The position numbers and the translations under genes are program-made. Below are positions 1 through 64,000 of a stretch of 64,000 bases of DNA, one piece after another. Within the stretch, counting starts at the first letter, position 1, and the number at the start of each line of letters is the position of its first letter. Source of the DNA: an uncultured bacterium (lineage in GTDB: Bacteria > Babelota > Babeliae > Babelales > Babelaceae); contig CAWFXL010000001.1 of NCBI GenBank assembly GCA_963819815.1, positions 768,001 to 832,000 on the forward strand. Direction: 5' to 3'. The notes beneath the pieces were generated by a model. It was not told the DNA's origin, did not search any database, and worked only from the letters and a program-made list of their open reading frames with translations.

Positions 1-1024
1 TACCTACAAGATCTTTCTCATCTTTATAATCAGAAATCATACCACTGATGATACGGGTCCCAATAAGTGACTCATCAAGCATTTGATAGCATTCACCCTT
101 TTCAACAAATACCGTATCAAAGTTATAAAAATGGCCTATAATTTCATCACGTGGAATACCAAGTGCCTGCAATAAGGTGGTTGCAAGCATCTTTTTCTTC
201 TTATCGATACGAACCTGTAAATAGTCGTGGCTATCAAACTCAAAGTCTACCCAAGAACCACGCATAGGAATAATTCGTGCAATAAAAGGAAGTTGTCCAC
301 GAACATCTTTAGTTTTCTTGCTATGCGAAAAAACAACCCCAGGCGATCTATGCAGCTGACTTACAATGACACGATCAACCCCATTAATGAGGAAAGTTCC
401 TAAGTTACCTAATTTAAACTGGCCATTATCAAGGTACAAATCTGCCATAACAGGAACATCAGCAAAGAAGATATCTTGCTCTTTAATATCGCGTAGCGTC
501 TTATCGCCCGCTTCACTCACATCCCAAGAGATCAATTGCAACTTAACTTTTAACGGCATAGAAAAAGTTTGGCCACTTGAACGACATTCATCAAGGGTCA
601 AGGGTAACTGTACCGTAACCCGCGCAAGACAATTGGTACACGTTTTATACCGTGCGGTATCCTTATGACAAAACGTACATTCAAGCTTGTCATTTAAACG
701 ACCGCTATCAGATTTTTTACATGATGAGCAGGACCAGACATACCGGTTTGCGATACCCGTTAACTTCCCACAGGTGCATGCCCAGAGTCCGAGCTCATAG
801 CTCACATACTGGAGAGACATCCTATCATTGTAATCTATGGGAAAAATATCTTTAAATACTTTCTCTAACCCTATAAGCTCCCTTTCAGACGGCAAAAAGT
901 CCAACTGAGCAAACTCATTGAAGGACCTCGATTGAATTTCTATTAAATTCGGAACCGGAACAATATCCTTGATCTTACCAAACAAGCGACGTACCGCTTC
1001 TTTGCCTTGACGGAGGCTCGACAT
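1..1024 (-). CDS. rpoB: DNA-directed RNA polymerase subunit beta (5' part; runs off window start)
   Basis: Manual translation from ATG at 1024: MSSLRQGKEAVRRLFGKIKDIVPVPNLIEIQSRSF..., later INGVDRVIVSQLHRSPGV; lies downstream of rplL. Confidence 0.97.
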   Translation of the reverse strand, partial: MSSLRQGKEAVRRLFGKIKDIVPVPNLIEIQSRSFNEFAQLDFLPSERELIGLEKVFKDIFPIDYNDRMSLQYVSYELGLWACTCGKLTGIANRYVWSCSSCKKSDSGRLNDKLECTFCHKDTARYKTCTNCLARVTVQLPLTLDECRSSGQTFSMPLKVKLQLISWDVSEAGDKTLRDIKEQDIFFADVPVMADLYLDNGQFKLGNLGTFLINGVDRVIVSQLHRSPGVVFSHSKKTKDVRGQLPFIARIIPMRGSWVDFEFDSHDYLQVRIDKKKKMLATTLLQALGIPRDEIIGHFYNFDTVFVEKGECYQMLDESLIGTRIISGMISDYKDEKDLVG

Positions 1025-1164
1025 TCAGAAACTCCTTTTGCAGGGGTTATAGAGTACTCCTTGCCTATACGCACACGCCCTCACGGCTTGTATATACAAG
1101 TTCAGACACCCTCTTCTCTATTTTTCGCGCACTACACTACTACTACCACTTTTTTAGCTTCATA

Positions 1165-1202
1165 ATCAGGGATCACTCGCTACCACACGCCTGATCCCTG
1201 AT
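1165..1202 (-). terminator. Hairpin in rplL-rpoB spacer (possible attenuator/processing site)
   Basis: ATCAGGGATCA (1165-1175) / TGATCCCTGAT (1192-1202) perfect 11-bp inverted repeat; no clear U-run. Confidence 0.5.
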
Positions 1203-1211
1203 AGAATATTT

Positions 1212-1595
1212 TTATGAAAGAGTTACTTTAGCACCAGCAGCTTCAAGTGCTTCTTTCATTTTTTGAGCGTCAGCTTTAGAGGCCGCTTCAGCGATAACTG
1301 TCGGAGCTTCTTCAACTGCTTTCTTCGCTTCGGTCAACCCAAGAGTTGTCACCGTACGAAGTGCTTTAATTACTTTAATCTTTTCAGCACCACCATCTGA
1401 AAGTTCAACTTTAAACTCTGTTTTTTCACCACCAGCGGCAGCAGCAGGAGCAGCCGTAGCAGCAACTGCAGCGCTCGCAGCAGGAGCGGCAGCAGATACA
1501 CCAAATTTAGTTTCTAGGGCTTTTACCAGTTCTGAAAGCTCCAAAACCGACATGCTGCCTATTTCTTCGATAAATTTCTCTTTATTCAATGCCAT
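1212..1595 (-). CDS. rplL: 50S ribosomal protein L7/L12
   Basis: [20 protein letters not shown]...[24 protein letters not shown] favours the start at 1595. Confidence 0.98.
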
Positions 1596-1621
1596 AGCAT
1601 TCTCCATCTATTGTTAGAAGA

Positions 1622-2140
1622 TTAATGTTTCGCGTTTTCAATCTGACTAAGCACCCTTACAAACCGTGCAACAAGCTCATTGAGCACTCGCACATAATTC
1701 GTAATCGGCGCATTCAAAGTACCACAGAGTTGTGCAAGCAATACTTCCCTTGACGGTAAAGTCGCCAGCTGCTCAATTTGCAGAGCCGTAATAACTCTCG
1801 CATCAAGAGTCCCCCCAACTAACGTTAACTTTTGCCCATCTTTTGTAGCATCATAGAGCAATTTAGCTACAGCTGGCGCCTCATCTTGCGCGAACACCAC
1901 GGCTATCTGCTCTTTAAAAAGTGGTTCTAAGTCACTTATACCAGGAAGATCTTTTGTAGCTCTCACTAACAAGGTATTTTTAACTACCTTCATTTTGCCA
2001 TTCTTGGAGTAAAGGCCCATACGCAATCTCTGTATGGAACTTACATCCATACCTTGCGTAGCTACGATGAAAGCAGCTTGACTATGTTGAAAGTCCTCTT
2101 TCACCGCATCAATAATCGACTGTTTTTCTTGGCGATTCAT
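1622..2140 (-). CDS. rplJ: 50S ribosomal protein L10
   Basis: KVVKNTLL, LATLPSREVLLAQL motifs; operon position. Confidence 0.97.
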   Translation of the reverse strand: MNRQEKQSIIDAVKEDFQHSQAAFIVATQGMDVSSIQRLRMGLYSKNGKMKVVKNTLLVRATKDLPGISDLEPLFKEQIAVVFAQDEAPAVAKLLYDATKDGQKLTLVGGTLDARVITALQIEQLATLPSREVLLAQLCGTLNAPITNYVRVLNELVARFVRVLSQIENAKH

Positions 2141-2152
2141 TCGATTCCTTTC

Positions 2153-2848
2153 TTATAACGCTATTTCATCAGGGTTGAGGGGAACCCCTACGCCCATCGT
2201 AGAAGATATGGTTACTTTCTTAATATACTTACCTTTTGCAGAAGGCGGTTTAGAAGAAAGTAATGCCTTCATAAAAGTCGTCAAATTATCGGTTAACTTA
2301 TTCACGTCAAATGAAACACGACCCAATGAAAAATGCACAATGCCATTTTTATCATTTTTAAAGAAGTGACGACCTTTTTTAAGATCTGTCACTACAGGAC
2401 CTACGTCAAAGGTTACCGTTCCCGTTTTCTTATTGGGAACTAAACCACGAGGCCCGAGAATCTTTGCAACCTTACCCACTAAAACCATCATGTCAGGAGT
2501 TGCAATCGCATCCGTGAAATCTACCCATCCACCTTCAATCTTTTCAATAAGATCTTCAGCTCCTACATAGTCAGCGCCTGCTTTGGTAGCAGCATCAGCA
2601 TGCTCACCTTTTGCAAACACCACAATCTTTCTCACTTTTCCGGTTGAATGGGGCAGAACAACAGAACCACGAACTACTTGATCTCCCTTTGAGGGGTCAA
2701 TTCCAACATTCACATTCACATCAACCGATTCATCAAACTTTGCAAAGGCAAGGCCTTTCACCTGCTGAATACCATCAGTGAAAGAAAGTGGCTTCGTAAC
2801 CTGAAACTTTTCCCGTGCTTGCGTATATTTTTTACCGTGCTTAGCCAT
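2153..2848 (-). CDS. rplA: 50S ribosomal protein L1
   Basis: [30 protein letters not shown]. Confidence 0.98.
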
Positions 2849-2857
2849 GTGCCACCC

Positions 2858-3283
2858 TTAATCTACGACTTTTACACCCATACTACGAGCACTTCCTGCA
2901 ATAATCTTTACTGCTTGCTCAATCGTATGCGCATTTAGGTCAGCCATTTTAATCTTAGCTATTTCCTCAATATCCTTTTTTGAGATGGTACCAGCTTGAT
3001 CCTTTTTAGGATTAGCTGCACCCTTTTGGATATTGCTCTTCTTTTTAATAAGTTCGGAAGCCGGTGGCGTCTTTACGATAAAATCGAAGGTTCTATCTTT
3101 GTATATCGTCACAACTACAGGACAGGTCTGGCCTTTTTTGTCAGCAGTCTTTGCATTAAACTGCTTACAAAATTCCATAATAGCTACCCCTTGTTGTCCT
3201 AATACTGCACCCACTGGTGGTGCCGGCGTCGCCCCGCCTCCCGGTATATTCATGCGAACTTTGGCTTTAATCTCTTTTGCCAT
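2858..3283 (-). CDS. rplK: 50S ribosomal protein L11
   Basis: ATPAPPVGAVLGQQG..IMEFCKQFNAKT, GSARSMG. Confidence 0.98.
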   Translation of the reverse strand: MAKEIKAKVRMNIPGGGATPAPPVGAVLGQQGVAIMEFCKQFNAKTADKKGQTCPVVVTIYKDRTFDFIVKTPPASELIKKKSNIQKGAANPKKDQAGTISKKDIEEIAKIKMADLNAHTIEQAVKIIAGSARSMGVKVVD

Positions 3284-3292
3284 TCGTGTCCT

Positions 3293-3817
3293 TTATCGTT
3301 TTACTTGGTCAAACGCTAATTCTACCGGTGTCATTCGACCGAAGATGCTTACCATCACGGTCAATCTTTCATGTGTTTCATCTATTGCTTCAATAATTCC
3401 CATAAACCCTGCAAATGGTCCATCGGTAATTTCTGTTTCACTGCCCGTTTCAAATGCATGCTTCTCACGCGATACGACCACTTCACCACGAATCTGGGCA
3501 AGCACTCGTTCCATTTCAGAAGGGCTGAGCGCTAGAGGCTCTTTCCCTCCCAAAAATCTCGAAATACGAGGCGTCTGTGTTACTAAACGCAAGGCTTCCT
3601 GTACCGGTTCAAGTTCTACAAGCATATACCCGGGAAACAAGTACTGTTCCTCAGGATTCTTCAGGACTTCTTCATGAGAAGACTTAGCCTTAGCAGAGGG
3701 GATAAGAATGTCACCAAACTTATCCTGGAGGCCTTTTTCTTCAATAGTTTTCAGCAGATCCGCTCGGATACGATCCTCATATCCTGCAAGAACCTGAATA
3801 ACATACCATTTTTTCAT
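3293..3817 (-). CDS. nusG: Transcription termination/antitermination factor NusG
   Basis: WYVIQV..GYE, LFPGYMLVE, DGPFAGF, VSIFGRMTPVEL. Confidence 0.98.
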   Translation of the reverse strand: MKKWYVIQVLAGYEDRIRADLLKTIEEKGLQDKFGDILIPSAKAKSSHEEVLKNPEEQYLFPGYMLVELEPVQEALRLVTQTPRISRFLGGKEPLALSPSEMERVLAQIRGEVVVSREKHAFETGSETEITDGPFAGFMGIIEAIDETHERLTVMVSIFGRMTPVELAFDQVKR

Positions 3818-3839
3818 GTAGTATATGACCTTATCCGCC

Positions 3840-4037
3840 TTAGCGTCTTACGAGGCTAAAAATCTGTTTATATATAACCCACTCAAGAATCTTATCAAGC
3901 AAACCTAGATAAATGGTGAAAAAGAGCACCAGTAAAAGGGTCACTATAGTAGCTCCAATAAATTCCTCAGGCTTGGGCCATTCCACCCGGGCCATTTCTG
4001 AGCGGACCTCTTTTAAAAACGTTCCAATATTCTTCAT
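3840..4037 (-). CDS. secE: Preprotein translocase subunit SecE
   Basis: FLKEVRSEMARVEWP plus one TM helix; lies between tRNA-Trp and nusG. Confidence 0.95.
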   Translation of the reverse strand: MKNIGTFLKEVRSEMARVEWPKPEEFIGATIVTLLLVLFFTIYLGLLDKILEWVIYKQIFSLVRR

Positions 4038-4058
4038 TGCCTTACACCCTAGCTGTAC

Positions 4059-4134
4059 TGGCAGGCCAGGAGGGATTCGAACCCCCAACCCGCAGATTTG
4101 GAGTCTGCCGCTCTACCGTTAGAGCTACTGGCCT
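4059..4134 (-). tRNA. tRNA-Trp (CCA)
   Basis: 76-nt cloverleaf, anticodon loop CT-CCA-AA, GTTCGAATC, encoded CCA end. Confidence 0.97.
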
Positions 4135-4144
4135 CCATACATAT

Positions 4145-4305
4145 CTATTTCGTTTCTTTATGCACATTATGCTTACGACATCGAGAACAAAACTTACTTA
4201 AGCTTCAAAGAACCCAGCAGTTCTTTTTTTAGCAACAACTTGCGTATAATTACGCTCTTTACACTCTTCACATGCCAAATGAGTCGTAACTCTATTTTTT
4301 GCCAT
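4145..4305 (-). pseudogene. rpmG: 50S ribosomal protein L33 (Zn-binding type), reading frame broken by two 1-nt insertions (possibly sequencing error)
   Basis: MAKNRVTTHLACEECKERNYTQVVAKKRTAG..., with KFCSRCRKHNVHKETK* in another frame; 161 nt = 159+2. Confidence 0.85.
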
Positions 4306-4351
4306 ATATTAAGCACCTTGATACTATTCTAGTAACTTCATTGTAACTTTC

Positions 4352-4427
4352 TGGAGCCCGCGACCGGATTTGAACCGGTGACCTCTCCCTTACCAAGGAA
4401 GTGCTCTACCAACTGAGCTACGTGGGC
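4352..4427 (-). tRNA. tRNA-Thr (GGT)
   Basis: 76-nt cloverleaf, loop TT-GGT-AA, CCA end. Confidence 0.97.
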
Positions 4428-4532
4428 ATCAATTTCAACTTTCTACTAACTATACTTATAATAGATTAAATGAAAAAAACATAAAAAACAACATTATTTT
4501 ATCAGCTTGCTACTAGAACTACTTTATAACTT

Positions 4533-4608
4533 TGGAGCTGGCGACTGGATTTGAACCAGCGACCTGCTGATTACAAATCAGCTGCTCTACCAACTGAGCT
4601 ACGCCAGC
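4533..4608 (-). tRNA. tRNA-Thr (TGT)
   Basis: 76-nt cloverleaf, loop TT-TGT-AA, CCA end. Confidence 0.97.
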
Positions 4609-4625
4609 ACTACTAATTTCATATT

Positions 4626-4701
4626 TGGAGCGGGAAACGGGACTCGAACCCGCAACCTACAGCTTGGAAGGCTGTCGCTCTACCAATTGAGCTATTCCCG
4701 C
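4626..4701 (-). tRNA. tRNA-Gly (TCC)
   Basis: 76-nt cloverleaf, loop CT-TCC-AA, CCA end. Confidence 0.97.
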
Positions 4702-4716
4702 ACTTATATCAACTTC

Positions 4717-4801
4717 TGGTGGCGAGAGTAGGATTCGAACCTACGAAGGCTGAGCCAACGGATTTACAGTCCGTCCCCTTTGACCGCTCGGGAATCTCGC
4801 C
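4717..4801 (-). tRNA. tRNA-Tyr (GTA)
   Basis: 85 nt with long variable arm, loop CT-GTA-AA, CCA end. Confidence 0.97.
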
Positions 4802-4811
4802 GCTTTTACTA

Positions 4812-4839
4812 AGTATAAACAAGCGATTATTAATTTCAA
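4812..4839 (-). promoter_or_regulatory. Sigma70-type promoter of the tRNA cluster
   Basis: TTGAAA-N16-TATACT ending 10 nt before tRNA-Tyr. Confidence 0.65.
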
Positions 4840-5267
4840 CGTTCAGCCAGCGCTTCTTGGAAACTCTCCGCCCACCATCTTCACCTAAGCCATTTGGTAC
4901 TACTTAGGTTACCGTATTGCTCAATTGTAGCAAACTTTTTAGAACTTACAAATCTCGCAATCAAAAGCGTCTTCTTTATGATTCCGGGCACTACGGTCCA
5001 TTCAGGACGAGCATGCAACCAGGCCATTCACAATTGCCTACAGCTCACCAAGGCTCCAAAATTATAGACTCTGGCTCATCCTCAGAGATACAAATCCCCA
5101 AAATGTCTCGGGGGCGTAAGAATGCGACAATGATAAGCAAGTCCATTTTATTTAGTTCAAGTAGAAACAGCGTGAAACTCTTGAAGTCAGAATCGCCACT
5201 CTGTTACTATACTGGTAACTGGGTACTAAGCCCAAGAAACCAAAATCCTAATAAAGTGGGGAATACT

Positions 5268-6824
5268 ATGAAGTTCTTAACTAAATCTCTTGGGTTACTC
5301 CTAACCCTTACCTTGCTCGCACCTGCGTTAGCAAAATCGGACAAACACCGCCATAACGAAGAAATCGTAAAATTTGTTCAAGGTGGTGCTCCAGCAGGTG
5401 GCACCGGTACCAAAAGGCATCCTTTTGCAACACTCAAAGAAGCGGCGGCGAGTACGTGGGACATTCTTATTGTTCTTCCCTCAGCGGTTGCATTAACCGA
5501 TGGTATCACCCTCACCAATCAAAAGCTCATTGGTGACATATGTGACTCTAATGTAGCTCTATTCCCTAGGCTTACAACCAATCAAGTAACTGTTATCGGT
5601 GACGGTGCCATTGAAAATATCTTCTTTACTAATATGTTAGGTTCCGCAATCAATTATGACTTGGCAGAAAATCTTATCGTGAAAGATGTCAGTATTGACG
5701 GTTTTAATACAAAGACACCATCTACAGGAGCACCAGCAATCACCGGTACCTGCCCACAATCTGGAAATACTCTTATTGAAAACGTAATTATCCGCAACGA
5801 TAATGGAGCAAATGCCGGTATCTATGACAGCCCCACAGGCAGTGGTGTATCAAGAGAATTAACAATATGCGGGTGTGAGCTTACTACGATCACTAAAAAT
5901 GGTATAGAAACAGCACCAGATAAAGGAGCCTCCTCTGAAGTCGTTATCAAAGATTCGTATTTACATGATTTTACTGGTGGTGAATCTAATGGCATATTTG
6001 TAAATTTGGGTTCTACCTCTAGCGCGACAGAGGCTATTCTTGTTAAGAATACATCTTTTTATAATGTTGGCATTATCGAAGGCGTCGAAATTTTTTTAAA
6101 TACCAAAAATAATTCAGATCTAAAAATGAAAGTTGATTGCTGCTCATTCCAAGAAACCGGATCTGGCAATGGCGTAGCTGGTGTATTTTCTGTAAATTCC
6201 AGTTCATCATGCGAAATTGTGGTAGAAAACTCAGTAAGTACGAATGTGGGGGGGGATTTTTTCAACGAGACTTTATCAGCTGCTATCAGACAAGACAATA
6301 GACTCTGCGGAAACATGGTGACTGGGGGCATCTTTTATGAAACGCGATTAAGTGGTGCTGGAAAATCTGCAGTCATAACTGATATCAGAGGAAACATCTT
6401 TAATGGAACTACAGGAATACAAATAAATGGCGCCTCCTCCGGTAGAACTTACTCCCCACTGTATATAACTGCTGAACATAACTGCTTCACAGGCACTGGT
6501 AATGCTTTTCATACCTCTGCTACAGGCAATATTGGTACAGCAGTCATTGATGCTCATTGCAACTCATTTTCAGGGTTCAATCCTGATATTTCAGATGCTG
6601 GAAGCAATGTCAGCTACCTGGTAAGCAAAAACTTCTGGGGCCCTTTAAAACCCTGCACAGGTACTACTTGCCCTGCACCCCAAATCTGCCAAAATGGTTT
6701 TTGTCTGGGACCAACAACTATGCTTGGCAGCACTGGACACCCTTTCATTGGTTACTTAGATGCAAGTGATCCACTCGCAGTTTCTATCAAGTGTCCTAAG
6801 ACCTGCCACTCATCTGACATATGA
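5268..6824 (+). CDS. Secreted right-handed beta-helix (pectin-lyase-like) protein, copy 1
   Basis: Signal peptide MKFLTKSLGLLLTLTLLAPALA; GTKRHPFATLKEA N-terminal motif; Asn/Gly/Ser-rich beta repeats; Cys-rich C-terminus; start set at ATG 5268. Confidence 0.7.
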   Translation: MKFLTKSLGLLLTLTLLAPALAKSDKHRHNEEIVKFVQGGAPAGGTGTKRHPFATLKEAAASTWDILIVLPSAVALTDGITLTNQKLIGDICDSNVALFPRLTTNQVTVIGDGAIENIFFTNMLGSAINYDLAENLIVKDVSIDGFNTKTPSTGAPAITGTCPQSGNTLIENVIIRNDNGANAGIYDSPTGSGVSRELTICGCELTTITKNGIETAPDKGASSEVVIKDSYLHDFTGGESNGIFVNLGSTSSATEAILVKNTSFYNVGIIEGVEIFLNTKNNSDLKMKVDCCSFQETGSGNGVAGVFSVNSSSSCEIVVENSVSTNVGGDFFNETLSAAIRQDNRLCGNMVTGGIFYETRLSGAGKSAVITDIRGNIFNGTTGIQINGASSGRTYSPLYITAEHNCFTGTGNAFHTSATGNIGTAVIDAHCNSFSGFNPDISDAGSNVSYLVSKNFWGPLKPCTGTTCPAPQICQNGFCLGPTTMLGSTGHPFIGYLDASDPLAVSIKCPKTCHSSDI

Positions 6825-6959
6825 GCCCTGCTCTTCAAACCGTCAAGTGTTCTGACGAAGAGAGATGTGAGATTGGTGAAGGAAAAAGGCAAAGAAGCAG
6901 AGAAAGGTCTATAGATCAAGCCTCTCAAGCACCCGAAAATCAATAGCAGTAGTCAATCG

Positions 6960-6992
6960 CCTCCTTGTGGTACAAAAAATACCACAGGGAGG
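6960..6992 (+). terminator. Stem-loop after beta-helix copy 1
   Basis: CCTCCTTGTGGTA-loop-TACCACAGGGAGG. Confidence 0.6.
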
Positions 6993-7084
6993 AACTCTTG
7001 CAGTCAACATCACCCCTCTGCTACTATTATGGTAACTGGGTACTAAGCCCAAGAAACCAAAATCCTAATAAAGTGGGGAATACT

Positions 7085-8620
7085 ATGAAGCTCTTAACTA
7101 AATCTCTTGGGTTACTTCTAACCCTTACCTTGCTCGCACCGGCGTTAGCAAAATCGGACAAACACCGCCATAACGAAGAAACCGTAAAATTTGTTCAAGG
7201 TGGTGCTCCATCAGGAGGAAATGGCACTAAAAAGCATCCTTTTGCAACACTCAAAGAAGCAGCGGCGAGTGCCTGGGACGTCCTTATTGTGCTTTCCTCA
7301 GCGGTTGCGTTAACCGATGGCATCACCCTCACCAATCAAAAGCTCATCGGTGACATATGTGACTCTAATGTAGCTCTATTCCCTAAGCTTACTACCAATC
7401 AAGTGACTGTTATCGGTGATGGTGCCATTGAAAATATCTTCTTTACTAATATGTTAGGTTCCGCCATCAATTATGACAAGGCAGAAAATCTTATCGTGAA
7501 AAATGTCAGCATTGATGGTTTTAATACAAAGACACCACCTACAGGAGCACCAGCAATCACCGGTACCTGCCCACAATCTGGAAATACTCTTATTGAAAAC
7601 GTAATTATCCGCAACGATAATGGCGCAAATGCCGGTATCTATGACAGCCCCACAGGTAGTGGTGTATCAAGAGAATTAACAATATGCGGGTGTGAGCTTA
7701 CTATGATCACTAACAATGGTATAGAAACAGCACCGGATAAGGGCGCTTCCGCTGACGTCGTTATCAAAGACTCGTATTTACATGATTTTAATAATAGTAA
7801 TGCTAATGGCATATTCGTATTTTTAGGTTCTACCTCTAGTGCTACAGAGACTATTCTGGTTAAGAACTCATCTTTTTATAATGTTGGAGTTAGCGAAGGC
7901 CTCGAAATTCGTTTAAGCCTCTCTAATAATTCAAATCTAGAAATGAAAGTTGACTCCTGCTCATTCAAAGAAGCCGAATCCGTCAACGCCGTAGTTGCTC
8001 TGTTCTCTCAAAATAGCAGTTCATCATGCGAAATAGTGATAGAAAACTCAGTAAGTACGAATCTGGTGAAATTTTTCTCAGAGATTTTATCAGATGTTAT
8101 CAGACAAGACAATAGACTCTGCGGAAACACGGTGACCGGAGGCACTTTCTATGAAACACACAATAATGGAAAATCTGCAGTCATAACTGATATCAAAGGA
8201 AACATCTTTAATGGAACCACTGTAATACAAATTGATCCCCTCATCTCCGTCGGCACTTACTCCCCCCTGTATATAACGGCTGAACATAATTGTTTCACAG
8301 GCACCAGTAATGCTTTTCTTACCCATGCTAAAGGCAATATTGGTACAGCAGTCATTGATGCCCATTGTAACTCATTTTCAGGGTTCAATCCTGATATTTC
8401 AGATTCTGGAAGCAATGTTGCCTACCTGGTAAGCAAAAACTTCTGGGGCCCTTTAAAAGCCTGCACAGGTGGTACTTGCCCTCCATCCCAAATCTGTCAA
8501 AATGGTTTTTGTCTGGGACCAACAACTACTCTTAACTCTTTCATTGGTTACTTAGATGCAAGTGATCCACTTACAGTCTCTATCAAGTGTCCTAAGACCT
8601 GCCACTCATCTGACATATGA
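7085..8620 (+). CDS. Secreted right-handed beta-helix protein, copy 2
   Basis: Paralog of 5268..6824 with near-identical N- and C-terminal regions. Confidence 0.7.
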   Translation: MKLLTKSLGLLLTLTLLAPALAKSDKHRHNEETVKFVQGGAPSGGNGTKKHPFATLKEAAASAWDVLIVLSSAVALTDGITLTNQKLIGDICDSNVALFPKLTTNQVTVIGDGAIENIFFTNMLGSAINYDKAENLIVKNVSIDGFNTKTPPTGAPAITGTCPQSGNTLIENVIIRNDNGANAGIYDSPTGSGVSRELTICGCELTMITNNGIETAPDKGASADVVIKDSYLHDFNNSNANGIFVFLGSTSSATETILVKNSSFYNVGVSEGLEIRLSLSNNSNLEMKVDSCSFKEAESVNAVVALFSQNSSSSCEIVIENSVSTNLVKFFSEILSDVIRQDNRLCGNTVTGGTFYETHNNGKSAVITDIKGNIFNGTTVIQIDPLISVGTYSPLYITAEHNCFTGTSNAFLTHAKGNIGTAVIDAHCNSFSGFNPDISDSGSNVAYLVSKNFWGPLKACTGGTCPPSQICQNGFCLGPTTTLNSFIGYLDASDPLTVSIKCPKTCHSSDI

Positions 8621-8754
8621 GCCCCTGCTCTTCAAACCGTCAAGTGTTCTGACGAAGAGAGATGTGAGATTGGTGAAAGAAAATGGCAAAGAGGCAAAAC
8701 CAAATCTATAGATCGATCTTCTCATACGCTCGAAAATCAATAATAGCAGTCAAT

Positions 8755-8789
8755 TTCCTCCCTGTGGTACAATCTACCATAGGGAGGAA
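8755..8789 (+). terminator. Stem-loop after beta-helix copy 2
   Basis: TTCCTCCCTGTGGTA-CAATC-TACCATAGGGAGGAA, homologous to 6960-6992. Confidence 0.6.
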
Positions 8790-8898
8790 TCTTTAGATGC
8801 TTCTTAGTAAGCTGTGAGCACTAAAGAATGATAGCCAGAGCATACAGCTTAGTCTCCTCTCCTCAGCCTCCTCGCTCATCTACACACCCTCACACATA

Positions 8899-8926
8899 CG
8901 CTTGAACCGCATTCGGGCTTTTTTTT
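8899..8926 (+). terminator. Intrinsic terminator upstream of the MATE gene
   Basis: GCTTGAA-CCGCA-TTCGGGC followed by a T run. Confidence 0.55.
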
Positions 8927-9054
8927 GCAACACTCATTTCAATAGCTTTATGAGATCGGATCAATGAAACTTGCCATCATTGCATAAATTCTTTGCAGAA
9001 CACCAAAACCTGCTATACTCAAGACAGTTGGTCACCTTACAAGAAAGCTTCCCA

Positions 9055-10455
9055 ATGAAACCTAAACCAGCGTCAGCAATTCGTACTAGCACTCTTATGA
9101 GCTATTTTATTCCTGAGCTGATCACCACAGGCATTCTGTATATTGGCCTTGAAATCATCAATTTTAGCTTTATAGCCTGCACCAATGTCGCCCTCTGTAA
9201 TGCAACCCTTTTTATTAGCGCTTCCTTATTTCATCTTCTTATCAAGATAGCAGAAGGCTTCTCAACAGGCCTGGTAATCATGTGCGGACAATATAATGGT
9301 GCTCAAGAATATACCAAAGCAGGGAGAGTGCTTACCGATGCCTTTTGGACCACCTCATTAATCGGCCTACTCCTTTCTGCAGGAATTTATTTTGGGGCCC
9401 ATGCTATCTATACCTTCCATGATGTACCACCAGAGATCCTTGAGCTTGGGGTTCCCTATCTTAAGATTAGAGCTCTTGGAGTACTTCTCACGTTTACGTA
9501 CTTAGCCATTATAGGATTTCTCCGCGGTATTAAAAATCCCAAGATGCCTATGTTATTCTTTATCATAGGTGCTGTCGCGTATCTCTTTTTTGATTATGCA
9601 CTTATATTCGGCGCCTGGGGATTTCCAGAGATGGGACTCAACGGTTCTGCAGTCGCCTCGGTTATTCAGTATGCAGTCATGCTTGTAGCAGCCCTTATCT
9701 ATATTATCTATGATAAGGAGCTTCACAAATATAACATCGCTCTTTTTTCTGAAAATCCTTTTTCATGGGGAAGAATTTCTCATATAAGAAACCTTGTACA
9801 CATAAGCTGGCCCGTTATGATCGATAAAGCAAGTCTTGCCATAATCCCTATCTGGCTCAATAAAATGATCGGCTGCGCGGCAATTCTTGCTACGAACAAA
9901 AGCATCGTCTACGAGAGCCTCACAGTACTTAAAACTATGGAACGGATCGGTATACTTCCTGCCTTAGCATTCGCTCAGGTCATTACCTATTTAGTAAGTA
10001 ACGACTACAAGACACTCCATTTTAGGACGATTAAAAGAAATATCAAAAAAGTGCTCGTCTTTGCCTGCATTACGACGATGCTCTTTACCCTTATGTTCTA
10101 CCTTCAGCCCCACTTCTTCCTCTGGATACTCAATAAACCTGATGTGTATAATGATCTCATCATGTACACATTACCGATTATTGCGCTTCTTATTTTGTTT
10201 GATGTCCTCCAGCTTGTTCTAGCCGGAGCACTCCGCGGAGCTGCAGATGTTAAAGTAGTCATGATTACAAGGCTTGTCATTACGGCACTTTTCATTCCTC
10301 TTTCCTATGGAATTGCCATACTGCCGACCTCTAGCCTACTTTTAAAATTTGTTCTTCTCTATGGCTCAGTCCATATAAGCCTTGCGCTTATGGGCCTTAT
10401 CTATATCATTCGTTTTAAAAGCGGTAACTGGAAAAAACAATCTATTGAAGACTAA
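9055..10455 (+). CDS. MATE family efflux transporter
   Basis: About 12 hydrophobic segments; GQYNGA, GFLRGIKNPK.PM, FPEMGLNGSAVAS, GALRGAAD. Confidence 0.92.
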   Translation: MKPKPASAIRTSTLMSYFIPELITTGILYIGLEIINFSFIACTNVALCNATLFISASLFHLLIKIAEGFSTGLVIMCGQYNGAQEYTKAGRVLTDAFWTTSLIGLLLSAGIYFGAHAIYTFHDVPPEILELGVPYLKIRALGVLLTFTYLAIIGFLRGIKNPKMPMLFFIIGAVAYLFFDYALIFGAWGFPEMGLNGSAVASVIQYAVMLVAALIYIIYDKELHKYNIALFSENPFSWGRISHIRNLVHISWPVMIDKASLAIIPIWLNKMIGCAAILATNKSIVYESLTVLKTMERIGILPALAFAQVITYLVSNDYKTLHFRTIKRNIKKVLVFACITTMLFTLMFYLQPHFFLWILNKPDVYNDLIMYTLPIIALLILFDVLQLVLAGALRGAADVKVVMITRLVITALFIPLSYGIAILPTSSLLLKFVLLYGSVHISLALMGLIYIIRFKSGNWKKQSIED

Positions 10456-10459
10456 CCGT

Positions 10460-10882
10460 TCACCAAGAAATATGACACCTTCGAGTCTCTAGGGACAGGT
10501 AATCTAACGTGACATGGCACACTGAATGAGTAAGCAGAGGCATAATTACTTCGGGCCATTCTATGAAAGACCAGCTCTTGGGAACATACAGATATTCGTC
10601 AAAACCTGCTTGGAGGAAATCATTAAGATTCTGTATGCGATACAAATCAAAATGATAAAAGGTCTCTTGTTTACCGTTATGGTACATCGCCATATACGTA
10701 AACGTAGGACTGATAACTACATCGGTCACTCCACAGCGCGCTAACAATAGTTTAATAAGTGCAGTTTTTCCTGCACCAAGCGGACCAGTAAATGTAAAAA
10801 CCTTATGGGCAGGCATCTGAGCATAGAGAAGTTCAACCACCTCATCTATAGTGTCTAATGAATATGCTAACTCCTGTTGCAT
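10460..10882 (-). CDS. tsaE: tRNA threonylcarbamoyladenosine biosynthesis ATPase TsaE
   Basis: GPLGAGKT, SPTF, HFDLYRI, IEWPE. Confidence 0.96.
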   Translation of the reverse strand: MQQELAYSLDTIDEVVELLYAQMPAHKVFTFTGPLGAGKTALIKLLLARCGVTDVVISPTFTYMAMYHNGKQETFYHFDLYRIQNLNDFLQAGFDEYLYVPKSWSFIEWPEVIMPLLTHSVCHVTLDYLSLETRRCHISW

Positions 10883-10891
10883 AGTTTTTTC

Positions 10892-11461
10892 CTAGAGCTT
10901 CTTCAGCACGGCAAGTAAGCGTTTCTCTCTTTTAGATACTCCATGACTTCGAGGTTCCTCCTCTTGTTCTTCTTCTTTATACCATAAGGTGGAAGATCCT
11001 TCTTCCATGAGGGCATCTAGTGAAGGAGAGCTTACGTCTTGATGAAGTTTATGAGCATGCCCTGGTGCTTTGGTATAGCCACGTACCGGTGCATTAGTTT
11101 TATTCATATAGCTATAAAAATCAAGCGAATCGATCGAAGGTACTTCGTACGTATCTGCAAACGCATTGAGTTGGCGATCGGTAGTTACCAAAAGAAGATT
11201 TTTAAGGAGCCTTTCCTCAATATATCTTTTAATAATATCATCCGCACTATCCTTGTGCCCAGAATATACCGTTATTACGCGACCATTTTTCACAACGGTC
11301 ATTCGGTTGTAGGGCCCTGCATCATAGATAATATACAGGGTATGGCCTTTGCGTTGAGCATAGTCAAGAGCACGAAGTTCAAAGCTTGTACGTTGCAGTT
11401 CAGTAATCTGACCGCCAAAAACCTGTTTTAGGACATTATAACCATCAATGAGTATGTTCAT
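10892..11461 (-). CDS. NYN/YacP-like PIN-domain ribonuclease
   Basis: MNILIDGYNV, SADDII, VTTDRQL; start at ATG 11461. Confidence 0.85.
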   Translation of the reverse strand: MNILIDGYNVLKQVFGGQITELQRTSFELRALDYAQRKGHTLYIIYDAGPYNRMTVVKNGRVITVYSGHKDSADDIIKRYIEERLLKNLLLVTTDRQLNAFADTYEVPSIDSLDFYSYMNKTNAPVRGYTKAPGHAHKLHQDVSSPSLDALMEEGSSTLWYKEEEQEEEPRSHGVSKREKRLLAVLKKL

Positions 11462-11584
11462 AGTCTGTGTGCAAAAAGTTGAATGTGAGTCTTCTAAAGA
11501 AACAGGATAATCAACTTCTTGCAAAAGAATCAAGCACCGCGTACACTCTGAAAGACAAAGCATCACGTAAAAAAGGTATGCATC

Positions 11585-12415
11585 ATGGAACAGCTCATAC
11601 TTATGAAACAGCGGATTAAAACCGTTGAAACAATAAAAAAAGTAACCCATGCAATGCGCCTTATTTCCATGTCATCACATACACGCTTACTCGACAAGAG
11701 GAAACATCTTGCTCAGTACAAAAAAACATTCGAAGAGCTTTGGTCATCAGTACATCATGCGCTCCCTATAGAAGCACCTGAACTGCTCACCGAAGAGCCT
11801 AAAGATCTCTGCATTCTTATCGGTTCGCAAAAAGGATTATGCGGCACCTTTAACTCATCCTTATATAAGTTCTTTGAACACAATGTGCCCAAAGTCCCCA
11901 AATCTATGCATGTCATCGCGATTGGAAATTTTGCTGCTGAGTATTTCAAACGACATCGTGTAACCCCCATTGCTTCGTATACCACCTTTTCAGTACAGCA
12001 TTTTATTACTGTTGCCCATGCAGTTACCGAACTTATTATGAAAGATCCTACGAGATATACGACAGTAACTGCCTATAGTAATATGGAGAAAACTTTTTTT
12101 GTGCAGCTCCCAAAAAAGACCGTAGTCTATCCATTTAGTGCACCACACAAAGAGAGTCAACCTCAGACTTCCTATCTTTTTGAGCAATCTCCTGAGCTAC
12201 TGCATGATACCATTAGCAGACTCTTAGTATCTGTATCCTTACAGAGTCTCTTCTTTGAATCTCTTTTGTCAGAACAAGCAGCTCGCTTTATTTCTATGGA
12301 CACTTCCACACGAAATGCGGATAATCTCATAACCTCCATGAAATTAGGATATAACAAAGTAAGACAAGCAACCATAACGAGAGAACTTAGCGAACTTTCA
12401 GCAACTCTTACCTAA
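11585..12415 (+). CDS. atpG: F0F1 ATP synthase subunit gamma
   Basis: IKKVTHAMRLIS, KGLCGTFN, SEQAARFISMD..TRNA, YNKVRQATITRELSEL. Confidence 0.95.
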   Translation: MEQLILMKQRIKTVETIKKVTHAMRLISMSSHTRLLDKRKHLAQYKKTFEELWSSVHHALPIEAPELLTEEPKDLCILIGSQKGLCGTFNSSLYKFFEHNVPKVPKSMHVIAIGNFAAEYFKRHRVTPIASYTTFSVQHFITVAHAVTELIMKDPTRYTTVTAYSNMEKTFFVQLPKKTVVYPFSAPHKESQPQTSYLFEQSPELLHDTISRLLVSVSLQSLFFESLLSEQAARFISMDTSTRNADNLITSMKLGYNKVRQATITRELSELSATLT

Positions 12416-12429
12416 CAAAAGGAGCGCCC

Positions 12430-12699
12430 ATGTTTACACCAAAAAACCCTTGTCAAAGCTGCGGAATGCCTCTTTCAAAGGACAAAAAAGGCGGCGGTAC
12501 CAATCGTGATGGAACACTCAATAAGGAATATTGCAGCCACTGTTATACTAAAGGTACCTTTAAAGAACCGAACCTTACCCTAGATCAGATGAAGGATAAA
12601 GTGCAGGGAAAGCTCAAAGAAATGTGGATTCCTTCGTTTATCGGAAAATATTTTACCCGATCTATTCCTCAACTTAAGCGCTGGCGCGCCTCAAAATAA
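12430..12699 (+). CDS. Putative zinc-ribbon domain protein
   Basis: CQSCGMPL...GTNRDGT..EYCSHCY..G.F, IPQLKRW. Confidence 0.85.
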   Translation: MFTPKNPCQSCGMPLSKDKKGGGTNRDGTLNKEYCSHCYTKGTFKEPNLTLDQMKDKVQGKLKEMWIPSFIGKYFTRSIPQLKRWRASK

Positions 12700-12715
12700 T
12701 CTTGGTAAGTAACGA

Positions 12716-12750
12716 ATGGGACTCTGCATTATAGCCAGAGTCCTATTTTT
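12716..12750. terminator. Terminator between convergent zinc-ribbon gene and murA
   Basis: ATGGGACTCTG...CAGAGTCCTAT followed by a T run. Confidence 0.6.
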
Positions 12751-14024
12751 TAGCATTCTTCATAATGAGCACTAATACGTCCACGAAGCGATGCAAGTTT
12801 GGAAACAATACCATCATATCCTCGCTTAATATGATGAACTCCTGTCATAGTCGTCTGCCCATGAGCTGCCAGACCTGCAATAAGAAGTGCGGCTCCTGCT
12901 CGAATATCAGAAGCGATGACAGCAGCACCATACAGCTCATCTACCCCAACTACCGTCGCAGTTTGCCCATCTATTACGATTTGAGCGCCCATTTTTTGAA
13001 GCTCGCGGACATGCACAAGCCTATTTTCATATACCGTTTCGTGAATAACACTCGTACCCGAAGCTAAACAGAGGGCTGCCATCATAGGAGCCTGAAGATC
13101 GGTAGGAAATCCTGGGTAAGGCATCGTTTTAAAAGATACTGCATAAGGATGTGACGTCGCCTTAAAGAATATGCCCTGTCCCTGCGGGCCGAAAGTCACC
13201 TCATGGCCCATCTCCTCAAGAAGTGAAAGGAACACGGTCATAGATGCTGCTGGGGCCGTTGGCAAGGCAATCTCTCCACCGGTAATAGCCGCAGCCAAAA
13301 TCAGTGTTCCTGCCTCTAAACGATCATACATAACATGATGATTAATCGAATCTAAGGAAGAAACCCCTTCTATAAGAATGGTGGCAGGCGCTTTAAGCTC
13401 AATACGAGCCCCCATCTTTCTTAATACTTCAACTAGATCGAGGACTTCGGGTTCTATAGCTGCATTGATAATACGTGTAGAACCCTGGGCTAATACCGCC
13501 GCCATCATAATATTTTCAGTAGCACCTACGCTTGGATAGGCTAATATATGGTCAACTGCTTTAAGCGAATTTGCCTGAGCATGTAGTGAATCATTAGATT
13601 GAGTAAACGTCGCGCCCATTTTAGCAAAAGACTTTATGTGGTAATCAATAGGCCTCATTCCAAGGACACATCCACCAGGCAGAGCAACGTCAGCCTTACC
13701 AAAGCGAGCCAACAGTGGCCCCAGTACTAATATGGAAGCACGCATTTTCTTCATAATATCTGGCCCTATATGAGCCGAAGAAATAGAGCTCGTATCGACC
13801 GTTAAAGTCTTCGTTTCTTCATCATGCACTACCTGCGCTCCAAGCGATTCTAACAGGCGAATCATATGAAGAACATCTTCAGAATACGGAACATTTGATA
13901 AGGTGCTCTTTCCTCGGGTGAGTATCAGGGACGCCATAATAACCAATATGGCATTTTTCGCACCGGCAAGATCAACTGTCCCCTGTAAGGAAGGAGAAGT
14001 TTCTATAGCTATATATTCATTCAT
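12750..14024 (-). CDS. murA: UDP-N-acetylglucosamine 1-carboxyvinyltransferase
   Basis: GAKNA, MRASILVLGPLLAR, LPGGCVLG.RP (catalytic Cys), SVGATEN, PGFPTDLQ. Confidence 0.98.
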   Translation of the reverse strand: MNEYIAIETSPSLQGTVDLAGAKNAILVIMASLILTRGKSTLSNVPYSEDVLHMIRLLESLGAQVVHDEETKTLTVDTSSISSAHIGPDIMKKMRASILVLGPLLARFGKADVALPGGCVLGMRPIDYHIKSFAKMGATFTQSNDSLHAQANSLKAVDHILAYPSVGATENIMMAAVLAQGSTRIINAAIEPEVLDLVEVLRKMGARIELKAPATILIEGVSSLDSINHHVMYDRLEAGTLILAAAITGGEIALPTAPAASMTVFLSLLEEMGHEVTFGPQGQGIFFKATSHPYAVSFKTMPYPGFPTDLQAPMMAALCLASGTSVIHETVYENRLVHVRELQKMGAQIVIDGQTATVVGVDELYGAAVIASDIRAGAALLIAGLAAHGQTTMTGVHHIKRGYDGIVSKLASLRGRISAHYEEC

Positions 14025-14074
14025 TGGGCATCTTCTTGGGGTAGTTGATTAGAGAGGTTCATTCATACTATTAA

Positions 14075-14102
14075 AGTGTACACCTCTCGTTATACCTGTC
14101 AA
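14075..14102 (-). promoter_or_regulatory. Sigma70-type promoter of murA
   Basis: TTGACA-N16-TACACT. Confidence 0.6.
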
Positions 14103-14377
14103 TCAACTTTTTCAAGAAACCAGAAAGATCCAGAGTATAACTCGACAATAGTACTGCTACATAATTTTTGATAGCTTATTTACGAGGTATAACAAAATGA
14201 TCCTTCGCATCTCTAGATCATGTCTTGCGCTGTCTTGTAAGTTTCCCCTACTAACGAATGCACGTACTACAATTAGTACAGTTTGAATAAAAATACTCTT
14301 TACAAGTTCTTTATTATTATGATAATATTTACAATAAGAAAACATTTGCCTGGCCTTAAAAGAGAAAGAATCCACCT

Positions 14378-15283
14378 ATGAAGCGCACAATCCTTCTCCT
14401 AATAAGCTTTTTTGGAGCATATCACAGCACAGTAAAAGCTATGCAGGACCCCCTACTCGCAAGAGAGCAATTAACCGACTTATACAATGAAATTGCGAAC
14501 ATGGAAACTAATGTGAATACTATCAGTGAAGTACCAGACATTGTTCGAAATCAAAAACAAATGCTCGAGTTTTTTGAGTCCATCAGCTATTCACCTATTA
14601 ACCAAGATCTTGTCGCTTTGGCAAATTCTGTATTCTATCGCCTCAGGGCAATTCGCAGCATTATCATAGATAATTTAGATACCTGGACAAGTGATTACCT
14701 ACGCAATGCCACTTATTGGTATAGCCTAAGCCACCAGAAAAAAGAAGAACTTACAACACATGTCAAACTGTGTGCCCAGGCTTTAGAATTTTTTAGTCCA
14801 ATTTATAGGTATCTCTCCGCTAGAGAAAGGCAAGCCCTTAATGAAATAGCCGATAGAATTACGTCTATCCGCGAGATTCTATTAGATCAAGAGGTAAATG
14901 AATTAGAAGTATATAAACTGCACGCGGCACTCACGCATCTCGCAACTCTTAGGGAGAACTTTGGCCGTCCCCTTACAAGTGAGATTGAAAGCCATGTTCA
15001 AAGATTAGAACTTCGCATCATGAGCTTTCTAAATAATGCAATTGCACATCTAGATGAACAAACAGCACTCCTCTACAATCAATTGACGAAATTATCTGAC
15101 CTTTCCGAGCATGACCTCCATGGATATGACCTCAGGGTTAATATCGCAACAATGAGCTTTAAAGCTTTAATGAATATATCTCAGATCTTCTCTGCTGAAC
15201 AACAACAAAAAATGACCAGTATACAGAGCCGTCTTGTCCTGATTAATGCAATGCGCCGTACCTTTTCTGAAAGAGCGGGGTAA
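14378..15283 (+). CDS. Secreted alpha-helical protein, paralog family member 1
   Basis: Signal peptide ending VKA-M; helical repeats shared with the next three ORFs (RLELRIMSFLNNAIAHLD; QQQKMTSIQSRL). Confidence 0.7.
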   Translation: MKRTILLLISFFGAYHSTVKAMQDPLLAREQLTDLYNEIANMETNVNTISEVPDIVRNQKQMLEFFESISYSPINQDLVALANSVFYRLRAIRSIIIDNLDTWTSDYLRNATYWYSLSHQKKEELTTHVKLCAQALEFFSPIYRYLSARERQALNEIADRITSIREILLDQEVNELEVYKLHAALTHLATLRENFGRPLTSEIESHVQRLELRIMSFLNNAIAHLDEQTALLYNQLTKLSDLSEHDLHGYDLRVNIATMSFKALMNISQIFSAEQQQKMTSIQSRLVLINAMRRTFSERAG

Positions 15284-15580
15284 AGCAAGAATACGAGAGG
15301 TTGTGTATGAGGAAATGCTGTTAAAGACAACTTGGAGCAAATCACCTGACTGATCATGGCAAACGCAAGGCCACCCCAAAATGCTTTTCGTCGCAAACAC
15401 AACAAACAAGAACCCCATACTATAGGCACTCTACTTTTTTGGTAATTTTTCAATAAGAAGTGGCTGGCCCATTCTTTTTAATACAAAAATGAAATAGGGT
15501 TACTCTTTACAATACTGTTGAAATTTGGTAAGATTTACATTAAGAAAATAAAGACTCGCCAAAGGAATAAGAGGTTCTTC

Positions 15581-16525
15581 ATGAAAAAAATTATCATCAT
15601 CGCCCTACTTGGTCTTCTAAGTCCACAATTTATTGGCCTAGAAGCAATGGTAGTTGACGAAAATGACTCAATGGCGATCATGCAGTTACACTTGTTTAAA
15701 AGTGATATAGAGCTACTGATAGAGGGTGTATCTACTCTCGATAGTACAGCAGCAGCCGTAAGGTGGATCCAACCTTTCCGTGCTCACCTTGAGAGGATCA
15801 TACAAGACTTGCAGCCAGCTCCCACGGATGAGATGCAAGAACAGTTTCAAGCTTTAAGCGACAGAATCGATACGATTCAGGAGTACGTTGTTAATTATCT
15901 AGATCGTTTAACAAACGGTCAGTTAGCCCTCATGAGCGAGTATGATCAATATCCACCGCAGATACAGGAACAAATTGATGACGAAGTAACTATAGCTTCT
16001 GAAATATTGGAAGCGTTTGGTACTCTTCAACTTACACCCCAGCAACAAAGAATAGCCTCTGCTATACAGAAGCGCCTTAATATGATTCTCAAAATTTCTT
16101 TAGAGAGACAGATACAAGACATGGAGGGTATGGTTAATCATATCGAAACATCAGCAAGAGCTGTAGAGATGCTGAGTCCAGCTCTTAATAGGCTTGCAAG
16201 TCTAAAAGATTACTTCCGAACAACTGACAGCGGCATTCACTTTGAAAGAATTGGAAAAGCGCTAGAGTACCGCATTATGCAAGTTCAAAGTAATGCCATT
16301 AAGCGTTTAGAGGAATGGACCACGGATCTTACCGATAACCTACCTTTGTTCTATCAAAAGACTCCTGATGAACAACAAGCATACATCATCGCTGTAAACC
16401 GTTGCGATAATATTCATAATGCCTTGGTAATAGTTCCTCGCAGCTTTGCACCGGGTGAACGGAAAAGGATCACTACTGCACAGAATACAATTAATTCGAT
16501 ACGTGAAGTCCTTACAGGGGAATGA
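15581..16525 (+). CDS. Secreted alpha-helical protein, family member 2
   Basis: MKKIIII...LEA-M; LEYRIMQVQSNAIKRLE, NRCDNI; GAGG SD before ATG 15581. Confidence 0.75.
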   Translation: MKKIIIIALLGLLSPQFIGLEAMVVDENDSMAIMQLHLFKSDIELLIEGVSTLDSTAAAVRWIQPFRAHLERIIQDLQPAPTDEMQEQFQALSDRIDTIQEYVVNYLDRLTNGQLALMSEYDQYPPQIQEQIDDEVTIASEILEAFGTLQLTPQQQRIASAIQKRLNMILKISLERQIQDMEGMVNHIETSARAVEMLSPALNRLASLKDYFRTTDSGIHFERIGKALEYRIMQVQSNAIKRLEEWTTDLTDNLPLFYQKTPDEQQAYIIAVNRCDNIHNALVIVPRSFAPGERKRITTAQNTINSIREVLTGE

Positions 16526-16589
16526 TTAGCGTTATAAAGATGAAAACAGGAACTTGTACAAAAAATAACTCACTTAAAAAAAGGTTCTT

Positions 16590-17546
16590 ATGAAAAAGAT
16601 ACTTCTTACTTTACTCACCCTTATGACTCCGCATGTTAGCGCTTTACACGAAAGATTCGCCAGTCAAGCCATCGTTAATTCCTTTGCCGTATCAGAAAGT
16701 TTGTTGCAGCAAATGGAAGATTCAACATTTCAAATGGAAGAGGTAGCAGGTCTTATTGATATAGGGGTAGAAATGTTGCGAAAAGTGCGAACAGCTCAAG
16801 CTCAACTTGCCATTATTGTGCAAAGATTTGAACAGCCTCATCATCCCGAACTTGTAACATGGGCAAACAATTTGGAAGATAGGCTGAGAAGGATTCGACG
16901 CAAGGTCATTACTGGTTTAGTTAGTGAAACTGAGCAAACCCAACGTGAAGTTCGTGTATACGACAGACTGTCTCTTGAAAGCCGACAAGAAATAATGAGA
17001 CACCTAAGTTTATGCGATCAAGTTTTGAATGCTTTACGTGCACGACCTCTCACGGCTGCAGAACAAAGAATGATTGACAGCGCACAGCAACGTCTTAATT
17101 CAATTCGTAAATCTCTTCTAGAGATAAAGGTAAGCGATATGGAAGAACTCATTGATTACATTGAAACAGCCGAAGAAGCTGTAGAAATGTTGCAACCTTC
17201 TGTAATCTATCTTGGAACTATTAGACAATATTTCCAGCAGTATCCTAACTTGGAGTTTTCAAGACAACTAGGACTTTTAGAAGATCGTATTATGCAGGTT
17301 AAAAATAAGGCGATTATTAAATTAGACAGGTATACACAAGAACTAGATAGACTACTCCCTACGTACAGCCAAATGAATCATGAGGATCAGGATACCTATA
17401 TAACCGATCTAAATCGCTGTGATAACATCTATAATACGTTAGTAGCACCTGGGGCCATATTCACACCTGAACAGCAACAAAAAATCACTTCGGTTCAGAA
17501 TAGAATTACTATGATACGAAATAACTTTGTAGGTACAGCTAGCTAG
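16590..17546 (+). CDS. Secreted alpha-helical protein, family member 3
   Basis: MKKILLTLLTLM signal; LEDRIMQVKNKAIIKLD, NRCDNIYN. Confidence 0.75.
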   Translation: MKKILLTLLTLMTPHVSALHERFASQAIVNSFAVSESLLQQMEDSTFQMEEVAGLIDIGVEMLRKVRTAQAQLAIIVQRFEQPHHPELVTWANNLEDRLRRIRRKVITGLVSETEQTQREVRVYDRLSLESRQEIMRHLSLCDQVLNALRARPLTAAEQRMIDSAQQRLNSIRKSLLEIKVSDMEELIDYIETAEEAVEMLQPSVIYLGTIRQYFQQYPNLEFSRQLGLLEDRIMQVKNKAIIKLDRYTQELDRLLPTYSQMNHEDQDTYITDLNRCDNIYNTLVAPGAIFTPEQQQKITSVQNRITMIRNNFVGTAS

Positions 17547-17666
17547 TTGAATACAATTTTTTAAGAAGATAGAGCATCGTCGTTCTCTCTAAAGACATAT
17601 AGAAACGAGCAGATGCGATGAAATGTAACAAAAAGATAAACCGTTCCCTTATGATAAGAGGTTCTC

Positions 17667-18233
17667 ATGAAAAAAATAGTACTTACCTTACTCGCTCTTA
17701 TGAGCACCTATTATACTGTTATAGACGCGATGATCTTGGACCCGATAGAAGTAGAACAAAATGTTGTAGTGCGTGATACAGTTGCAGAATCGGCAGCTAA
17801 GCTGCATAATTTTGAAGCAATAGTACTCAGAATGGAGGAACTTGTTACTCGGTTAGATAGAATCGCTGCCGTTGTTAGTGCGTTACGACCAACAGACACT
17901 ATTCTTGGGAACATTAAGCACAAGTTCCAGCAACCTCCCGACATTCATCTAGAAGGACGAATCGCGCGATTTCAAGAACGGCTTTTACGGATTAAGAATA
18001 CCGCTATCGAGCAATTAGTAAACCATTCGGTATATCTTAGATCCCTACTAAATGGGTTTGACCAGATGAGTTTGGCTGATCAAGATGAATTCATAACAAT
18101 ATTAAATGATTGTAACGCTGTCTATAACGCCTTCGTACTATCTCGCCTCACGTTACAGCCTGAAGAAAGACAAACACTCACGAACGTTGCAAATCAGCTT
18201 AATACCATACGCGAGGATATTCTAGGGCATTAA
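17667..18233 (+). CDS. Secreted alpha-helical protein, family member 4 (single repeat unit)
   Basis: MKKIVLTLLALM...IDA-M; FQERLLRIKNTAIEQL, NDCNAVYN. Confidence 0.75.
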   Translation: MKKIVLTLLALMSTYYTVIDAMILDPIEVEQNVVVRDTVAESAAKLHNFEAIVLRMEELVTRLDRIAAVVSALRPTDTILGNIKHKFQQPPDIHLEGRIARFQERLLRIKNTAIEQLVNHSVYLRSLLNGFDQMSLADQDEFITILNDCNAVYNAFVLSRLTLQPEERQTLTNVANQLNTIREDILGH

Positions 18234-18280
18234 AATAACCTAATATAAACTACTTTAGGTAGTCGCAAAAAAAGGACACG

Positions 18281-19009
18281 ATGAAGCATCTTATTCTTAT
18301 GGCAAGCACTCTTCTTGCCAGCTCATATATCTTTGGTGATTCCGAGACCAACTTACGTAAAGAATGTGCTCCGATATACGCCGAAAACTGTGAAAAGATT
18401 CTGTCTCAATTTAGGAAGCCAATAACCGTTAAGCAGAGTAATGCCTATAATAGGACCACCTTGCGTAAAGGATGTGATGCTATCTACACCGAAGATATCG
18501 AACATATTCTGACGCAGTTTATGCGTAATAGCACCCCGAAGGAGCGCAAAGACTATAAAAAGTTCATGCTTCTTATTAAACTGCGCAATGATCTGCTATT
18601 TAAATTGACTGCATTTGAACAAACCATTAAGTCTGAGGAGCGTGCACTTTTAAGGACACCGCTTACCAATTATACCGCATGCAGATCTCGGGTAGGTGTC
18701 GCTTTTGGCTATGAATTTCAAACAGCCAACCCCTCCAAAAAAGTTCTTTCACCATGCGAAACCAGTTATGCAGCACAAATGCAACTAGTGCTTAACTCAG
18801 TCAGAAAATCGGTATCGAATAGAACACTCAAAAGATACGAAAGCTTTATGCTCATGCTTAAATATTATGAAGATCTTGGAGCCATGCTCAATGAGTTTGA
18901 AAGAAAAACCAACTATACGATTCGAACTCGACTCCGTGAACCCTTAGTGAAATATCTTAACTGCAGAAATAGTCTCATACTCCGTCAAGTGCAGTCTGTT
19001 CCTCAGTGA
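18281..19009 (+). CDS. Secreted hypothetical protein with internal Cys-anchored repeats
   Basis: Signal peptide; CAPIYAE/CDAIYTE/CETSYAA repeats. Confidence 0.65.
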   Translation: MKHLILMASTLLASSYIFGDSETNLRKECAPIYAENCEKILSQFRKPITVKQSNAYNRTTLRKGCDAIYTEDIEHILTQFMRNSTPKERKDYKKFMLLIKLRNDLLFKLTAFEQTIKSEERALLRTPLTNYTACRSRVGVAFGYEFQTANPSKKVLSPCETSYAAQMQLVLNSVRKSVSNRTLKRYESFMLMLKYYEDLGAMLNEFERKTNYTIRTRLREPLVKYLNCRNSLILRQVQSVPQ

Positions 19010-20235
19010 ATTCCTGAGGTGAAATACCTCAAGAAGTTCATCCACTGATGCTCGTGTGCAAATGATCCTGTATACGAACTATCAATGTGCGAAAGCGGAA
19101 AATACCATGAGCATCCTTGCAGAGTCTTACACAAAGGCCCTGCAACTGAAGCATCTACCATAAGGCTTAGGACTTCCCGAGCATGCAAAAGTTCACTAAT
19201 AAGTAATTCGGTATCGGGAGTAAGCTGATGCTCCATAAGTTCAGCATATAATGCTTCAATAGATTCTCTCACATCAACATAAAACTGCAATGCTGTCACC
19301 GGATGAAGTGATAGGCGAGCATGACATAAGATCTCCATAAGATGATCTATCTGTAAGATGGTATTGACGAGCTTATCAACAACCTCTGCGAAATAAGTCG
19401 TTAAGGTAAGATCAAGCAATGAAAGACTGAACCGCTCATGACCTCTCAGTATTTGAATCCGTTCGTAGCTATAGACAAGACGCTTGCCAGCCCTTAAAGC
19501 AGAATCCTCTCCCAAGGATTCTATGACTTTTTTGTAGTCCCACCCATCTTTCTCTTCGCAATCTTGTGATGCAACCAGATAGTGCACTGTGTCTTGTATC
19601 TGATAGGCAACTTCAAGCATCGCCATATAGCATGAATCAAATCCCAGGATATCAAGTTTTCTTTGAAGCACAGAGGTCGCATAAGTCGTCAATTCATGAA
19701 GATCATGAATTGACAGAAATGAGCCTCCTCCTGCAACGAGCATCGATTTGCTGTTCATAATATGCTCTATTTGCCGGTAGAACTCCTTAATACGCACATC
19801 GCAGTAGCGCTTACAGGGAGATCGGCCTTCGTCAGGCTCGTAGAGCCATTTCTGTTGAGCACTATCAAAGGTCGGAGCAAGAATTCCCGTGCCATGGCCT
19901 GAGATAATGAGTAAGGTGCTCCCTTCAGTTGCTGAACTAAATGCTTCCCTAACACCCTCTTTTAAAAACTCCAGGCGCTTGGAAGGCACTTCAACTATAG
20001 TATGGCTCGAAGTCCCTCGTTCAATGATAATTCGCTCTGCTGAACTACCGACTTGTATATCAACATGCACAGCAATGCGACCATCAAGGTCATCCTTAAG
20101 CGCATCCTGCAGCTGACGTACAGATGTACATGCCTCTACATAGGAATCAGAGGCCTCCATATACAGGTATACCGTCCATTGACGAGCTTCGGCAGAGCCT
20201 CCCGCTAGCACTAAGAACAAAAGTAAGCCTTTCAT
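19003..20235 (-). CDS. Clostripain-family (C11) cysteine peptidase, secreted
   Basis: WTVYLYM, SGHGTG (His), DILGFDSCYMAMLEVAYQ (Cys), LVASQ..E..DGWDY; signal peptide from ATG 20235. Confidence 0.88.
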   Translation of the reverse strand: MKGLLLFLVLAGGSAEARQWTVYLYMEASDSYVEACTSVRQLQDALKDDLDGRIAVHVDIQVGSSAERIIIERGTSSHTIVEVPSKRLEFLKEGVREAFSSATEGSTLLIISGHGTGILAPTFDSAQQKWLYEPDEGRSPCKRYCDVRIKEFYRQIEHIMNSKSMLVAGGGSFLSIHDLHELTTYATSVLQRKLDILGFDSCYMAMLEVAYQIQDTVHYLVASQDCEEKDGWDYKKVIESLGEDSALRAGKRLVYSYERIQILRGHERFSLSLLDLTLTTYFAEVVDKLVNTILQIDHLMEILCHARLSLHPVTALQFYVDVRESIEALYAELMEHQLTPDTELLISELLHAREVLSLMVDASVAGPLCKTLQGCSWYFPLSHIDSSYTGSFAHEHQWMNFLRYFTSGIH

Positions 20236-20335
20236 TGCTAAGTGGAGCCTCACTAAGCCAAGCCTTAATGAAGCAATTCTTTTTTTAAGGAATATGCTAT
20301 GATTTTGTATAACACAAGCAACATAACAGGCGTCC

Positions 20336-21247
20336 ATGATTCTCATTCTTCTACTCTATACTCTGCTTGGCTTCAGCTTTACGCTGGGCAAAATTACTCT
20401 GTTCTATGCAAGTCCTTTTTATGTGGTAGGCAGCCGCATGATGATAGGCGGCATTGGCCTTGCACTCTACTATTACTTTTTTCAGTCTACAACATACCGT
20501 CTCCAAATGAAAGATTGGCCAGCATTTATGCAAGTAACTCTTTTTGGTATCGTAGTACCCTATTGTCTTCGTGCCTGGGGCTTAAACTACCTATCATCGA
20601 CAAAAGCTGCGTTTATATTCACACTCATGCCCTTCTTTACGGCCCTATTTTCCTATATGTTTCATAAAGAACGTCTTTCATATCAGAAAAGTATAGGACT
20701 CATGCTCGGCTTTTTGGGCATGATGCCAACCCTCTTTACAGGAAGTTCCTTTGAGACGCTTGCAGGCTCATTTGGGCTCTTCTCATGGCCCGAGATTGCT
20801 ATGCTCGGTGCAGTTGCCTCATTTGGCTATAACCTCATCGCGCTCAAACATCTAGTAAAAACACGACAATGCCCCGCTTCACTCGCCAATGGCCTTACGA
20901 TGCTTTTTGGGGGATTCATAGCATTGAATCTTTCTTTCATCGTTGAGCCGGTCTGGATCTTCAAAGATCCACTTACCTTCGCAGGTTTTTTAGCACTGCA
21001 AATCGTCATTAGTAATCTGATCTGCTCAAACCTACAGGCGGCACTCCTTAAAACCTATAGCTCAACCTTCATGGCATTTGCAGGATTTTTGACACCACTC
21101 TGCGCATCAGCCTTTGGCTGGTTTTTCCTCAATGAAGAAATAAAGGTACAATACCTTGTCTCGCTTCTCATGGTGATGATCGGATTAGCTATGTTCTATT
21201 TTGATGAGATAACGAGCCACAAAAAGAAAGGCCTCAGCTTCGAGTGA
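20336..21247 (+). CDS. DMT/EamA family transporter
   Basis: 10 TM segments in two repeats; PFFTALFSY..HKERL, FGWFFLNE. Confidence 0.92.
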   Translation: MILILLLYTLLGFSFTLGKITLFYASPFYVVGSRMMIGGIGLALYYYFFQSTTYRLQMKDWPAFMQVTLFGIVVPYCLRAWGLNYLSSTKAAFIFTLMPFFTALFSYMFHKERLSYQKSIGLMLGFLGMMPTLFTGSSFETLAGSFGLFSWPEIAMLGAVASFGYNLIALKHLVKTRQCPASLANGLTMLFGGFIALNLSFIVEPVWIFKDPLTFAGFLALQIVISNLICSNLQAALLKTYSSTFMAFAGFLTPLCASAFGWFFLNEEIKVQYLVSLLMVMIGLAMFYFDEITSHKKKGLSFE

Positions 21248-21277
21248 ATTCACCGCGTCCTAAAAGACTCGGCTTTC

Positions 21278-23122
21278 TTAGCTTCGCGTAATCTCTTCCC
21301 ATTCTTGGGTCAAGGTAGCAAGCTTCCGCTGTGATTGCTTAAGAGTCATGACTGCCGTATCATATTCCTTCGAACCAAAGGTCAACCCAGTAAATGCATT
21401 CTCCAAGGAAGCTATCTGCTTTTCTTGGCGGAGAATCGATTGCTCAAGGTTCATCAGCCTCTTTGTTTGGCTATGATCTTTTGCTATCTTCTCAGACGAA
21501 GGTTTTTTTGAAGCATGCTCAATGGGAGGATTTTCCTGTAACCGCTTCTCCTCAAGATAGGATTCATACGTGCCAAGATGATCGATGATGCCATCGGGAG
21601 TAAGCACCCAGATACGTGTCGCTAAATTTTGCAAAAATGAATGGTCATGAGATACAAAAAGCATCGTCCCATTATATTGCTGCAATGCCTGCAAGAGTAC
21701 CTCTTTGGCAAAGAGATCAAGATGGTTCGTCGGTTCATCAAGGAGTAAGAAGTTCGCTTTTTTAAGCAGCACTTTCACCATGGCAACACGATTACGCTCA
21801 CCACCACTTAACACACTTATCTTTTTCTTCACCGAATCGTTACTGAATAAGAATGACCCTAAGAAAGAACGAACGATCGAATCTGGTATCTCAACTGAAT
21901 CCAATACTTCCTCAAAGACAGTCTTTTCAGGATCGAGGGCCTTTAACTGATCTTGCTCAAATATCGCCGTCGTAACATTATGTCCAAAGGTAACGTCACC
22001 GCCCTGCAGAGGATAGGATCCGGTAAGAATATTAAAGAGCGTTGTTTTACCCGTTCCATTAGGAGCGATGAGGGCAACCTTCTCTCCACGCTTAATCGTA
22101 CCAAAGGCATTTTTAAATAGGAGTCTCTCATCAAAGGAGTACTGAACTTTTTGAATCGTCAGAGCTACATCCCCAGAACGCACCGCGGGGGGGAACCGTA
22201 ATGAGATGGTCGGCTCAAGAGGCTCGAGTTCGATCACTTCTATTTTATTAAGCTGCTTTTCCATCGATTGAGCCATACGGGCCTTTGATGCCTTGGCCCG
22301 GAATCTTTCGATGGTCGCTTTTTTTTGTGCTATCTCTTTTTGCTGTCTGGCATGAGACTTTTCAAGATTCTCTCTTCGTTCTTTCTCGGCAGCTACGTAC
22401 TGAGTATAGTTTCCCACAAAGTAGGTGGCCGTTCCTTTTTCTAAGGCAAGAATTCCATCACACGCCTTATCAAGATAATGGCGATCATGAGAAACGAGTA
22501 AATAGCCAAAGGAACCCTGTTTTAAAAAGTCGAAGAACCATTCCTTTGCCGGCAAATCAAGATGGTTAGTCGGTTCGTCAAAGAGATAAAAATCGGCATC
22601 TTCTAATAGAAGCTTTGCAAGGACAAGTCGCATCTTCCATCCGACACTGAGCTCAGCAACAGGTTGCTCAAATCCCTTTGGAGTAAATCCAAGCCCTTTG
22701 AGAATCTTTTCTGCAGATTCCTTAGCACGAGCTACATCTAGTGTAGAATACTGCTCGAGCAATTCAGCATACCGGCTCACCAAGGCTTCATCGGCAGAAG
22801 TCTCCATCTGTTTTTCCAGAGCTACTTTTTCGTATATAAGTGCTTGATATGCTTTTGAAGCAGTTAATATCTCCTCAAAGACCGATTTATCGGACATCAT
22901 TACCACTTCTTGAGGCATATACCCTACTTTGGCATACTTATCGATGGTCACCGACCCCTCATCAAGCTTAATCAGGCCCGAAATGACCTTTAAAAGAGTC
23001 GATTTTCCTGAACCATTCCGCCCCAAGAGTCCAATTCGTTGGCCGTCACCACAAGTAAAAGTCAGTTCATCGAAAATTGTCTGCCCAGCATAGGAAAGAT
23101 GGGCGTTAGTAATGTAAATCAT
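21278..23122 (-). CDS. ABC-F family ATP-binding protein
   Basis: Two ABC domains (GRNGSGKST; APNGTGKTT; LSGGE; DEPTNHLD twice), no TM segments, C-terminal coiled coil. Confidence 0.95.
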   Translation of the reverse strand: MIYITNAHLSYAGQTIFDELTFTCGDGQRIGLLGRNGSGKSTLLKVISGLIKLDEGSVTIDKYAKVGYMPQEVVMMSDKSVFEEILTASKAYQALIYEKVALEKQMETSADEALVSRYAELLEQYSTLDVARAKESAEKILKGLGFTPKGFEQPVAELSVGWKMRLVLAKLLLEDADFYLFDEPTNHLDLPAKEWFFDFLKQGSFGYLLVSHDRHYLDKACDGILALEKGTATYFVGNYTQYVAAEKERRENLEKSHARQQKEIAQKKATIERFRAKASKARMAQSMEKQLNKIEVIELEPLEPTISLRFPPAVRSGDVALTIQKVQYSFDERLLFKNAFGTIKRGEKVALIAPNGTGKTTLFNILTGSYPLQGGDVTFGHNVTTAIFEQDQLKALDPEKTVFEEVLDSVEIPDSIVRSFLGSFLFSNDSVKKKISVLSGGERNRVAMVKVLLKKANFLLLDEPTNHLDLFAKEVLLQALQQYNGTMLFVSHDHSFLQNLATRIWVLTPDGIIDHLGTYESYLEEKRLQENPPIEHASKKPSSEKIAKDHSQTKRLMNLEQSILRQEKQIASLENAFTGLTFGSKEYDTAVMTLKQSQRKLATLTQEWEEITRS

Positions 23123-23549
23123 AAGGAATGCTCATCTAATAGCTTTTTATATACGTACCTACTTCAAACGTTTGATTTATTCTCATGCCTAGTATATCAC
23201 ACTACTCGCTTTGCGGCAATCATGGCTATCTCAAGAGTTATTCTCGCTTTTCAATGTCTCTGATTCTGTAACGTCTTACTCGAGCTGGCTCACGAAGCAT
23301 AGAGATCATAAACACCAGCAAATCTTCATTAGAGGTATACCCAAAATACTCGACAAACTATCACCACAGGAGACACTCTTTAGCTGTACATTATTTCAGC
23401 TCCTGTAAAGGCTCCAACTAAGCATATTTGCCCAGTTCAGATTTTCATACAAGCGCCACAAAGACCTAATGACGGATAAAACTCGGAATCTATATCATCA
23501 ACATCACCTTACCAATGAAGCGTTTTAAACAATGACATTAAGAGTAGTT

Positions 23550-23662
23550 AAAAATCACGGGGGTGTTTTTGCAAAAAACTAGAAAAACACCCCCGTGATT
23601 TTTGAAAAACATGAGAAATCACGGGGGTGTTTTTTGACTCTGCTCAAAAAAGAAGCTACACT
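23550..23662 (+). promoter_or_regulatory. Three alternating-orientation 20-21 bp boxes plus sigma70 promoter of the AAA gene
   Basis: AAAAATCACGGGGGTGTTTTT at 23550, exact reverse complement at 23583, direct copy at 23616; TTGACT-N17-TACACT at 23634-23662. Confidence 0.8.
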
Positions 23663-23684
23663 AAGACTCGTAAAGGAATGTTAT

Positions 23685-25049
23685 ATGGAAAGAACTGCAC
23701 TTACATTTTTACGTCGTTGGCTTCATGAGAAAGGGCGGCTACCCTTGATTATTAGAGGGGCCCGGCAAGTAGGAAAAACTTGGGTGGTAAGGCGCCTGGC
23801 TGAGCTTGAGAACCGTGATCTCATCGAACTCAACCTCGAGTTTGAACCAGAATTGGAATCACTTTTTGTAAATAATGATCCTAAAGCCGTTTTGCTAAGC
23901 ATTGAAGATATACTCAATAGAAAAGTTGATCCCTCCAAAGCTCTCCTTTTTATAGATGAAATTCAAGCAAAGCCGCATGTTATTGCGAAGTTACGCTGGT
24001 TTGCCGAGATGATGCCAGAATTGCCTGTTATATCTGCGGGATCTCTTTTGGAATTTGCTCTAGGTACCTACGTTATGAGCATGCCAGTGGGCCGAATCGA
24101 ATACCTATATTTAGAGCCGCTATCATTTGAAGAGTTCTTAATGGCCAATCAGAAAGATGGTTTCGTAAGATTAATCAAGAATTTTCAATGGGGAGATGAG
24201 CTCCCTTTCATTGCACATCAACAGCTTACAAGCCTCTTTCATGAATATATCATAGTTGGGGGGATGCCTGCCGCAATAGAAAAATGGATAGAAACACGAT
24301 CTCTTGAAGAAGTTGGACGTGTTCATCGAAGGATAGTCTCCACGTATAGAGAAGATTTTACCAAATATGGAACAAAAGTTTCTCCTGAGCTTATGAATAA
24401 AATGATACATTTTATTCCTCGGTCTCTTGGGGAAAAATTTGTGTATAGCCACGTTGATAAAGCAGCACCTCTCTATGCTGTGCAACGGGCTCTTACTGCA
24501 TTGCAAAAAGCTCGCATATGCCATATAGTGCACAGCACTGCTGCTAATGGAGTTCCTCTTGCAGCAGAGATTAATGAAAAATTTTTGAAAGCTATCTTTG
24601 TCGATGTAGGACTTTGTTCTGCATCACTCGAACTTTCACTGACGCAAATCGAGTCTACCGAGGATCTTACCCTCGTTAATAAAGGTGCCATAGCAGAGCA
24701 GGTTACTGGACAGCTCCTAAGAACAGTATTTCCGCTAACTCAAGATCCTCAGCTATATTATTGGGTGAGGCTGCATCAAGAAAAAGGTGCTTCAGCCGAA
24801 ATTGATTACGTCATTGCTCAAGGAACTTTGCCGGTTCCTATCGAGGTTAAGTCTGGCGCTACGGGGTCGCTCAAATCGCTACATGTTTTCATGGAACTCA
24901 AGAAGCTTTCAAAAGCAGTGCGCGTCTGTTCTAGAATTCCGAACATCTCACAGATAGAGTTTAAAAGCACAGCAAGTACGACAGTTCGTTATGAACTCAG
25001 GTCTATCCCATTTTATCTGCTCGGTGAAATTCATCGTTTGCTCACCTAG
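23685..25049 (+). CDS. AAA+ ATPase with DUF4143/PD-(D/E)xK-like C-terminus
   Basis: GARQVGKT, LFIDEIQ, VGGMP, EIDYVI...PIEVKSG. Confidence 0.9.
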   Translation: MERTALTFLRRWLHEKGRLPLIIRGARQVGKTWVVRRLAELENRDLIELNLEFEPELESLFVNNDPKAVLLSIEDILNRKVDPSKALLFIDEIQAKPHVIAKLRWFAEMMPELPVISAGSLLEFALGTYVMSMPVGRIEYLYLEPLSFEEFLMANQKDGFVRLIKNFQWGDELPFIAHQQLTSLFHEYIIVGGMPAAIEKWIETRSLEEVGRVHRRIVSTYREDFTKYGTKVSPELMNKMIHFIPRSLGEKFVYSHVDKAAPLYAVQRALTALQKARICHIVHSTAANGVPLAAEINEKFLKAIFVDVGLCSASLELSLTQIESTEDLTLVNKGAIAEQVTGQLLRTVFPLTQDPQLYYWVRLHQEKGASAEIDYVIAQGTLPVPIEVKSGATGSLKSLHVFMELKKLSKAVRVCSRIPNISQIEFKSTASTTVRYELRSIPFYLLGEIHRLLT

Positions 25050-25425
25050 TAAAGAAAGCTTCAGCAGTATGATTCAAATAAGTTGTTTCAGCACTCGGAA
25101 GAATCCTCGAATCCTCCAGCATGGGCTATTCCCCTGAAAAATAGAAAACTCCCCCATTATAACATTTTCCTTGATCATTCTCCTCCTACAGACCTAGGAA
25201 AAGCCTTATTCCAGCAGGCTATAAAAACGTAGAATTTATAAACACATCTGGGGTATACCTACAAAATACTCCCTAAAAAAATTCGGCAACCCATTACCTA
25301 AGGTGATACCTCTGAGATGAATGTCATTCCAGCACCAGTATAGGCTCCAACTAAGCACATTTGCCATGTCTTGATAAATATGACATCCTCTGTACGTTTT
25401 CATAAATTAATAAGGACGATACTTC

Positions 25426-28400
25426 ATGATAAGACCTTCTTATGTTGTCATACTAGTAGGATTGCTTGCCATCCCTCATCTTACTTTGCCTTCGTGCGCA
25501 GCAGTTCTTAAAAAAGAGGCTGCTCTTGTCGCTCCCCAAAAGCGCGAGTACGCCCTGCTTACACCTGAGCAACTTCAGAACATGATACATATCCATCACG
25601 AACTTCTCACAGTAGAAGACTCTTTGACTAAAAATTCTGAAACCTGGTATACGATTGCTAATGAATACCGACACCGCTTTGACCATCAAGAAGCGATCTC
25701 TTTTTCTACCCAAATCTTTGAGCTACTTACAGAGCGAAGCTCTTCTCTCGCTATCAAAACGCATAGTGCTCGATGCCTTGCAAAAATTATGCAAAGAAAC
25801 GGCCAGTTACCAGAAGCTCACGACTGGGCTATGAAGGCTGAAGCGTGGGGTCGTACTACTTCAGCGTATGGCGAAACACTCTATTTCTTGGGCTACCACT
25901 ATTACTACACACTAAAAAATCCTAATCAAGGAATAGCATGGTATCTCAAAGCACGACAATGGTCCTCCAATGGTAAGGATATGAAAATCTTTATTCAATC
26001 TCTTATCAGCCTTGGTAACGCATACTATAAAGATGAAGCGCATCAGACAGATGCACAGTGGTTTGTAGAAGCTCTCGAAGCGTTAACCATCTATAGGGAT
26101 ACAGAGCTCATAGCAAAAGCATATATCGGCCTTGGTAACGCCAGATACACCGATAAAAAGCATAAAAACCACGCTCAGTGGTACCTTAATGCCCTTGACG
26201 AACTTGGCCAAGACGGTGACATAACACTACGAGCAGCAGCTCTTATCGGTCTTGGCAATGCTCGCTATACTGATAAAAAAAAAGGACGAGAATATTGGTT
26301 TAAGCAAGCCCTTCAAGTACTCGGTCCCCGCGGCGACAAAAATCTAAGGGCTCAGGCACTCATGGGACTTGGTAACATCAAACATACTGATGAAACACAT
26401 AGAAGCCACACATGGTATCTCGAGGCACGTGAGCTACTTGGCGAAAATGGTGACAAAGACTTACGAGCACGAGCCTGCATTGGCCTTGGTAACGCCAAAT
26501 ATACTGATAATACTGATAGTAAGCTTAGCACCGATGCCCAATGGTATCTGAACGCGCTCAATTTGCTAGGCAAAGATGGCACTAGTAACCTACAGGTCCA
26601 AGCTTTCATCGGCCTTGGCAATGTCAGACATACTGATGATACTCATCCCAAAAGTCATGCCTGGTATCTCGAGGCCCTTGCACTACTAGGTAAAAATGGT
26701 GATAAAGAACTACGAGCACGAGCCTGCATCGGCCTTGGTAATGCCAAAGAACCCCATGCTACTGGCCAAAGCTACGTTCAGTGGTATGTAGATGCGCTCG
26801 GCTTATTGGACAAAGAGGAGGACAGAGATCTCAAAGCGCAAACTCTTATGAGACTTGGCCATGCCAGACATACTGACGCTCAACACCCTAAACAAGCCGA
26901 TTGGTACGTAGATGCTCGTAATACACTTAGTAAAGAAGGCACCAGAGATTTACGAGCTGAGGTTTGTATTTGCCTAGGCAATACGCGATATGTTGATGAT
27001 GAGATTTGGTCAAGTGAGCAGTGGTTTCTAGAAGCTCTCACAATTCTTGGCGACGACGGGGATAGAAGTCTTTATGCGCAAGCTCTCATTGGACTTGGAA
27101 ACGCTCAATACACCAACAAAAAACGTGACCAATCCTCATGGTTTAGAGAAGCACTCCAGATACTTGGTAAGAATGGGGTCACTACCCTTCGGGCCCAGGC
27201 TCTGATTGGCCTGGGGAATACTAGATATGTTGATAAGGAACATCCAACACAAGCCATATGGTACCAAGAAGCACTTATGGTACTTGAAGCAGAATCGCAC
27301 GGTGCCCTATATGCTCAAGCTCTTATCGGTCTTGGTAACTATTATTGTGGACAAAGAGTTAACGCCAAAGGAATAACCTATTTTCAGCAAGCTTTAACGT
27401 GTGCCCCTGCAGAAATGCATCCTTCCATTCAGCAAAAGATAGACCATTCGCAGGAAATAATAAGTACAGGCTCAGTTTGCACAAGCATTGATGCAGACCT
27501 AGAGACCCTTCTCATTCTCAAGGAAGATAGGGATGTGACCGTCCGAGCACAAGCTCTTATTAGACTTGCTAATTGGGGATATACTGACAGGGCTCATCCT
27601 AAAGAAGTTGATTGGTACCTCGATGCACTAGAGGTGCTCGGCACAAGCGGCAGTAACGATCTTCGAGCACGAGCGCTTATTGGGCTTGGCAATAAAAAAT
27701 ATAGCACTAAGACACGTGATAAGAATTACTGGTTTGTGCAAGCGCTAAATCTCCTCGAAAATGATGGTGATCCAGTACTCCAGGCAAAGGCTCTTATTGG
27801 CCTTGGCAATGGCAAATATTTCCATAGTGGAGGACGAGCTCACTGGTATCTGAAAGCACTCTCCCTACTCGGTGAAAATGCCCCCTCTGAAATCTCTGCT
27901 CAAGCACTTATTGGACTTGGCAATGCCCGATATACCGACAATACACATACGAGCAATACTCAATGGTATGTTGAAGCACTCTCCATACTTGGCAAGGATC
28001 GCGAAAAGAACTTACAAGCCAGAGCTCTTATCGGTCTTGGTAACGCTCGGCATGTTGATGAAACACATGCGAATCATGCCCTGTGGTTCCTCGATGCATT
28101 GAGAGTTCTTGGCGAAGATGGCGATAGAGATGTTCAAGCAAAAGCTTTCATTGGCCTTGGCAATGCTCAATATGTCGAGAAGGACAAAGAGCGAAGTACA
28201 TGGTATCTAAAGGCACTCGATGTGTTGGGTAATGACGGCAATCAAGATCTTCAGGCTCAAGCTCTTATCGGTCTTGGCAACTCTCGGTATGTGGACGAAA
28301 CCCATCCAGATCATGCTCAGTGGTACCATGATGCCCTCACGAAGCTCGGTGATGCAGGTGATAAAACTGTACGTGCTAACGCGCTGGTCGGACTTGGAAA

Positions 28401-29637
28401 TCACCACTGCTGGACAAGTGATAACGCACATGGCGTATCCTTTTATCAGCAGGCTTTAGTCTATGCATCAGAGGAAATGAAAGACAACATTCAACAAAAG
28501 ATAGACCAGGCTCAGACCTATGTTGAGCGTGAAAAATCCCGTATTATACGTCTTGATAAGCTCAAGAAACTCGTTAATAATGGCGACACAGCTCTACGAG
28601 CTCAAGCGCTGATTGAACTTGGTAAGCTAATCCATACGGACGAAACCCACCAAACTCCAGCTGCTTGGTTCCTCGATGCACTGAACGCCCTGGGTGATAC
28701 TGGCAATAGAGGACTTCGAGCTCAAGCGTGTATAGAACTTGGCAATACCAACTTTACTGATTCTCGACATACCCAAGTTCAGTGGTATCTCCATGCTCTC
28801 ACCATGCTCGATAGAGATCACGATCACGACCTCTATGCTGAAGCCCTTATAGGTCTTGGGGCTACAGACTACGTCGATGATACTCACAAAACTCAGGCTG
28901 ACTGGTTCTTAGATGCGCTCAGAATCCTAGGTAACGACGGTACTATAAGTCTCCGAGTAAAAGCTTACCTTGCTCTTGGCAATGGTCAGTATAGAGGTAT
29001 ACATAATGAATATGCTAATAGCTCTCATTGGTATCTAGAAGCACTCAGAATACTTGGCGATAAAGGTGATAACGTATTACGAGCTACCGCATGCATGGGT
29101 CTTGGTCGGGTGAGGTATTTAGATGCAACTCATACCCACAGCGGTCAATGGTACCTAGCTGCGCTTGCCATTCTTACTAACGGTGATGATACAAACCTAG
29201 AAGCTCAAGCTCTTCTTAACCTTGGTGACCTCAGATACCGGTGTAACCACCACCCTCCGACCTATTGGTACGAAAAAGCACTTACCGTTCTCGACAGAGG
29301 TGGCAGTAGAACTATACGAGCCCAAGTCCTTATAGGCCTCGGAGACTACTACTGTACTTGCGTGCCAAACGATATTCCGTTAGGAATAAAGAAATATCAG
29401 GAGGCTTTAGCGCATGCTCCAGAAGACCTGCAGGTCCTTATTAGAGAAAAAATAAACGCAAGGCAACCGTCTAGTCGACAAAAGAATGGGGGGGTTTTAG
29501 CTCAGGCTCCAGAGCACCTGCAATTCCTTACGAGAACAAAAAGGGAAACTCAGCAAGCAACTATTCGACAAGTAAGCCTTTTGCAGCGTGTCCAGCAGAT
29601 AAAAGACAAAATCGGCCAACCTGTCAGCTCTAAATAA
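25426..29637 (+). CDS. Giant secreted TPR-like repeat protein (about 27 x 38-43 aa LGN-type repeats)
   Basis: Signal peptide; consensus AQALIGLGNARYTDxxH...WYLxALxxLGxxGDxxLR. Confidence 0.85.
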   Translation: MIRPSYVVILVGLLAIPHLTLPSCAAVLKKEAALVAPQKREYALLTPEQLQNMIHIHHELLTVEDSLTKNSETWYTIANEYRHRFDHQEAISFSTQIFELLTERSSSLAIKTHSARCLAKIMQRNGQLPEAHDWAMKAEAWGRTTSAYGETLYFLGYHYYYTLKNPNQGIAWYLKARQWSSNGKDMKIFIQSLISLGNAYYKDEAHQTDAQWFVEALEALTIYRDTELIAKAYIGLGNARYTDKKHKNHAQWYLNALDELGQDGDITLRAAALIGLGNARYTDKKKGREYWFKQALQVLGPRGDKNLRAQALMGLGNIKHTDETHRSHTWYLEARELLGENGDKDLRARACIGLGNAKYTDNTDSKLSTDAQWYLNALNLLGKDGTSNLQVQAFIGLGNVRHTDDTHPKSHAWYLEALALLGKNGDKELRARACIGLGNAKEPHATGQSYVQWYVDALGLLDKEEDRDLKAQTLMRLGHARHTDAQHPKQADWYVDARNTLSKEGTRDLRAEVCICLGNTRYVDDEIWSSEQWFLEALTILGDDGDRSLYAQALIGLGNAQYTNKKRDQSSWFREALQILGKNGVTTLRAQALIGLGNTRYVDKEHPTQAIWYQEALMVLEAESHGALYAQALIGLGNYYCGQRVNAKGITYFQQALTCAPAEMHPSIQQKIDHSQEIISTGSVCTSIDADLETLLILKEDRDVTVRAQALIRLANWGYTDRAHPKEVDWYLDALEVLGTSGSNDLRARALIGLGNKKYSTKTRDKNYWFVQALNLLENDGDPVLQAKALIGLGNGKYFHSGGRAHWYLKALSLLGENAPSEISAQALIGLGNARYTDNTHTSNTQWYVEALSILGKDREKNLQARALIGLGNARHVDETHANHALWFLDALRVLGEDGDRDVQAKAFIGLGNAQYVEKDKERSTWYLKALDVLGNDGNQDLQAQALIGLGNSRYVDETHPDHAQWYHDALTKLGDAGDKTVRANALVGLGNHHCWTSDNAHGVSFYQQALVYASEEMKDNIQQKIDQAQTYVEREKSRIIRLDKLKKLVNNGDTALRAQALIELGKLIHTDETHQTPAAWFLDALNALGDTGNRGLRAQACIELGNTNFTDSRHTQVQWYLHALTMLDRDHDHDLYAEALIGLGATDYVDDTHKTQADWFLDALRILGNDGTISLRVKAYLALGNGQYRGIHNEYANSSHWYLEALRILGDKGDNVLRATACMGLGRVRYLDATHTHSGQWYLAALAILTNGDDTNLEAQALLNLGDLRYRCNHHPPTYWYEKALTVLDRGGSRTIRAQVLIGLGDYYCTCVPNDIPLGIKKYQEALAHAPEDLQVLIREKINARQPSSRQKNGGVLAQAPEHLQFLTRTKRETQQATIRQVSLLQRVQQIKDKIGQPVSSK

Positions 29638-29656
29638 GTTGATGTAGGACGACCAA

Positions 29657-30631
29657 TCACTTCACCTGCGTTTCTTTTTCTTTCCCACGTTTGAGGGGAA
29701 AGCTCTCACCTTGCACAAAATGTTTTGTTCCTTGAGGTGCATAAAAATAGGTTAACGTACTCGATGCTAAGTCTTTACCCATAGTAATTACTGCATAAGC
29801 AGAAGTGCTATACCCATATCTCAGCGTATATTCAAGAGATGGGCTTGAAATCAGATGCCAAGATGAATCTGCATGCTGCAGACCCTTCATAGTTGCCCAA
29901 TCAATCTTTTGATCATCACTATCGATTATTCCCGCAAGAGTTCCTTCAGAATAATAGCAAAGATCATTCAAGTGACATACGGACTGTATCGGTCCATTAT
30001 TAACAGGATAGCATGCGATTCTATCAAATTGAGAACTATCAGCACCATAGGGTCCAATACGGACTGGCAGCTCATTAAGATTTTCAGCAAGAAGATAGAG
30101 TGCACGCGGCAGGGTTCCATAAAAAGCTCCTACCGTTCGTGCTTGAAGAAAAGACATCCCCTTGCTAAACAAGGAAAGGTCCTGCAATTTTCCAAGATCG
30201 TCCTGAGGACCACGAAGATACCAGACCATCTGGGAATTCTGTTCAATGAGTTGAGCAAGAGTCTCAAGCACCTGTCCATTAGTTGAAGTTGGCCCAAGGA
30301 ACGGACCATTCATGATCAGAAAGTGATCCTTTTTTAATGTCCCTTTCAAAGAAAGCACCGAGGATCGCGTAAGTTCATCAAGTATCTGCCTGAGCGACTC
30401 ATAATTGCCAAGAACATTTCCCAAGAGGATGATCTGCGAGCCTTCAGGTAGTGAGATAACAAAGGCTTGCTTACCTTGGTATCCTTCCTGCTTTCGCACA
30501 TCTGTAAGATGAGAAAGCGTGCGCATGAGCCGTTCTGCCGGCAGCGACCTTAGGTAGAGGATCTGAATTCCTCGTGCCAATAACAGTCCACCTAGAATCG
30601 CAAGGGGCCATACAAGATAGCGTACTTTCAT
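29657..30631 (-). CDS. Membrane-anchored degenerate metallophosphoesterase (PPP-like pseudophosphatase)
   Basis: N-terminal hydrophobic helix; GNVLG / GPFLG / LRGPQD / TLPRALYL / ISSPS at PPP motif spacing; paralog of the N-half of the 764-aa ORF. Confidence 0.65.
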   Translation of the reverse strand: MKVRYLVWPLAILGGLLLARGIQILYLRSLPAERLMRTLSHLTDVRKQEGYQGKQAFVISLPEGSQIILLGNVLGNYESLRQILDELTRSSVLSLKGTLKKDHFLIMNGPFLGPTSTNGQVLETLAQLIEQNSQMVWYLRGPQDDLGKLQDLSLFSKGMSFLQARTVGAFYGTLPRALYLLAENLNELPVRIGPYGADSSQFDRIACYPVNNGPIQSVCHLNDLCYYSEGTLAGIIDSDDQKIDWATMKGLQHADSSWHLISSPSLEYTLRYGYSTSAYAVITMGKDLASSTLTYFYAPQGTKHFVQGESFPLKRGKEKETQVK

Positions 30632-32926
30632 CTAGGCCTCTTTATCGATTTTTTGTTCGATCCATTCATGTTTTCCTACATCGAGCCACAATTCATGAAC
30701 GAGCTCACGGGTGTCAGGATCAAAGGTAAGAGGAAGACCCTTATACTGTTCGTCTTTCATCGTTGCTATAATCTTATTTATAGAATCGATTGAAAAGTCC
30801 GCAGCTTTACTGAGTATATGCAGCATTAAACTCGAACTAATGTACCCTTCTAAGGTAAATACATCAGCCAATGAGAGCCCTTGCTCACTCAATGCTCGAC
30901 GGAATTCTTTAACGATAGGTAAAGTACTCGTCATAGGATTTGGAGCAAACTGTGAGATAATCAGATCAAGACCACGCTGAGCTACAAACTTTTTAAATGA
31001 CTCATCAGCAAGATCAGATAAGGCAAACAGTTTTTTACCAATAAAGAATTCAACTCCTGCTTGGCGAATAAATTCGGTCGCTGCCAACGAGGTTGAAAAG
31101 AATCCAAGACCGGTAACTGATGCCTCTTTGATCTGCTTTATTTGCGAAGCAAATGTAGTAGTATTACGCTCATAGCCAACATTAACTGCCTGCTTAATCC
31201 CCTCTTTTTTAATCACCTGGTTCGACCCTTCCAAGGCACCAAGTCCGTAGGAATCGCTCTGATAAAGCAAGGCAAAGTTACGCACTTTAAGTGTATCGAT
31301 CATATACCGAGTAAGCGCGAGAGCTTCAGTCTTATAGGATGCTCGCCAATGGACAATTCCCTTAATATCTGCCTTCCTAAATATCGGGGCACCCGTTATC
31401 GGGAAAAAGAGAAAGATCTTTTCTTGCTTTACAAGATCAATATACGTTTCTAGCGTTGGACTTCCAAGATTGCAAAGAAAGAGATTACTCGAATATTTCG
31501 TGATAAATTCTTCAACATTTTGGCGGGCCTTTTCTGGCGAATACTCGTCATCCATAAATACTACGCGCACCGTTTGACCATTAATACCCCCTTCTGCATT
31601 TATTTTATTTATACGGAGTGCAATACCATCCCGTACAGCTCTCCCTATGGGCGATCCTCCCTTTGTAAGATCAAGTGTACACCCAATATATAAAGGAGCC
31701 TTCTCCGGTTTTTTCACCGCATGGTTTTGGCCTTTCTTGCAAGCCTCAAGCTCTTTTTGAACTTTTAAAGAGGGTATAAAATGATTTTCGCCCTGTGGTA
31801 AAATCAATGCTGTATTCATAAGACTTCTGCCTGTCATAGCCTCATAGTAAGCTCGTTTATGAAAGCCATCAAGCTCTACAACATCTTGTGCATAGAGAGT
31901 AAGCACACTTTGAGGAAAAGGATTCTCAATCGTAAGAATGACAAATGCATCGTACAGGAAAGAAAAGTTATGGCGATACCAAAAGTTAGGAGCACTAAAC
32001 AAGGCCCAGGTAAGCCCACCTTCTTGCGAAGGAACCAGCGCTAACCCAAAATTCTGGCGATAGCTCATGAGCCGATGCTCACCGGTAATATGGACATGAG
32101 GAACAATCCCCTTCTCTTTATCCTGTGCCATAGGGCATATGAGCAACTTTCCTTCCGATCCTTTCAAAGCAGGGCATCTGAGTTCTGACGAAGAAGGTAC
32201 ATCACTGATCTTAATCACCTGATTACGATCCTGGAGAAACAGCGCACGCGGTAATGTAGAAAAAAATCGTGAAATAGGGGCATCAAGGTTTGTGGATCCC
32301 GACCGTTGGATAAGCTCTCTTTTTAGACCATACCCTAACCAGGTATTCTCAGCTTCTTGGCTTCCTGCAATATAGATAACCTGGGATGGATTTACTTTCA
32401 TAAGCTCTAAAAGCAGTGTAAGCGTTTCCAAATTAAGTGGCGAGTTATCAACGACGTTCCCAAGTGATACGATAAAGGTATCTGGTTTGGTAATCTTTAA
32501 GCTTTCGTCTATGATACCCCGTGCTGCAAGCTCGGTAAGAACGCGTACCAGAGAATGAAATGCCCCATATAAAGGACCGAGCATAATAAATTCTGAGCCC
32601 GTACGAGGATTCATAACAAGCTCATACACACCCTGATAGCCCTGCTTTTCACGCGCGAGCGTCACCTCTGAAAGAAGTTGAGTAAATTTCTGAATGGTCC
32701 AATGGGAATCTTCAATACCCAAGAACATGAGAGTTCGCGATAGGTACGAAGGGCCCTGCTGCCGATACCAGGATGCATAATCTGGATAAAACTGATTTAC
32801 CCCTACCTGGACATGGGGAGCTTCTTGAATAGTCATTGCATAGTTCTGAGCTTGCTTAAGCGTAAAAGTACCTTCAAGAGGAGCTCCCATGATTAAGCCC
32901 AGAATCAATATGCTACTTCGTTTCAT
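30632..32926 (-). CDS. Secreted fusion: PPP-like pseudophosphatase + type I periplasmic binding (Venus flytrap) domain
   Basis: N-half GPLYG, GNVVDNSP, AGSQE, FSAPNF; C-half IGCTLDLT..G..INAEGGING..V..MDDEYSP, YQSDSYG. Confidence 0.8.
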   Translation of the reverse strand: MKRSSILILGLIMGAPLEGTFTLKQAQNYAMTIQEAPHVQVGVNQFYPDYASWYRQQGPSYLSRTLMFLGIEDSHWTIQKFTQLLSEVTLAREKQGYQGVYELVMNPRTGSEFIMLGPLYGAFHSLVRVLTELAARGIIDESLKITKPDTFIVSLGNVVDNSPLNLETLTLLLELMKVNPSQVIYIAGSQEAENTWLGYGLKRELIQRSGSTNLDAPISRFFSTLPRALFLQDRNQVIKISDVPSSSELRCPALKGSEGKLLICPMAQDKEKGIVPHVHITGEHRLMSYRQNFGLALVPSQEGGLTWALFSAPNFWYRHNFSFLYDAFVILTIENPFPQSVLTLYAQDVVELDGFHKRAYYEAMTGRSLMNTALILPQGENHFIPSLKVQKELEACKKGQNHAVKKPEKAPLYIGCTLDLTKGGSPIGRAVRDGIALRINKINAEGGINGQTVRVVFMDDEYSPEKARQNVEEFITKYSSNLFLCNLGSPTLETYIDLVKQEKIFLFFPITGAPIFRKADIKGIVHWRASYKTEALALTRYMIDTLKVRNFALLYQSDSYGLGALEGSNQVIKKEGIKQAVNVGYERNTTTFASQIKQIKEASVTGLGFFSTSLAATEFIRQAGVEFFIGKKLFALSDLADESFKKFVAQRGLDLIISQFAPNPMTSTLPIVKEFRRALSEQGLSLADVFTLEGYISSSLMLHILSKAADFSIDSINKIIATMKDEQYKGLPLTFDPDTRELVHELWLDVGKHEWIEQKIDKEA

Positions 32927-32927
32927 A

Positions 32928-33977
32928 CTAGCCTTTCACAATCCAAATGAATGCGATAATTACGAATGCATGTAACAGGAGCACGATTGTTCGAGGATAC
33001 CTATCTCGAATTCCTGGTATCCCCACATTGATAAAAAAGGCCATACAAACGGCAAACAGAAATAAGAAGAAGAGTGAGTCACTCTCCATAAAATACCCAA
33101 CTTGAGGAGCAAGCCGATCAATCACAAATCGATAGGCCAAAATACCGGTTATAGCTCCTGCCGTTAAGGAAGCAATGGAAGTTTTATAATTTTCCATATC
33201 AAGAGCGAAAGTGAACATCGCCATAAAAAAGAGCAGAAGCAAAGGGAAAATAATCAAAATCGCCTGACGCACCCCCGAATGTACAAAATCTAAAGCAAAG
33301 ATAACTCGTGGGTGAGCTACATCATATTCCCGATGCGATTTGTCCACGCGAGCAACTGAATACCCTGGATACACGCGGGTCCCATAGATTTTCCATCCTG
33401 CATAGGAAAGCTCTGGTGAAAGCACCAGCTCATCATAGGTTGAATCAAATATCACCTCCCCTGGAGAGACATTATTATTATCCATGGTAATACATATCGT
33501 ATGGCTATCAAAAGGAAATGCGGCAAATGTTGGGTTAGCTTTAAAGCTTACTCGAATATCATAGCGCGCGAGTAGCTTCCCTTGCACGATCCTGGTAGAC
33601 GGTTGCGATATTGAGAGAATCTTCCCCTTTTCAAAAGAAAATTTTCCTAAGGTATCGAGCGAAACGATACTCGGATCAAAATAGAACCAGAGGATTCCTG
33701 AAAACTCAAAGCGGTTATCGACGATATTAAACTCTGAAAAGTCCCTGATATACAGACCAACTTTCACCTCTGCAGGTTGCCCCATTTGTTCAATAGTCTT
33801 GGGCAAAATGGGAAGCAGCTCAGGCATCGGGTCAAGGGTATCTGAGGAACTTGAAATAAATTCCTGACTTGCACGATACATAAAAAAGCAGATCAGTACC
33901 GCCGAGAAAAGAATCGTATATACTGAAAAGTATGCCATCGATTCTGATGTGAATACTGGCAGATTTTTTTGCTCCAT
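32928..33977 (-). CDS. Prokaryotic pentameric ligand-gated ion channel (GLIC/ELIC-like)
   Basis: VKVGLYIRDF..F...G.LWF, Pro-loop FPFDSH, GW in beta9, M1 with IIFP, M2-M3 loop LAPQVGYF..D, four C-terminal TMs. Confidence 0.88.
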   Translation of the reverse strand: MEQKNLPVFTSESMAYFSVYTILFSAVLICFFMYRASQEFISSSSDTLDPMPELLPILPKTIEQMGQPAEVKVGLYIRDFSEFNIVDNRFEFSGILWFYFDPSIVSLDTLGKFSFEKGKILSISQPSTRIVQGKLLARYDIRVSFKANPTFAAFPFDSHTICITMDNNNVSPGEVIFDSTYDELVLSPELSYAGWKIYGTRVYPGYSVARVDKSHREYDVAHPRVIFALDFVHSGVRQAILIIFPLLLLFFMAMFTFALDMENYKTSIASLTAGAITGILAYRFVIDRLAPQVGYFMESDSLFFLFLFAVCMAFFINVGIPGIRDRYPRTIVLLLHAFVIIAFIWIVKG

Positions 33978-34004
33978 CTGTTCGATCCTATCACTTCATA
34001 TACT

Positions 34005-35252
34005 CTAAAAAAAATAGAGTGCTTCTAGCAAGATACGGTACACTGCTGTAGGAACAGCATGAACTACCTGCGCTCTATTGTTCAGTCTACCATACGCAGA
34101 CCAAGTAATATCAAGTTCTGCTCCAAATTGGAATAGATTTGTTTTATATCTGATACGTGGCGCAAACCTTCCCAGATAGGCAAGGGTAGGATCTAGAGCA
34201 AATACCACCGGCTGCTTCGTCGTTTTATCAATATAGAGGCGATGCGATGATCCGAGTGCCTTTGTATACCCAAGAAAACCTCCAACGCTCACCGTTTCAT
34301 TATGAAACCAATACGCAGTATCTATCCATGCGCTCACTGCTTGGGTATTTGCAAAGCTTTGCTGACCGGTAACAGGGTTTATAGATCTGACAGCAAAGCC
34401 ACTTAAAAGAAGTAGACTTGCACCATTCTGGTCATAAATAAACTTGGTCCGCACCTGGAATTTTTTGCCATTATAGGCCGCATAGAGCTCGCAACAAGCA
34501 CTATCAATTTTCTCATGAACAGCAAACCCCTTCTCACTCTCTATATGAGGAGCGATCCGTTTATAATTACCGCCCGCCCCTATGACCACATCCGTATAAG
34601 GAAACAAGCGTACTTGAGCATGAATCTCAGGTATCAACCCATTTCTCGTAATGTCTGTCGTCCCAATAGGTCCTAGAACTGGATAATCAGGACCTACAAT
34701 GAAGGCCAGAATAAATTCCTTGTCAGCACCTCGTGCTGTAAGACGTATTTGGGGGTCTCGGTCGAGTGCCTCAATAGGTGCACCATTGGCAAATGAGATC
34801 GTTTCAGGAAAACAATCGGGGACAAACATAGGATGCCAGTACTGTCCTGCAAGGAAACTAAGGCCAGGTCTATTAATCTCTGCATAAGCATGACGCAACC
34901 GAAAGGCTCCCGTTGAGGGATCGGTTATCCCAAGAAAATCACCTTCAATAAGCCCTTTGAGCGTCCCTTCACGCCAGTTCCAAACCCCTTGCAAACCCAA
35001 CCTACTCTGTATAGCAGTAATACCGAAGTGGCCATGAGCATTAATATCTATTTTCATAGGGTCAAGCAGTACCGGCGCTGGCCAAAGAAGGACAAACCCA
35101 TCACGAGGGGCTTCCACCTGACGAGTATCAAAAAAAAGGTCTGCTGCGGCATAGCCGTAGGGAGTTACCTCAATACCACAAAAATCAATGCTTGAACTTG
35201 AGGCACTAAAGAGCAACAAAATAAAAAGAGTTACACAATGTTTTTGAAACAT
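34005..35252 (-). CDS. Outer-membrane porin (DcaP-like beta-barrel)
   Basis: Signal peptide from ATG 35252; YGY, SRLG, IEGDF, FRLRHAY, LAGQYW, PQIR; C-terminal LYFF. Confidence 0.8.
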   Translation of the reverse strand: MFQKHCVTLFILLLFSASSSSIDFCGIEVTPYGYAAADLFFDTRQVEAPRDGFVLLWPAPVLLDPMKIDINAHGHFGITAIQSRLGLQGVWNWREGTLKGLIEGDFLGITDPSTGAFRLRHAYAEINRPGLSFLAGQYWHPMFVPDCFPETISFANGAPIEALDRDPQIRLTARGADKEFILAFIVGPDYPVLGPIGTTDITRNGLIPEIHAQVRLFPYTDVVIGAGGNYKRIAPHIESEKGFAVHEKIDSACCELYAAYNGKKFQVRTKFIYDQNGASLLLLSGFAVRSINPVTGQQSFANTQAVSAWIDTAYWFHNETVSVGGFLGYTKALGSSHRLYIDKTTKQPVVFALDPTLAYLGRFAPRIRYKTNLFQFGAELDITWSAYGRLNNRAQVVHAVPTAVYRILLEALYFF

Positions 35253-35368
35253 ACCACTACTTCGGAAAAATTCGATTCTTTCGACGTAGCATACCATGAA
35301 GAACCCCTCAGGTAAATGTAGATCTCTGCATATGAATATGCTCACTATACTCGACAACTCAACTGAGA

Positions 35369-36331
35369 CTAGGCTTGTACTGCATTGTAATAATGATCAA
35401 TCCAAGCTTGAGGATTATGCATACGCGTATTACCTCTTTTGAATGCCCTCAAACCAGCATTTAAAAGATTATAGGGGTCTGCATTGCGTCGTGTATCTTT
35501 AGTATCTATAGGAAAAAGGCGACATCCTTGAAGAATACAATTACCAAGAACAATATCATTATGGTCATCACAAGTTTTTCTCAAGCGCAACAACTCTTTC
35601 CTCAGAACGTCATCTCCTGGATATACACCATAGAGCATACAAAATGTTACTAGATTTATGCCGTGCACCCATCTCAAGGGGTATGGAAGACCCTCCTTAT
35701 AAAACTCCTTATGATTGAATGTACTATGCACTTCATAGCGACGTTTTGAAGCGGGACTCTTCATTTGGGTAAACCGGGCAAGATCAAGACCCGTCTTCGG
35801 TATTGATGAAAGATATAATGAGGGGCCGGTACTCAGGGCCTTCGCCACACAAGAAATTCTTGTATTTCTCTGAAGAATCTTTTCAAAAGCTTCCGACTCA
35901 GCACACATAAATACATAATCTCCGAGCGAAGTAAGCGTAGCTATAATTCTCTGCGCGGGCAGAGTGAAGTACTGTGAAAGATCATGCACGATGACCACAT
36001 CAAAGTGCTCACAGCGACTCAAAATATCAAGCATATCAAGAGAAAGACGTGGTGGCACCATTATTGAAACTGCAGTCCTGTATATCGGCTGTACCTGCCT
36101 TATGAGGGCATCGGCATCTCCCCCTATAATAACAAGCTCGCCTATCAGCCGTTTCTGATAGGGAAGTTCGGCCAGATAGATTGAAGACTGTTCACCAATC
36201 TCTAAGAGAGTAAATGGACGCTGATAGTTGCTTATAACAGCCGTCACTGCATCGACATGAGCAGGATCAAGCTTTCCATGAACTACCTGAACTACAAAAA
36301 GTGGTATCCATAACGCGCAGAGTCTGCTCAT
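35369..36331 (-). CDS. Hypothetical protein: degenerate SAM-methyltransferase-like domain + kinase-like C-terminus
   Basis: RPFTLLEIG, EHFDVVI; HNDIVLGNCIL...PID. Confidence 0.5.
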   Translation of the reverse strand: MSRLCALWIPLFVVQVVHGKLDPAHVDAVTAVISNYQRPFTLLEIGEQSSIYLAELPYQKRLIGELVIIGGDADALIRQVQPIYRTAVSIMVPPRLSLDMLDILSRCEHFDVVIVHDLSQYFTLPAQRIIATLTSLGDYVFMCAESEAFEKILQRNTRISCVAKALSTGPSLYLSSIPKTGLDLARFTQMKSPASKRRYEVHSTFNHKEFYKEGLPYPLRWVHGINLVTFCMLYGVYPGDDVLRKELLRLRKTCDDHNDIVLGNCILQGCRLFPIDTKDTRRNADPYNLLNAGLRAFKRGNTRMHNPQAWIDHYYNAVQA

Positions 36332-36671
36332 AGTATTCCTTGCTAGAATTATTTTCAATCATTGTCTTTGAAATTTAGCGTAAGCTGCTCATTTTGACAA
36401 GAGCCTCCAGCTGCCATGTTAAAATAATGAGCATTTCTATACAGCAGTATTAAAATCTCTAAGAAACTGTAATAGAAAATGCTCAGCTTGATTTCAATGT
36501 TAGATCTAACAAGAGCTTATAACTGAGATGAAGGCTTTACAACTCACTCAATAGATACGGTTACTAATACGTCAAAATGTATCAATTTGTCTTGCAACAT
36601 TTTGTAGATCCTAAAAATTCTGGTACAGTTAGAACAAGTATAGATATACGATACACCAGAAAGGCCTATAT

Positions 36672-37691
36672 ATGATAAATAAACGTCTTATCTTAGTAGC
36701 ACTCACCTGTATCCCCTCAGGGCAGGTGTATACGTGGCCCCTGAGCGACCATACGCTTCGTGAGGGCACGTACCTCACAGCAGCATTGGTAGCCACCGGC
36801 GCACTTGCTTACACCTATATGAATAAAAAAGCTCTGCAGACAAACTATGACGCTCACCTGAAACGATTTAAAAATCAGGAGCTACTCTCTGATGGCTATG
36901 AGAAGGTCCTAGCCGCGCTTGCAGACTATAAGGACTACGTGGAAATTATAGAACGTACTAAAGGACCTGAAGATGCAGCATCTCAACTCTGTCACTATCT
37001 CACTCAGGAATTTTCCTCAAATGCCCAATTACTTCATGCATTTAAGAAAGCTGTTCTTGATAGAAAACAAGAACTTGAGAAGAAGAATAAAGATGTTGAA
37101 CGGGCTCTCCTTGGGTGGCAACATAATAAAAAGAAGGCCCTCCTTACATCACAAGGACCTCTTCTAAAAAATACCTATTCGCTCATTCTTTCAACCCTAG
37201 ACACGTTGCATAAAAATATCCCTTATATCGAAGCACAATTCTTTGCAAAAGATCATAAAGATCTTTACGTAGAAGAGCGTGCACTAGAAAAATATCTTTC
37301 AGATAGCGCACAACTCAAGTACCAGCTTGATAAGCTTATTCGTAGCAAAGCACGCGTCGGAGAAAGGTATCCTTTCCGTGCCTATGCTCAGTGGGTCGAT
37401 CACAATCATGAGCTCATCGGCAGCCTTAAAAAAGAGCTTGAAACCTTTACTTACTATGAGTTCCAGGAACCTATTGTTACCTATGTAACATCAACGTACG
37501 CAATCTTCGATATTCTCAAAAAGCAGATTAAAGGCTCGCCTGAGTTTGAGGCAGAATGCGCGCAATTCAATGCAGAATTGCTTGCACGTGCTCGTGAAGA
37601 TGAGAACCGTAAACTCAAAGAGACACTTGACCATATGAAAAAAGAAATAAATACGCTTAAAAAGCCTGTTGAAGGTTCAATAAAAGCTTAA
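36672..37691 (+). CDS. Hypothetical exported/membrane-anchored coiled-coil protein
   Basis: Signal-like N-terminus, TM segment YLTAALVATGALAY, helical remainder; AAGG SD. Confidence 0.7.
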   Translation: MINKRLILVALTCIPSGQVYTWPLSDHTLREGTYLTAALVATGALAYTYMNKKALQTNYDAHLKRFKNQELLSDGYEKVLAALADYKDYVEIIERTKGPEDAASQLCHYLTQEFSSNAQLLHAFKKAVLDRKQELEKKNKDVERALLGWQHNKKKALLTSQGPLLKNTYSLILSTLDTLHKNIPYIEAQFFAKDHKDLYVEERALEKYLSDSAQLKYQLDKLIRSKARVGERYPFRAYAQWVDHNHELIGSLKKELETFTYYEFQEPIVTYVTSTYAIFDILKKQIKGSPEFEAECAQFNAELLARAREDENRKLKETLDHMKKEINTLKKPVEGSIKA

Positions 37692-37709
37692 ATCCTGTCT
37701 TAAAAATGT

Positions 37710-37752
37710 ATCGGCACAGTGATTATGCACGTAGCATAGTATCTGTGCCGAT
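37710..37752 (+). terminator. Stem-loop downstream of 36672..37691
   Basis: ATCGGCACAG...CTGTGCCGAT with inner TATGC/GCATA pairing. Confidence 0.5.
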
Positions 37753-37800
37753 GCTCATAAGAGCACCACGCACTTGTACCTAAGGGAAAGGATTTTACCT

Positions 37801-38241
37801 ATGGCCGGCGTCAATACCACAGCAACTCATAAATTTGTTATTGTGCTCAATGAAAAGTCCCCTATTGGGAAGTTACTGAGCGCAACTGGGCAAATTGCGA
37901 TGTCACTCTATACTGAGGCAAGCCATGAACAACGTACTGCTATGAGCTTTGTACCCTTCATAGGTACAGCCAATGATAGCCTGATTAGCCTATCAACATG
38001 CTCATTCGTGGTTCTTGCAGGTACCGGCAATCAGCTCCAGACTCTCTATACTACAGCCTACAAGCAAGGCTTGCTAACAGCTATCTTCACCAGTACCATG
38101 TCCTACAGTGGTATTGAAGAGGACCTCATCAAAAAGACGGCAACGACTCCGCTCGAGCACGTAGAACCCTACGGAGTGGGACTGTTTGGACAGGTGGAAG
38201 AGCTGGCACCTTTGACGAAGAAATTTTCAGTGTTCAAATAA
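37801..38241 (+). CDS. DUF2000-like (PTH2-fold) protein
   Basis: KFVIVLNE...GK..., F.STM, YGVGLFG...L..LTKKFS. Confidence 0.7.
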   Translation: MAGVNTTATHKFVIVLNEKSPIGKLLSATGQIAMSLYTEASHEQRTAMSFVPFIGTANDSLISLSTCSFVVLAGTGNQLQTLYTTAYKQGLLTAIFTSTMSYSGIEEDLIKKTATTPLEHVEPYGVGLFGQVEELAPLTKKFSVFK

Positions 38242-38295
38242 GCACCTTATCTGAGCCATTCCAAGGATTGGAAGCTACCTTCTCTTGAAAAGAAA

Positions 38296-38745
38296 CTAAA
38301 GAACGCCCAATCTCTTGAGCTCATTACGCACATGGGAAAAATCGTATGCATGAATGCCAATAATCCCCACTTCTTGTGCCGCAACGATATTCATCTCTTG
38401 GTCATCAATAAAGACTGAGTCGCGAGGTTCAAGGTGGAACCGTGCAAGTAAGTACTGAAATATCGCAAGACTGGGCTTCTTAGCTAAAGCGGTGCTTGGT
38501 GTCACAATACCTTTAAAAGCACCCATAATATCGGGGTATTCTTGTTGGAGAATCTCCATATAAGGGATATGCATATTTGTGCAGATGTAGAGCGTATGAC
38601 CTTGTGTTTCTGCACTAACCATACACTCTTTAAGAACTTCAATGCCCTCCTTGCAAGGAACAAAGAGCTTACCCTGGGTACTGTCCTGAGTACCATGGTC
38701 AAAGAGTACTCCAGTAACATCAAAAATTATATTTTTACGCTTCAT
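38296..38745 (-). CDS. HAD-superfamily hydrolase
   Basis: IIFDVTGVLF, ICTN, KKP, FIDDQEMN..AA. Confidence 0.9.
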   Translation of the reverse strand: MKRKNIIFDVTGVLFDHGTQDSTQGKLFVPCKEGIEVLKECMVSAETQGHTLYICTNMHIPYMEILQQEYPDIMGAFKGIVTPSTALAKKPSLAIFQYLLARFHLEPRDSVFIDDQEMNIVAAQEVGIIGIHAYDFSHVRNELKRLGVL

Positions 38746-38973
38746 ACAATGGTATCTCTTTCGTGGTGAACCACATAATGAACTATTTGGTTATTTTCTG
38801 AAGGCAACCTGGTTTCATACTAGCTACATCCTAATCTGTTCGTCTGAATAGCTACATCTGCAAACTATGGCTTCTCTTGTAAAGTCCATGGATGCCTAAT
38901 GTTCCGTTTCATGAAGAACTCTAGAAGGTATCAGTTTCTTCTAACCATTATTCAGATCATCATACACTGGTCC

Positions 38974-39270
38974 TAATGTTTTTCTCTCTCTTCATATCTC
39001 CATCGAGGCCCGAAGGTAATCGTTCAATTACCGGGACAACGTAAGCTAGTATAGCACAAAAAAGGGAGGTTGTGCCAAGGAATTCTTGGTCTAAGATATG
39101 CTCTATTATCCCTTCTGCAGGTTTAAGAGGCTAACCGTGCGTTGGGCTTGTACGATTTTATAACTGGGTAGGGTTCTTGCAATTTTTGTTTCAAGCGTGC
39201 CGCTCGAGTATCAGTGAGATTATGAGGTAATGGCAGGAGCTTCTTCATGAAAATCATTATTCTTCTTCAT
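38974..39270 (-). pseudogene. Degraded tandem copy of the 39257..39715 gene
   Basis: VVPVIERLPSGLD(fs)RYEERE at ~38975-39040 matches VLPVIEQLPRGLDIRYEERD; stops and frameshift present. Confidence 0.6.
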
Positions 39271-39715
39271 GGTCTCTCTCTTCATATCGAATGTCGAGAC
39301 CCCGAGGCAATTGCTCAATAACGGGAAGTACTGCACGTAGCATAGCATTAAAAAGAGGTATTTTAGTAAGATATTCTTGATATAAAGCATGCTCTTGTAG
39401 GTGTTCTGAACGCCGGAAAAGGATAACCGCGCGTTGGGCCTCCATAAATTCTTCAACAAGGTACGGGGTTACCAGCTTTTCTTGCGCAAGTTCATAGAGA
39501 ACGTGGGCAGCTTGATCTTCTTCGGGAGCTTTTTCAGCACTAAAGTACGCATGGTAGACCTCTTTGAGGAGCTCTTCAGTGATCACCATGCACTCTATGA
39601 ACTCAACAACCGGTTCTGCTCCAGCTTGAAATGGGGAAGAAAGCTTATCTTCTAACCCCTGTAGAGAATCCTGTAACTCAGCAATAATGTTCTGATACGA
39701 TTCTTTTTCATTCAT
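39257..39715 (-). CDS. Acidic helical protein, probable degenerate HEPN/HI0074-like fold
   Basis: Same helix pattern as neighbouring paralogs (LQDSLQGLEDKL; VLYELAQEKLVT; KIPLFNAML). Confidence 0.5.
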   Translation of the reverse strand: MNEKESYQNIIAELQDSLQGLEDKLSSPFQAGAEPVVEFIECMVITEELLKEVYHAYFSAEKAPEEDQAAHVLYELAQEKLVTPYLVEEFMEAQRAVILFRRSEHLQEHALYQEYLTKIPLFNAMLRAVLPVIEQLPRGLDIRYEERDHEEE

Positions 39716-39839
39716 ACTTCGTCCTTTGCATCGACCGACACTCTTTGTGTACCCGACTTCAAACGGAGCTTCGAAGCTCTCTCAAAATCCTTTGCCAACT
39801 TACACTAGTGAGATAGCACATGCATAGTATAAGCGAGCT

Positions 39840-40349
39840 CTAGTGCTGCTCAATTAAGGTGAGCATTTCATGCATCGTTTCGTAGTAGATACAAATCTTC
39901 TTACAACTCTCCTTGAGAAACTCCTGCTCAAGATACGAAACTCCAGGCCATCGAGCGGTCTCTAGGAAAAGTACAAACTTTTTCATATCGAGAAGGACAT
40001 CAACCTGCTGCTGAGTGATTCTCTGGTCTGACTGTAACTCACGTAGCTGCAAAGCCCTCACCTCCCATACCCATGCTGATTGGTCAACTTCAGGATACAG
40101 ACTATCTAAATATTCTGGAAGAATAATCCCATCAAATATCCAGTACGACTCTAAAAAATAGGATATACAGGCAACTTCTTCATCATACGTTAAGTCGGAC
40201 GACTTTTTAACAAGGTCGTCCAATGCGCTAAAATTTTCATTAAAGGTATGAAGGTAGTGTCTATTTGATTGTCTTCGTTGAAGATAGAAATATAAGATGA
40301 TGCCACCTAAGATAACTCCGTAGATAAGTAGTTTCACAATAAGATCCAT
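39840..40349 (-). CDS. Membrane-anchored probable degenerate HEPN-like protein
   Basis: N-terminal TM; ITQQQVDVLLDM, CKKICIYYETM resembles CKKLPRYYHIL of 40802..41326. Confidence 0.5.
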   Translation of the reverse strand: MDLIVKLLIYGVILGGIILYFYLQRRQSNRHYLHTFNENFSALDDLVKKSSDLTYDEEVACISYFLESYWIFDGIILPEYLDSLYPEVDQSAWVWEVRALQLRELQSDQRITQQQVDVLLDMKKFVLFLETARWPGVSYLEQEFLKESCKKICIYYETMHEMLTLIEQH

Positions 40350-40380
40350 ATCTAACTCCTACAGGTAACTACGAAATTTC

Positions 40381-40815
40381 TTAAAGAGCATGCTTACACA
40401 TAGTAGAATCGACGACTTTTTTAAGGAGCTGGTACAATGGTTCAGCACAAAGTTCAATAATCTTCTCTTCAGAATCAACGTCAACGTGACAAACTCGAGA
40501 TGCCATAGTAATTGCTGTAAGTCTGAGAAATAGCTCCTCATCTTCCCCGTCAAGAACACCTTTCTTTACAAAGTACTCAGCTATCTGCTCAGGATCCATG
40601 TTAGTTTGCTCTTCTTCAGGTAGCCCAGTAATCTCGCAAAGATAGGTAAAAAGAGCCATAAAACCTACGTTAAATCGCCTCATAAGAGCTTGATTCCTAA
40701 TAAATTTTGGCACTTCAGGTGCATCAAGGCTCATAAATTCACCGAATAGCTCTACACTATAAGCAAGATCTGCATGGAGATTTGAAGCTGTTTTCTTTTG
40801 ATTAGAATAGTTCAT
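40381..40815 (-). CDS. Degenerate HEPN/HI0074-like protein, type B3
   Basis: RNQALMRRF..F..L..YL, PEQIAEYFVKKGVL; overlaps upstream partner by 14 nt. Confidence 0.6.
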   Translation of the reverse strand: MNYSNQKKTASNLHADLAYSVELFGEFMSLDAPEVPKFIRNQALMRRFNVGFMALFTYLCEITGLPEEEQTNMDPEQIAEYFVKKGVLDGEDEELFLRLTAITMASRVCHVDVDSEEKIIELCAEPLYQLLKKVVDSTMCKHAL

Positions 40816-41326
40816 GTTCAGACTCCTCCGTCACTACCGATAATCTTTGAGAAAGCATCCCCGAAAAATTTGTCAGTATATGATAATAGCGAGGCAACTT
40901 CTTGCAATGGTCATCAAATACCTCGAGCTGTTCAGGCATCTCCCACCAACCTTTATCTAGAGATAAAAACTGCGCAGCCCCAATAAACTCAATAATATCA
41001 ACATATTCTTTGTCAGTAAGCAGTCCCTCGTTGTATAGGGCAAAGAGTACTATACTAATAGCCCGGTCTTGTTCCGTTTCCTCTTCATGGTGGTGCCCCT
41101 CTTCTTCCCCAGATGGAAGCATAGGATCATACATCATTTCAAGAAGGTGGGAAAAGGTATAAAAACACCTATTCAAAACTTCAAGTCGAGCCTCAAGGAT
41201 CATGCGTTCAATGAGAGGATCTTTTGGTGACCGTGGCACAGAAGATTCGAACTGCTCTTGAAGGAGGCTTAACCGAGCATTCAGCTCTTGAAAGACATCA
41301 ATGTCTACTTTATTGAGTAATGTCAT
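40802..41326 (-). CDS. Degenerate HEPN/HI0074-like protein, type A3
   Basis: ILEARL, LYNEGLLT, LPRYY, FSGML.QRL shared with 41902..42399. Confidence 0.6.
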   Translation of the reverse strand: MTLLNKVDIDVFQELNARLSLLQEQFESSVPRSPKDPLIERMILEARLEVLNRCFYTFSHLLEMMYDPMLPSGEEEGHHHEEETEQDRAISIVLFALYNEGLLTDKEYVDIIEFIGAAQFLSLDKGWWEMPEQLEVFDDHCKKLPRYYHILTNFSGMLSQRLSVVTEESEHELF

Positions 41327-41465
41327 GCTCGTACCCTTTCAACTGCATCCTGGTTTCAGACGAGGTTTGCTAACCAGAACGATTATGTAAACTTCACTAT
41401 ACACGCACTACAATGTACACGATTCTCAAAAAAAACCCAGAACTGTGGCTCCCAAGGATCTGACT

Positions 41466-41915
41466 TTAGAGAGGAGAATGGGAACTACCCAAATCAACAA
41501 CTTTCTTAAGAAATGCATACACCCGCTGAACGTTTATCATAATCTTCTCTTCATCAGGATATTTACCATGAGATGACCATCGAATCGCCATATACATACT
41601 TGCAAGCATGACATACGATTCTTTGTCGCTCTCTTCAAATAAGCCCTTCTTAATAAAATAGTCAGCAAACTCTTCAGGCTGCTTTTGTACAGACCCATCC
41701 TGTTGTACGAAATCATCAGGCATCGATGACGCCTCACGCAGATAGGCAAAAAGAATAACGAAGCTTAAGCTCAGGCGACGCATACATGCTTGATTACGTA
41801 TAAAACTTGGTATATCAGATGGCTCATGATGCAAAAAAGTACCAAAGAGTTCAACCGTCTGCGTAAGATCTGCAATCACTGAAGATGATGCTTTTTCTTT
41901 ATCATGTGCGTGCAT
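41466..41915 (-). CDS. Degenerate HEPN/HI0074-like protein, type B2
   Basis: ADL..VELFG.F, RNQACMRRL, PEEFADYFIKKGLF; 14-nt overlap with partner. Confidence 0.6.
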   Translation of the reverse strand: MHAHDKEKASSSVIADLTQTVELFGTFLHHEPSDIPSFIRNQACMRRLSLSFVILFAYLREASSMPDDFVQQDGSVQKQPEEFADYFIKKGLFEESDKESYVMLASMYMAIRWSSHGKYPDEEKIMINVQRVYAFLKKVVDLGSSHSPL

Positions 41916-42399
41916 GTTCAGACTCCTTGCTAACTACTAATCGTTGAGTAAGCATCCCCGAGAAAGTACTGAGACTATGATAGTAGCGAGATAACCTATT
42001 ACTGCGATCATCAAATATCTTATGTTTTTCAGAACTATTCAGCCAACATCTATCAGCAAACAGAAGCATCCCCGACTCAAAGAGCTCAACAAGAGCATCT
42101 ACTTCTTTTGGCGATAACATTTTCTCCCGGTACATCCAACCGATTAGTTCACCAAGAGCATTCTCGGGATTACTTCCCTCTTTCTTACTCAGATCAGAGC
42201 CGGTATACATAGATAGCAGAAGTTCGCGCAGCGTTGACTGACACTGCCAAAACGCATGAATCCGCGCCTCTAAAATTATGTTTCGGGTAACTGGATTCTT
42301 CGAAGCACGTGGAGCTAACGGTCCAAAGTGCTCTTGAAGACGTGCTAACTGATAATTAAAGTCTTCAAAGAGGCGCATATCAATTTTAAAGATGGCCAT
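41902..42399 (-). CDS. Degenerate HEPN/HI0074-like protein, type A2
   Basis: FEDFNYQLARLQE, ILEARIHAF, MYREKMLS, LSRYY. Confidence 0.6.
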   Translation of the reverse strand: MAIFKIDMRLFEDFNYQLARLQEHFGPLAPRASKNPVTRNIILEARIHAFWQCQSTLRELLLSMYTGSDLSKKEGSNPENALGELIGWMYREKMLSPKEVDALVELFESGMLLFADRCWLNSSEKHKIFDDRSNRLSRYYHSLSTFSGMLTQRLVVSKESEHART

Positions 42400-42411
42400 G
42401 GCGTATCCTTA

Positions 42412-42864
42412 TTAGAGGGCTGCTTCGAGTCCTGCCCTGGTAACTGGCATAATCGTTTGGAACCCAATAAACTTTTCCACAAAATCACACATACGAGGAA
42501 TATCTTTTAACAGATCATCATTTGAGCCATCAAAACCTTGGTCATAGTAGCTCAAACTTGCATAGATCATACTCATCTGAATCACCATCCGCTCATCATC
42601 AACAGTAAGCACATTGCATCTGCGACATCGGTTGATAATATTTTCCATGCCGAGCGACTCTTTTTCAGGGCTCAAACGTGATATCAAATAATTAAGAAAA
42701 GCAAAATACAGAACACAGTACCGACGTGCAACTGCAAAACGGTATACTTTAGTTCCGCCGTAGAGTCCGGTTGTCTCCTGCTTAAATAAAGAGCGTAATT
42801 TTAAGAGTGAGCTTTGCGCTTGTAATACCTGAAATTCATAAGAATCGTTAATGACCTTCGTCAT
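42412..42864 (-). CDS. Degenerate HEPN/HI0074-like protein, type B1
   Basis: RFAVARRY..LY..F..YL, IQM...LSYYD, LKDIPR; 17-nt overlap with partner. Confidence 0.6.
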   Translation of the reverse strand: MTKVINDSYEFQVLQAQSSLLKLRSLFKQETTGLYGGTKVYRFAVARRYCVLYFAFLNYLISRLSPEKESLGMENIINRCRRCNVLTVDDERMVIQMSMIYASLSYYDQGFDGSNDDLLKDIPRMCDFVEKFIGFQTIMPVTRAGLEAAL

Positions 42865-43339
42865 TTTTCTCCTCGTAATCTAGTAGGGTACACTGAGAAC
42901 TTACTTCATGTAGGAGACTACTCATGTTTCTATAATGTAAGGATATTTCCTGGATACCTCCATCAAATATACGGCGGTCTTCGTCAGACTCTAACCAGTT
43001 TCTATCAAGCGTTAAAAATTCTGCTAACTCAAGTTGGTTCAACAAGCTATGGGCCTGCTCATCATCAATAATATCGAGCATACATAACGTAATCACACCG
43101 GTTTCAATATCCCTGGGCATATCATCCTCAGCATTCTGAGTATGGATATCACCTATCATATTTCTCAACACATCGGACGTACGAACAAATGAAAATATTT
43201 GGGCATCTCGGACGAGCGCCCTATAGATGGGATCCTTCTGGAGTACATTAACTGAAAGCACATCATTCAATTCAAATAAAGACTTGCACAAGTCTTCAAT
43301 AACATCACCATGAACAACCACTGCATCTTCTCCAAACAC
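42848..43339 (-). CDS. Degenerate HEPN/HI0074-like protein, type A1 (start uncertain)
   Basis: LCKSLFELNDVL, RDAQIFSF (cf. RDxxIQRF), IIDDE, IFD..I..HY. Confidence 0.6.
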   Translation of the reverse strand: MFGEDAVVVHGDVIEDLCKSLFELNDVLSVNVLQKDPIYRALVRDAQIFSFVRTSDVLRNMIGDIHTQNAEDDMPRDIETGVITLCMLDIIDDEQAHSLLNQLELAEFLTLDRNWLESDEDRRIFDGGIQEISLHYRNMSSLLHEVSSQCTLLDYEEKNDEGH

Positions 43340-43342
43340 TAT

Positions 43343-43373
43343 GAAAAGACCCCAGCCTTACATAGCTGAGGTC
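43343..43373 (-). terminator. rRNA operon terminator
   Basis: On minus strand GACCTCAGCT-loop-AGCTGGGGTC-TTTT immediately after 5S. Confidence 0.75.
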
Positions 43374-43386
43374 CTTCTAAGTTTAA

Positions 43387-43503
43387 CCCTGGCAGTACCT
43401 ACTTTTCCAGGCCGTCACCAGCCAAGTATCATCGGCGCTGTAGACTTAACTTCCGTATTCGGAATGGGAACGGGTGTTTCCCTACAGCTATACCCACCAG
43501 GAA
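43387..43503 (-). rRNA. rrf: 5S rRNA
   Basis: CCTGGTGG...CACCCGTTCCCATTCCGAATACGGAAGTTAAG...CTGCCAGG. Confidence 0.96.
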
Positions 43504-43612
43504 ATTTTCTATGATCATATGTCAAAAGTTTATCTTGCGGATGAAATATTTGTAGAACATGTATATACTTTAATTACTTACATCTCTATAAGGTATGTCT
43601 AATAATATTAAA

Positions 43613-46637
<3,025 letters not shown>

Positions 46638-46791
46638 AAATTTAGCTAGTTACCCATATTAGCTTAAGTACTTAATTTACAAATATTTCAAAGAACACAA
46701 GAAATTTTTTATCACTACAATAATTTCATATAATACTACGAAAATTTTATCAAAATACTTACTAAGAATACATTCTAAAATCAGCTATTAT

Positions 46792-46867
46792 TGGTGGAGA
46801 TGAGCGGATTCGAACCGCTGACCTTCCGCGTGCAAAACGGACGCTCTACCAACTGAGCTACACCCCC
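46792..46867 (-). tRNA. tRNA-Ala (TGC)
   Basis: Cloverleaf in the ITS, loop TT-TGC-AC, CCA end. Confidence 0.97.
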
Positions 46868-46925
46868 TATAATTTCATCAGAATAAACTCTATAGCCTAC
46901 AGTCAACCAATCATACAAATTTTAT

Positions 46926-47002
46926 TGGTGGGCCTAAGTCGACTCGAACGACTGACCTCCCCGTTATCAGCGGGGTGCTCTAACCACCTGAGCTATAGGC
47001 CC
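46926..47002 (-). tRNA. tRNA-Ile (GAT)
   Basis: Cloverleaf in the ITS, loop CT-GAT-AA, CCA end. Confidence 0.97.
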
Positions 47003-47097
47003 ATGAATCTGAAGCCTACCAGCTTCTATATAGAACTCCATTTAATACACACCTTATATAGAACAAGCTATAAATGCTGTTCAGATTATCTCCCTCG

Positions 47098-48646
<1,549 letters not shown>

Positions 48647-48909
48647 AAAATTGTGTTTTAGAGTTCGTTGATCTCAAGCTCAAAGGTTTTTTTGGAATTT
48701 TCGTATATTTCAAAGAAATAATTTTTTAACGATGCCAAAGCAGGCAATATTCTCAAAAGATATTACCCTTCAATGCATCTGGTAAATTTCAGAAATTTTT
48801 TACCCACTACTACTACAAGATATGAACTTAATTATATATAAAAAAACAATGATTTCAAGTTTTTGTTTCTGAGCTGAAACGTGATTCCGAATACGTCAAC
48901 TTGATTCTT

Positions 48910-48937
48910 ATTGTAACATCTTTAACAGGACTGTCAA
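48910..48937 (-). promoter_or_regulatory. rrn promoter (proximal, P2-like)
   Basis: TTGACA-N16-TACAAT. Confidence 0.8.
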
Positions 48938-49067
48938 CATTATTTCCATATCCTAAAAAGCTTGATCCAGACAGACAAAATGCAAAAACACCTGTGCAGG
49001 TTTGCAAAAAACTTTTGCCTTTGGACGACTTAGGGATAGCAAGCTTGTAGGTATATTTTTTATTCTT

Positions 49068-49095
49068 ATTGTAATAAGTTTATTTGAAATGTCAA
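49068..49095 (-). promoter_or_regulatory. rrn promoter (distal, P1-like)
   Basis: TTGACA-N16-TACAAT. Confidence 0.8.
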
Positions 49096-49280
49096 CATTT
49101 CTTTTCGTGGATTAAAAGTTCGATCCAGAGGCAACAAGTGTTATTAGGCATTCCAAAACAATATATAGCTGGCACGGGTCGTCACAGTCTAGCTAAATAT
49201 ACGTTCCACAAAGATATCAACTATGGGGACCTTTAATCAAAGGACAATGTTTTCTACTTTAAAGCTTTATCTCAAACTCA

Positions 49281-51125
49281 TTACTTGAGTAAATCCTGGA
49301 ATCGACCGGTATTAATTTGGGCCTCGCAATAGAGATCTTCATATAAACGATCAAAGATATAAGCACCAAGACGTAATCCTAAAACTACTTTCTTTCGTTG
49401 CTCTGGATCGTCCATACATGGCTCAATGATTTTAAAGAACTCTTCGGCATGGATCTTATCAATGTCCGCATGAAGATTATAGTGCACTAAATCATCTTTC
49501 TTTACCCAACCGCGTCTAACTACCATTTCTGCAAGTAACGCGGAAATATCAGCAAATGCATATTCAATAATTCCATCACAGGCGATCGCAACAATTGGAT
49601 CTTCATGGGAGCAGGTGCCCATCAAGGTAGAGTTGAACATTGTTACCGATGATGCTGGTAACAACTTTTGCATATACTCATTCGTTACCCCAATAGTACT
49701 TAAAAACTTTTTGAAGGTGTTTGAATGGTATGCTTCTTTATTGAAATCACCATGTTCTTCCACGATATTGTGAATAATATCAATTCTAGACTCATGCAAT
49801 GGCAAGCGGGCTACCAAAGCAGCCATGGGTCGAGAAAAATAATCAACCGCATAGAAAAACTGCGCTTGAGCAGATTTAAATGTTTCCTTATCCATAGTTG
49901 ATAAATCTTTAAAGAATGAACCCTCAATAACTGGAATTTCTTGCAATGTAGCATCCGCAAGTTCTTTGACTCGTGGAGCTAAAGGAGCTTTAGGCTTACA
50001 TCCGAGGAAAAAGTTTCGATAAAAGAAGCTTCTATCAGTATCTGAAAATTCTTGTGATGCCTTTAGATCCCACGTAAACATTGATCCAATCTTTGGTATA
50101 TCAATATTTGAATTCAGCTGACGAATAATAATAACGCCACCCGGCTTTAATGCACGGTAGGCAAGCTGCAATGTTTTTTCCGCTTCCTTAGGCGTTAGCC
50201 AATCGAGGATATTTGATACATGAATTACTTCATACTGTTCAGCTTTTGCACCTTCTAAAAAGTTATTCATCAATCCTTGATAATAGGCAATGGGAGGAAG
50301 TGGTCGAATCTGTGACGCCGAAAGCCATGGGAACATAACATCCCCGTGAAAATGGCCCAACAACAAATGAGCTAACCAGGGTGATGAGGATGCTAAATGG
50401 TGCGAAACGTACCGGCGAATTCTTTGAGCAAAGTGGCGAGAAAAGTCCTGAACCCTATTTGCCGTCGCTTTTTCTCCAAATAATTTTACCAAATTATCTT
50501 GAGACATAATCTTATCAAGTCCTGTATCTAGTGCCGATCCTAAGGGAGATTGGGGGGCAAGCATTTTCACCTGATCATCAATAGTAGTGGCGGTAAAAAG
50601 AGCTTCTAGTTCTTTTTTATAGGGAGCAAGTTCATTACGCAAAGCCTCAAAAACCTTTTCATAACGGCCTTCATTATCAAATCCATTGTGCGCAATTTGT
50701 GCCATATCTCCAAAAATTATTGGATTAATATCAAGAGCTTGTAAGTAACCTTGAGTAATAGTTGCACGTTCGGCTGCAGGCAAAGGAAGATACCCCAGAA
50801 TTTCTAATCTTTTTTTCGGAGGAAGAAAAAGTAATTGTATCTTTAATTTTGATAGTGCCAACTGTGCTGGATTTGGATCAACCAGCGTTAAATCCTTAAG
50901 AGGTGCTTGGGCAGCAAGCAATGCGGCGGTGCAACCACCTGATGCCACCATAGCCATAGAAACCGTTTGTTCAGGGAAATATCGTTTTATTATAGCTAGA
51001 TCTTGTACAGAGTCTTCCCGGACAATAGAAAATGCTATAGGTTGTTTACAGGCCTGTTCAGCATAGTTTGCATATACAAAGTTACCTAACAAACAGGGTA
51101 GCGCTAGTGTAATTATTCTTTTCAT
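49281..51125 (-). CDS. Fusion: DUF3419/BtaA-like SAM-dependent domain + heme-oxygenase-like diiron oxidase (CADD/PqqC-like)
   Basis: FSIVREDS, VASGGCT, VDPNPAQL, GRYE, SNILDWL, LKPGG, DRSFFY; then NIVEEHG..H, IEY, HADIDKIH. Confidence 0.8.
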   Translation of the reverse strand: MKRIITLALPCLLGNFVYANYAEQACKQPIAFSIVREDSVQDLAIIKRYFPEQTVSMAMVASGGCTAALLAAQAPLKDLTLVDPNPAQLALSKLKIQLLFLPPKKRLEILGYLPLPAAERATITQGYLQALDINPIIFGDMAQIAHNGFDNEGRYEKVFEALRNELAPYKKELEALFTATTIDDQVKMLAPQSPLGSALDTGLDKIMSQDNLVKLFGEKATANRVQDFSRHFAQRIRRYVSHHLASSSPWLAHLLLGHFHGDVMFPWLSASQIRPLPPIAYYQGLMNNFLEGAKAEQYEVIHVSNILDWLTPKEAEKTLQLAYRALKPGGVIIIRQLNSNIDIPKIGSMFTWDLKASQEFSDTDRSFFYRNFFLGCKPKAPLAPRVKELADATLQEIPVIEGSFFKDLSTMDKETFKSAQAQFFYAVDYFSRPMAALVARLPLHESRIDIIHNIVEEHGDFNKEAYHSNTFKKFLSTIGVTNEYMQKLLPASSVTMFNSTLMGTCSHEDPIVAIACDGIIEYAFADISALLAEMVVRRGWVKKDDLVHYNLHADIDKIHAEEFFKIIEPCMDDPEQRKKVVLGLRLGAYIFDRLYEDLYCEAQINTGRFQDLLK

Positions 51126-51136
51126 AGTTCATCCTC

Positions 51137-52105
51137 TTAAATTTGGTCTGAAGTTAAGCAGTTAAAGTCAACGGTATCCATACCATAACTCACTATTTGT
51201 GCCGTTGATGATGGATGCCCCAGTAGCTCCTTAAAGTCATTATCAAGAGGTGTTCCCTCGACTGCACAAACCATGTGGGTGGCTCCTTCCTGGGGATCAT
51301 ATGTGGCCATTCCCGGCTTAATATGCAACAATTTCCAAGGACGTGTTTCGCCCGTTAGTTTATTCTTGATCACATAATCTTTATTGCCAGATGTTGATAT
51401 CGTCCCAATTGATGCATTCTCGTTCAAATAGCCCGAGCGCTTATAACTTTTTTCAAGTGCACTCCTATGTTCGAGAGCCTGTTCATAAGAAAGATTATAT
51501 AAATTGAGTGTTTCGGTTTTCATTCCAGCAATTTTGCCATGCTTTTTAAAAATTGAAGCTGCTCGAGGATCCCCATCTGCAGGATTCATACAAATTGCAA
51601 AACCTCGTGGACATTGTATAAAACGAACAAGTCCATTTTTATGTGCCATCGTGGTAGGCAAATGTTCACCTTGATATTTTTCATTCACTTTTAAATCGCA
51701 CATATACCAAGCACGTAATGGCCGATTGTCCTTATCTTTTAGAATTCTTAATACGCAGCAACCCACAGCAGCAATCTCACCGGTCATCTGTTGCACCGTC
51801 ACTTCTTGCTCTTGTACTTTTTTAGTAACTGCTTTTTCTTGTTTTGCTGTTGCAACGTAATAATATGGCTTACCTAGCTGTTTGAAGAATGCAAAATAAT
51901 CACCTTTCAGTCCATGCTGAATCGTAAATTCTTCTTGATCACTGAACGGATACGCAAATGTCTTTTCAAATTGCTGTAACTGAGTAATGACTTCAGGGGA
52001 TAGATTATCAGTAGGTACTTGTCTGATATCAAAGCCATTGTTGGGAAATAACCCAATGAACGCTGCTGCCAATAATTTAAAAAGTATAATCAAATTCATA
52101 TTCAA
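51137..52105 (-). CDS. GNAT-like acyltransferase-fold protein
   Basis: WYMCDLKVNEKYQGEHL resembles the GNAT acyl-CoA motif; 11 nt upstream of the fusion gene. Confidence 0.6.
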   Translation of the reverse strand: MNMNLIILFKLLAAAFIGLFPNNGFDIRQVPTDNLSPEVITQLQQFEKTFAYPFSDQEEFTIQHGLKGDYFAFFKQLGKPYYYVATAKQEKAVTKKVQEQEVTVQQMTGEIAAVGCCVLRILKDKDNRPLRAWYMCDLKVNEKYQGEHLPTTMAHKNGLVRFIQCPRGFAICMNPADGDPRAASIFKKHGKIAGMKTETLNLYNLSYEQALEHRSALEKSYKRSGYLNENASIGTISTSGNKDYVIKNKLTGETRPWKLLHIKPGMATYDPQEGATHMVCAVEGTPLDNDFKELLGHPSSTAQIVSYGMDTVDFNCLTSDQI

Positions 52106-52504
52106 TCCTTTCTCACATAGAGGTCAGAGGTACATCACTTGATATTTAGATTAGCCATCACATATGCCGTGAAAGCATTTCTATCACGCAAAATCCTCTT
52201 GTATAAAAGTATAGATAATTAATAAAATATATCAATTGGAAAATATTTGGGAGGGCTTTGCATAAAGTTTCTTCTAATTTGTCATATATAGGTTTAGCTT
52301 GTTTTGCTTTGTCCGACCCACTTTAAACTAAGGATATTGATATGGATGGTAAAGGCAACTGGTGCCCTGGTTCATACCATAGGTATCCAGGCAACATGAA
52401 TTGTTCATATTTCTGGTAAAGTGATATGTTCCGCTTTTTTTAGCCTCAATAGCCATCATGGCTCGCTGCACCCTATGCCAAATGGAAATGGGCTAAAGCA
52501 GGCG

Positions 52505-52571
52505 TCACAATATAAACTTTCTTGAAATTATTACGAAATGCGTCATAATATAAAGGAAACTTATATTATGA
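52505..52571 (+). promoter_or_regulatory. Putative AbiEi operator (inverted repeat) overlapping promoter
   Basis: TCATAATATAA-N7-TTATATTATGA (52543-52571); related half-site TCACAATATAA at 52505. Confidence 0.65.
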
Positions 52572-52582
52572 TAGGATAAAGT

Positions 52583-53347
52583 ATGGAATACAGATTTATC
52601 AAGCATTTAACGGAGCAGGGGGTGCGTCTCTTCACGACAGAACAGGCACGAGTCTATGCTAAACAGGTAGGTTTGGATGAGAGTACTATTACACCTCGAT
52701 TGTATCGGTTACACAAAAAGGGGCTTATAGAGCGGGTTATGAAGGGTCTTTACTGTCTAGCACCTGAATTTTTGGGAGGAATACCTCTTCATGAATACGA
52801 AATAGCCACAGCACTGACAACGCCAAGCTGCATAGCCTATTTCTCGGCGTACAGTTATCACAAGCTTACCGATCAAATAAGCTCAACTATCTATATCCTT
52901 GCACCTGATACTCCCAATACACCTCATTCCTATAACAGCTACAAGATAAAAGGTATTACCTACAAAATTCTTCGGACCCAAGAAGAGCACTTTTTTGGAT
53001 ATGAAAAACAATGGGTGAACCAAGTACTTATACCTATCACCGATCGAGAGCGCACTCTGATCGATGGTCTCATAAGACCTGATTATTGTGGTGGGTTTAG
53101 AGAAGTACTGGATGCCTACTCGCAAGCTATTAATACACTTGATATACAAAAAATAATCTCGTATGCTCAAAGAATAAACAACGCCACCTGTAAGAGGCTC
53201 GGATGGATACTGAGCACTCTCGAAATTGAAGACCGTCTTCTTACTCCCTTACTTACAAGATCCTCACCAAGTTATTCAAAACTCAATCCATCTGGCCCTC
53301 AAAAGGGGATCTGGAACAAAAAATGGCATATCTTGGAGAATCTATGA
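52583..53347 (+). CDS. abiEi: Type IV toxin-antitoxin AbiEi-family antitoxin
   Basis: N-terminal wHTH (L.RL.KKG.IERV.KGLY), SAYSYHKLTDQI, TDRERTLID....PDYCGG, KRLGWIL. Confidence 0.9.
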   Translation: MEYRFIKHLTEQGVRLFTTEQARVYAKQVGLDESTITPRLYRLHKKGLIERVMKGLYCLAPEFLGGIPLHEYEIATALTTPSCIAYFSAYSYHKLTDQISSTIYILAPDTPNTPHSYNSYKIKGITYKILRTQEEHFFGYEKQWVNQVLIPITDRERTLIDGLIRPDYCGGFREVLDAYSQAINTLDIQKIISYAQRINNATCKRLGWILSTLEIEDRLLTPLLTRSSPSYSKLNPSGPQKGIWNKKWHILENL

Positions 53348-54258
53348 CACGCCTTTATGATCGATTACAAGCACTTCGCAGAGAAAAGAATGTAAGCTGG
53401 GAACTTCTTGAGCAAGACTACCTATTATCCTGGATGTTAGCCGGCATTGCTGCAACGCCTGAACTCAAAAAACTTTTAGTCTTTAAAGGAGGAACAGCTC
53501 TTAAGAAGATGTATTTCGGAGACTATAGGTTTTCTCAAGATCTTGATTTCTCTGTCTTAGAAGTCCTACCTGAGGATATCGCTCTTGAAAACCTCATACA
53601 AGAAGCTTGCCATAATGCACAGATATTACAGGGCAAACATGGATACCCATTGAAAATTAGTAGTCAGTGGTACACCGAAAAAAAACCGCATCCTGAAGGA
53701 CAAAAAGCCCTGAGCATCTTAGCACAGTTTCCCTGGCACAGAGACTCCCAAACACGCATCATGATTGAAATAACGATGCAAGAGACTATTATATTACCAC
53801 CTGTAGAAAGGATCATCCTTCATCATGGATATAGTGAAGTACTCACCGGATCCCTCACTGTCTATACCTTAGAAGAGGTAATCGCTGAAAAATGTAGGAC
53901 GATCTTGCAGTATGCGATGAAGCTTCATGAACGAGGATGGGCTCGTTCTCGAGCGCGTGATTATTATGACTTATGGAGCATCCTAACAATGTACAAACAG
54001 CATTTGGATCTTTCAATAATCCCCCATATGGTTATAAAAAAATGTCACTATAAGGATATTGTCTTCTCAGGACCATCAGATCTTTTTACCCCAGTTCTAC
54101 TCGATGATCTCGAAACCGCCTGGGAGCATTGGCTAGGTCCCATCGTGCCCTTTCTTCCCGAGAAAAATAAAATGCTTGGGGAGCTGCGACAGGAGCTTGA
54201 TGTAATCTGGAGCAGATTTTCGCAGTCCAGTAAAGAAGAGAGCCAACAGCAATTGTAA
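53344..54258 (+). CDS. abiEii: AbiEii/AbiGii-family nucleotidyltransferase toxin
   Basis: EQDY, FKGGTALKK.Y...RFSQDLDF, EEVIAEK, RARDYYDLW; ATGA overlap with abiEi. Confidence 0.93.
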   Translation: MTRLYDRLQALRREKNVSWELLEQDYLLSWMLAGIAATPELKKLLVFKGGTALKKMYFGDYRFSQDLDFSVLEVLPEDIALENLIQEACHNAQILQGKHGYPLKISSQWYTEKKPHPEGQKALSILAQFPWHRDSQTRIMIEITMQETIILPPVERIILHHGYSEVLTGSLTVYTLEEVIAEKCRTILQYAMKLHERGWARSRARDYYDLWSILTMYKQHLDLSIIPHMVIKKCHYKDIVFSGPSDLFTPVLLDDLETAWEHWLGPIVPFLPEKNKMLGELRQELDVIWSRFSQSSKEESQQQL

Positions 54259-54535
54259 TGTGACGGACTCACACTGGTCAAAACTTTCGCATTTATAATT
54301 TCCGCAGTAAGCTAAAAGCGCCTTACGTAAAATATAGTTTTTACTCTTACTGCGGAAAACTTTGTGTTTCACGCCATCTATTGCTGAGCATAAATATTTT
54401 AAATAAATGAAGCGTAGAGCCAGAGAACGTAAGCTGCCTTAATTGCTGATTCAATTCCTAGATTTTATCAACTTCTGTTGTGGGTTAAAGTGGTCAGAGC
54501 AACCCCCAGGAGCGATACACGTTGAAACTTTGATT

Positions 54536-56224
54536 TCATTGGCAAGGTGTATCAAATCCATCTATTTTGAGATATTTTTCTAAATGCTTGTAATAGAACG
54601 CACAATCTTCCCCAAAAAAAGCTTCATCTCCAAATACATCGTTAGGCTTCCTTACTGGATATTGTTTGCTTTCTTGAGCCACCCTATCCATAAGACTTGA
54701 ACAGACAATTGGTATGACCTCATTGCCGAGAAATGGCCGAATGTAATTCTCAAGTTTTGAAATGAGTAAAGAGCGCTGTATTTCATCTTTTACCATACAA
54801 CTAATGCTTTGCTCCCACAAGGGAAGAAGTTTGCCGCCGTTACGTTTGTAGAGATAGATCACTTCAAGAGCTTTTTTTAAGGCCTTTGTCCATTGAGGAG
54901 CAACAACTCGGCCTTGCTTATTTCTTTGCTCAGCAGCTGCAAATAAGAGTACCTCATAGATACAATAAGCTGGCAGATTAAGGTGCATACCTAAGATATG
55001 CACAAGTTGTGCAACCATTTGAAGAGCAATTCTCGCCTCGCGCTTGGTCGGCGTGTATCTTCGTGTACATGCCTGGAGAAGCATTTCATAATAGTGGTGC
55101 TTATCAAATTCCTTATATCTAGGCCATATGTGGACAGGAGAATTTACCGGAAAGATACCCATATTAAAAGAATTGGACACAGTGGATCCAGCTCGTTCTG
55201 GAAAACTTCCATCCATCGAAGCCCCTGATTCAAGAAGTCGCTGCCCTGCACGAAGTGATCCCTTGCTACAAGCGACCAGCCAGGGGGTTAATCCGTGCCA
55301 ATTTCTTTGCTCTTTCGGTGCGCCTCCCTCAAGTAAGAGTTGTACCATGCAAGCCCTATCAAGCTCTACGGCAAGGTGAAGTGGCTGCATAGAATCTTTA
55401 TCAACAGAATCAACGGGTGCTCCCGCACGTAAAAGAGCTCTGAAAAGATTTTCATTATCCTCTTTGATTGCAAAACGTAAGAGTCTATCAAGGTGCTTTT
55501 TTTTTCTGAGAATATCTACATCGGTACTCGTACTATCCTCTGAATCTGCACAAACTAACGTGAGATGTTGGGCAATCGAACGCAATGAATCTGCAGATAG
55601 AAAAACCAGATGCGCATGAGTAATCGTTTCTGCTCCAGCAGCTCGTAATTCTTGCTGTAGAACATCATCATCAGATGAAAAGCAACTGAGTACAATGTTC
55701 AGCGAAAGCTGCACCTCTAATCGTCCTAGAATTCGTTGATATGACTGATTGGTAAAGTAAGTATCTATCTGAGCAGTGTCATAAATTTTTTGAATACACT
55801 TGGTAAGTTGAAAAAGGCTCCTGATATTTCTCTGAAAGAACGGTACCATAAGATAGTGCTTTTCCAGATTTGGATGTAGTGCTCGATACACCACATCTGG
55901 ATTTTTCAAGTGAAATGTTTGGTTAGCCTGCAGAATATTGTTTTGAAGTTCGTCAAGAAATAAATATAGGCATTCAATATGCCCATGTATTGCAGCCCAT
56001 TCAAAGGGTGAGTAACCAAACTGATCATGCACTGAAAGTAACGCGCCCCTTTTAAGAAGCTCTCTTGCAAGAGAAGCATCACCCACTTTTGCTGCACCGA
56101 TCAGTCGCTGATTCAGCTCATCTTGTAGTTCTTTTGTTTGTGCAGCCTCAGCCTGTACCACCATGGCACAAAGGCTACCTGAGATAAGGAGCAGGCCAAT
56201 CAGCCCCAGTAAGCGTTCTTTCAT
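54536..56224 (-). CDS. Secreted ankyrin-repeat protein (paralog 4)
   Basis: Signal MKERLLGLIGLLLISGSLCAM; ankyrin repeats (QPLHLAV, LLEGGA); conserved C-terminal block. Confidence 0.88.
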   Translation of the reverse strand: MKERLLGLIGLLLISGSLCAMVVQAEAAQTKELQDELNQRLIGAAKVGDASLARELLKRGALLSVHDQFGYSPFEWAAIHGHIECLYLFLDELQNNILQANQTFHLKNPDVVYRALHPNLEKHYLMVPFFQRNIRSLFQLTKCIQKIYDTAQIDTYFTNQSYQRILGRLEVQLSLNIVLSCFSSDDDVLQQELRAAGAETITHAHLVFLSADSLRSIAQHLTLVCADSEDSTSTDVDILRKKKHLDRLLRFAIKEDNENLFRALLRAGAPVDSVDKDSMQPLHLAVELDRACMVQLLLEGGAPKEQRNWHGLTPWLVACSKGSLRAGQRLLESGASMDGSFPERAGSTVSNSFNMGIFPVNSPVHIWPRYKEFDKHHYYEMLLQACTRRYTPTKREARIALQMVAQLVHILGMHLNLPAYCIYEVLLFAAAEQRNKQGRVVAPQWTKALKKALEVIYLYKRNGGKLLPLWEQSISCMVKDEIQRSLLISKLENYIRPFLGNEVIPIVCSSLMDRVAQESKQYPVRKPNDVFGDEAFFGEDCAFYYKHLEKYLKIDGFDTPCQ

Positions 56225-56273
56225 GGAATTTTCCTTGTAACGTCAATCATTATACCCTCTAACCATCCTCAAC

Positions 56274-57884
56274 TCATAAATCATCTAGTCCATCTATATG
56301 CAGATACCCTGCTAAATGCTTGCAATAAAGCTCATGATCCTGGCCAACTGGTAAAGATTCGCTATCGTCAGCAAATTTCCGCATAAGGCTCAAACAGACA
56401 ATGTTTTTGACATCATTGCCCAAATAGGGCTGCATAAAGTTCACCAGTTTAGCAATGATAAGAGCTTGCTTTTGTGGATCTTTGACGAGACACCTCATGG
56501 TTTGTTCCCATAGGGGAAACAGCTTATTGCCGTTACATTTGTAGAGATAGATTACTTCAAGATCTCTTTTAAATGCCTTCGTCCATTCTGGTGCAACCTC
56601 TTGCCCCTGCGCATCATGTTGTTCTGCAGTTACAAATAAAAGTATCTCATAGATAACATAAGCTGGAAGATTACAGCGCATACCCAAAATATCTATAAGA
56701 CATGCGACATTTTGAAGTGAACGTTTCGCCTCTTTTTTCGTGGGCATATATCTTCGTTTACTTCCCTGGAGAAGCATTTTACAATAAAGCTGTCGATCGG
56801 GTGTACTAAAATCGAGGTACGGCCTTCGAAGGTTGCCCCTATCACCTGAACGAATGCGAGCCCCTGATTCGTAAAGTATTTTTGCTACATCAAATGATCT
56901 ACATGCACAGGCAATTTCAAAAGCGGATCTTTTAGTGGAATCTTTGTCTTCAATCCGTGCTTTTGCATCAAGTAACAATTTTGCCATGCGTGCATTATTA
57001 TTGTGTGCTACATGATGAAGAGGTGTTTTAGAAGAATCGTCAGTATCATTAATATTTGCACCCACCTCTATAAGAGCTCTCAAAAGTTCTTCGTTCTCAA
57101 GCTGAGTAGCAAAATGCACAAGAGAGTTAATATGGATCTGCATAAGATCCTCGGTATTATTTACCTCATCAAAATCATCATCAAGCCTTTCTGCTTGCAT
57201 TAAAACTCGATAAAGGAATGGATAAAGGAATGGGTCTGTCGTACGTAGTTCAGGGAGGCGTTCAAGAAGAGGAGTATCATCAGTATGCTGCGCTCCCGCT
57301 GATACTAACGCTTGCTGTAGAGCAGGCTTATTATTAGAACAGGAAAGCACAAAGTTAAGTGAAAACTGTACTTTTAATCCCGTAAGTATCCGTTCAAGCC
57401 AAGGTATTAAGGGATCGTAATAGTCAAGGTCTTCTTCCATCCATTGACGAATCTTTCTAATACGCTCCACAAGCTCATCAAGACTTCTTTCATCCCTTTG
57501 AAATAAATCTATAATCCACCACCTATTATTTTTCCAGCGCACATTCAACCTTCCAAGAAGTGCATAGTTTCCGGAATGCGTTTGTCTAGCCAGTGGAGTA
57601 TTGCTTTCAAGTTCATCAAGCATAACACCTATGCATTCAGTATGCCCACGTATTGCGGCCCAATCAACGGCTGTAAGACAATAATCTTCCCCAACAATTA
57701 AAGCGCCCCTTTTAAGGAGCCCTTTAATAAGAGATACATTACCCACTTTTGCTGCACTGACCAGTTGCTGATTCAGCTCATTTTGTGCTACTTGTGTTTG
57801 TTGAGCTTCACTCTGTGCGTTCATAGCGCAAAGACTACCTGAGATAAGGAGCAGGCCAATCAGCCCCAATATACGTTCTTTCAT
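56274..57884 (-). CDS. Secreted ankyrin-repeat protein (paralog 3)
   Basis: Same signal; TPLHHVA, GANIN. Confidence 0.88.
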   Translation of the reverse strand: MKERILGLIGLLLISGSLCAMNAQSEAQQTQVAQNELNQQLVSAAKVGNVSLIKGLLKRGALIVGEDYCLTAVDWAAIRGHTECIGVMLDELESNTPLARQTHSGNYALLGRLNVRWKNNRWWIIDLFQRDERSLDELVERIRKIRQWMEEDLDYYDPLIPWLERILTGLKVQFSLNFVLSCSNNKPALQQALVSAGAQHTDDTPLLERLPELRTTDPFLYPFLYRVLMQAERLDDDFDEVNNTEDLMQIHINSLVHFATQLENEELLRALIEVGANINDTDDSSKTPLHHVAHNNNARMAKLLLDAKARIEDKDSTKRSAFEIACACRSFDVAKILYESGARIRSGDRGNLRRPYLDFSTPDRQLYCKMLLQGSKRRYMPTKKEAKRSLQNVACLIDILGMRCNLPAYVIYEILLFVTAEQHDAQGQEVAPEWTKAFKRDLEVIYLYKCNGNKLFPLWEQTMRCLVKDPQKQALIIAKLVNFMQPYLGNDVKNIVCLSLMRKFADDSESLPVGQDHELYCKHLAGYLHIDGLDDL

Positions 57885-57920
57885 ATTTTCCCATCATATC
57901 TTTATTGGGAAGGTGCTCAC

Positions 57921-59532
57921 CTAACCATTACTATTAATTCCTTCAATGCGCAGGTAGTCGCGCAAATGATTAAAATAAATCGGGTTAGGCTTATTGTCTT
58001 CACCAAAAAGCTCCCCTTCATAATTGAGCCGGTAATAATTTCCATGCATCGTACTTCTTCGTCCACCACCTTCATCAGAAACCTTTCTCATAAGACTCTG
58101 ACAGACAATACCTTTGACTTCATTCCCCATAAAAGGCTCTATATATGCACCAAACTTTGCCATGAGCTCATTCCGTTCCACAGGGTCTTTTGTTAAGCAG
58201 TTAATGATTTTTCTCCACAGCGGAAGAAGATCATTACCATTACATCTATAGCGATAGATAAGATCAAGATCTTTTTTTAATGACAGAGTCCAGTCAACTT
58301 GTTGTTTGTTAGCATTTTCTTGTTCGCCCGCTGCAGATAAAATGATTTCATAGACGATATAAAACGGCAATCGCAGCCGAACCGCAAAGATATACAGTAA
58401 GGTTGCTATGTTTTGTAGGGCCTTTTTCGCTTCTTTCCTTGCATCTTTCCATGTAGGTGCATATCTTCTGACACTTGCCCGTAGAAGCATTTTAAAATAG
58501 GAGTCTTTTTCTGGGGGATCTACATAATATTCTCGATCCATTGTAGCACCTAATTCTAGAAGAAATTGTGCAGTGTCCCATGCTCGGTTACCAAGCGCAC
58601 TTCGAAAAGGGGTTGTTGAATGGCCGCTTTTACTTTCGATAGATGCACCTGCAGCAATTAATAATTTTGCGACAGGCACATTATTCTTCCTCGCTGCAAC
58701 GTGAAGCGCCGTCCTCTTCGATTCATCAGCAGCGTTAGGATTTGCTCCTGCTGCTAAAAGAGCTTTCACAAGATCCTCATTTCCATCAGGTAGCATAACG
58801 AGAAGCTTATCAATATGCTCCTTTACTCGAGCTGCACTTATATTATAGCGGCCATAATCTACTACGCATTCAGGGGCAATAGAATAAAGTGCTTCATGAT
58901 GCCAAATATGCTTAGCACCTGCTGATCGCAATGCCTTGGATAAGGATTCTGATGCAAACCAACTCAGAACAGTGTCTAGAGCAAGCTGCACTTTAGATCT
59001 CCGTGCAATGTCCACCGAGTATATGTAGTAGTTAGGCAAACATAAATTGAAATGTTTATATGTTTTCTCTAGATGTTCACGGATATTCTGTATGCGCCGA
59101 GTTAAGGCGTAATAGTCACGCCCATTTCTTTTAAAGAGAGGTACAACAACATCCCGTTTCTTTTTCAGCTCTTTTAGGTCTAAATATCTTCTATCAAGAG
59201 AATCATCTTTTGGCACAACCCCTGGGTGCGGTTGGTGGAGTGTTATTTTCAAGTTCATCAAGAAATATATTTACACAGTCAATATGCCCATGTATTGCTG
59301 CCCATTCAAAGGCCGTATACCCTAATCGATCTTGTTCTGCTAGTAAAGCACCCTGAGCAAGAAGAGTTTTTATGCGTTCAGTTTCACCAGCTTTTGCAGC
59401 ACTGAAGAGCTGTTGTTGCACATTCTCTACTACTGCAGGAAATGCAACTTCTTTTGTTCGTTCTTGGTTCATAGCACAAAGGCTACTTGAGACGAGGAGC
59501 AGGCCAATCAGGCCCAGTATACGTTCTTTCAT
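57921..59532 (-). pseudogene. Secreted ankyrin-repeat protein (paralog 2), split by a +1 frameshift
   Basis: ORFs 59203..59532 (signal + first ANK) and 57921..59261 join into one family-length gene; span 1612 nt = 3n+1. Confidence 0.85.
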
Positions 59533-59593
59533 CTTTTCCTTTAATATCTTTATTGGCTAGACAAGCTGCTTTATCGGTTAGCTAATCATTTTC

Positions 59594-61210
59594 TCACAGA
59601 TTTACTAATCCATCTATGCCCAAATATCCTGCTAAATGCTTACGATAAAGCTCAGTGTCCTCGCGATAAATTTCTTGACCAACATATAGTACGCTTTCTT
59701 CGGCAACTTTCTGCATAAGGCCCGAGATAACAATCGATATAACTTCATTACCGAGAAAGGGTTGCATAAAACTCTCTAATTTTGAAATGAGAAGAGCCTG
59801 CTGTTGTGGCTCTTTTACTATGCACCTAACCGTTTGCTCCCACAAAGGAAACAGCCTATTGCCATTACATTTGTAGAGATAAAGTATTGCAAGATCTCTT
59901 TTTAATTTCTGAGTCCATTCAGGGGCAATCTTCTGTCCCAGCTCACCACGCTTCTCTGCAGTTGCAAATAAAAGTACTTCATAGATAACATAAGGCGGCA
60001 AACTAAGCTGTATGCCTAACTGATACACAAGGCTTACAATATTTTGAAAAGCAATTTTTGCATCGCGCATTGTAGGCGCATATCTTCGTTTACTGCCCTC
60101 ATGAAGCATTTTAAAATAGAGCTGCCTTTCAGGATCAGTCATAAGCAAATATGGCAGTGATTCGATATGCCGAGGACGTATTTGAGCGCCCGATTCAAAA
60201 AGAAGCCGCACAACTTCAAATGATCTATGAGCACAGGCAATAGCAAAAGGAGTTCTCCGCTCTGGATCTTCACATTCTTTCATTGCTCCTGCAGCAAGTA
60301 ACATTTTTGCCATGTCCGCATTGTTTTTACGAGCTACATGATGAAGAGGCATCTTAAAAGAATCATCAGGATTATTAACACTTGCACCTACATCTATAAG
60401 TGCTTTCAAAAGCTCTTTGTTATCCTGTTGAATAGCAACATGCACAAGCTCGTCGATATGCATATGCATGAGATCTTCGATACTATTTACCTCATCAAAA
60501 TCATCATCATCATTCGTGTCTGATTGCACTAAAGCTCTATAGAGGCTCAGTGCTGTTGCACGTAGTGCGGGAAAGCACCCAAGAGGAGTATCATCAATAT
60601 GCTGTGCTCCAGCTGATACTAACGCTTGCTGCAGAGCAGGTTTGTCTTCAGAACAAGCGAGTACAAAGTTAAGTGAAAACTGCACTTTTAACCCGGTAAG
60701 TATTCGTCTCAATGTGGGTAGTACTAAATAACCTTCATGTGTTGCTTCTTGATGCTTTTGCACCAGCTCACTAATCGCGTATATACGCTCCGCAAGCTGA
60801 GCGAGGCTTCTTACATCCCTTTGAAAGAGAGGCACAAAAATAGCACGTGCTGATCGTACAAGCTGTAGGTCCATATAATGTTCATACATGTGGCCTGTCA
60901 AAAGGCGCCTCAGGGAATGGGAATTCGCTTCAAATGCATCAAGAATAATATTTACACAATCAATATGCCCACGTATTGCCGCCCAATCAAACGCCGTATA
61001 ACCTAACTGATCTTTGCCAAGTTTTAAATCCCCCCTTTTAAGAAGCTCTTTTACAAAAGCGGCATCACCCACTTTTGCTGCACTGATCAATTGCTGAATC
61101 AGTTCATTTTGTGCTACTTGTGTTTGTTTAAGTTCAGCCTGTTCTGTCATAGCACAAAGGCTACTTGAGATAAAGAGTAGGCCAATCAGCCCAAGTATAC
61201 GCTTTTTCAT
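59594..61210 (-). CDS. Secreted ankyrin-repeat protein (paralog 1)
   Basis: Same signal; GYTAFDWAA, MPLHHVA, TPFAIAC. Confidence 0.88.
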   Translation of the reverse strand: MKKRILGLIGLLFISSSLCAMTEQAELKQTQVAQNELIQQLISAAKVGDAAFVKELLKRGDLKLGKDQLGYTAFDWAAIRGHIDCVNIILDAFEANSHSLRRLLTGHMYEHYMDLQLVRSARAIFVPLFQRDVRSLAQLAERIYAISELVQKHQEATHEGYLVLPTLRRILTGLKVQFSLNFVLACSEDKPALQQALVSAGAQHIDDTPLGCFPALRATALSLYRALVQSDTNDDDDFDEVNSIEDLMHMHIDELVHVAIQQDNKELLKALIDVGASVNNPDDSFKMPLHHVARKNNADMAKMLLAAGAMKECEDPERRTPFAIACAHRSFEVVRLLFESGAQIRPRHIESLPYLLMTDPERQLYFKMLHEGSKRRYAPTMRDAKIAFQNIVSLVYQLGIQLSLPPYVIYEVLLFATAEKRGELGQKIAPEWTQKLKRDLAILYLYKCNGNRLFPLWEQTVRCIVKEPQQQALLISKLESFMQPFLGNEVISIVISGLMQKVAEESVLYVGQEIYREDTELYRKHLAGYLGIDGLVNL

Positions 61211-61265
61211 GAGCTTTTTCCTTTAGCGATATGAATTCTTATAGTATAACTTTAACTTTATTCTT

Positions 61266-61293
61266 ATTGTAATAATTATGCCATTATTGTCAA
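61266..61293 (-). promoter_or_regulatory. Promoter of the ankyrin gene array
   Basis: TTGACA-N16-TACAAT about 55 nt upstream of ATG 61210. Confidence 0.7.
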
Positions 61294-61564
61294 TATCTAA
61301 TTTCACATTTGTCGTACGATGCCGACAAAAATCCAATAGTGCCGTCTCAGCAGACATGACCTCTCTAAAGGCTTTCTCACCTATTGGAAACCCAAATGGA
61401 CGTCATGGCAGTTTAAAATAGCGGGCATCTCACTAAGATTGCGTTCTGATAAAAGAAAGGATGTCGCTCCCTCCTGCAACCAGCATGTTTTGGGGGGAGT
61501 CTTAAACGATTGTCTTGCTGCGACTCATTCAGTCTTTTATCAGCCATAAGCACATTGCCGCAGT

Positions 61565-62143
61565 CTAGGCAAGTTCCTTTCTGACGATCGCTTCAAGCTT
61601 CTGGGCTGCATCATCTAGAAGGTCGTTTATGATAATGTATTTAAACAAGCCCTCTTCTAAACAGGCCAACTCATCCTCGGCAAGCCCTAACCGAAAAGCA
61701 ATAGCTGAGGCACTATCCTCAGCCCTTTGCATAAGTCGCTGCTCAAGAACTTGTTGGTCGGGAGGTCTAATGCCTATCAGAATGGCATGTTCAGAATAAG
61801 CTTTAATAGCAGTTGCGCCAGCAACATCAACAATACCCATATAACTTTTCCCTTCAGATAGGAACGTAAATACTTCTTTAGGAAAACCATAATAGGAGCC
61901 ATATGCGGTGCTATGCTCGATAAAAAAACCTTCACCTATACGCTGCTTAAAAGCTTCTTCCTCAAGAAAATGATACTCAATCCCATTCCTCTCACCTTTA
62001 CGAGGTTGCTTCGTTGTATAGGTAATGACTCTCTGGAGCTGATACTCAGGAGAGAGTCGTGCGATAACGTGCTGCACTAACGTTGTTTTACCAGCCCCTG
62101 ATGGAGCGGTCACCACAAAAAGTTTACCCTGTTTTTTTTGCAT
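61565..62143 (-). CDS. gmk: Guanylate kinase
   Basis: APSGAGKTT, TYTTKQPRKGE.NG..YHF, YYG, IIND. Confidence 0.96.
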   Translation of the reverse strand: MQKKQGKLFVVTAPSGAGKTTLVQHVIARLSPEYQLQRVITYTTKQPRKGERNGIEYHFLEEEAFKQRIGEGFFIEHSTAYGSYYGFPKEVFTFLSEGKSYMGIVDVAGATAIKAYSEHAILIGIRPPDQQVLEQRLMQRAEDSASAIAFRLGLAEDELACLEEGLFKYIIINDLLDDAAQKLEAIVRKELA

Positions 62144-62303
62144 CGCATCCTCTGCTGAGCTCTGTCATTGCGTACTAAGTATACCACGAAACTGTGCGAG
62201 GTACCAAAACTCTTGACCTAATTGTTTTCAATTTGAAACAATTAACGCATGCCACCTTTATAGAAATTACAAAGAACTGTCCGCTTCCTTCTCAGGAGTC
62301 TCC

Positions 62304-62519
62304 ATGAAAAAGATTCTCTTATGTACACTTACCGCTTTAGCCTGCTCAGCTTCATGCTTTGCTGCCCTTGATTATAAAACTTCAGACATAGACATTGAAG
62401 TGCAAAACAAGGGTAGAAGCCCTAACAGATTTGCTCGTTCAAAAGTTACTGGATCAAACTTGAATTTAAGCGATACTGTTGACCCAGCAGACATTCACGA
62501 GAAATCTCTCCTAGAATAA
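62304..62519 (+). CDS. Small secreted hypothetical protein
   Basis: AGGAG SD; signal peptide MKKILLCTLTALACSASCFA. Confidence 0.55.
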   Translation: MKKILLCTLTALACSASCFAALDYKTSDIDIEVQNKGRSPNRFARSKVTGSNLNLSDTVDPADIHEKSLLE

Positions 62520-62548
62520 CAGTACAAGGTATCTCACCACGTAAGGTA

Positions 62549-62917
62549 TTACCGAGTAATTTCCTCTTTTTCTACATCATCATTAAAAAAAATAGAAAGT
62601 GAGCGAGTCGCTTCAGATGCAAGCTTATACACTACATACCCTAAAGCAGCCAAGGCAATTACAGAGCAAGCCCTACCTGTAGTAGCATCGTTAGGCGTCC
62701 TTGCCTGCAGAGCATCCATATTTGCCCTCAAGGCTTCGGCATTGGACCATACTCTTTTACCCAAGTGATGAATTGCAGCTACACCGATCAAAGTTGCAAT
62801 CCCTTTTAGTGCCCCAACTCGACCATGAAGAGCTCGTTCATTACAGGTGACCCTGGTCGCAGATAACTCTGCTGTCCCGGTAAGAGCTACAAAAAGAACG
62901 AGCCCAGAACCCTTCAT
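62549..62917 (-). CDS. Small membrane protein (paralog of 62914..63318)
   Basis: Signal + VTCNER..HG..G.LKG + 2 TMs; 4-nt overlap with upstream paralog. Confidence 0.65.
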   Translation of the reverse strand: MKGSGLVLFVALTGTAELSATRVTCNERALHGRVGALKGIATLIGVAAIHHLGKRVWSNAEALRANMDALQARTPNDATTGRACSVIALAALGYVVYKLASEATRSLSIFFNDDVEKEEITR

Positions 62918-63318
62918 ATATCTTTCCTGTCATGAGGTACAACCATAGACAGCTTCTCTTGGTTAATCTCTTCGATATCATCGTCCAAATATATCTTCAA
63001 CGAATCGTAGCTTGAAGCACCTAACGTCCACGTAACATAGGCTAAAGAGGCCAGTGCGCACAAGGTATACAATGAATTCCAAAGCGCTTCACGCTTTTTA
63101 TCTTCATGAACATGACTATCGGGAATCCTCAATGGCTGCAGCAACTGTTTAAGTTCAGCCACTGTATAGAGTGTGACAGCCGCTCCAACGGCCGCAAGAG
63201 CTCCTTTTGCTAATCCCTTGGGCCCATGGCGCATACGTTCATTGCATGACACCTTGGCAGAGATTGAGTTCCCTATCAGCAATGCCCCGACAACCAGACT
63301 TGTAAGAAACTTGTTCAT
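62914..63318 (-). CDS. Small membrane protein
   Basis: Signal + VSCNERMRHGPKGLAKG + 2 TMs. Confidence 0.65.
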   Translation of the reverse strand: MNKFLTSLVVGALLIGNSISAKVSCNERMRHGPKGLAKGALAAVGAAVTLYTVAELKQLLQPLRIPDSHVHEDKKREALWNSLYTLCALASLAYVTWTLGASSYDSLKIYLDDDIEEINQEKLSMVVPHDRKDI

Positions 63319-63476
63319 ATTCTTCTCTTCCTTTGTATGCCATTACGAGGCTCTACTCTCTACAAAGGTACACATTGTATGCTCCCTAATTCAAGAGATA
63401 ATCAGATTTTAGATCGTGCAAACCTTGCATCCTAACCATTAAAATCTTTAGACTAATCTCAAAAGGAGAGAACATC

Positions 63477-64000
63477 GTGTCACCAAAAGAGCATCTCATA
63501 TGGGATTTAAGCGGTACCCTCTTTATGCCCAGCAAAGAGGGCATGAGCCCAACTGAGCTTGCAGATTACTCATTTCTCTTTCTTATGTGGTCGGGGAAAA
63601 AAGAAGCCACACGCCTTGATATTATCGCCTTTCAAGTCCTTACCCTACTCAACAAACACCTTCAACCTTCTCAGGCAGTCTCATACACCCATACGGGTGC
63701 CATCCTTCCTGAAATTGTCCGTCTCAATCTAGCTGGCATAATGAGCTCTCGGGAAGCATTAACCATAACCTTAGAGTTTTTTAACATCTGGGCTCCACAG
63801 AATCTGTCTGCAAACGATGCACAACAGGTACGCAGAATGCTTGAGATCTTCTTCAATCCTAACTCCCTTGCTCGATGTATGAAACCATTACAGCATGTCG
63901 TAGATCTACTCATGCGTTATGCACAAAAAAATATCCCACACTATATTCTTTCTAACTGGGATAAAGATTCCTTTGGCCCCTTTTACCAAATCTATAAAGA
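63477..64000 (+). CDS. HAD-superfamily hydrolase (partial; runs off window end)
   Basis: AAGGAG SD, GTG start, MSPKEHLIWDLSGTLF, in-frame YILSNWDKDSF near the end. Confidence 0.75.
   Translation, partial: MSPKEHLIWDLSGTLFMPSKEGMSPTELADYSFLFLMWSGKKEATRLDIIAFQVLTLLNKHLQPSQAVSYTHTGAILPEIVRLNLAGIMSSREALTITLEFFNIWAPQNLSANDAQQVRRMLEIFFNPNSLARCMKPLQHVVDLLMRYAQKNIPHYILSNWDKDSFGPFYQIYK

Follow-up and report, generated by a model that had tools for sequence, protein, structure and literature searches.

In the genome of a Dependentiae/Babeliales bacterium, a parasite of protists, four adjacent genes encode a putative outer-membrane porin, a candidate pentameric ligand-gated ion channel (pLGIC), a periplasmic binding protein fused to a phosphatase-like domain, and a second phosphatase-like protein. 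This arrangement raises the question of whether the four products act together at the cell envelope and, if so, whether they would sense or take up a solute. The window (the whole stretch of DNA analysed, 64,000 nucleotides) belongs to a genome that is 88% complete. The genome contains ATP/ADP translocase homologues and is reduced, as for an energy parasite.

Composition of the four-gene locus

All four genes lie co-directionally on the minus strand and are separated by intergenic gaps of 27, 1, and 0 nt. The open reading frame coordinates, the profile searches, and the structural model of the channel confirmed the gene content and these gaps as given in a preliminary description of the locus. 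The features are as follows.

34005..35252, minus strand: DcaP-like outer-membrane beta-barrel (porin), 415 aa counted from the ATG at 35252
32928..33977, minus strand: divergent pLGIC subunit, 349 aa
30632-32926, minus strand: open reading frame of the secreted PPP-like/Peripla_BP_6 fusion, 764 aa
31811..32914, minus strand: PPP-like (calcineurin-fold) pseudophosphatase domain of the 764-aa fusion, aa 5-372, after the signal peptide
30638..31714, minus strand: type I periplasmic binding (Venus-flytrap, LIVBP-like) domain of the 764-aa fusion, aa 405-763
29657..30631, minus strand: PPP2, a second PPP-like pseudophosphatase, 324 aa, with an N-terminal hydrophobic signal or anchor

The genome contains exactly two porin, two pLGIC, and two Peripla_BP_6-type genes, all of which are located within two paralogous clusters that differ in gene order.

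The open frame of the porin extends to a TTG at 35357 (ORF 34005-35357), which is probably an over-extension; translation from the ATG at 35252 yields the 415-aa protein with a clean signal peptide. Comparison of this protein with the Pfam DcaP family gave 21.3 to 21.5 bits (E 1.6e-4), under the 27-bit cut-off, and the same family matched just 2 of 16 porin homologues at E < 0.01. A profile built from the 16 homologues matched the solved DcaP-like protein 6eus at E 8.5e-8. A signal-like segment starts all 19 full-length homologues listed, 18 of which end in Phe and one in Ile; the C terminus of the window porin reads ...YFF. The porin thus resembles DcaP of Acinetobacter (6eus) in the profile match, the signal peptide, and the aromatic C-terminal residue but differs from it in that only approximately 125 residues can be aligned and in its sub-cut-off Pfam score.

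A divergent pLGIC subunit

A Pfam search with the 349-aa channel protein matched no family, and NCBIfam LGIC_1 scored only 19.9 bits against a cut-off of 500. A profile of 39 channel sequences matched GLIC at 1e-12 and sTeLIC at 2e-12. The AF2 model of the protein (pLDDT 92.6, pTM 0.85) has the fold of GLIC and sTeLIC; the reading frame thus models as a pLGIC, as the preliminary description had proposed. The beta-sandwich spans aa 69-233 and the helices M1 to M4 span aa 237-348, and both are preceded by an additional N-terminal helix (aa 11-38). A Foldseek search with this model returned at least 500 matches at E <= 0.001, and all those listed were pLGICs; sTeLIC was the top match (2.5e-16), and GLIC, DeCLIC, and GABA-A receptors were also matched.

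The pLGIC family signature consists of a Pro-loop F/YPxD, an M1 proline, an M2-M3 loop proline, and a pre-M1 arginine. Inspection of the channel sequence revealed the FPFD Pro-loop (AAFPFDSH, P155) and the prolines of M1 (P245) and of the M2-M3 loop (P291), all three prolines being invariant in the 39 sequences, as well as R238 positioned before M1. PMC549065 supports these signature residues in part. Almost no variation is seen in the M2-M3 gating region (YRFVIE.LSP.VGYF) of the family, as would be expected if the channel is functional. The residues predicted to line the pore are unusually small and polar, with Gly at 6' (32/39 sequences), Thr at 9' (33/39), and Ala at 13' (33/39), whereas 16' Phe is conserved in 38 of the 39 sequences. 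Thr occupies the pore positions -2' and 9'. The PAR motif and a conserved Glu ring are absent from the pore sequences, and ion selectivity cannot be read from them. Taken together, model and sequence features indicate that the 349-aa protein is a true but very divergent pLGIC subunit, for which a pentameric assembly and ligand-gated conductance are predicted.

The channel shares the beta-sandwich and M1-M4 fold, the FPFD Pro-loop, and the M1 and M2-M3 loop prolines with GLIC, ELIC, sTeLIC, and DeCLIC, and the system resembles DeCLIC in having accessory periplasmic domains. In contrast to the solved prokaryotic pLGICs, to which it is approximately 12 to 16% identical, it is not detected by Pfam and has the extra N-terminal helix. 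Its accessory domains are separate gene products, and in relatives they are fused after M4 and not before the extracellular domain.

An orphan binding protein fused to a PPP-like pseudoenzyme

The flytrap domain of the 764-aa fusion matched Pfam Peripla_BP_6 at 1.2e-40 (140.6 bits; cut-off, 31.7), and sequence matches in the PDB were 3lop and 4kv7 (approximately 1e-22). Its AF2 model (pLDDT 87.4) matched 4kv7 in Foldseek at 6.3e-24, as well as LivK, AmiC, and a urea-binding protein, and the target-normalised TM-score to both 4kv7 and 3lop was approximately 0.85. No ABC transporter was found next to the four-gene locus. The sole BPD_transp_2 permease of the genome is located approximately 38 kb away in a separate operon, which also encodes the ABC_sub_bind binding protein and the ATPase that belong to it, and both LIVBP-type proteins of the genome are without an ABC partner. 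The binding protein is thus an orphan, as had been suggested from its neighbourhood. It has the Peripla_BP_6 fold of the LIVBP/AmiC-type binding proteins of ABC importers and regulators but differs from them in lacking a LivHM-type permease partner, in its fusion to a pseudophosphatase, and in its tie to a channel gene.

A profile of the PPP-like domain matched BSU1 (3e-8), PP2A-C (8e-6), and PP1 (4e-5), and relatives of the domain reach Pfam Metallophos (PF00149). A purpose-built HMM (E 3.5e-57) and tblastn both identified PPP2 as a homologue of the fusion's PPP domain. Canonical PPP enzymes carry the motifs GDxHG, GDxxDRG, and GNHE. The corresponding motifs are GPLYG, GNVVDNS, and GSQE in the fusion and GNVLG, GPFLGPT, and GPQD in PPP2, so that neither copy retains any of the metal-binding Asp, His, and Asn residues of motifs I to III. 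An intact PPP encoded elsewhere in the same genome has GDLHG/GDYIDRG/GNHE/HGG. Because all three catalytic motifs are lost, both window proteins are considered pseudoenzymes, in agreement with their earlier designation as dead phosphatases. None of 99 aligned PPP-like domains has all three canonical motifs together, and many relatives retain part of the metal/phosphate site, e.g., GDLHG/GDAIDRS/GKHE or GDVQG/GDxIDRS/GNHE. A GAFHS element is nearly invariant across the PPP-like domains, including the window fusion, and is missing from PPP2. The single N-terminal hydrophobic segment of PPP2 agrees with the membrane anchor previously assigned to it but could equally be a cleaved signal peptide.

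Conservation of the linkage and natural fusions

The neighbourhoods of 80 best-hit channel loci from 79 genomes were compared. In 72 of these loci, the channel gene has a PPP and/or PBP gene of the same orientation as its immediate neighbour, the gene downstream of the channel begins with a PPP domain in 68, and both PPP and PBP are present in 69; the counts come from related, non-independent genomes and therefore overstate the support. Three layouts were observed: pLGIC>PPP-PBP, PBP>pLGIC>PPP, and a fused pLGIC-PBP open frame (L066, read straight from genome DNA). The PPP-only partners of the three-gene layout have N-terminal membrane anchors, which parallels the M4-PPP tether of the single-chain fusions described below. 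These results indicate that the linkage of the channel with PPP and PBP is not due to chance, and the genes stay together in other genomes, as the preliminary description had anticipated.

Nine of the best 150 cluster representatives of the channel family are single-chain fusions. Seven of them, approximately 970 to 1113 aa long, consist of an N-terminal pLGIC followed by Metallophos and then Peripla_BP_6 (one, P0145, had no Pfam Metallophos match), and the other two are pLGIC-Peripla_BP_6 proteins. At the junctions, M4 passes via a polar linker into the PPP domain at its conserved start, and no signal peptide lies in between, which indicates true fusions and not stop read-through. M4 ends on the periplasmic side, which fits a secreted partner. 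Functional and physical coupling of the channel, the PPP-like domain, and the PBP is thus strongly supported by synteny and the natural single-chain fusions.

As far as searched, the channel family is limited to Dependentiae-type genomes, and it is common there (82 of 151 sampled genomes). Matching two genome lists by hand gave pLGIC and Peripla_BP_6 together in 75 of the 151 genomes of the phylum, pLGIC alone in 7, PBP alone in 18, and neither in 51. A lone channel beside housekeeping genes was found in 8 of the 80 best-hit loci, and in 3 of these the contig ends no more than approximately 4.3 kb from the channel gene. Of 10 second paralogue loci, which are more divergent, 6 had neither PPP nor PBP; the channel family can therefore exist without a partner.

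The only two porin homologues of the window genome each adjoin one of its two pLGIC clusters (2/2 and 2/2), and a porin is located at most 300 nt away in 15 of the 80 best-hit channel loci. The porin link to the channel cluster is thus real but facultative. The overall interpretation proposed earlier is partly supported: the gene content, the dead phosphatases, the orphan PBP, and the linkage are retained, the porin as a facultative component.

A candidate periplasmic receptor-channel and its alternatives

The most likely explanation, which we consider slightly more probable than not, is that the four genes encode one envelope module, a periplasmic receptor-channel; we infer its assembly, gating in trans, porin entry, ligand class, and signalling output as follows. 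A small solute, possibly an amino acid, an amide, or a small acid, would enter the periplasm through the DcaP-like barrel and be captured by the LIVBP-type flytrap domain. Docking of the flytrap onto a homopentameric pLGIC would fall to the PPP-fold domain, which is catalytically dead and would be tied to the surface of the inner membrane through its N terminus. Closure of the flytrap would then open the channel gate, and the resulting ion flux, as a change in membrane potential, would report the solute. PPP2 would be a second adaptor copy without a flytrap, which may fill several of the five sites or modulate the assembled complex. A further-reaching proposal is more tentative, namely, a new class of tripartite receptor-channels in which an obligatory pseudophosphatase auxiliary at the outer (M4) side passes flytrap closure to the pore and which, equipped with their own porin, would let intracellular protist-infecting parasites read a metabolite of the host cytosol.

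Uptake in place of sensing appears unlikely. Porin, binding protein, and inner-membrane pore would then mediate binding-protein-dependent facilitated diffusion, with the flytrap delivering its solute, driven by a steep gradient from the host cytosol, to a pLGIC pore that is wide and polar. Import pathways share this layout, and the reduced, energy-parasite-like genome with ATP/ADP translocase homologues, the lack of an ABC partner for either LIVBP-type protein, and the small, polar pore lining are compatible with it. However, we know of no pLGIC with conduction of an organic nutrient as its physiological role, the 16' Phe points to a hydrophobic gate of the kind usual in ion channels, and a passive pore is unable to concentrate solute. 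The partial metal/phosphate sites of many relatives, their reach to Pfam Metallophos, and the conserved GAFHS element could also mean that the PPP-like domain is itself a sensor or enzyme, binding or hydrolysing a phosphorylated host metabolite whose product the flytrap binds. This is quite improbable given that no aligned domain has the complete motif set, that both window copies have lost their metal-binding residues while the other PPP of the genome is intact, and that PPP2 lacks even GAFHS.

Mere co-location of envelope genes whose products are neither physically nor functionally coupled would account for the lone channels at best-hit and second loci and for the stand-alone Peripla_BP_6 proteins of the 18 channel-less genomes. 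It is very improbable in view of the independent single-chain fusions and of an adjacency that persists through three gene orders and many families of the order. A chemotaxis receptor, the role proposed by Tasneem et al. (PMC549065) for bacterial pLGICs with associated PBP or Cache domains, is the published prediction for such channels, but we give it hardly any weight here: neither an MCP signalling domain nor flagellin was found in the 88% complete bacterial genome, and the same searches were positive in 8 and 4 of 14 control genomes, respectively.

Relation to known systems and significance

Cooperation between PBPs and bacterial pLGICs, fused or encoded in the same operon, was predicted in 2004 by Tasneem, Iyer, Jakobsson, and Aravind (PMC549065). 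Their 'ART-LGICs' carry a PBP-I fused at the N terminus or have PBP-II or Cache domains encoded in the same operon. The receptor-channel proposed here shares with them a periplasmic solute-binding domain that would cooperate with a bacterial pLGIC. It differs in that PBP-I and channel are encoded by separate genes in the window, in the pLGIC-(PPP)-PBP order of fused relatives, in the PPP-fold pseudoenzyme, in the sometimes dedicated porin, and in that no chemotaxis genes were found in the bacterial genome. The word 'phosphatase' is absent from PMC549065, and a literature search revealed no description of a pseudophosphatase partner, of the C-terminal fusion order, or of the porin link. This outcome fits the statement in the preliminary description that no account of the combination is known, whereas the general idea of PBP-pLGIC cooperation dates from 2004.

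What bacterial pLGICs do for the cell is still largely unknown; those with solved structures sense protons, amines, or calcium through domains of their own. The channel family described here brings genetically defined partners, a flytrap and a pseudophosphatase, and sometimes a porin, and its natural single-chain versions would be convenient for structural work. It provides a testable case for an accessory binding protein gating a pentameric channel and points to a possible structural function of an inactive PPP phosphatase fold in the periplasm. If correct, the tripartite receptor-channel would be the first case of auxiliary subunits gating a bacterial pLGIC in trans, and the channel system may be a main route by which the obligate parasites of the Dependentiae read or exploit their hosts.

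Organization of the four-gene operon

Analysis of the window revealed four consecutive open reading frames on the minus strand, together with one neighboring gene on either side:

34005-35357, minus strand, DcaP-like porin
32928-33977, minus strand, subunit of a pentameric ligand-gated ion channel (pLGIC), 349 aa
30632-32926, minus strand, secreted fusion of a PPP-like and a Peripla_BP_6 domain (PPP-PBP), 764 aa
29657-30631, minus strand, second pseudophosphatase (PPP2), 324 aa
35369-36358, upstream of the operon, 329-aa open reading frame without family match
25426-29637, plus strand, convergent with the operon, secreted HEAT/TPR repeat protein, 1403 aa

With the ATG at 35252 as the start of the first gene, the porin carries a signal peptide (MFQKHCVTLFILLLFSASSSS...) and the intergenic gaps are 27, 1, and 0 nt, as stated in the preliminary description. 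Base composition is uniform throughout the operon region. Scanning of 29300-36800 revealed 12 promoter-like sites (15.6 expected) and 11 terminator-like sites (6.2 expected, standard deviation of 2.4), both rated as chance level. The 329-aa open reading frame was excluded from the unit, as it matches no family and lacks homologues among the first 20 related loci. The HEAT/TPR gene, which consists of a long run of approximately 40-residue "...LIGLGN..Y.D..." repeats, ends 19 nt from the PPP2 stop codon and likewise had no match in these 20 loci.

The window also contains a complete rRNA operon (16S, two spacer tRNAs, 23S, and 5S; 43387-48646, minus strand) about 8 kb from the cluster, five clustered tRNA genes (4062-4801, minus strand), a gene for a clostripain-family (Peptidase_C11) protein (19003-20346, minus strand), and a gene for a 614-aa protein combining DUF3419, a methyltransferase-like region, and a Haem_oxygenase_2 iron-redox domain (49281-51125, minus strand). 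The assembly comprises 1.64 Mb in 2 contigs and is 88% complete. The few named database matches originate from Candidatus Dependentiae or Babeliales, and the genome encodes ATP/ADP-translocase homologues.

The 349-aa protein is a pLGIC subunit

The channel is missed by curated models, with no match in Pfam and only 19.9 bits for NCBIfam LGIC_1. As a single sequence, it matched sTeLIC at an E value of 0.41; as a profile built from a 39-sequence alignment, it matched GLIC at 1e-12 and sTeLIC at 2e-12. The AF2 model generated from this alignment (pLDDT, 92.6; pTM, 0.85) gave at least 500 Foldseek matches with E values of ≤0.001, and those listed were all pLGICs, including sTeLIC, GLIC, DeCLIC, RDL, and GABA-A receptors. 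The protein thus models as a pLGIC, as had been proposed from the sequence. In the 39 sequences, P155 of the Pro-loop (FPFD), P245 of M1, and P291 of the M2-M3 loop are invariant.

An additional N-terminal helix (aa 11 to 38; window 33864-33947) precedes the extracellular domain and is confidently placed in the model. As a signal-anchor that escapes cleavage, it would be an "M0" and bring the number of transmembrane helices to five; alternatively, it may be a long signal peptide. The family profile spans this region in most matches. Numbered according to the GLIC alignment of the channel profile, the predicted pore lining is small and polar (6' Gly, 9' Thr, and 13' Ala), and position 16' is a conserved Phe. 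M2 shows no charge-selectivity signature from which ion selectivity could be read. Some relatives of approximately 541 to 577 aa possess an N-terminal extension of about 200 aa without Pfam match (loci L063, L072, and L076; cluster representatives P0234, P0240, P0245, P0270, P0283, and P0292). In L063, two such channels flank a gene for a 1876-aa protein in which a single PPP domain is combined with four PBP domains in tandem.

The partner proteins carry degenerate phosphatase domains

In the 764-aa fusion, a signal peptide precedes the PPP-like domain, which is followed by a Peripla_BP_6 domain (1.2e-40); the AF2 model of this protein reached a pLDDT of 87.4 and a pTM of 0.84. The flytrap half matched LIVBP-type proteins, AmiC, and urea-binding proteins in Foldseek. 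Support for the PPP fold rests on a sequence profile, because the Foldseek matches listed for the full fusion model were PBPs only; this profile, built from 22 sequences, matched plant BSU1 at 3e-8, PP2A-C at 8e-6, and PP1 at 4e-5.

Alignment of 99 PPP-like domains revealed that both copies in the window have lost the metal and phosphate ligands in all three canonical motifs (GDxHG, GDxxDRG, and GNHE), which bears out their earlier designation as dead phosphatases. None of the 99 domains retains all three motifs together; many relatives retain two, and a GAFHS element is conserved almost throughout. Outside the window, the genome encodes an intact 537-aa PPP (GDLHG, GDYIDRG, GNHE, and HGG; contig C1, 565168-566781, corresponding to 3169-4782 of locus L094), which is not linked to any channel and may serve as a secreted effector or have a housekeeping role. 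Because this intact enzyme is present, the degeneration is specific to the channel-linked copies.

The porin family profile matched the solved DcaP-like protein 6eus at 8.5e-8, with a Pfam score below the Pfam cutoff. A complex prediction combining the extracellular domain of the channel (aa 45 to 236) with the mature fusion (aa 22 to 764) scored 0.14 (mark, 0.32) and speaks neither for nor against a complex.

Channel and partner genes remain linked in related genomes

The channel family was found in 29 of 41 relatives. A phylum-wide sample of 151 genomes contained it in 82, which all belong to one order and are distributed patchily by family. HMMs built for this analysis were used to map domains on 80 loci, comprising the best-hit loci of 78 other genomes (two for one of these, G048) and the second cluster of the window genome itself. 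A PPP and/or PBP gene directly adjoins the channel on the same strand in 72 of the 80 loci. The genes therefore stay linked in other genomes, as the proposal of a functional unit had demanded. The gene downstream of the channel begins with a PPP domain in 68 loci, and both domains occur in 69.

Three layouts were met repeatedly. In the first, pLGIC>PPP-PBP, additional PPP-PBP or PPP genes frequently come next. The second, PBP>pLGIC>PPP, consists of three genes, and its PPP protein is membrane-anchored at the N terminus. The third comprises fused pLGIC-PBP open frames (L066). PPP-only genes follow PPP-PBP in L014 to L017, L019, and L032, and L055 has one at the end plus another directly after the channel. 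The exact four-gene order of the window was found again in one same-genus relative (L015), which additionally has a tandem second channel gene. The channel stands alone beside housekeeping genes in eight loci; in three of these, the contig breaks off no more than about 4.3 kb from the channel gene. Among second, more divergent paralogue loci, a partner is present in only 4 of 10.

Comparison by hand of the channel and Peripla_BP_6 genome lists from the phylum sample gave 75 genomes with both, 7 with the channel only, 18 with the PBP only, and 51 with neither; these counts describe a pattern and do not test it, because related genomes are not independent. All PBP-only genomes carry a high-scoring class of stand-alone PBPs (open frames of approximately 320 to 450 aa).

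Single-chain fusions of channel and partners

Searching 1.84 billion cluster representatives with the channel profile identified 3065 family members at an E value of ≤1e-3 and detected fused forms that a search for longer homologues with the single channel sequence had not returned. Among the best 150 of the 3065 were seven proteins of 971 to 1113 aa with an N-terminal channel followed by Metallophos and Peripla_BP_6 domains (Metallophos being missed by Pfam in P0145) and two pLGIC-Peripla_BP_6 proteins of 743 and 767 aa. At the fusion junctions, M4 continues through a polar, basic linker into the conserved motif with which the PPP domain begins, and no internal signal peptide was present. These proteins are thus genuine fusions and not read-through artefacts.

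In L045 (G048:C1), the channel and PPP-PBP genes share a reading frame, and only one TGA, near 7991-7995, stands between them, which is a plausible route to single-chain fusions. Some database "fusions" could be artefacts arising through such a TGA under other genetic codes; those inspected here do not resemble such artefacts.

A second cluster and the porin link

Porin homologues, channels, and Peripla_BP_6-type proteins each number exactly two in the window genome, and their genes are all located in two clusters that differ in gene order. The order in the window is porin>pLGIC>PPP-PBP>PPP. The second cluster is as follows:

G000:C1:1028556-1035845 (window genome; 2557-9846 of locus L026), porin, 1.26-kb gap, PPP>PPP-PBP>pLGIC

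Its PPP, PPP-PBP, and pLGIC proteins comprise 386, 820, and 347 aa, respectively; the channel is 36% identical to that of the window, and the gap holds a 197-aa open reading frame without family. Across the 80 loci, a porin gene lies within 300 nt in 15 and somewhere in the locus in 18. It is either upstream of the channel and co-directional (8 loci) or follows a long PPP-PBP-PBP gene in convergent orientation.

Proposed function and relation to known systems

The best-supported reading is that the four genes encode one periplasmic module, whose assembly, gating, ligand, and ion we infer. A solute would be supplied through the porin and captured by the flytrap. The dead PPP fold, anchored at the membrane by the signal-anchor or, in the fusions, by M4 itself, would link the flytrap to the channel, and PPP2 may be an adaptor paralogue without flytrap.

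The main rival is an uptake pathway instead of a sensor. The sole BPD_transp_2 permease of the genome is encoded elsewhere, in a complete ABC operon that includes a binding protein of its own. This ABC operon is preceded by a class IV aminotransferase gene and adjoined by genes for a PP2C-type phosphatase and a T2SS protein F (3294-4394 of locus L093; G000:C1:838293-839393, outside the window). A chemotaxis role, as proposed by Tasneem et al. 2004 (PMC549065), does not fit, because neither an MCP signalling domain nor flagellin was found in the 88%-complete genome.

That paper describes PBP-I domains fused at the N terminus and operon partners of the PBP-II or Cache type, predicts that the binding domains cooperate with the channel, and makes no mention of phosphatases. 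There, PBP-I is N-terminal to the channel, whereas the fused relatives found here have the order pLGIC-(PPP)-PBP. A term search of Jaiteh et al. 2016 (PMC4795631) gave no hit for periplasmic, operon, or phosphatase. The literature search returned no paper tying Dependentiae, or pseudophosphatases, to pLGICs and nothing on this channel family, in line with the preliminary description, whose author knew of no account of this combination.

The channel-partner system is real and conserved, and it belongs to the known kind of bacterial pLGICs with an accessory periplasmic sensor. Contributions of the present analysis are the link to the porin, the gene for a second pseudophosphatase, the comparison with an intact PPP from the same genome, and the phylum-wide counts.

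Follow-up and report, generated by a model that had tools for sequence, protein, structure and literature searches.

The gene array and its two protein families

What proteins are encoded by eight small genes that directly follow the 16S-23S-5S rRNA operon of a Candidatus Dependentiae genome, and what could such proteins do for the cell? All eight lie on the minus strand, in one direction, at 39257-43339 of the window (the whole 64,000-nucleotide stretch of DNA that was analysed), as a sequence-only reading had proposed; they are listed here with the hairpin that precedes them.

43344..43377, minus strand: hairpin that resembles a terminator, with a run of U, in the gap from the 5S rRNA (43387-43501) to the start of A1
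42848..43339, minus strand: A1, A-family protein of predicted HEPN fold, 163 aa, pI 4.25, in the A1 clade of the tree
42412..42864, minus strand: B1, B-family protein, 150 aa, pI 7.59; shares 17 nt with the end of A1, its start being preceded by GAGGAG
41902..42399, minus strand: A2, A-family protein, 165 aa, near-neutral pI 7.8; the copy chosen for modelling
41466..41915, minus strand: B2, B-family protein, 149 aa, pI 5.64; shares 14 nt with the end of A2, its start being preceded by AAGGAG; also modelled
40802..41326, minus strand: A3, A-family protein paralogous to A2, 174 aa, pI 4.54; carries an insert rich in acidic residues and His (EEEGHHHEEE)
40381..40815, minus strand: B3, B-family protein paralogous to B2, 144 aa; shares 14 nt with the end of A3, its start being preceded by GGAGGAG
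39840..40349, minus strand: S7, divergent A-family member, 169 aa, with an N-terminal membrane anchor and without a B partner
39257..39715, minus strand: S8, divergent A-family member, 152 aa, pI 4.53, without a B partner

The eight genes are real and are all under purifying selection: the array is syntenic in a 94%-identical relative (L001), with 98 synonymous and 51 non-synonymous differences and a dN/dS of 0.14 overall and 0.06-0.27 per gene. A1-B1, A2-B2 and A3-B3 have the geometry of translational coupling, each B start codon lying within the last few codons of its A gene and, on inspection of the sequence, being preceded by a Shine-Dalgarno motif; the measured overlaps (17, 14 and 14 nt) agree with the 14-17 nt claimed earlier. 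The true start of A1 is probably the in-frame GTG at codon 7 (43321), giving 157 aa, because the closest relatives (P0022 and P0023, 46-48% identity) begin at A1 residue 7 and GGAG lies upstream. The one membrane-anchored member that had been claimed is S7, in which the Kyte-Doolittle 19-residue mean reaches 2.37 at residues 3-21 (the remaining seven proteins peak at 1.27 or below) and of which the relatives P0050 and P0058 likewise have N-terminal hydrophobic segments.

By sequence comparison, the array comprises two families, A with five members (A1, A2, A3, S7, S8) and B with three (B1, B2, B3). The proposed paralogy of A2 with A3 and of B2 with B3 was confirmed by BLASTP against a database of the eight proteins (35.5% identity, E 8e-31, and 38.7%, E 2e-31, respectively), by which A1 and A2 have 24% identity (E 3e-9) and B1 and B3 have 33% identity over 61 aa (E 0.002). 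S7 and S8, earlier called singletons, do lack a B partner but are divergent members of the A family, matching an A-family HMM built without them with E-values of 5e-9 and 2.9e-10 (1.2e-5 and 8.7e-8 with a strict set); S8 also has a relative (P0057) with 28% identity over 158 aa (E 1e-9). The tree places A2 and A3 in one clade (support 100/99), S7 in an S clade (98/95) and A1 in an A1 clade. Among 1.84 billion proteins, the A-family profile has 46 representatives at E<=1e-3, which are 141-180 aa long except for two (81 and 224 aa), and the B-family profile has 20 clusters; the relatives of B1 type are P0065-P0073. No model in Pfam, NCBIfam or PHROGs matches any of the eight array proteins, and A and B are two previously unnamed families of helical proteins of about 150 aa. 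A common origin of A and B is suggested by a profile-profile alignment (hhalign) that is collinear over 121 columns with a probability of 52% (E 1.4e-4); an earlier comparison with small alignments had found no match. Proteins of A type have a median pI of 4.57 and often acidic C-terminal tails, and those of B type are near neutral (pI 5.2-8.4); the description of the array as mostly acidic holds for five of the eight proteins (pI 4.25-4.72) but not for B2 (5.64), B1 (7.6) or A2 (7.8). The net charge is -22 for A1 plus B1 and -30 for A3 plus B3.

Predicted fold and heterodimer

The A and B proteins are predicted to adopt a HEPN-like fold nearest to the HepT/DUF86 and HI0074/NTase_sub_bind branch. 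AlphaFold (AF2) models of A2 (pLDDT 92.9, pTM 0.86) and B2 (pLDDT 85.0, pTM 0.80) have the same order of helices, which in A2 are residues 8-22, 36-67, an insert at 69-91, 97-114 and 123-153. The HEPN-like fold that had been proposed from helix patterns is favoured by the closest PDB structures of both models (Foldseek), which are almost all HEPN proteins (HepT, YutE, HEPN-MNT and HI0074-type chains), at weak E-values of 0.009-0.1 and query-normalised TM scores of 0.43-0.67; neither model has a match at E<=1e-3. All 11 top-ranked matches of A2 are of HEPN type, including YutE (1ylm, E 8.9e-3), HepT (6m6u, 5yep, 6m6w and 7bxo, target-normalised TM 0.66-0.72) and 8xeh, followed at lower ranks by 1wwp, 1wty and 1jog (HI0074); B2 matches 1wwp, 7bxo_G (TM 0.67/0.75), 1ylm, 5yep and 7ae2. 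Helical bundles match one another easily, which calls for caution with such matches. At the level of sequence, none of the eight proteins matches a HEPN-clan Pfam model (CL0291) even at E<=10, PDB sequence searches gave no HEPN match, and a viral fold library gave no match. Single A-family members out of 55 come closer: residues 8-142 of P0041 align with positions 3-125 of the 126-position PF08780 (NTase_sub_bind) profile (E 1.1e-3; 19.4 bits, below the Pfam gathering cut-off of 31.8), and P0045 aligns with PF01934 (HepT-like; E 0.043, below cut-off); none of 21 B members matches a HEPN-clan model. By language model, P0041 lies nearest to clusters of HepT-like and NTase_sub_bind proteins (0.85-0.88, under the lead threshold of 0.9), and the ten best named atlas neighbours belong to one clan.

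The claim that A and B form heterodimers was supported for one cognate pair, A2:B2, for which the predicted complex reached ipSAE values of 0.82, 0.82 and 0.81, compared to 0.00 for the best of three controls; HEPN dimers are among the solved structures, so this score may partly reflect likeness. Of 157 solved complexes, 116 reach the pass mark, as do 2 of 215 mismatched pairs; since custom alignments served as input here, these counts apply only approximately. At least 81% of contacts are shared between the runs, with a partner pLDDT of at least 80. The predicted interface takes in A 115-119 and B 114-119 and contains the most conserved polar residues, which are [DE]44 (48 of 55 sequences), A45, D116 and W119 on the A side, facing A43, R46 (21 of 21) and R47 on the B side; taken together, the interface residues do not exceed the other residues in conservation (Mann-Whitney p 0.21 for A and 0.26 for B). 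Judging by the order of the helices, the pair would share the dimer mode of HEPN proteins, and the cleft between the subunits would be the former active-site cleft.

Loss of the catalytic motif

In HEPN proteins the Rx4-6H motif sits at the start of helix 4, according to excerpts of PMC3710099. Loss of this motif, as previously claimed, is evident in both families, which have no Rx4-6H at a conserved position and no conserved histidine (55 A and 21 B sequences): the string occurs somewhere in 31 of the 55 A and 4 of the 21 B sequences, at scattered positions, and the highest histidine count in any column is 17/55 for A and 6/21 for B. At the junction of helices 3 and 4, position 117 of the A proteins is basic in 35 of 55 sequences (R in 27, K in 8), histidine occupies positions +5 to +7 in 0-3 of 55, and position 124 is E or D in 42 of 55. 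The B junction has R112 in 10 of 21 sequences and H116 in 3 of 21; B2 and B3 carry R-x3-H there, and B1-type proteins have neither R nor H. Because of the R-x3-H of B2 and B3 and the frequent junction arginine of A, these residues may support residual or alternative catalysis.

Genomic context and expression

The hairpin at 43344-43377 has a 14-pair stem with 6 GC pairs and a minimum free energy of -27.5 kcal/mol (z -2.47; 1 of 200 shuffled sequences folds as well). A1 starts 5-23 nt past this terminator of the rRNA operon, a distance too short to hold a separate promoter, and thus, from the spacing alone, the array is probably expressed by read-through from the rRNA operon. As expected from the sequence-only reading, no gene for a PF01909-type nucleotidyltransferase (MNT) was found among 61 window ORFs scanned; the only nucleotidyltransferase found in the window is AbiEii (PF08843, 53323-54258), which has its own AbiEi partner and lies about 10 kb from the array, beyond the rRNA operon. 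The suggestion that the array proteins are decoys against HEPN toxins gained no support, as the window yielded no HEPN toxin. Neither mobile-element context around the array nor secretion genes near it were seen. The same genome carries four tandem ankyrin-repeat genes.

Comparison with known systems

HepT (DUF86, PF01934; Shewanella SO_3166, PDB 5yep, 6m6u, 7bxo) is the best or near-best fold match for both A and B (target-normalised TM 0.63-0.75) and resembles them in being an all-helical protein of about 130-150 aa that is dimeric, as the A/B pair is predicted to be. Excerpts of PMC7641770 describe HepT as carrying RX4HXY and as encoded beside an MNT with GSX10DXD that AMPylates it. Unlike this class I HEPN/MNT system (HepT/MntA, a type VII toxin-antitoxin system), the array has neither RX4HXY nor a neighbouring MNT with GSX10DXD, and the predicted partner is a second HEPN-like protein instead of an MNT. 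The HI0074/NTase_sub_bind family (PF08780; 1jog, 1wty, 1wwp) is among the fold matches of A and B and the atlas neighbours, and is the only near-significant sequence link, through the full length of P0041; the helix-2 motif [RK]-D-A-[RQ]-I-x-x-F and the C-terminal I-P-x-Y-Y are apparently like the HI0074 pattern quoted in the sequence-only reading. A/B differ in that P0041 is below the Pfam cut-off, 0 of 8 array proteins match, there is no HI0073-like MNT neighbour and the junction histidine is lost. YutE of Bacillus subtilis (1ylm), the top Foldseek match for A and the third for B, is likewise a small cytosolic helical protein, with 11-13% sequence identity, but is encoded by a single-copy gene without an A/B array.

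HEPN families without the motif are already known: those described in excerpts of PMC3710099 are PaREP1/8, part of MtlR, Swt1 and MNT-fused HEPN, for which a non-catalytic binding or regulatory role was proposed, and PaREP genes occur in tandem repeats; class II HEPN proteins of HEPN/MNT systems also lack RX4H (PMC7641770, in part). These are single families that are archaeal, eukaryotic or MNT-linked, whereas A/B are two HEPN-like families in coupled pairs, predicted to be heterodimeric, in a bacterial symbiont lineage; no sequence link of A/B to any of them was found. The earlier description of an undescribed module therefore stands for the array of A/B pairs, which was not found in the literature searched, but not for motif-less HEPN proteins as such, some of them tandem, in what was available of PMC3710099. 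The novelty lies in the pairing of A with B, in the tandem arrangement and in the lack of a nucleotidyltransferase.

Alternative explanations

The weak fold scores would also fit generic up-down helical bundles of independent origin, with a function unrelated to HEPN biology, and so would the lack of any HEPN Pfam match in the array, the viral fold library without a match and the atlas scores under threshold. This is unlikely, as HEPN chains come out on top for each of two families that were modelled independently, above designed bundles and other helical proteins, P0041 aligns with PF08780 end to end, its named neighbours fall in one clan, and both A and B have a vestigial basic residue at the helix-3/4 junction, the site of the motif in the excerpts of PMC3710099. 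A distinctly improbable alternative is that the pairs resemble toxin-antitoxin systems, B being a HEPN-derived toxin with a non-canonical site (putatively the invariant R46/R47, Y58 and D97, plus R-x3-H in B2 and B3) and acidic A a pseudo-HEPN antitoxin that occupies the dimer interface of B and blocks the homodimer that would build the active cleft. Many type II modules share the arrangement seen here, in which an acidic gene comes first and runs 14-17 nt into the next; the pI difference between A and B, the predicted covering of the invariant arginine pair of B by A, and the R-x3-H of two B proteins are also as expected. Against this are the rarity of histidine at the B junction (3/21) and in every other B column (6/21 at most), B1-type proteins without junction R and H, solo A proteins (S7, S8) that do not fit an antitoxin role, a PADLOC result with nothing but a chance-level match to QatB (E 0.018), and the nature of the array itself, which is a fixed chromosomal set of three pairs and two solo A genes, syntenic in L001, with low dN/dS and no mobile-element context seen.

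It is very unlikely that the pair is an active nuclease with a rebuilt composite site, in which R117, E124 and D116 of A and R46, R47 and R112 of B would cleave RNA without the canonical histidine. HEPN families with relocated catalytic residues are described in PMC3710099, A positions 117 and 124 are often basic and acidic, respectively, and the array adjoins an rRNA operon, but the alternative sites in the excerpts of that paper still use histidine, which is conserved in neither A nor B, and RNA substrates are disfavoured by the net charge, which is strongly negative in two of the three dimers. Dependentiae are protist-associated bacteria, this one being associated with amoebae, and a lineage-specific expansion in a genome with tandem ankyrin-repeat genes, one paralog type being membrane-anchored, could represent host-directed factors exported to, or displayed towards, the protist. 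The probability of this is slight: apart from S7, none of the proteins begins with a hydrophobic or signal-like segment, secretion genes were not seen in the vicinity, and the basic residues of S7 (RRQSNRH) follow its anchor, which by the positive-inside rule (basic residues flanking an anchor mark the cytoplasmic side) puts the domain in the cytoplasm.

Proposed function

The preferred explanation, with a probability of roughly 60%, is that the array encodes lineage-specific, duplicated, non-catalytic A/B heterodimers of HEPN fold in Dependentiae that bind rather than cut. An ancestral gene for a HEPN homodimer would have been duplicated into A and B, and the A/B pair would afterwards have been duplicated as a unit, each pair making a 1:1 pseudo-symmetric heterodimer. 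Helix 2 of A (residues 40-52, motif [DE]-A-[RQ]-I) is predicted to pack on helix 2 of B (residues 38-50, A-x-x-R-R), and the helix-3/helix-4 junction loops (A 115-119, D-[RK]-x-W-L; B 114-119), the place where a HEPN active site would be, would face each other across the interface. A cleft without histidine should be incapable of HEPN-type RNA cleavage and would be a putative binding site instead. Since the A-type proteins are strongly acidic, the likelier partner would be a basic protein, a cation or a small ligand, not bulk RNA; the calculated negative charge of A1 plus B1 and of A3 plus B3 argues against general RNA binding. S7 would put one version at the inner membrane, and read-through would tie the abundance of the array proteins to ribosome synthesis.

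A bolder version of non-catalytic binding, speculative and improbable as a whole, is that duplication turned an ancestral homodimeric HEPN RNase into an obligate A/B pseudo-enzyme, the dead composite cleft of which senses or clamps a basic partner related to the ribosome, and that the array, as a 3' extension of the rRNA operon, is a ribosome module coupled to growth rate. Candidate partners would be the end of an rRNA precursor, one of the ribosomal proteins or a nucleotide signal. If this were true, the array would be a Dependentiae-specific module of ribosome biogenesis or quality control, with soluble and membrane-tethered versions.

Organization of the gene array

The minus strand at 39257-43339 carries eight successive ORFs of 144-174 aa each, six of which alternate as A1-B1, A2-B2 and A3-B3, followed by S7 and S8. 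The sequence-only reading had described eight co-directional small ORFs with A/B overlaps of 14-17 nt, and the coordinates confirm this, with overlaps of 17 nt (A1/B1), 14 nt (A2/B2) and 14 nt (A3/B3). Each B start codon lies within the 3' end of its A gene and is preceded by GAGGAG (B1), AAGGAG (B2) or GGAGGAG (B3), an arrangement of overlap and Shine-Dalgarno sequence that has, as judged from the DNA, the geometry of translational coupling. The remaining gaps are 12 nt (B1-A2), 139 nt (B2-A3), 31 nt (B3-S7) and 124 nt (S7-S8), and a Shine-Dalgarno-like sequence is present for all eight genes.

The same eight genes occur in identical order at locus L001, on a contig of a Candidatus Dependentiae metagenome-assembled genome (MAG), which was the sole locus recovered by a scan of genome contigs. 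The two arrays are 94% identical in DNA sequence and differ by 98 synonymous and 51 non-synonymous changes across the eight genes; the dN/dS values of 0.06-0.27 per gene (0.14 overall) thus indicate purifying selection on all eight. No additional copy of either family turned up in the rest of the window; under the A-family HMM the next-best ORFs were the B genes themselves (E 0.009-2.5). Downstream of the array are genes for a HAD hydrolase, a DUF2000 protein and a coiled-coil protein. The approximately 510 nt that separate S8 from the HAD hydrolase gene (38746-39256) have no convincing ORF, no remnant of the A or B family by HMM and no Rfam match.

Two protein families

BLASTP among the eight proteins upheld the proposed paralogy of A2 with A3 (35.5% identity, E 8e-31) and of B2 with B3 (38.7%, E 2e-31), and also linked A1 to A2 (24%, E 3e-9) and B1 to B3 (33% over 61 aa, E 0.002). 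S7 and S8 had been taken for singletons, which proved incorrect: an HMM built without them recovered S8 (E 2.9e-10) and S7 (E 5e-9) among 622 window ORFs, and still did so when bridging sequences were also left out (S8, 8.7e-8; S7, 1.2e-5), so that both belong to the A family. In a maximum-likelihood tree built from every one of the 55 rows of the A alignment, the sequences fall into three groups: an A2/A3 clade (support 100/99), a clade of S7 and S8 types (98/95) and an A1 group.

Among 1.84 billion proteins, the A profile matched 46 representatives of 50% identity clusters at E<=1e-3, all of them 141-180 aa long with two exceptions (81 and 224 aa), and the B profile matched 20 clusters (90% identity) of B2-type and B1-type. 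The A-type representatives have a median pI of 4.57, with pI below 5 in 33 of 46 and acidic C-terminal tails in 23 of 46; for the B-type proteins the pI is close to neutral (5.2-8.4). An N-terminal hydrophobic anchor is found in S7 and in its relatives P0050 and P0058. Five longest-contig sizes (2043, 22547, 5566, 6040 and 4332) are shared by A-type and B-type relatives, and another (228211) is common to B1-type and B2-type relatives, a hint of gene adjacency in other genomes. At residues ~66-78 of A3 (window 41090-41130), in the insert region that separates helix 2 from helix 3, there is a lineage-specific, acidic, His-rich insert (EEEGHHHEEE) that from its composition could possibly bind metal.

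None of the eight proteins had a usable match in Pfam, NCBIfam, PADLOC or PHROGs; what did appear, one match to QatB at E 0.018 and others to PHROGs at E 0.043 or above, is at chance level. A tblastn search with A1 found nothing in plasmids and phages.

Predicted fold

AlphaFold2 models made with the family alignments are confident and all-helical for both A2 (pLDDT 92.9, pTM 0.86) and B2 (pLDDT 85.0, pTM 0.80). In a Foldseek search of the PDB, 11 of the 11 top-ranked matches to the A2 model were HEPN-type, comprising YutE (1ylm, E 8.9e-3), the HepT/MntA structures 6m6u, 5yep, 6m6w and 7bxo (TM normalised to target 0.66-0.72) and 8xeh, with the HI0074-type structures 1wwp, 1wty and 1jog below them. 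The matches to the B2 model were 1wwp, 7bxo_G (TM 0.67/0.75), 1ylm, 5yep and 7ae2. No match to either model reached E<=1e-3, and the HEPN signal, though consistent for both proteins, is therefore statistically soft; the HEPN-like fold that had been proposed is favored by the identity of the top matches and stops short of significance. Convergent helical bundles would be another, less likely source of such models.

Sequence comparison adds two independent weak leads in the same direction. P0041, a member of the A family, can be aligned to PF08780 (NTase_sub_bind) from one end to the other, at an E-value (1.1e-3) that does not pass the cut-off. P0045, also of the A family, matches PF01934 at E 0.043; these are one match each among the 55 A members scanned, and the 21 B members gave none. 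The neighbors that a language model assigns to P0041 come from HepT-like and NTase_sub_bind clusters (0.85-0.88), no more than a lead. Compared as deep alignments, the A and B profiles are collinear over 121 columns (hhalign probability 52%, E 1.4e-4); no relation was seen between small alignments of 11 and 8 sequences. Searches of PDB sequences with the A profile, the B profile and P0041 found no HEPN match; designed proteins ranked best, together with 9wiw (E 0.044), an unnamed "Endoribonuclease". The ESM atlas had no usable match for A2, and the viral fold library BFVD had nothing above TM 0.47.

Absence of the catalytic motif

The Rx4-6H motif is the strongest conserved feature of HEPN domains and their predicted RNase site, and HEPN families without conserved polar residues are considered probable non-catalytic binders (PMC3710099). 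The predicted loss of this motif is borne out by the alignments of both families (55 rows for A, 21 for B), in which Rx4-6H is absent at any conserved position and there is no conserved His column, the most His-rich column having 17/55 in A and 6/21 in B. The junction of helix 3 and helix 4 in A carries a conserved string, D-[RK]-x-W-L-x3-[ED] (D116 in 38/55, a basic residue at 117 in 35/55, W119 in 34/55, E or D at 124 in 42/55), which may be a vestige of the motif with Arg kept and His replaced by an acid. At the B2-type junction, R112 is present in 10 of 21 sequences and is followed four residues on by His in 3 of 21 only, B2 and B3 of the window being among these three. A rebuilt active site is a further, less likely explanation.

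Predicted A2-B2 complex

The proposal of an A/B heterodimer gained support for the one cognate pair modeled, A2-B2, each partner being given as its family alignment: the predicted complex scored ipSAE 0.82, 0.82 and 0.81, and the best of three controls scored 0.00. Of solved complexes, 116 of 157 attain the pass mark for ipSAE, as do 2 of 215 mismatched pairs, counts that are approximate here given the custom alignments, and since solved HEPN dimers exist, the score may partly reflect likeness to them. The A2-B2 runs share at least 81% of contacts, with partner pLDDT at least 80. The predicted interface joins A residues 9-52 and 115-119 to B residues 16-54 and 114-119, and includes [DE]44, A45, D116 and W119 of A and A43, R46 (invariant) and R47 of B; as a set, the interface residues are not enriched in conservation relative to the rest (p 0.21 for A, 0.26 for B).

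Ribosomal RNA operon and expression

The array directly follows a complete same-strand rRNA operon (16S, two tRNAs, 23S, 5S), which ends as follows.

43387-43501, minus strand: 5S rRNA, last gene of the rRNA operon
43377-43344, minus strand: terminator-like hairpin of 14 pairs, between 5S and A1

The hairpin has a minimum free energy of -27.5 kcal/mol (z -2.47), equalled by 1 of 200 shuffles. The annotated GTG start of A1 is 5 nt past the hairpin, and an in-frame GTG at codon 7 (43321) is 23 nt past it; the latter is the more probable start, because relatives begin there and GGAG lies upstream. There is no space between the hairpin and the A1 start for a promoter of its own, and the position of the array right behind the rRNA terminator suggests that it may be transcribed by read-through, as a 3' extension of the rRNA operon. 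A promoter scan was uninformative (14 sites versus 12.5 +/- 3.4 expected), and the intergenic RNAs folded no better than shuffles (B2-A3, z +0.83; S7-S8, z -0.77; downstream of S8, z +0.30).

The rRNA operon (window 44598-49176) is only ~90% identical to that of L001 (2659-7143), whereas the adjoining array is 94% identical, the reverse of the usual pattern, which may be due to a chimeric MAG assembly or to replacement of the rRNA operon. The 23S rRNA gene of L001 (5125-8791) contains a group I intron at 7143-7812 (RF00028, 52.8 bits), encoding a LAGLIDADG endonuclease ORF (7239-7766, E 2e-20), that is absent from the 23S rRNA of the window.

Neighboring genes

No MNT-type nucleotidyltransferase was found among 61 window ORFs scanned, as the sequence-only reading had stated for the array. 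Two other gene groups stand out.

52583-54258: AbiEi antitoxin and AbiEii nucleotidyltransferase toxin pair, genes overlapping by 25 nt, beyond the rRNA operon
54536-61210, minus strand: four paralogous ankyrin-repeat genes in tandem (562, 536, 446 and 538 aa)

The AbiEi/AbiEii pair is a self-contained module, and the ankyrin-repeat genes are a second lineage-specific expansion in the window. Two minus-strand ORFs at 62549-63318 (134 and 122 aa, 4-nt overlap, no Pfam match at E<=0.01) resemble a toxin-antitoxin pair in layout, and a 1403-aa HEAT/TPR repeat protein (25426-29637) is large given a genome size of roughly 1.6 Mb. The possibility that the array consists of polymorphic-toxin immunity genes was considered and rejected, since no toxin gene flanks it.

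Interpretation

We read the array, on the basis of the models, as duplicated, coupled HEPN-fold heterodimers without RNase chemistry that would act by binding, and S7 and S8 as A-type versions without a partner, S7 being tethered to the membrane. The strongly negative net charge of two pairs (-22 for A1+B1, -30 for A3+B3) speaks for a basic partner or a small ligand and makes general RNA binding less likely. Less probably, the coupled genes could be a toxin-antitoxin-like pair with a pseudo-HEPN antitoxin, or encode host-directed factors. The array had been called an undescribed module. That stands insofar as no account of this family, or of arrays of HEPN A/B heterodimers, came up in the literature searched, but HEPN families lacking the motif are known: PaREP1/8 "in tandem repeats", MtlR, Swt1 and MNT-fused HEPN (PMC3710099), and class II HEPN/MNT (PMC7641770).

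If confirmed, the array would be an instance in which the HEPN nuclease fold has become a non-catalytic heterodimer, encoded as coupled pairs and lacking the nucleotidyltransferase partner usual in this part of the superfamily; the HEPN clan would gain two unnamed families, and there would be a clean case in which to follow the passage from an enzyme homodimer to a pseudo-enzyme heterodimer. It also draws attention to a gene set of the uncultured and poorly understood Dependentiae that is expanded and strongly selected and has an unusual position, immediately behind an rRNA terminator.
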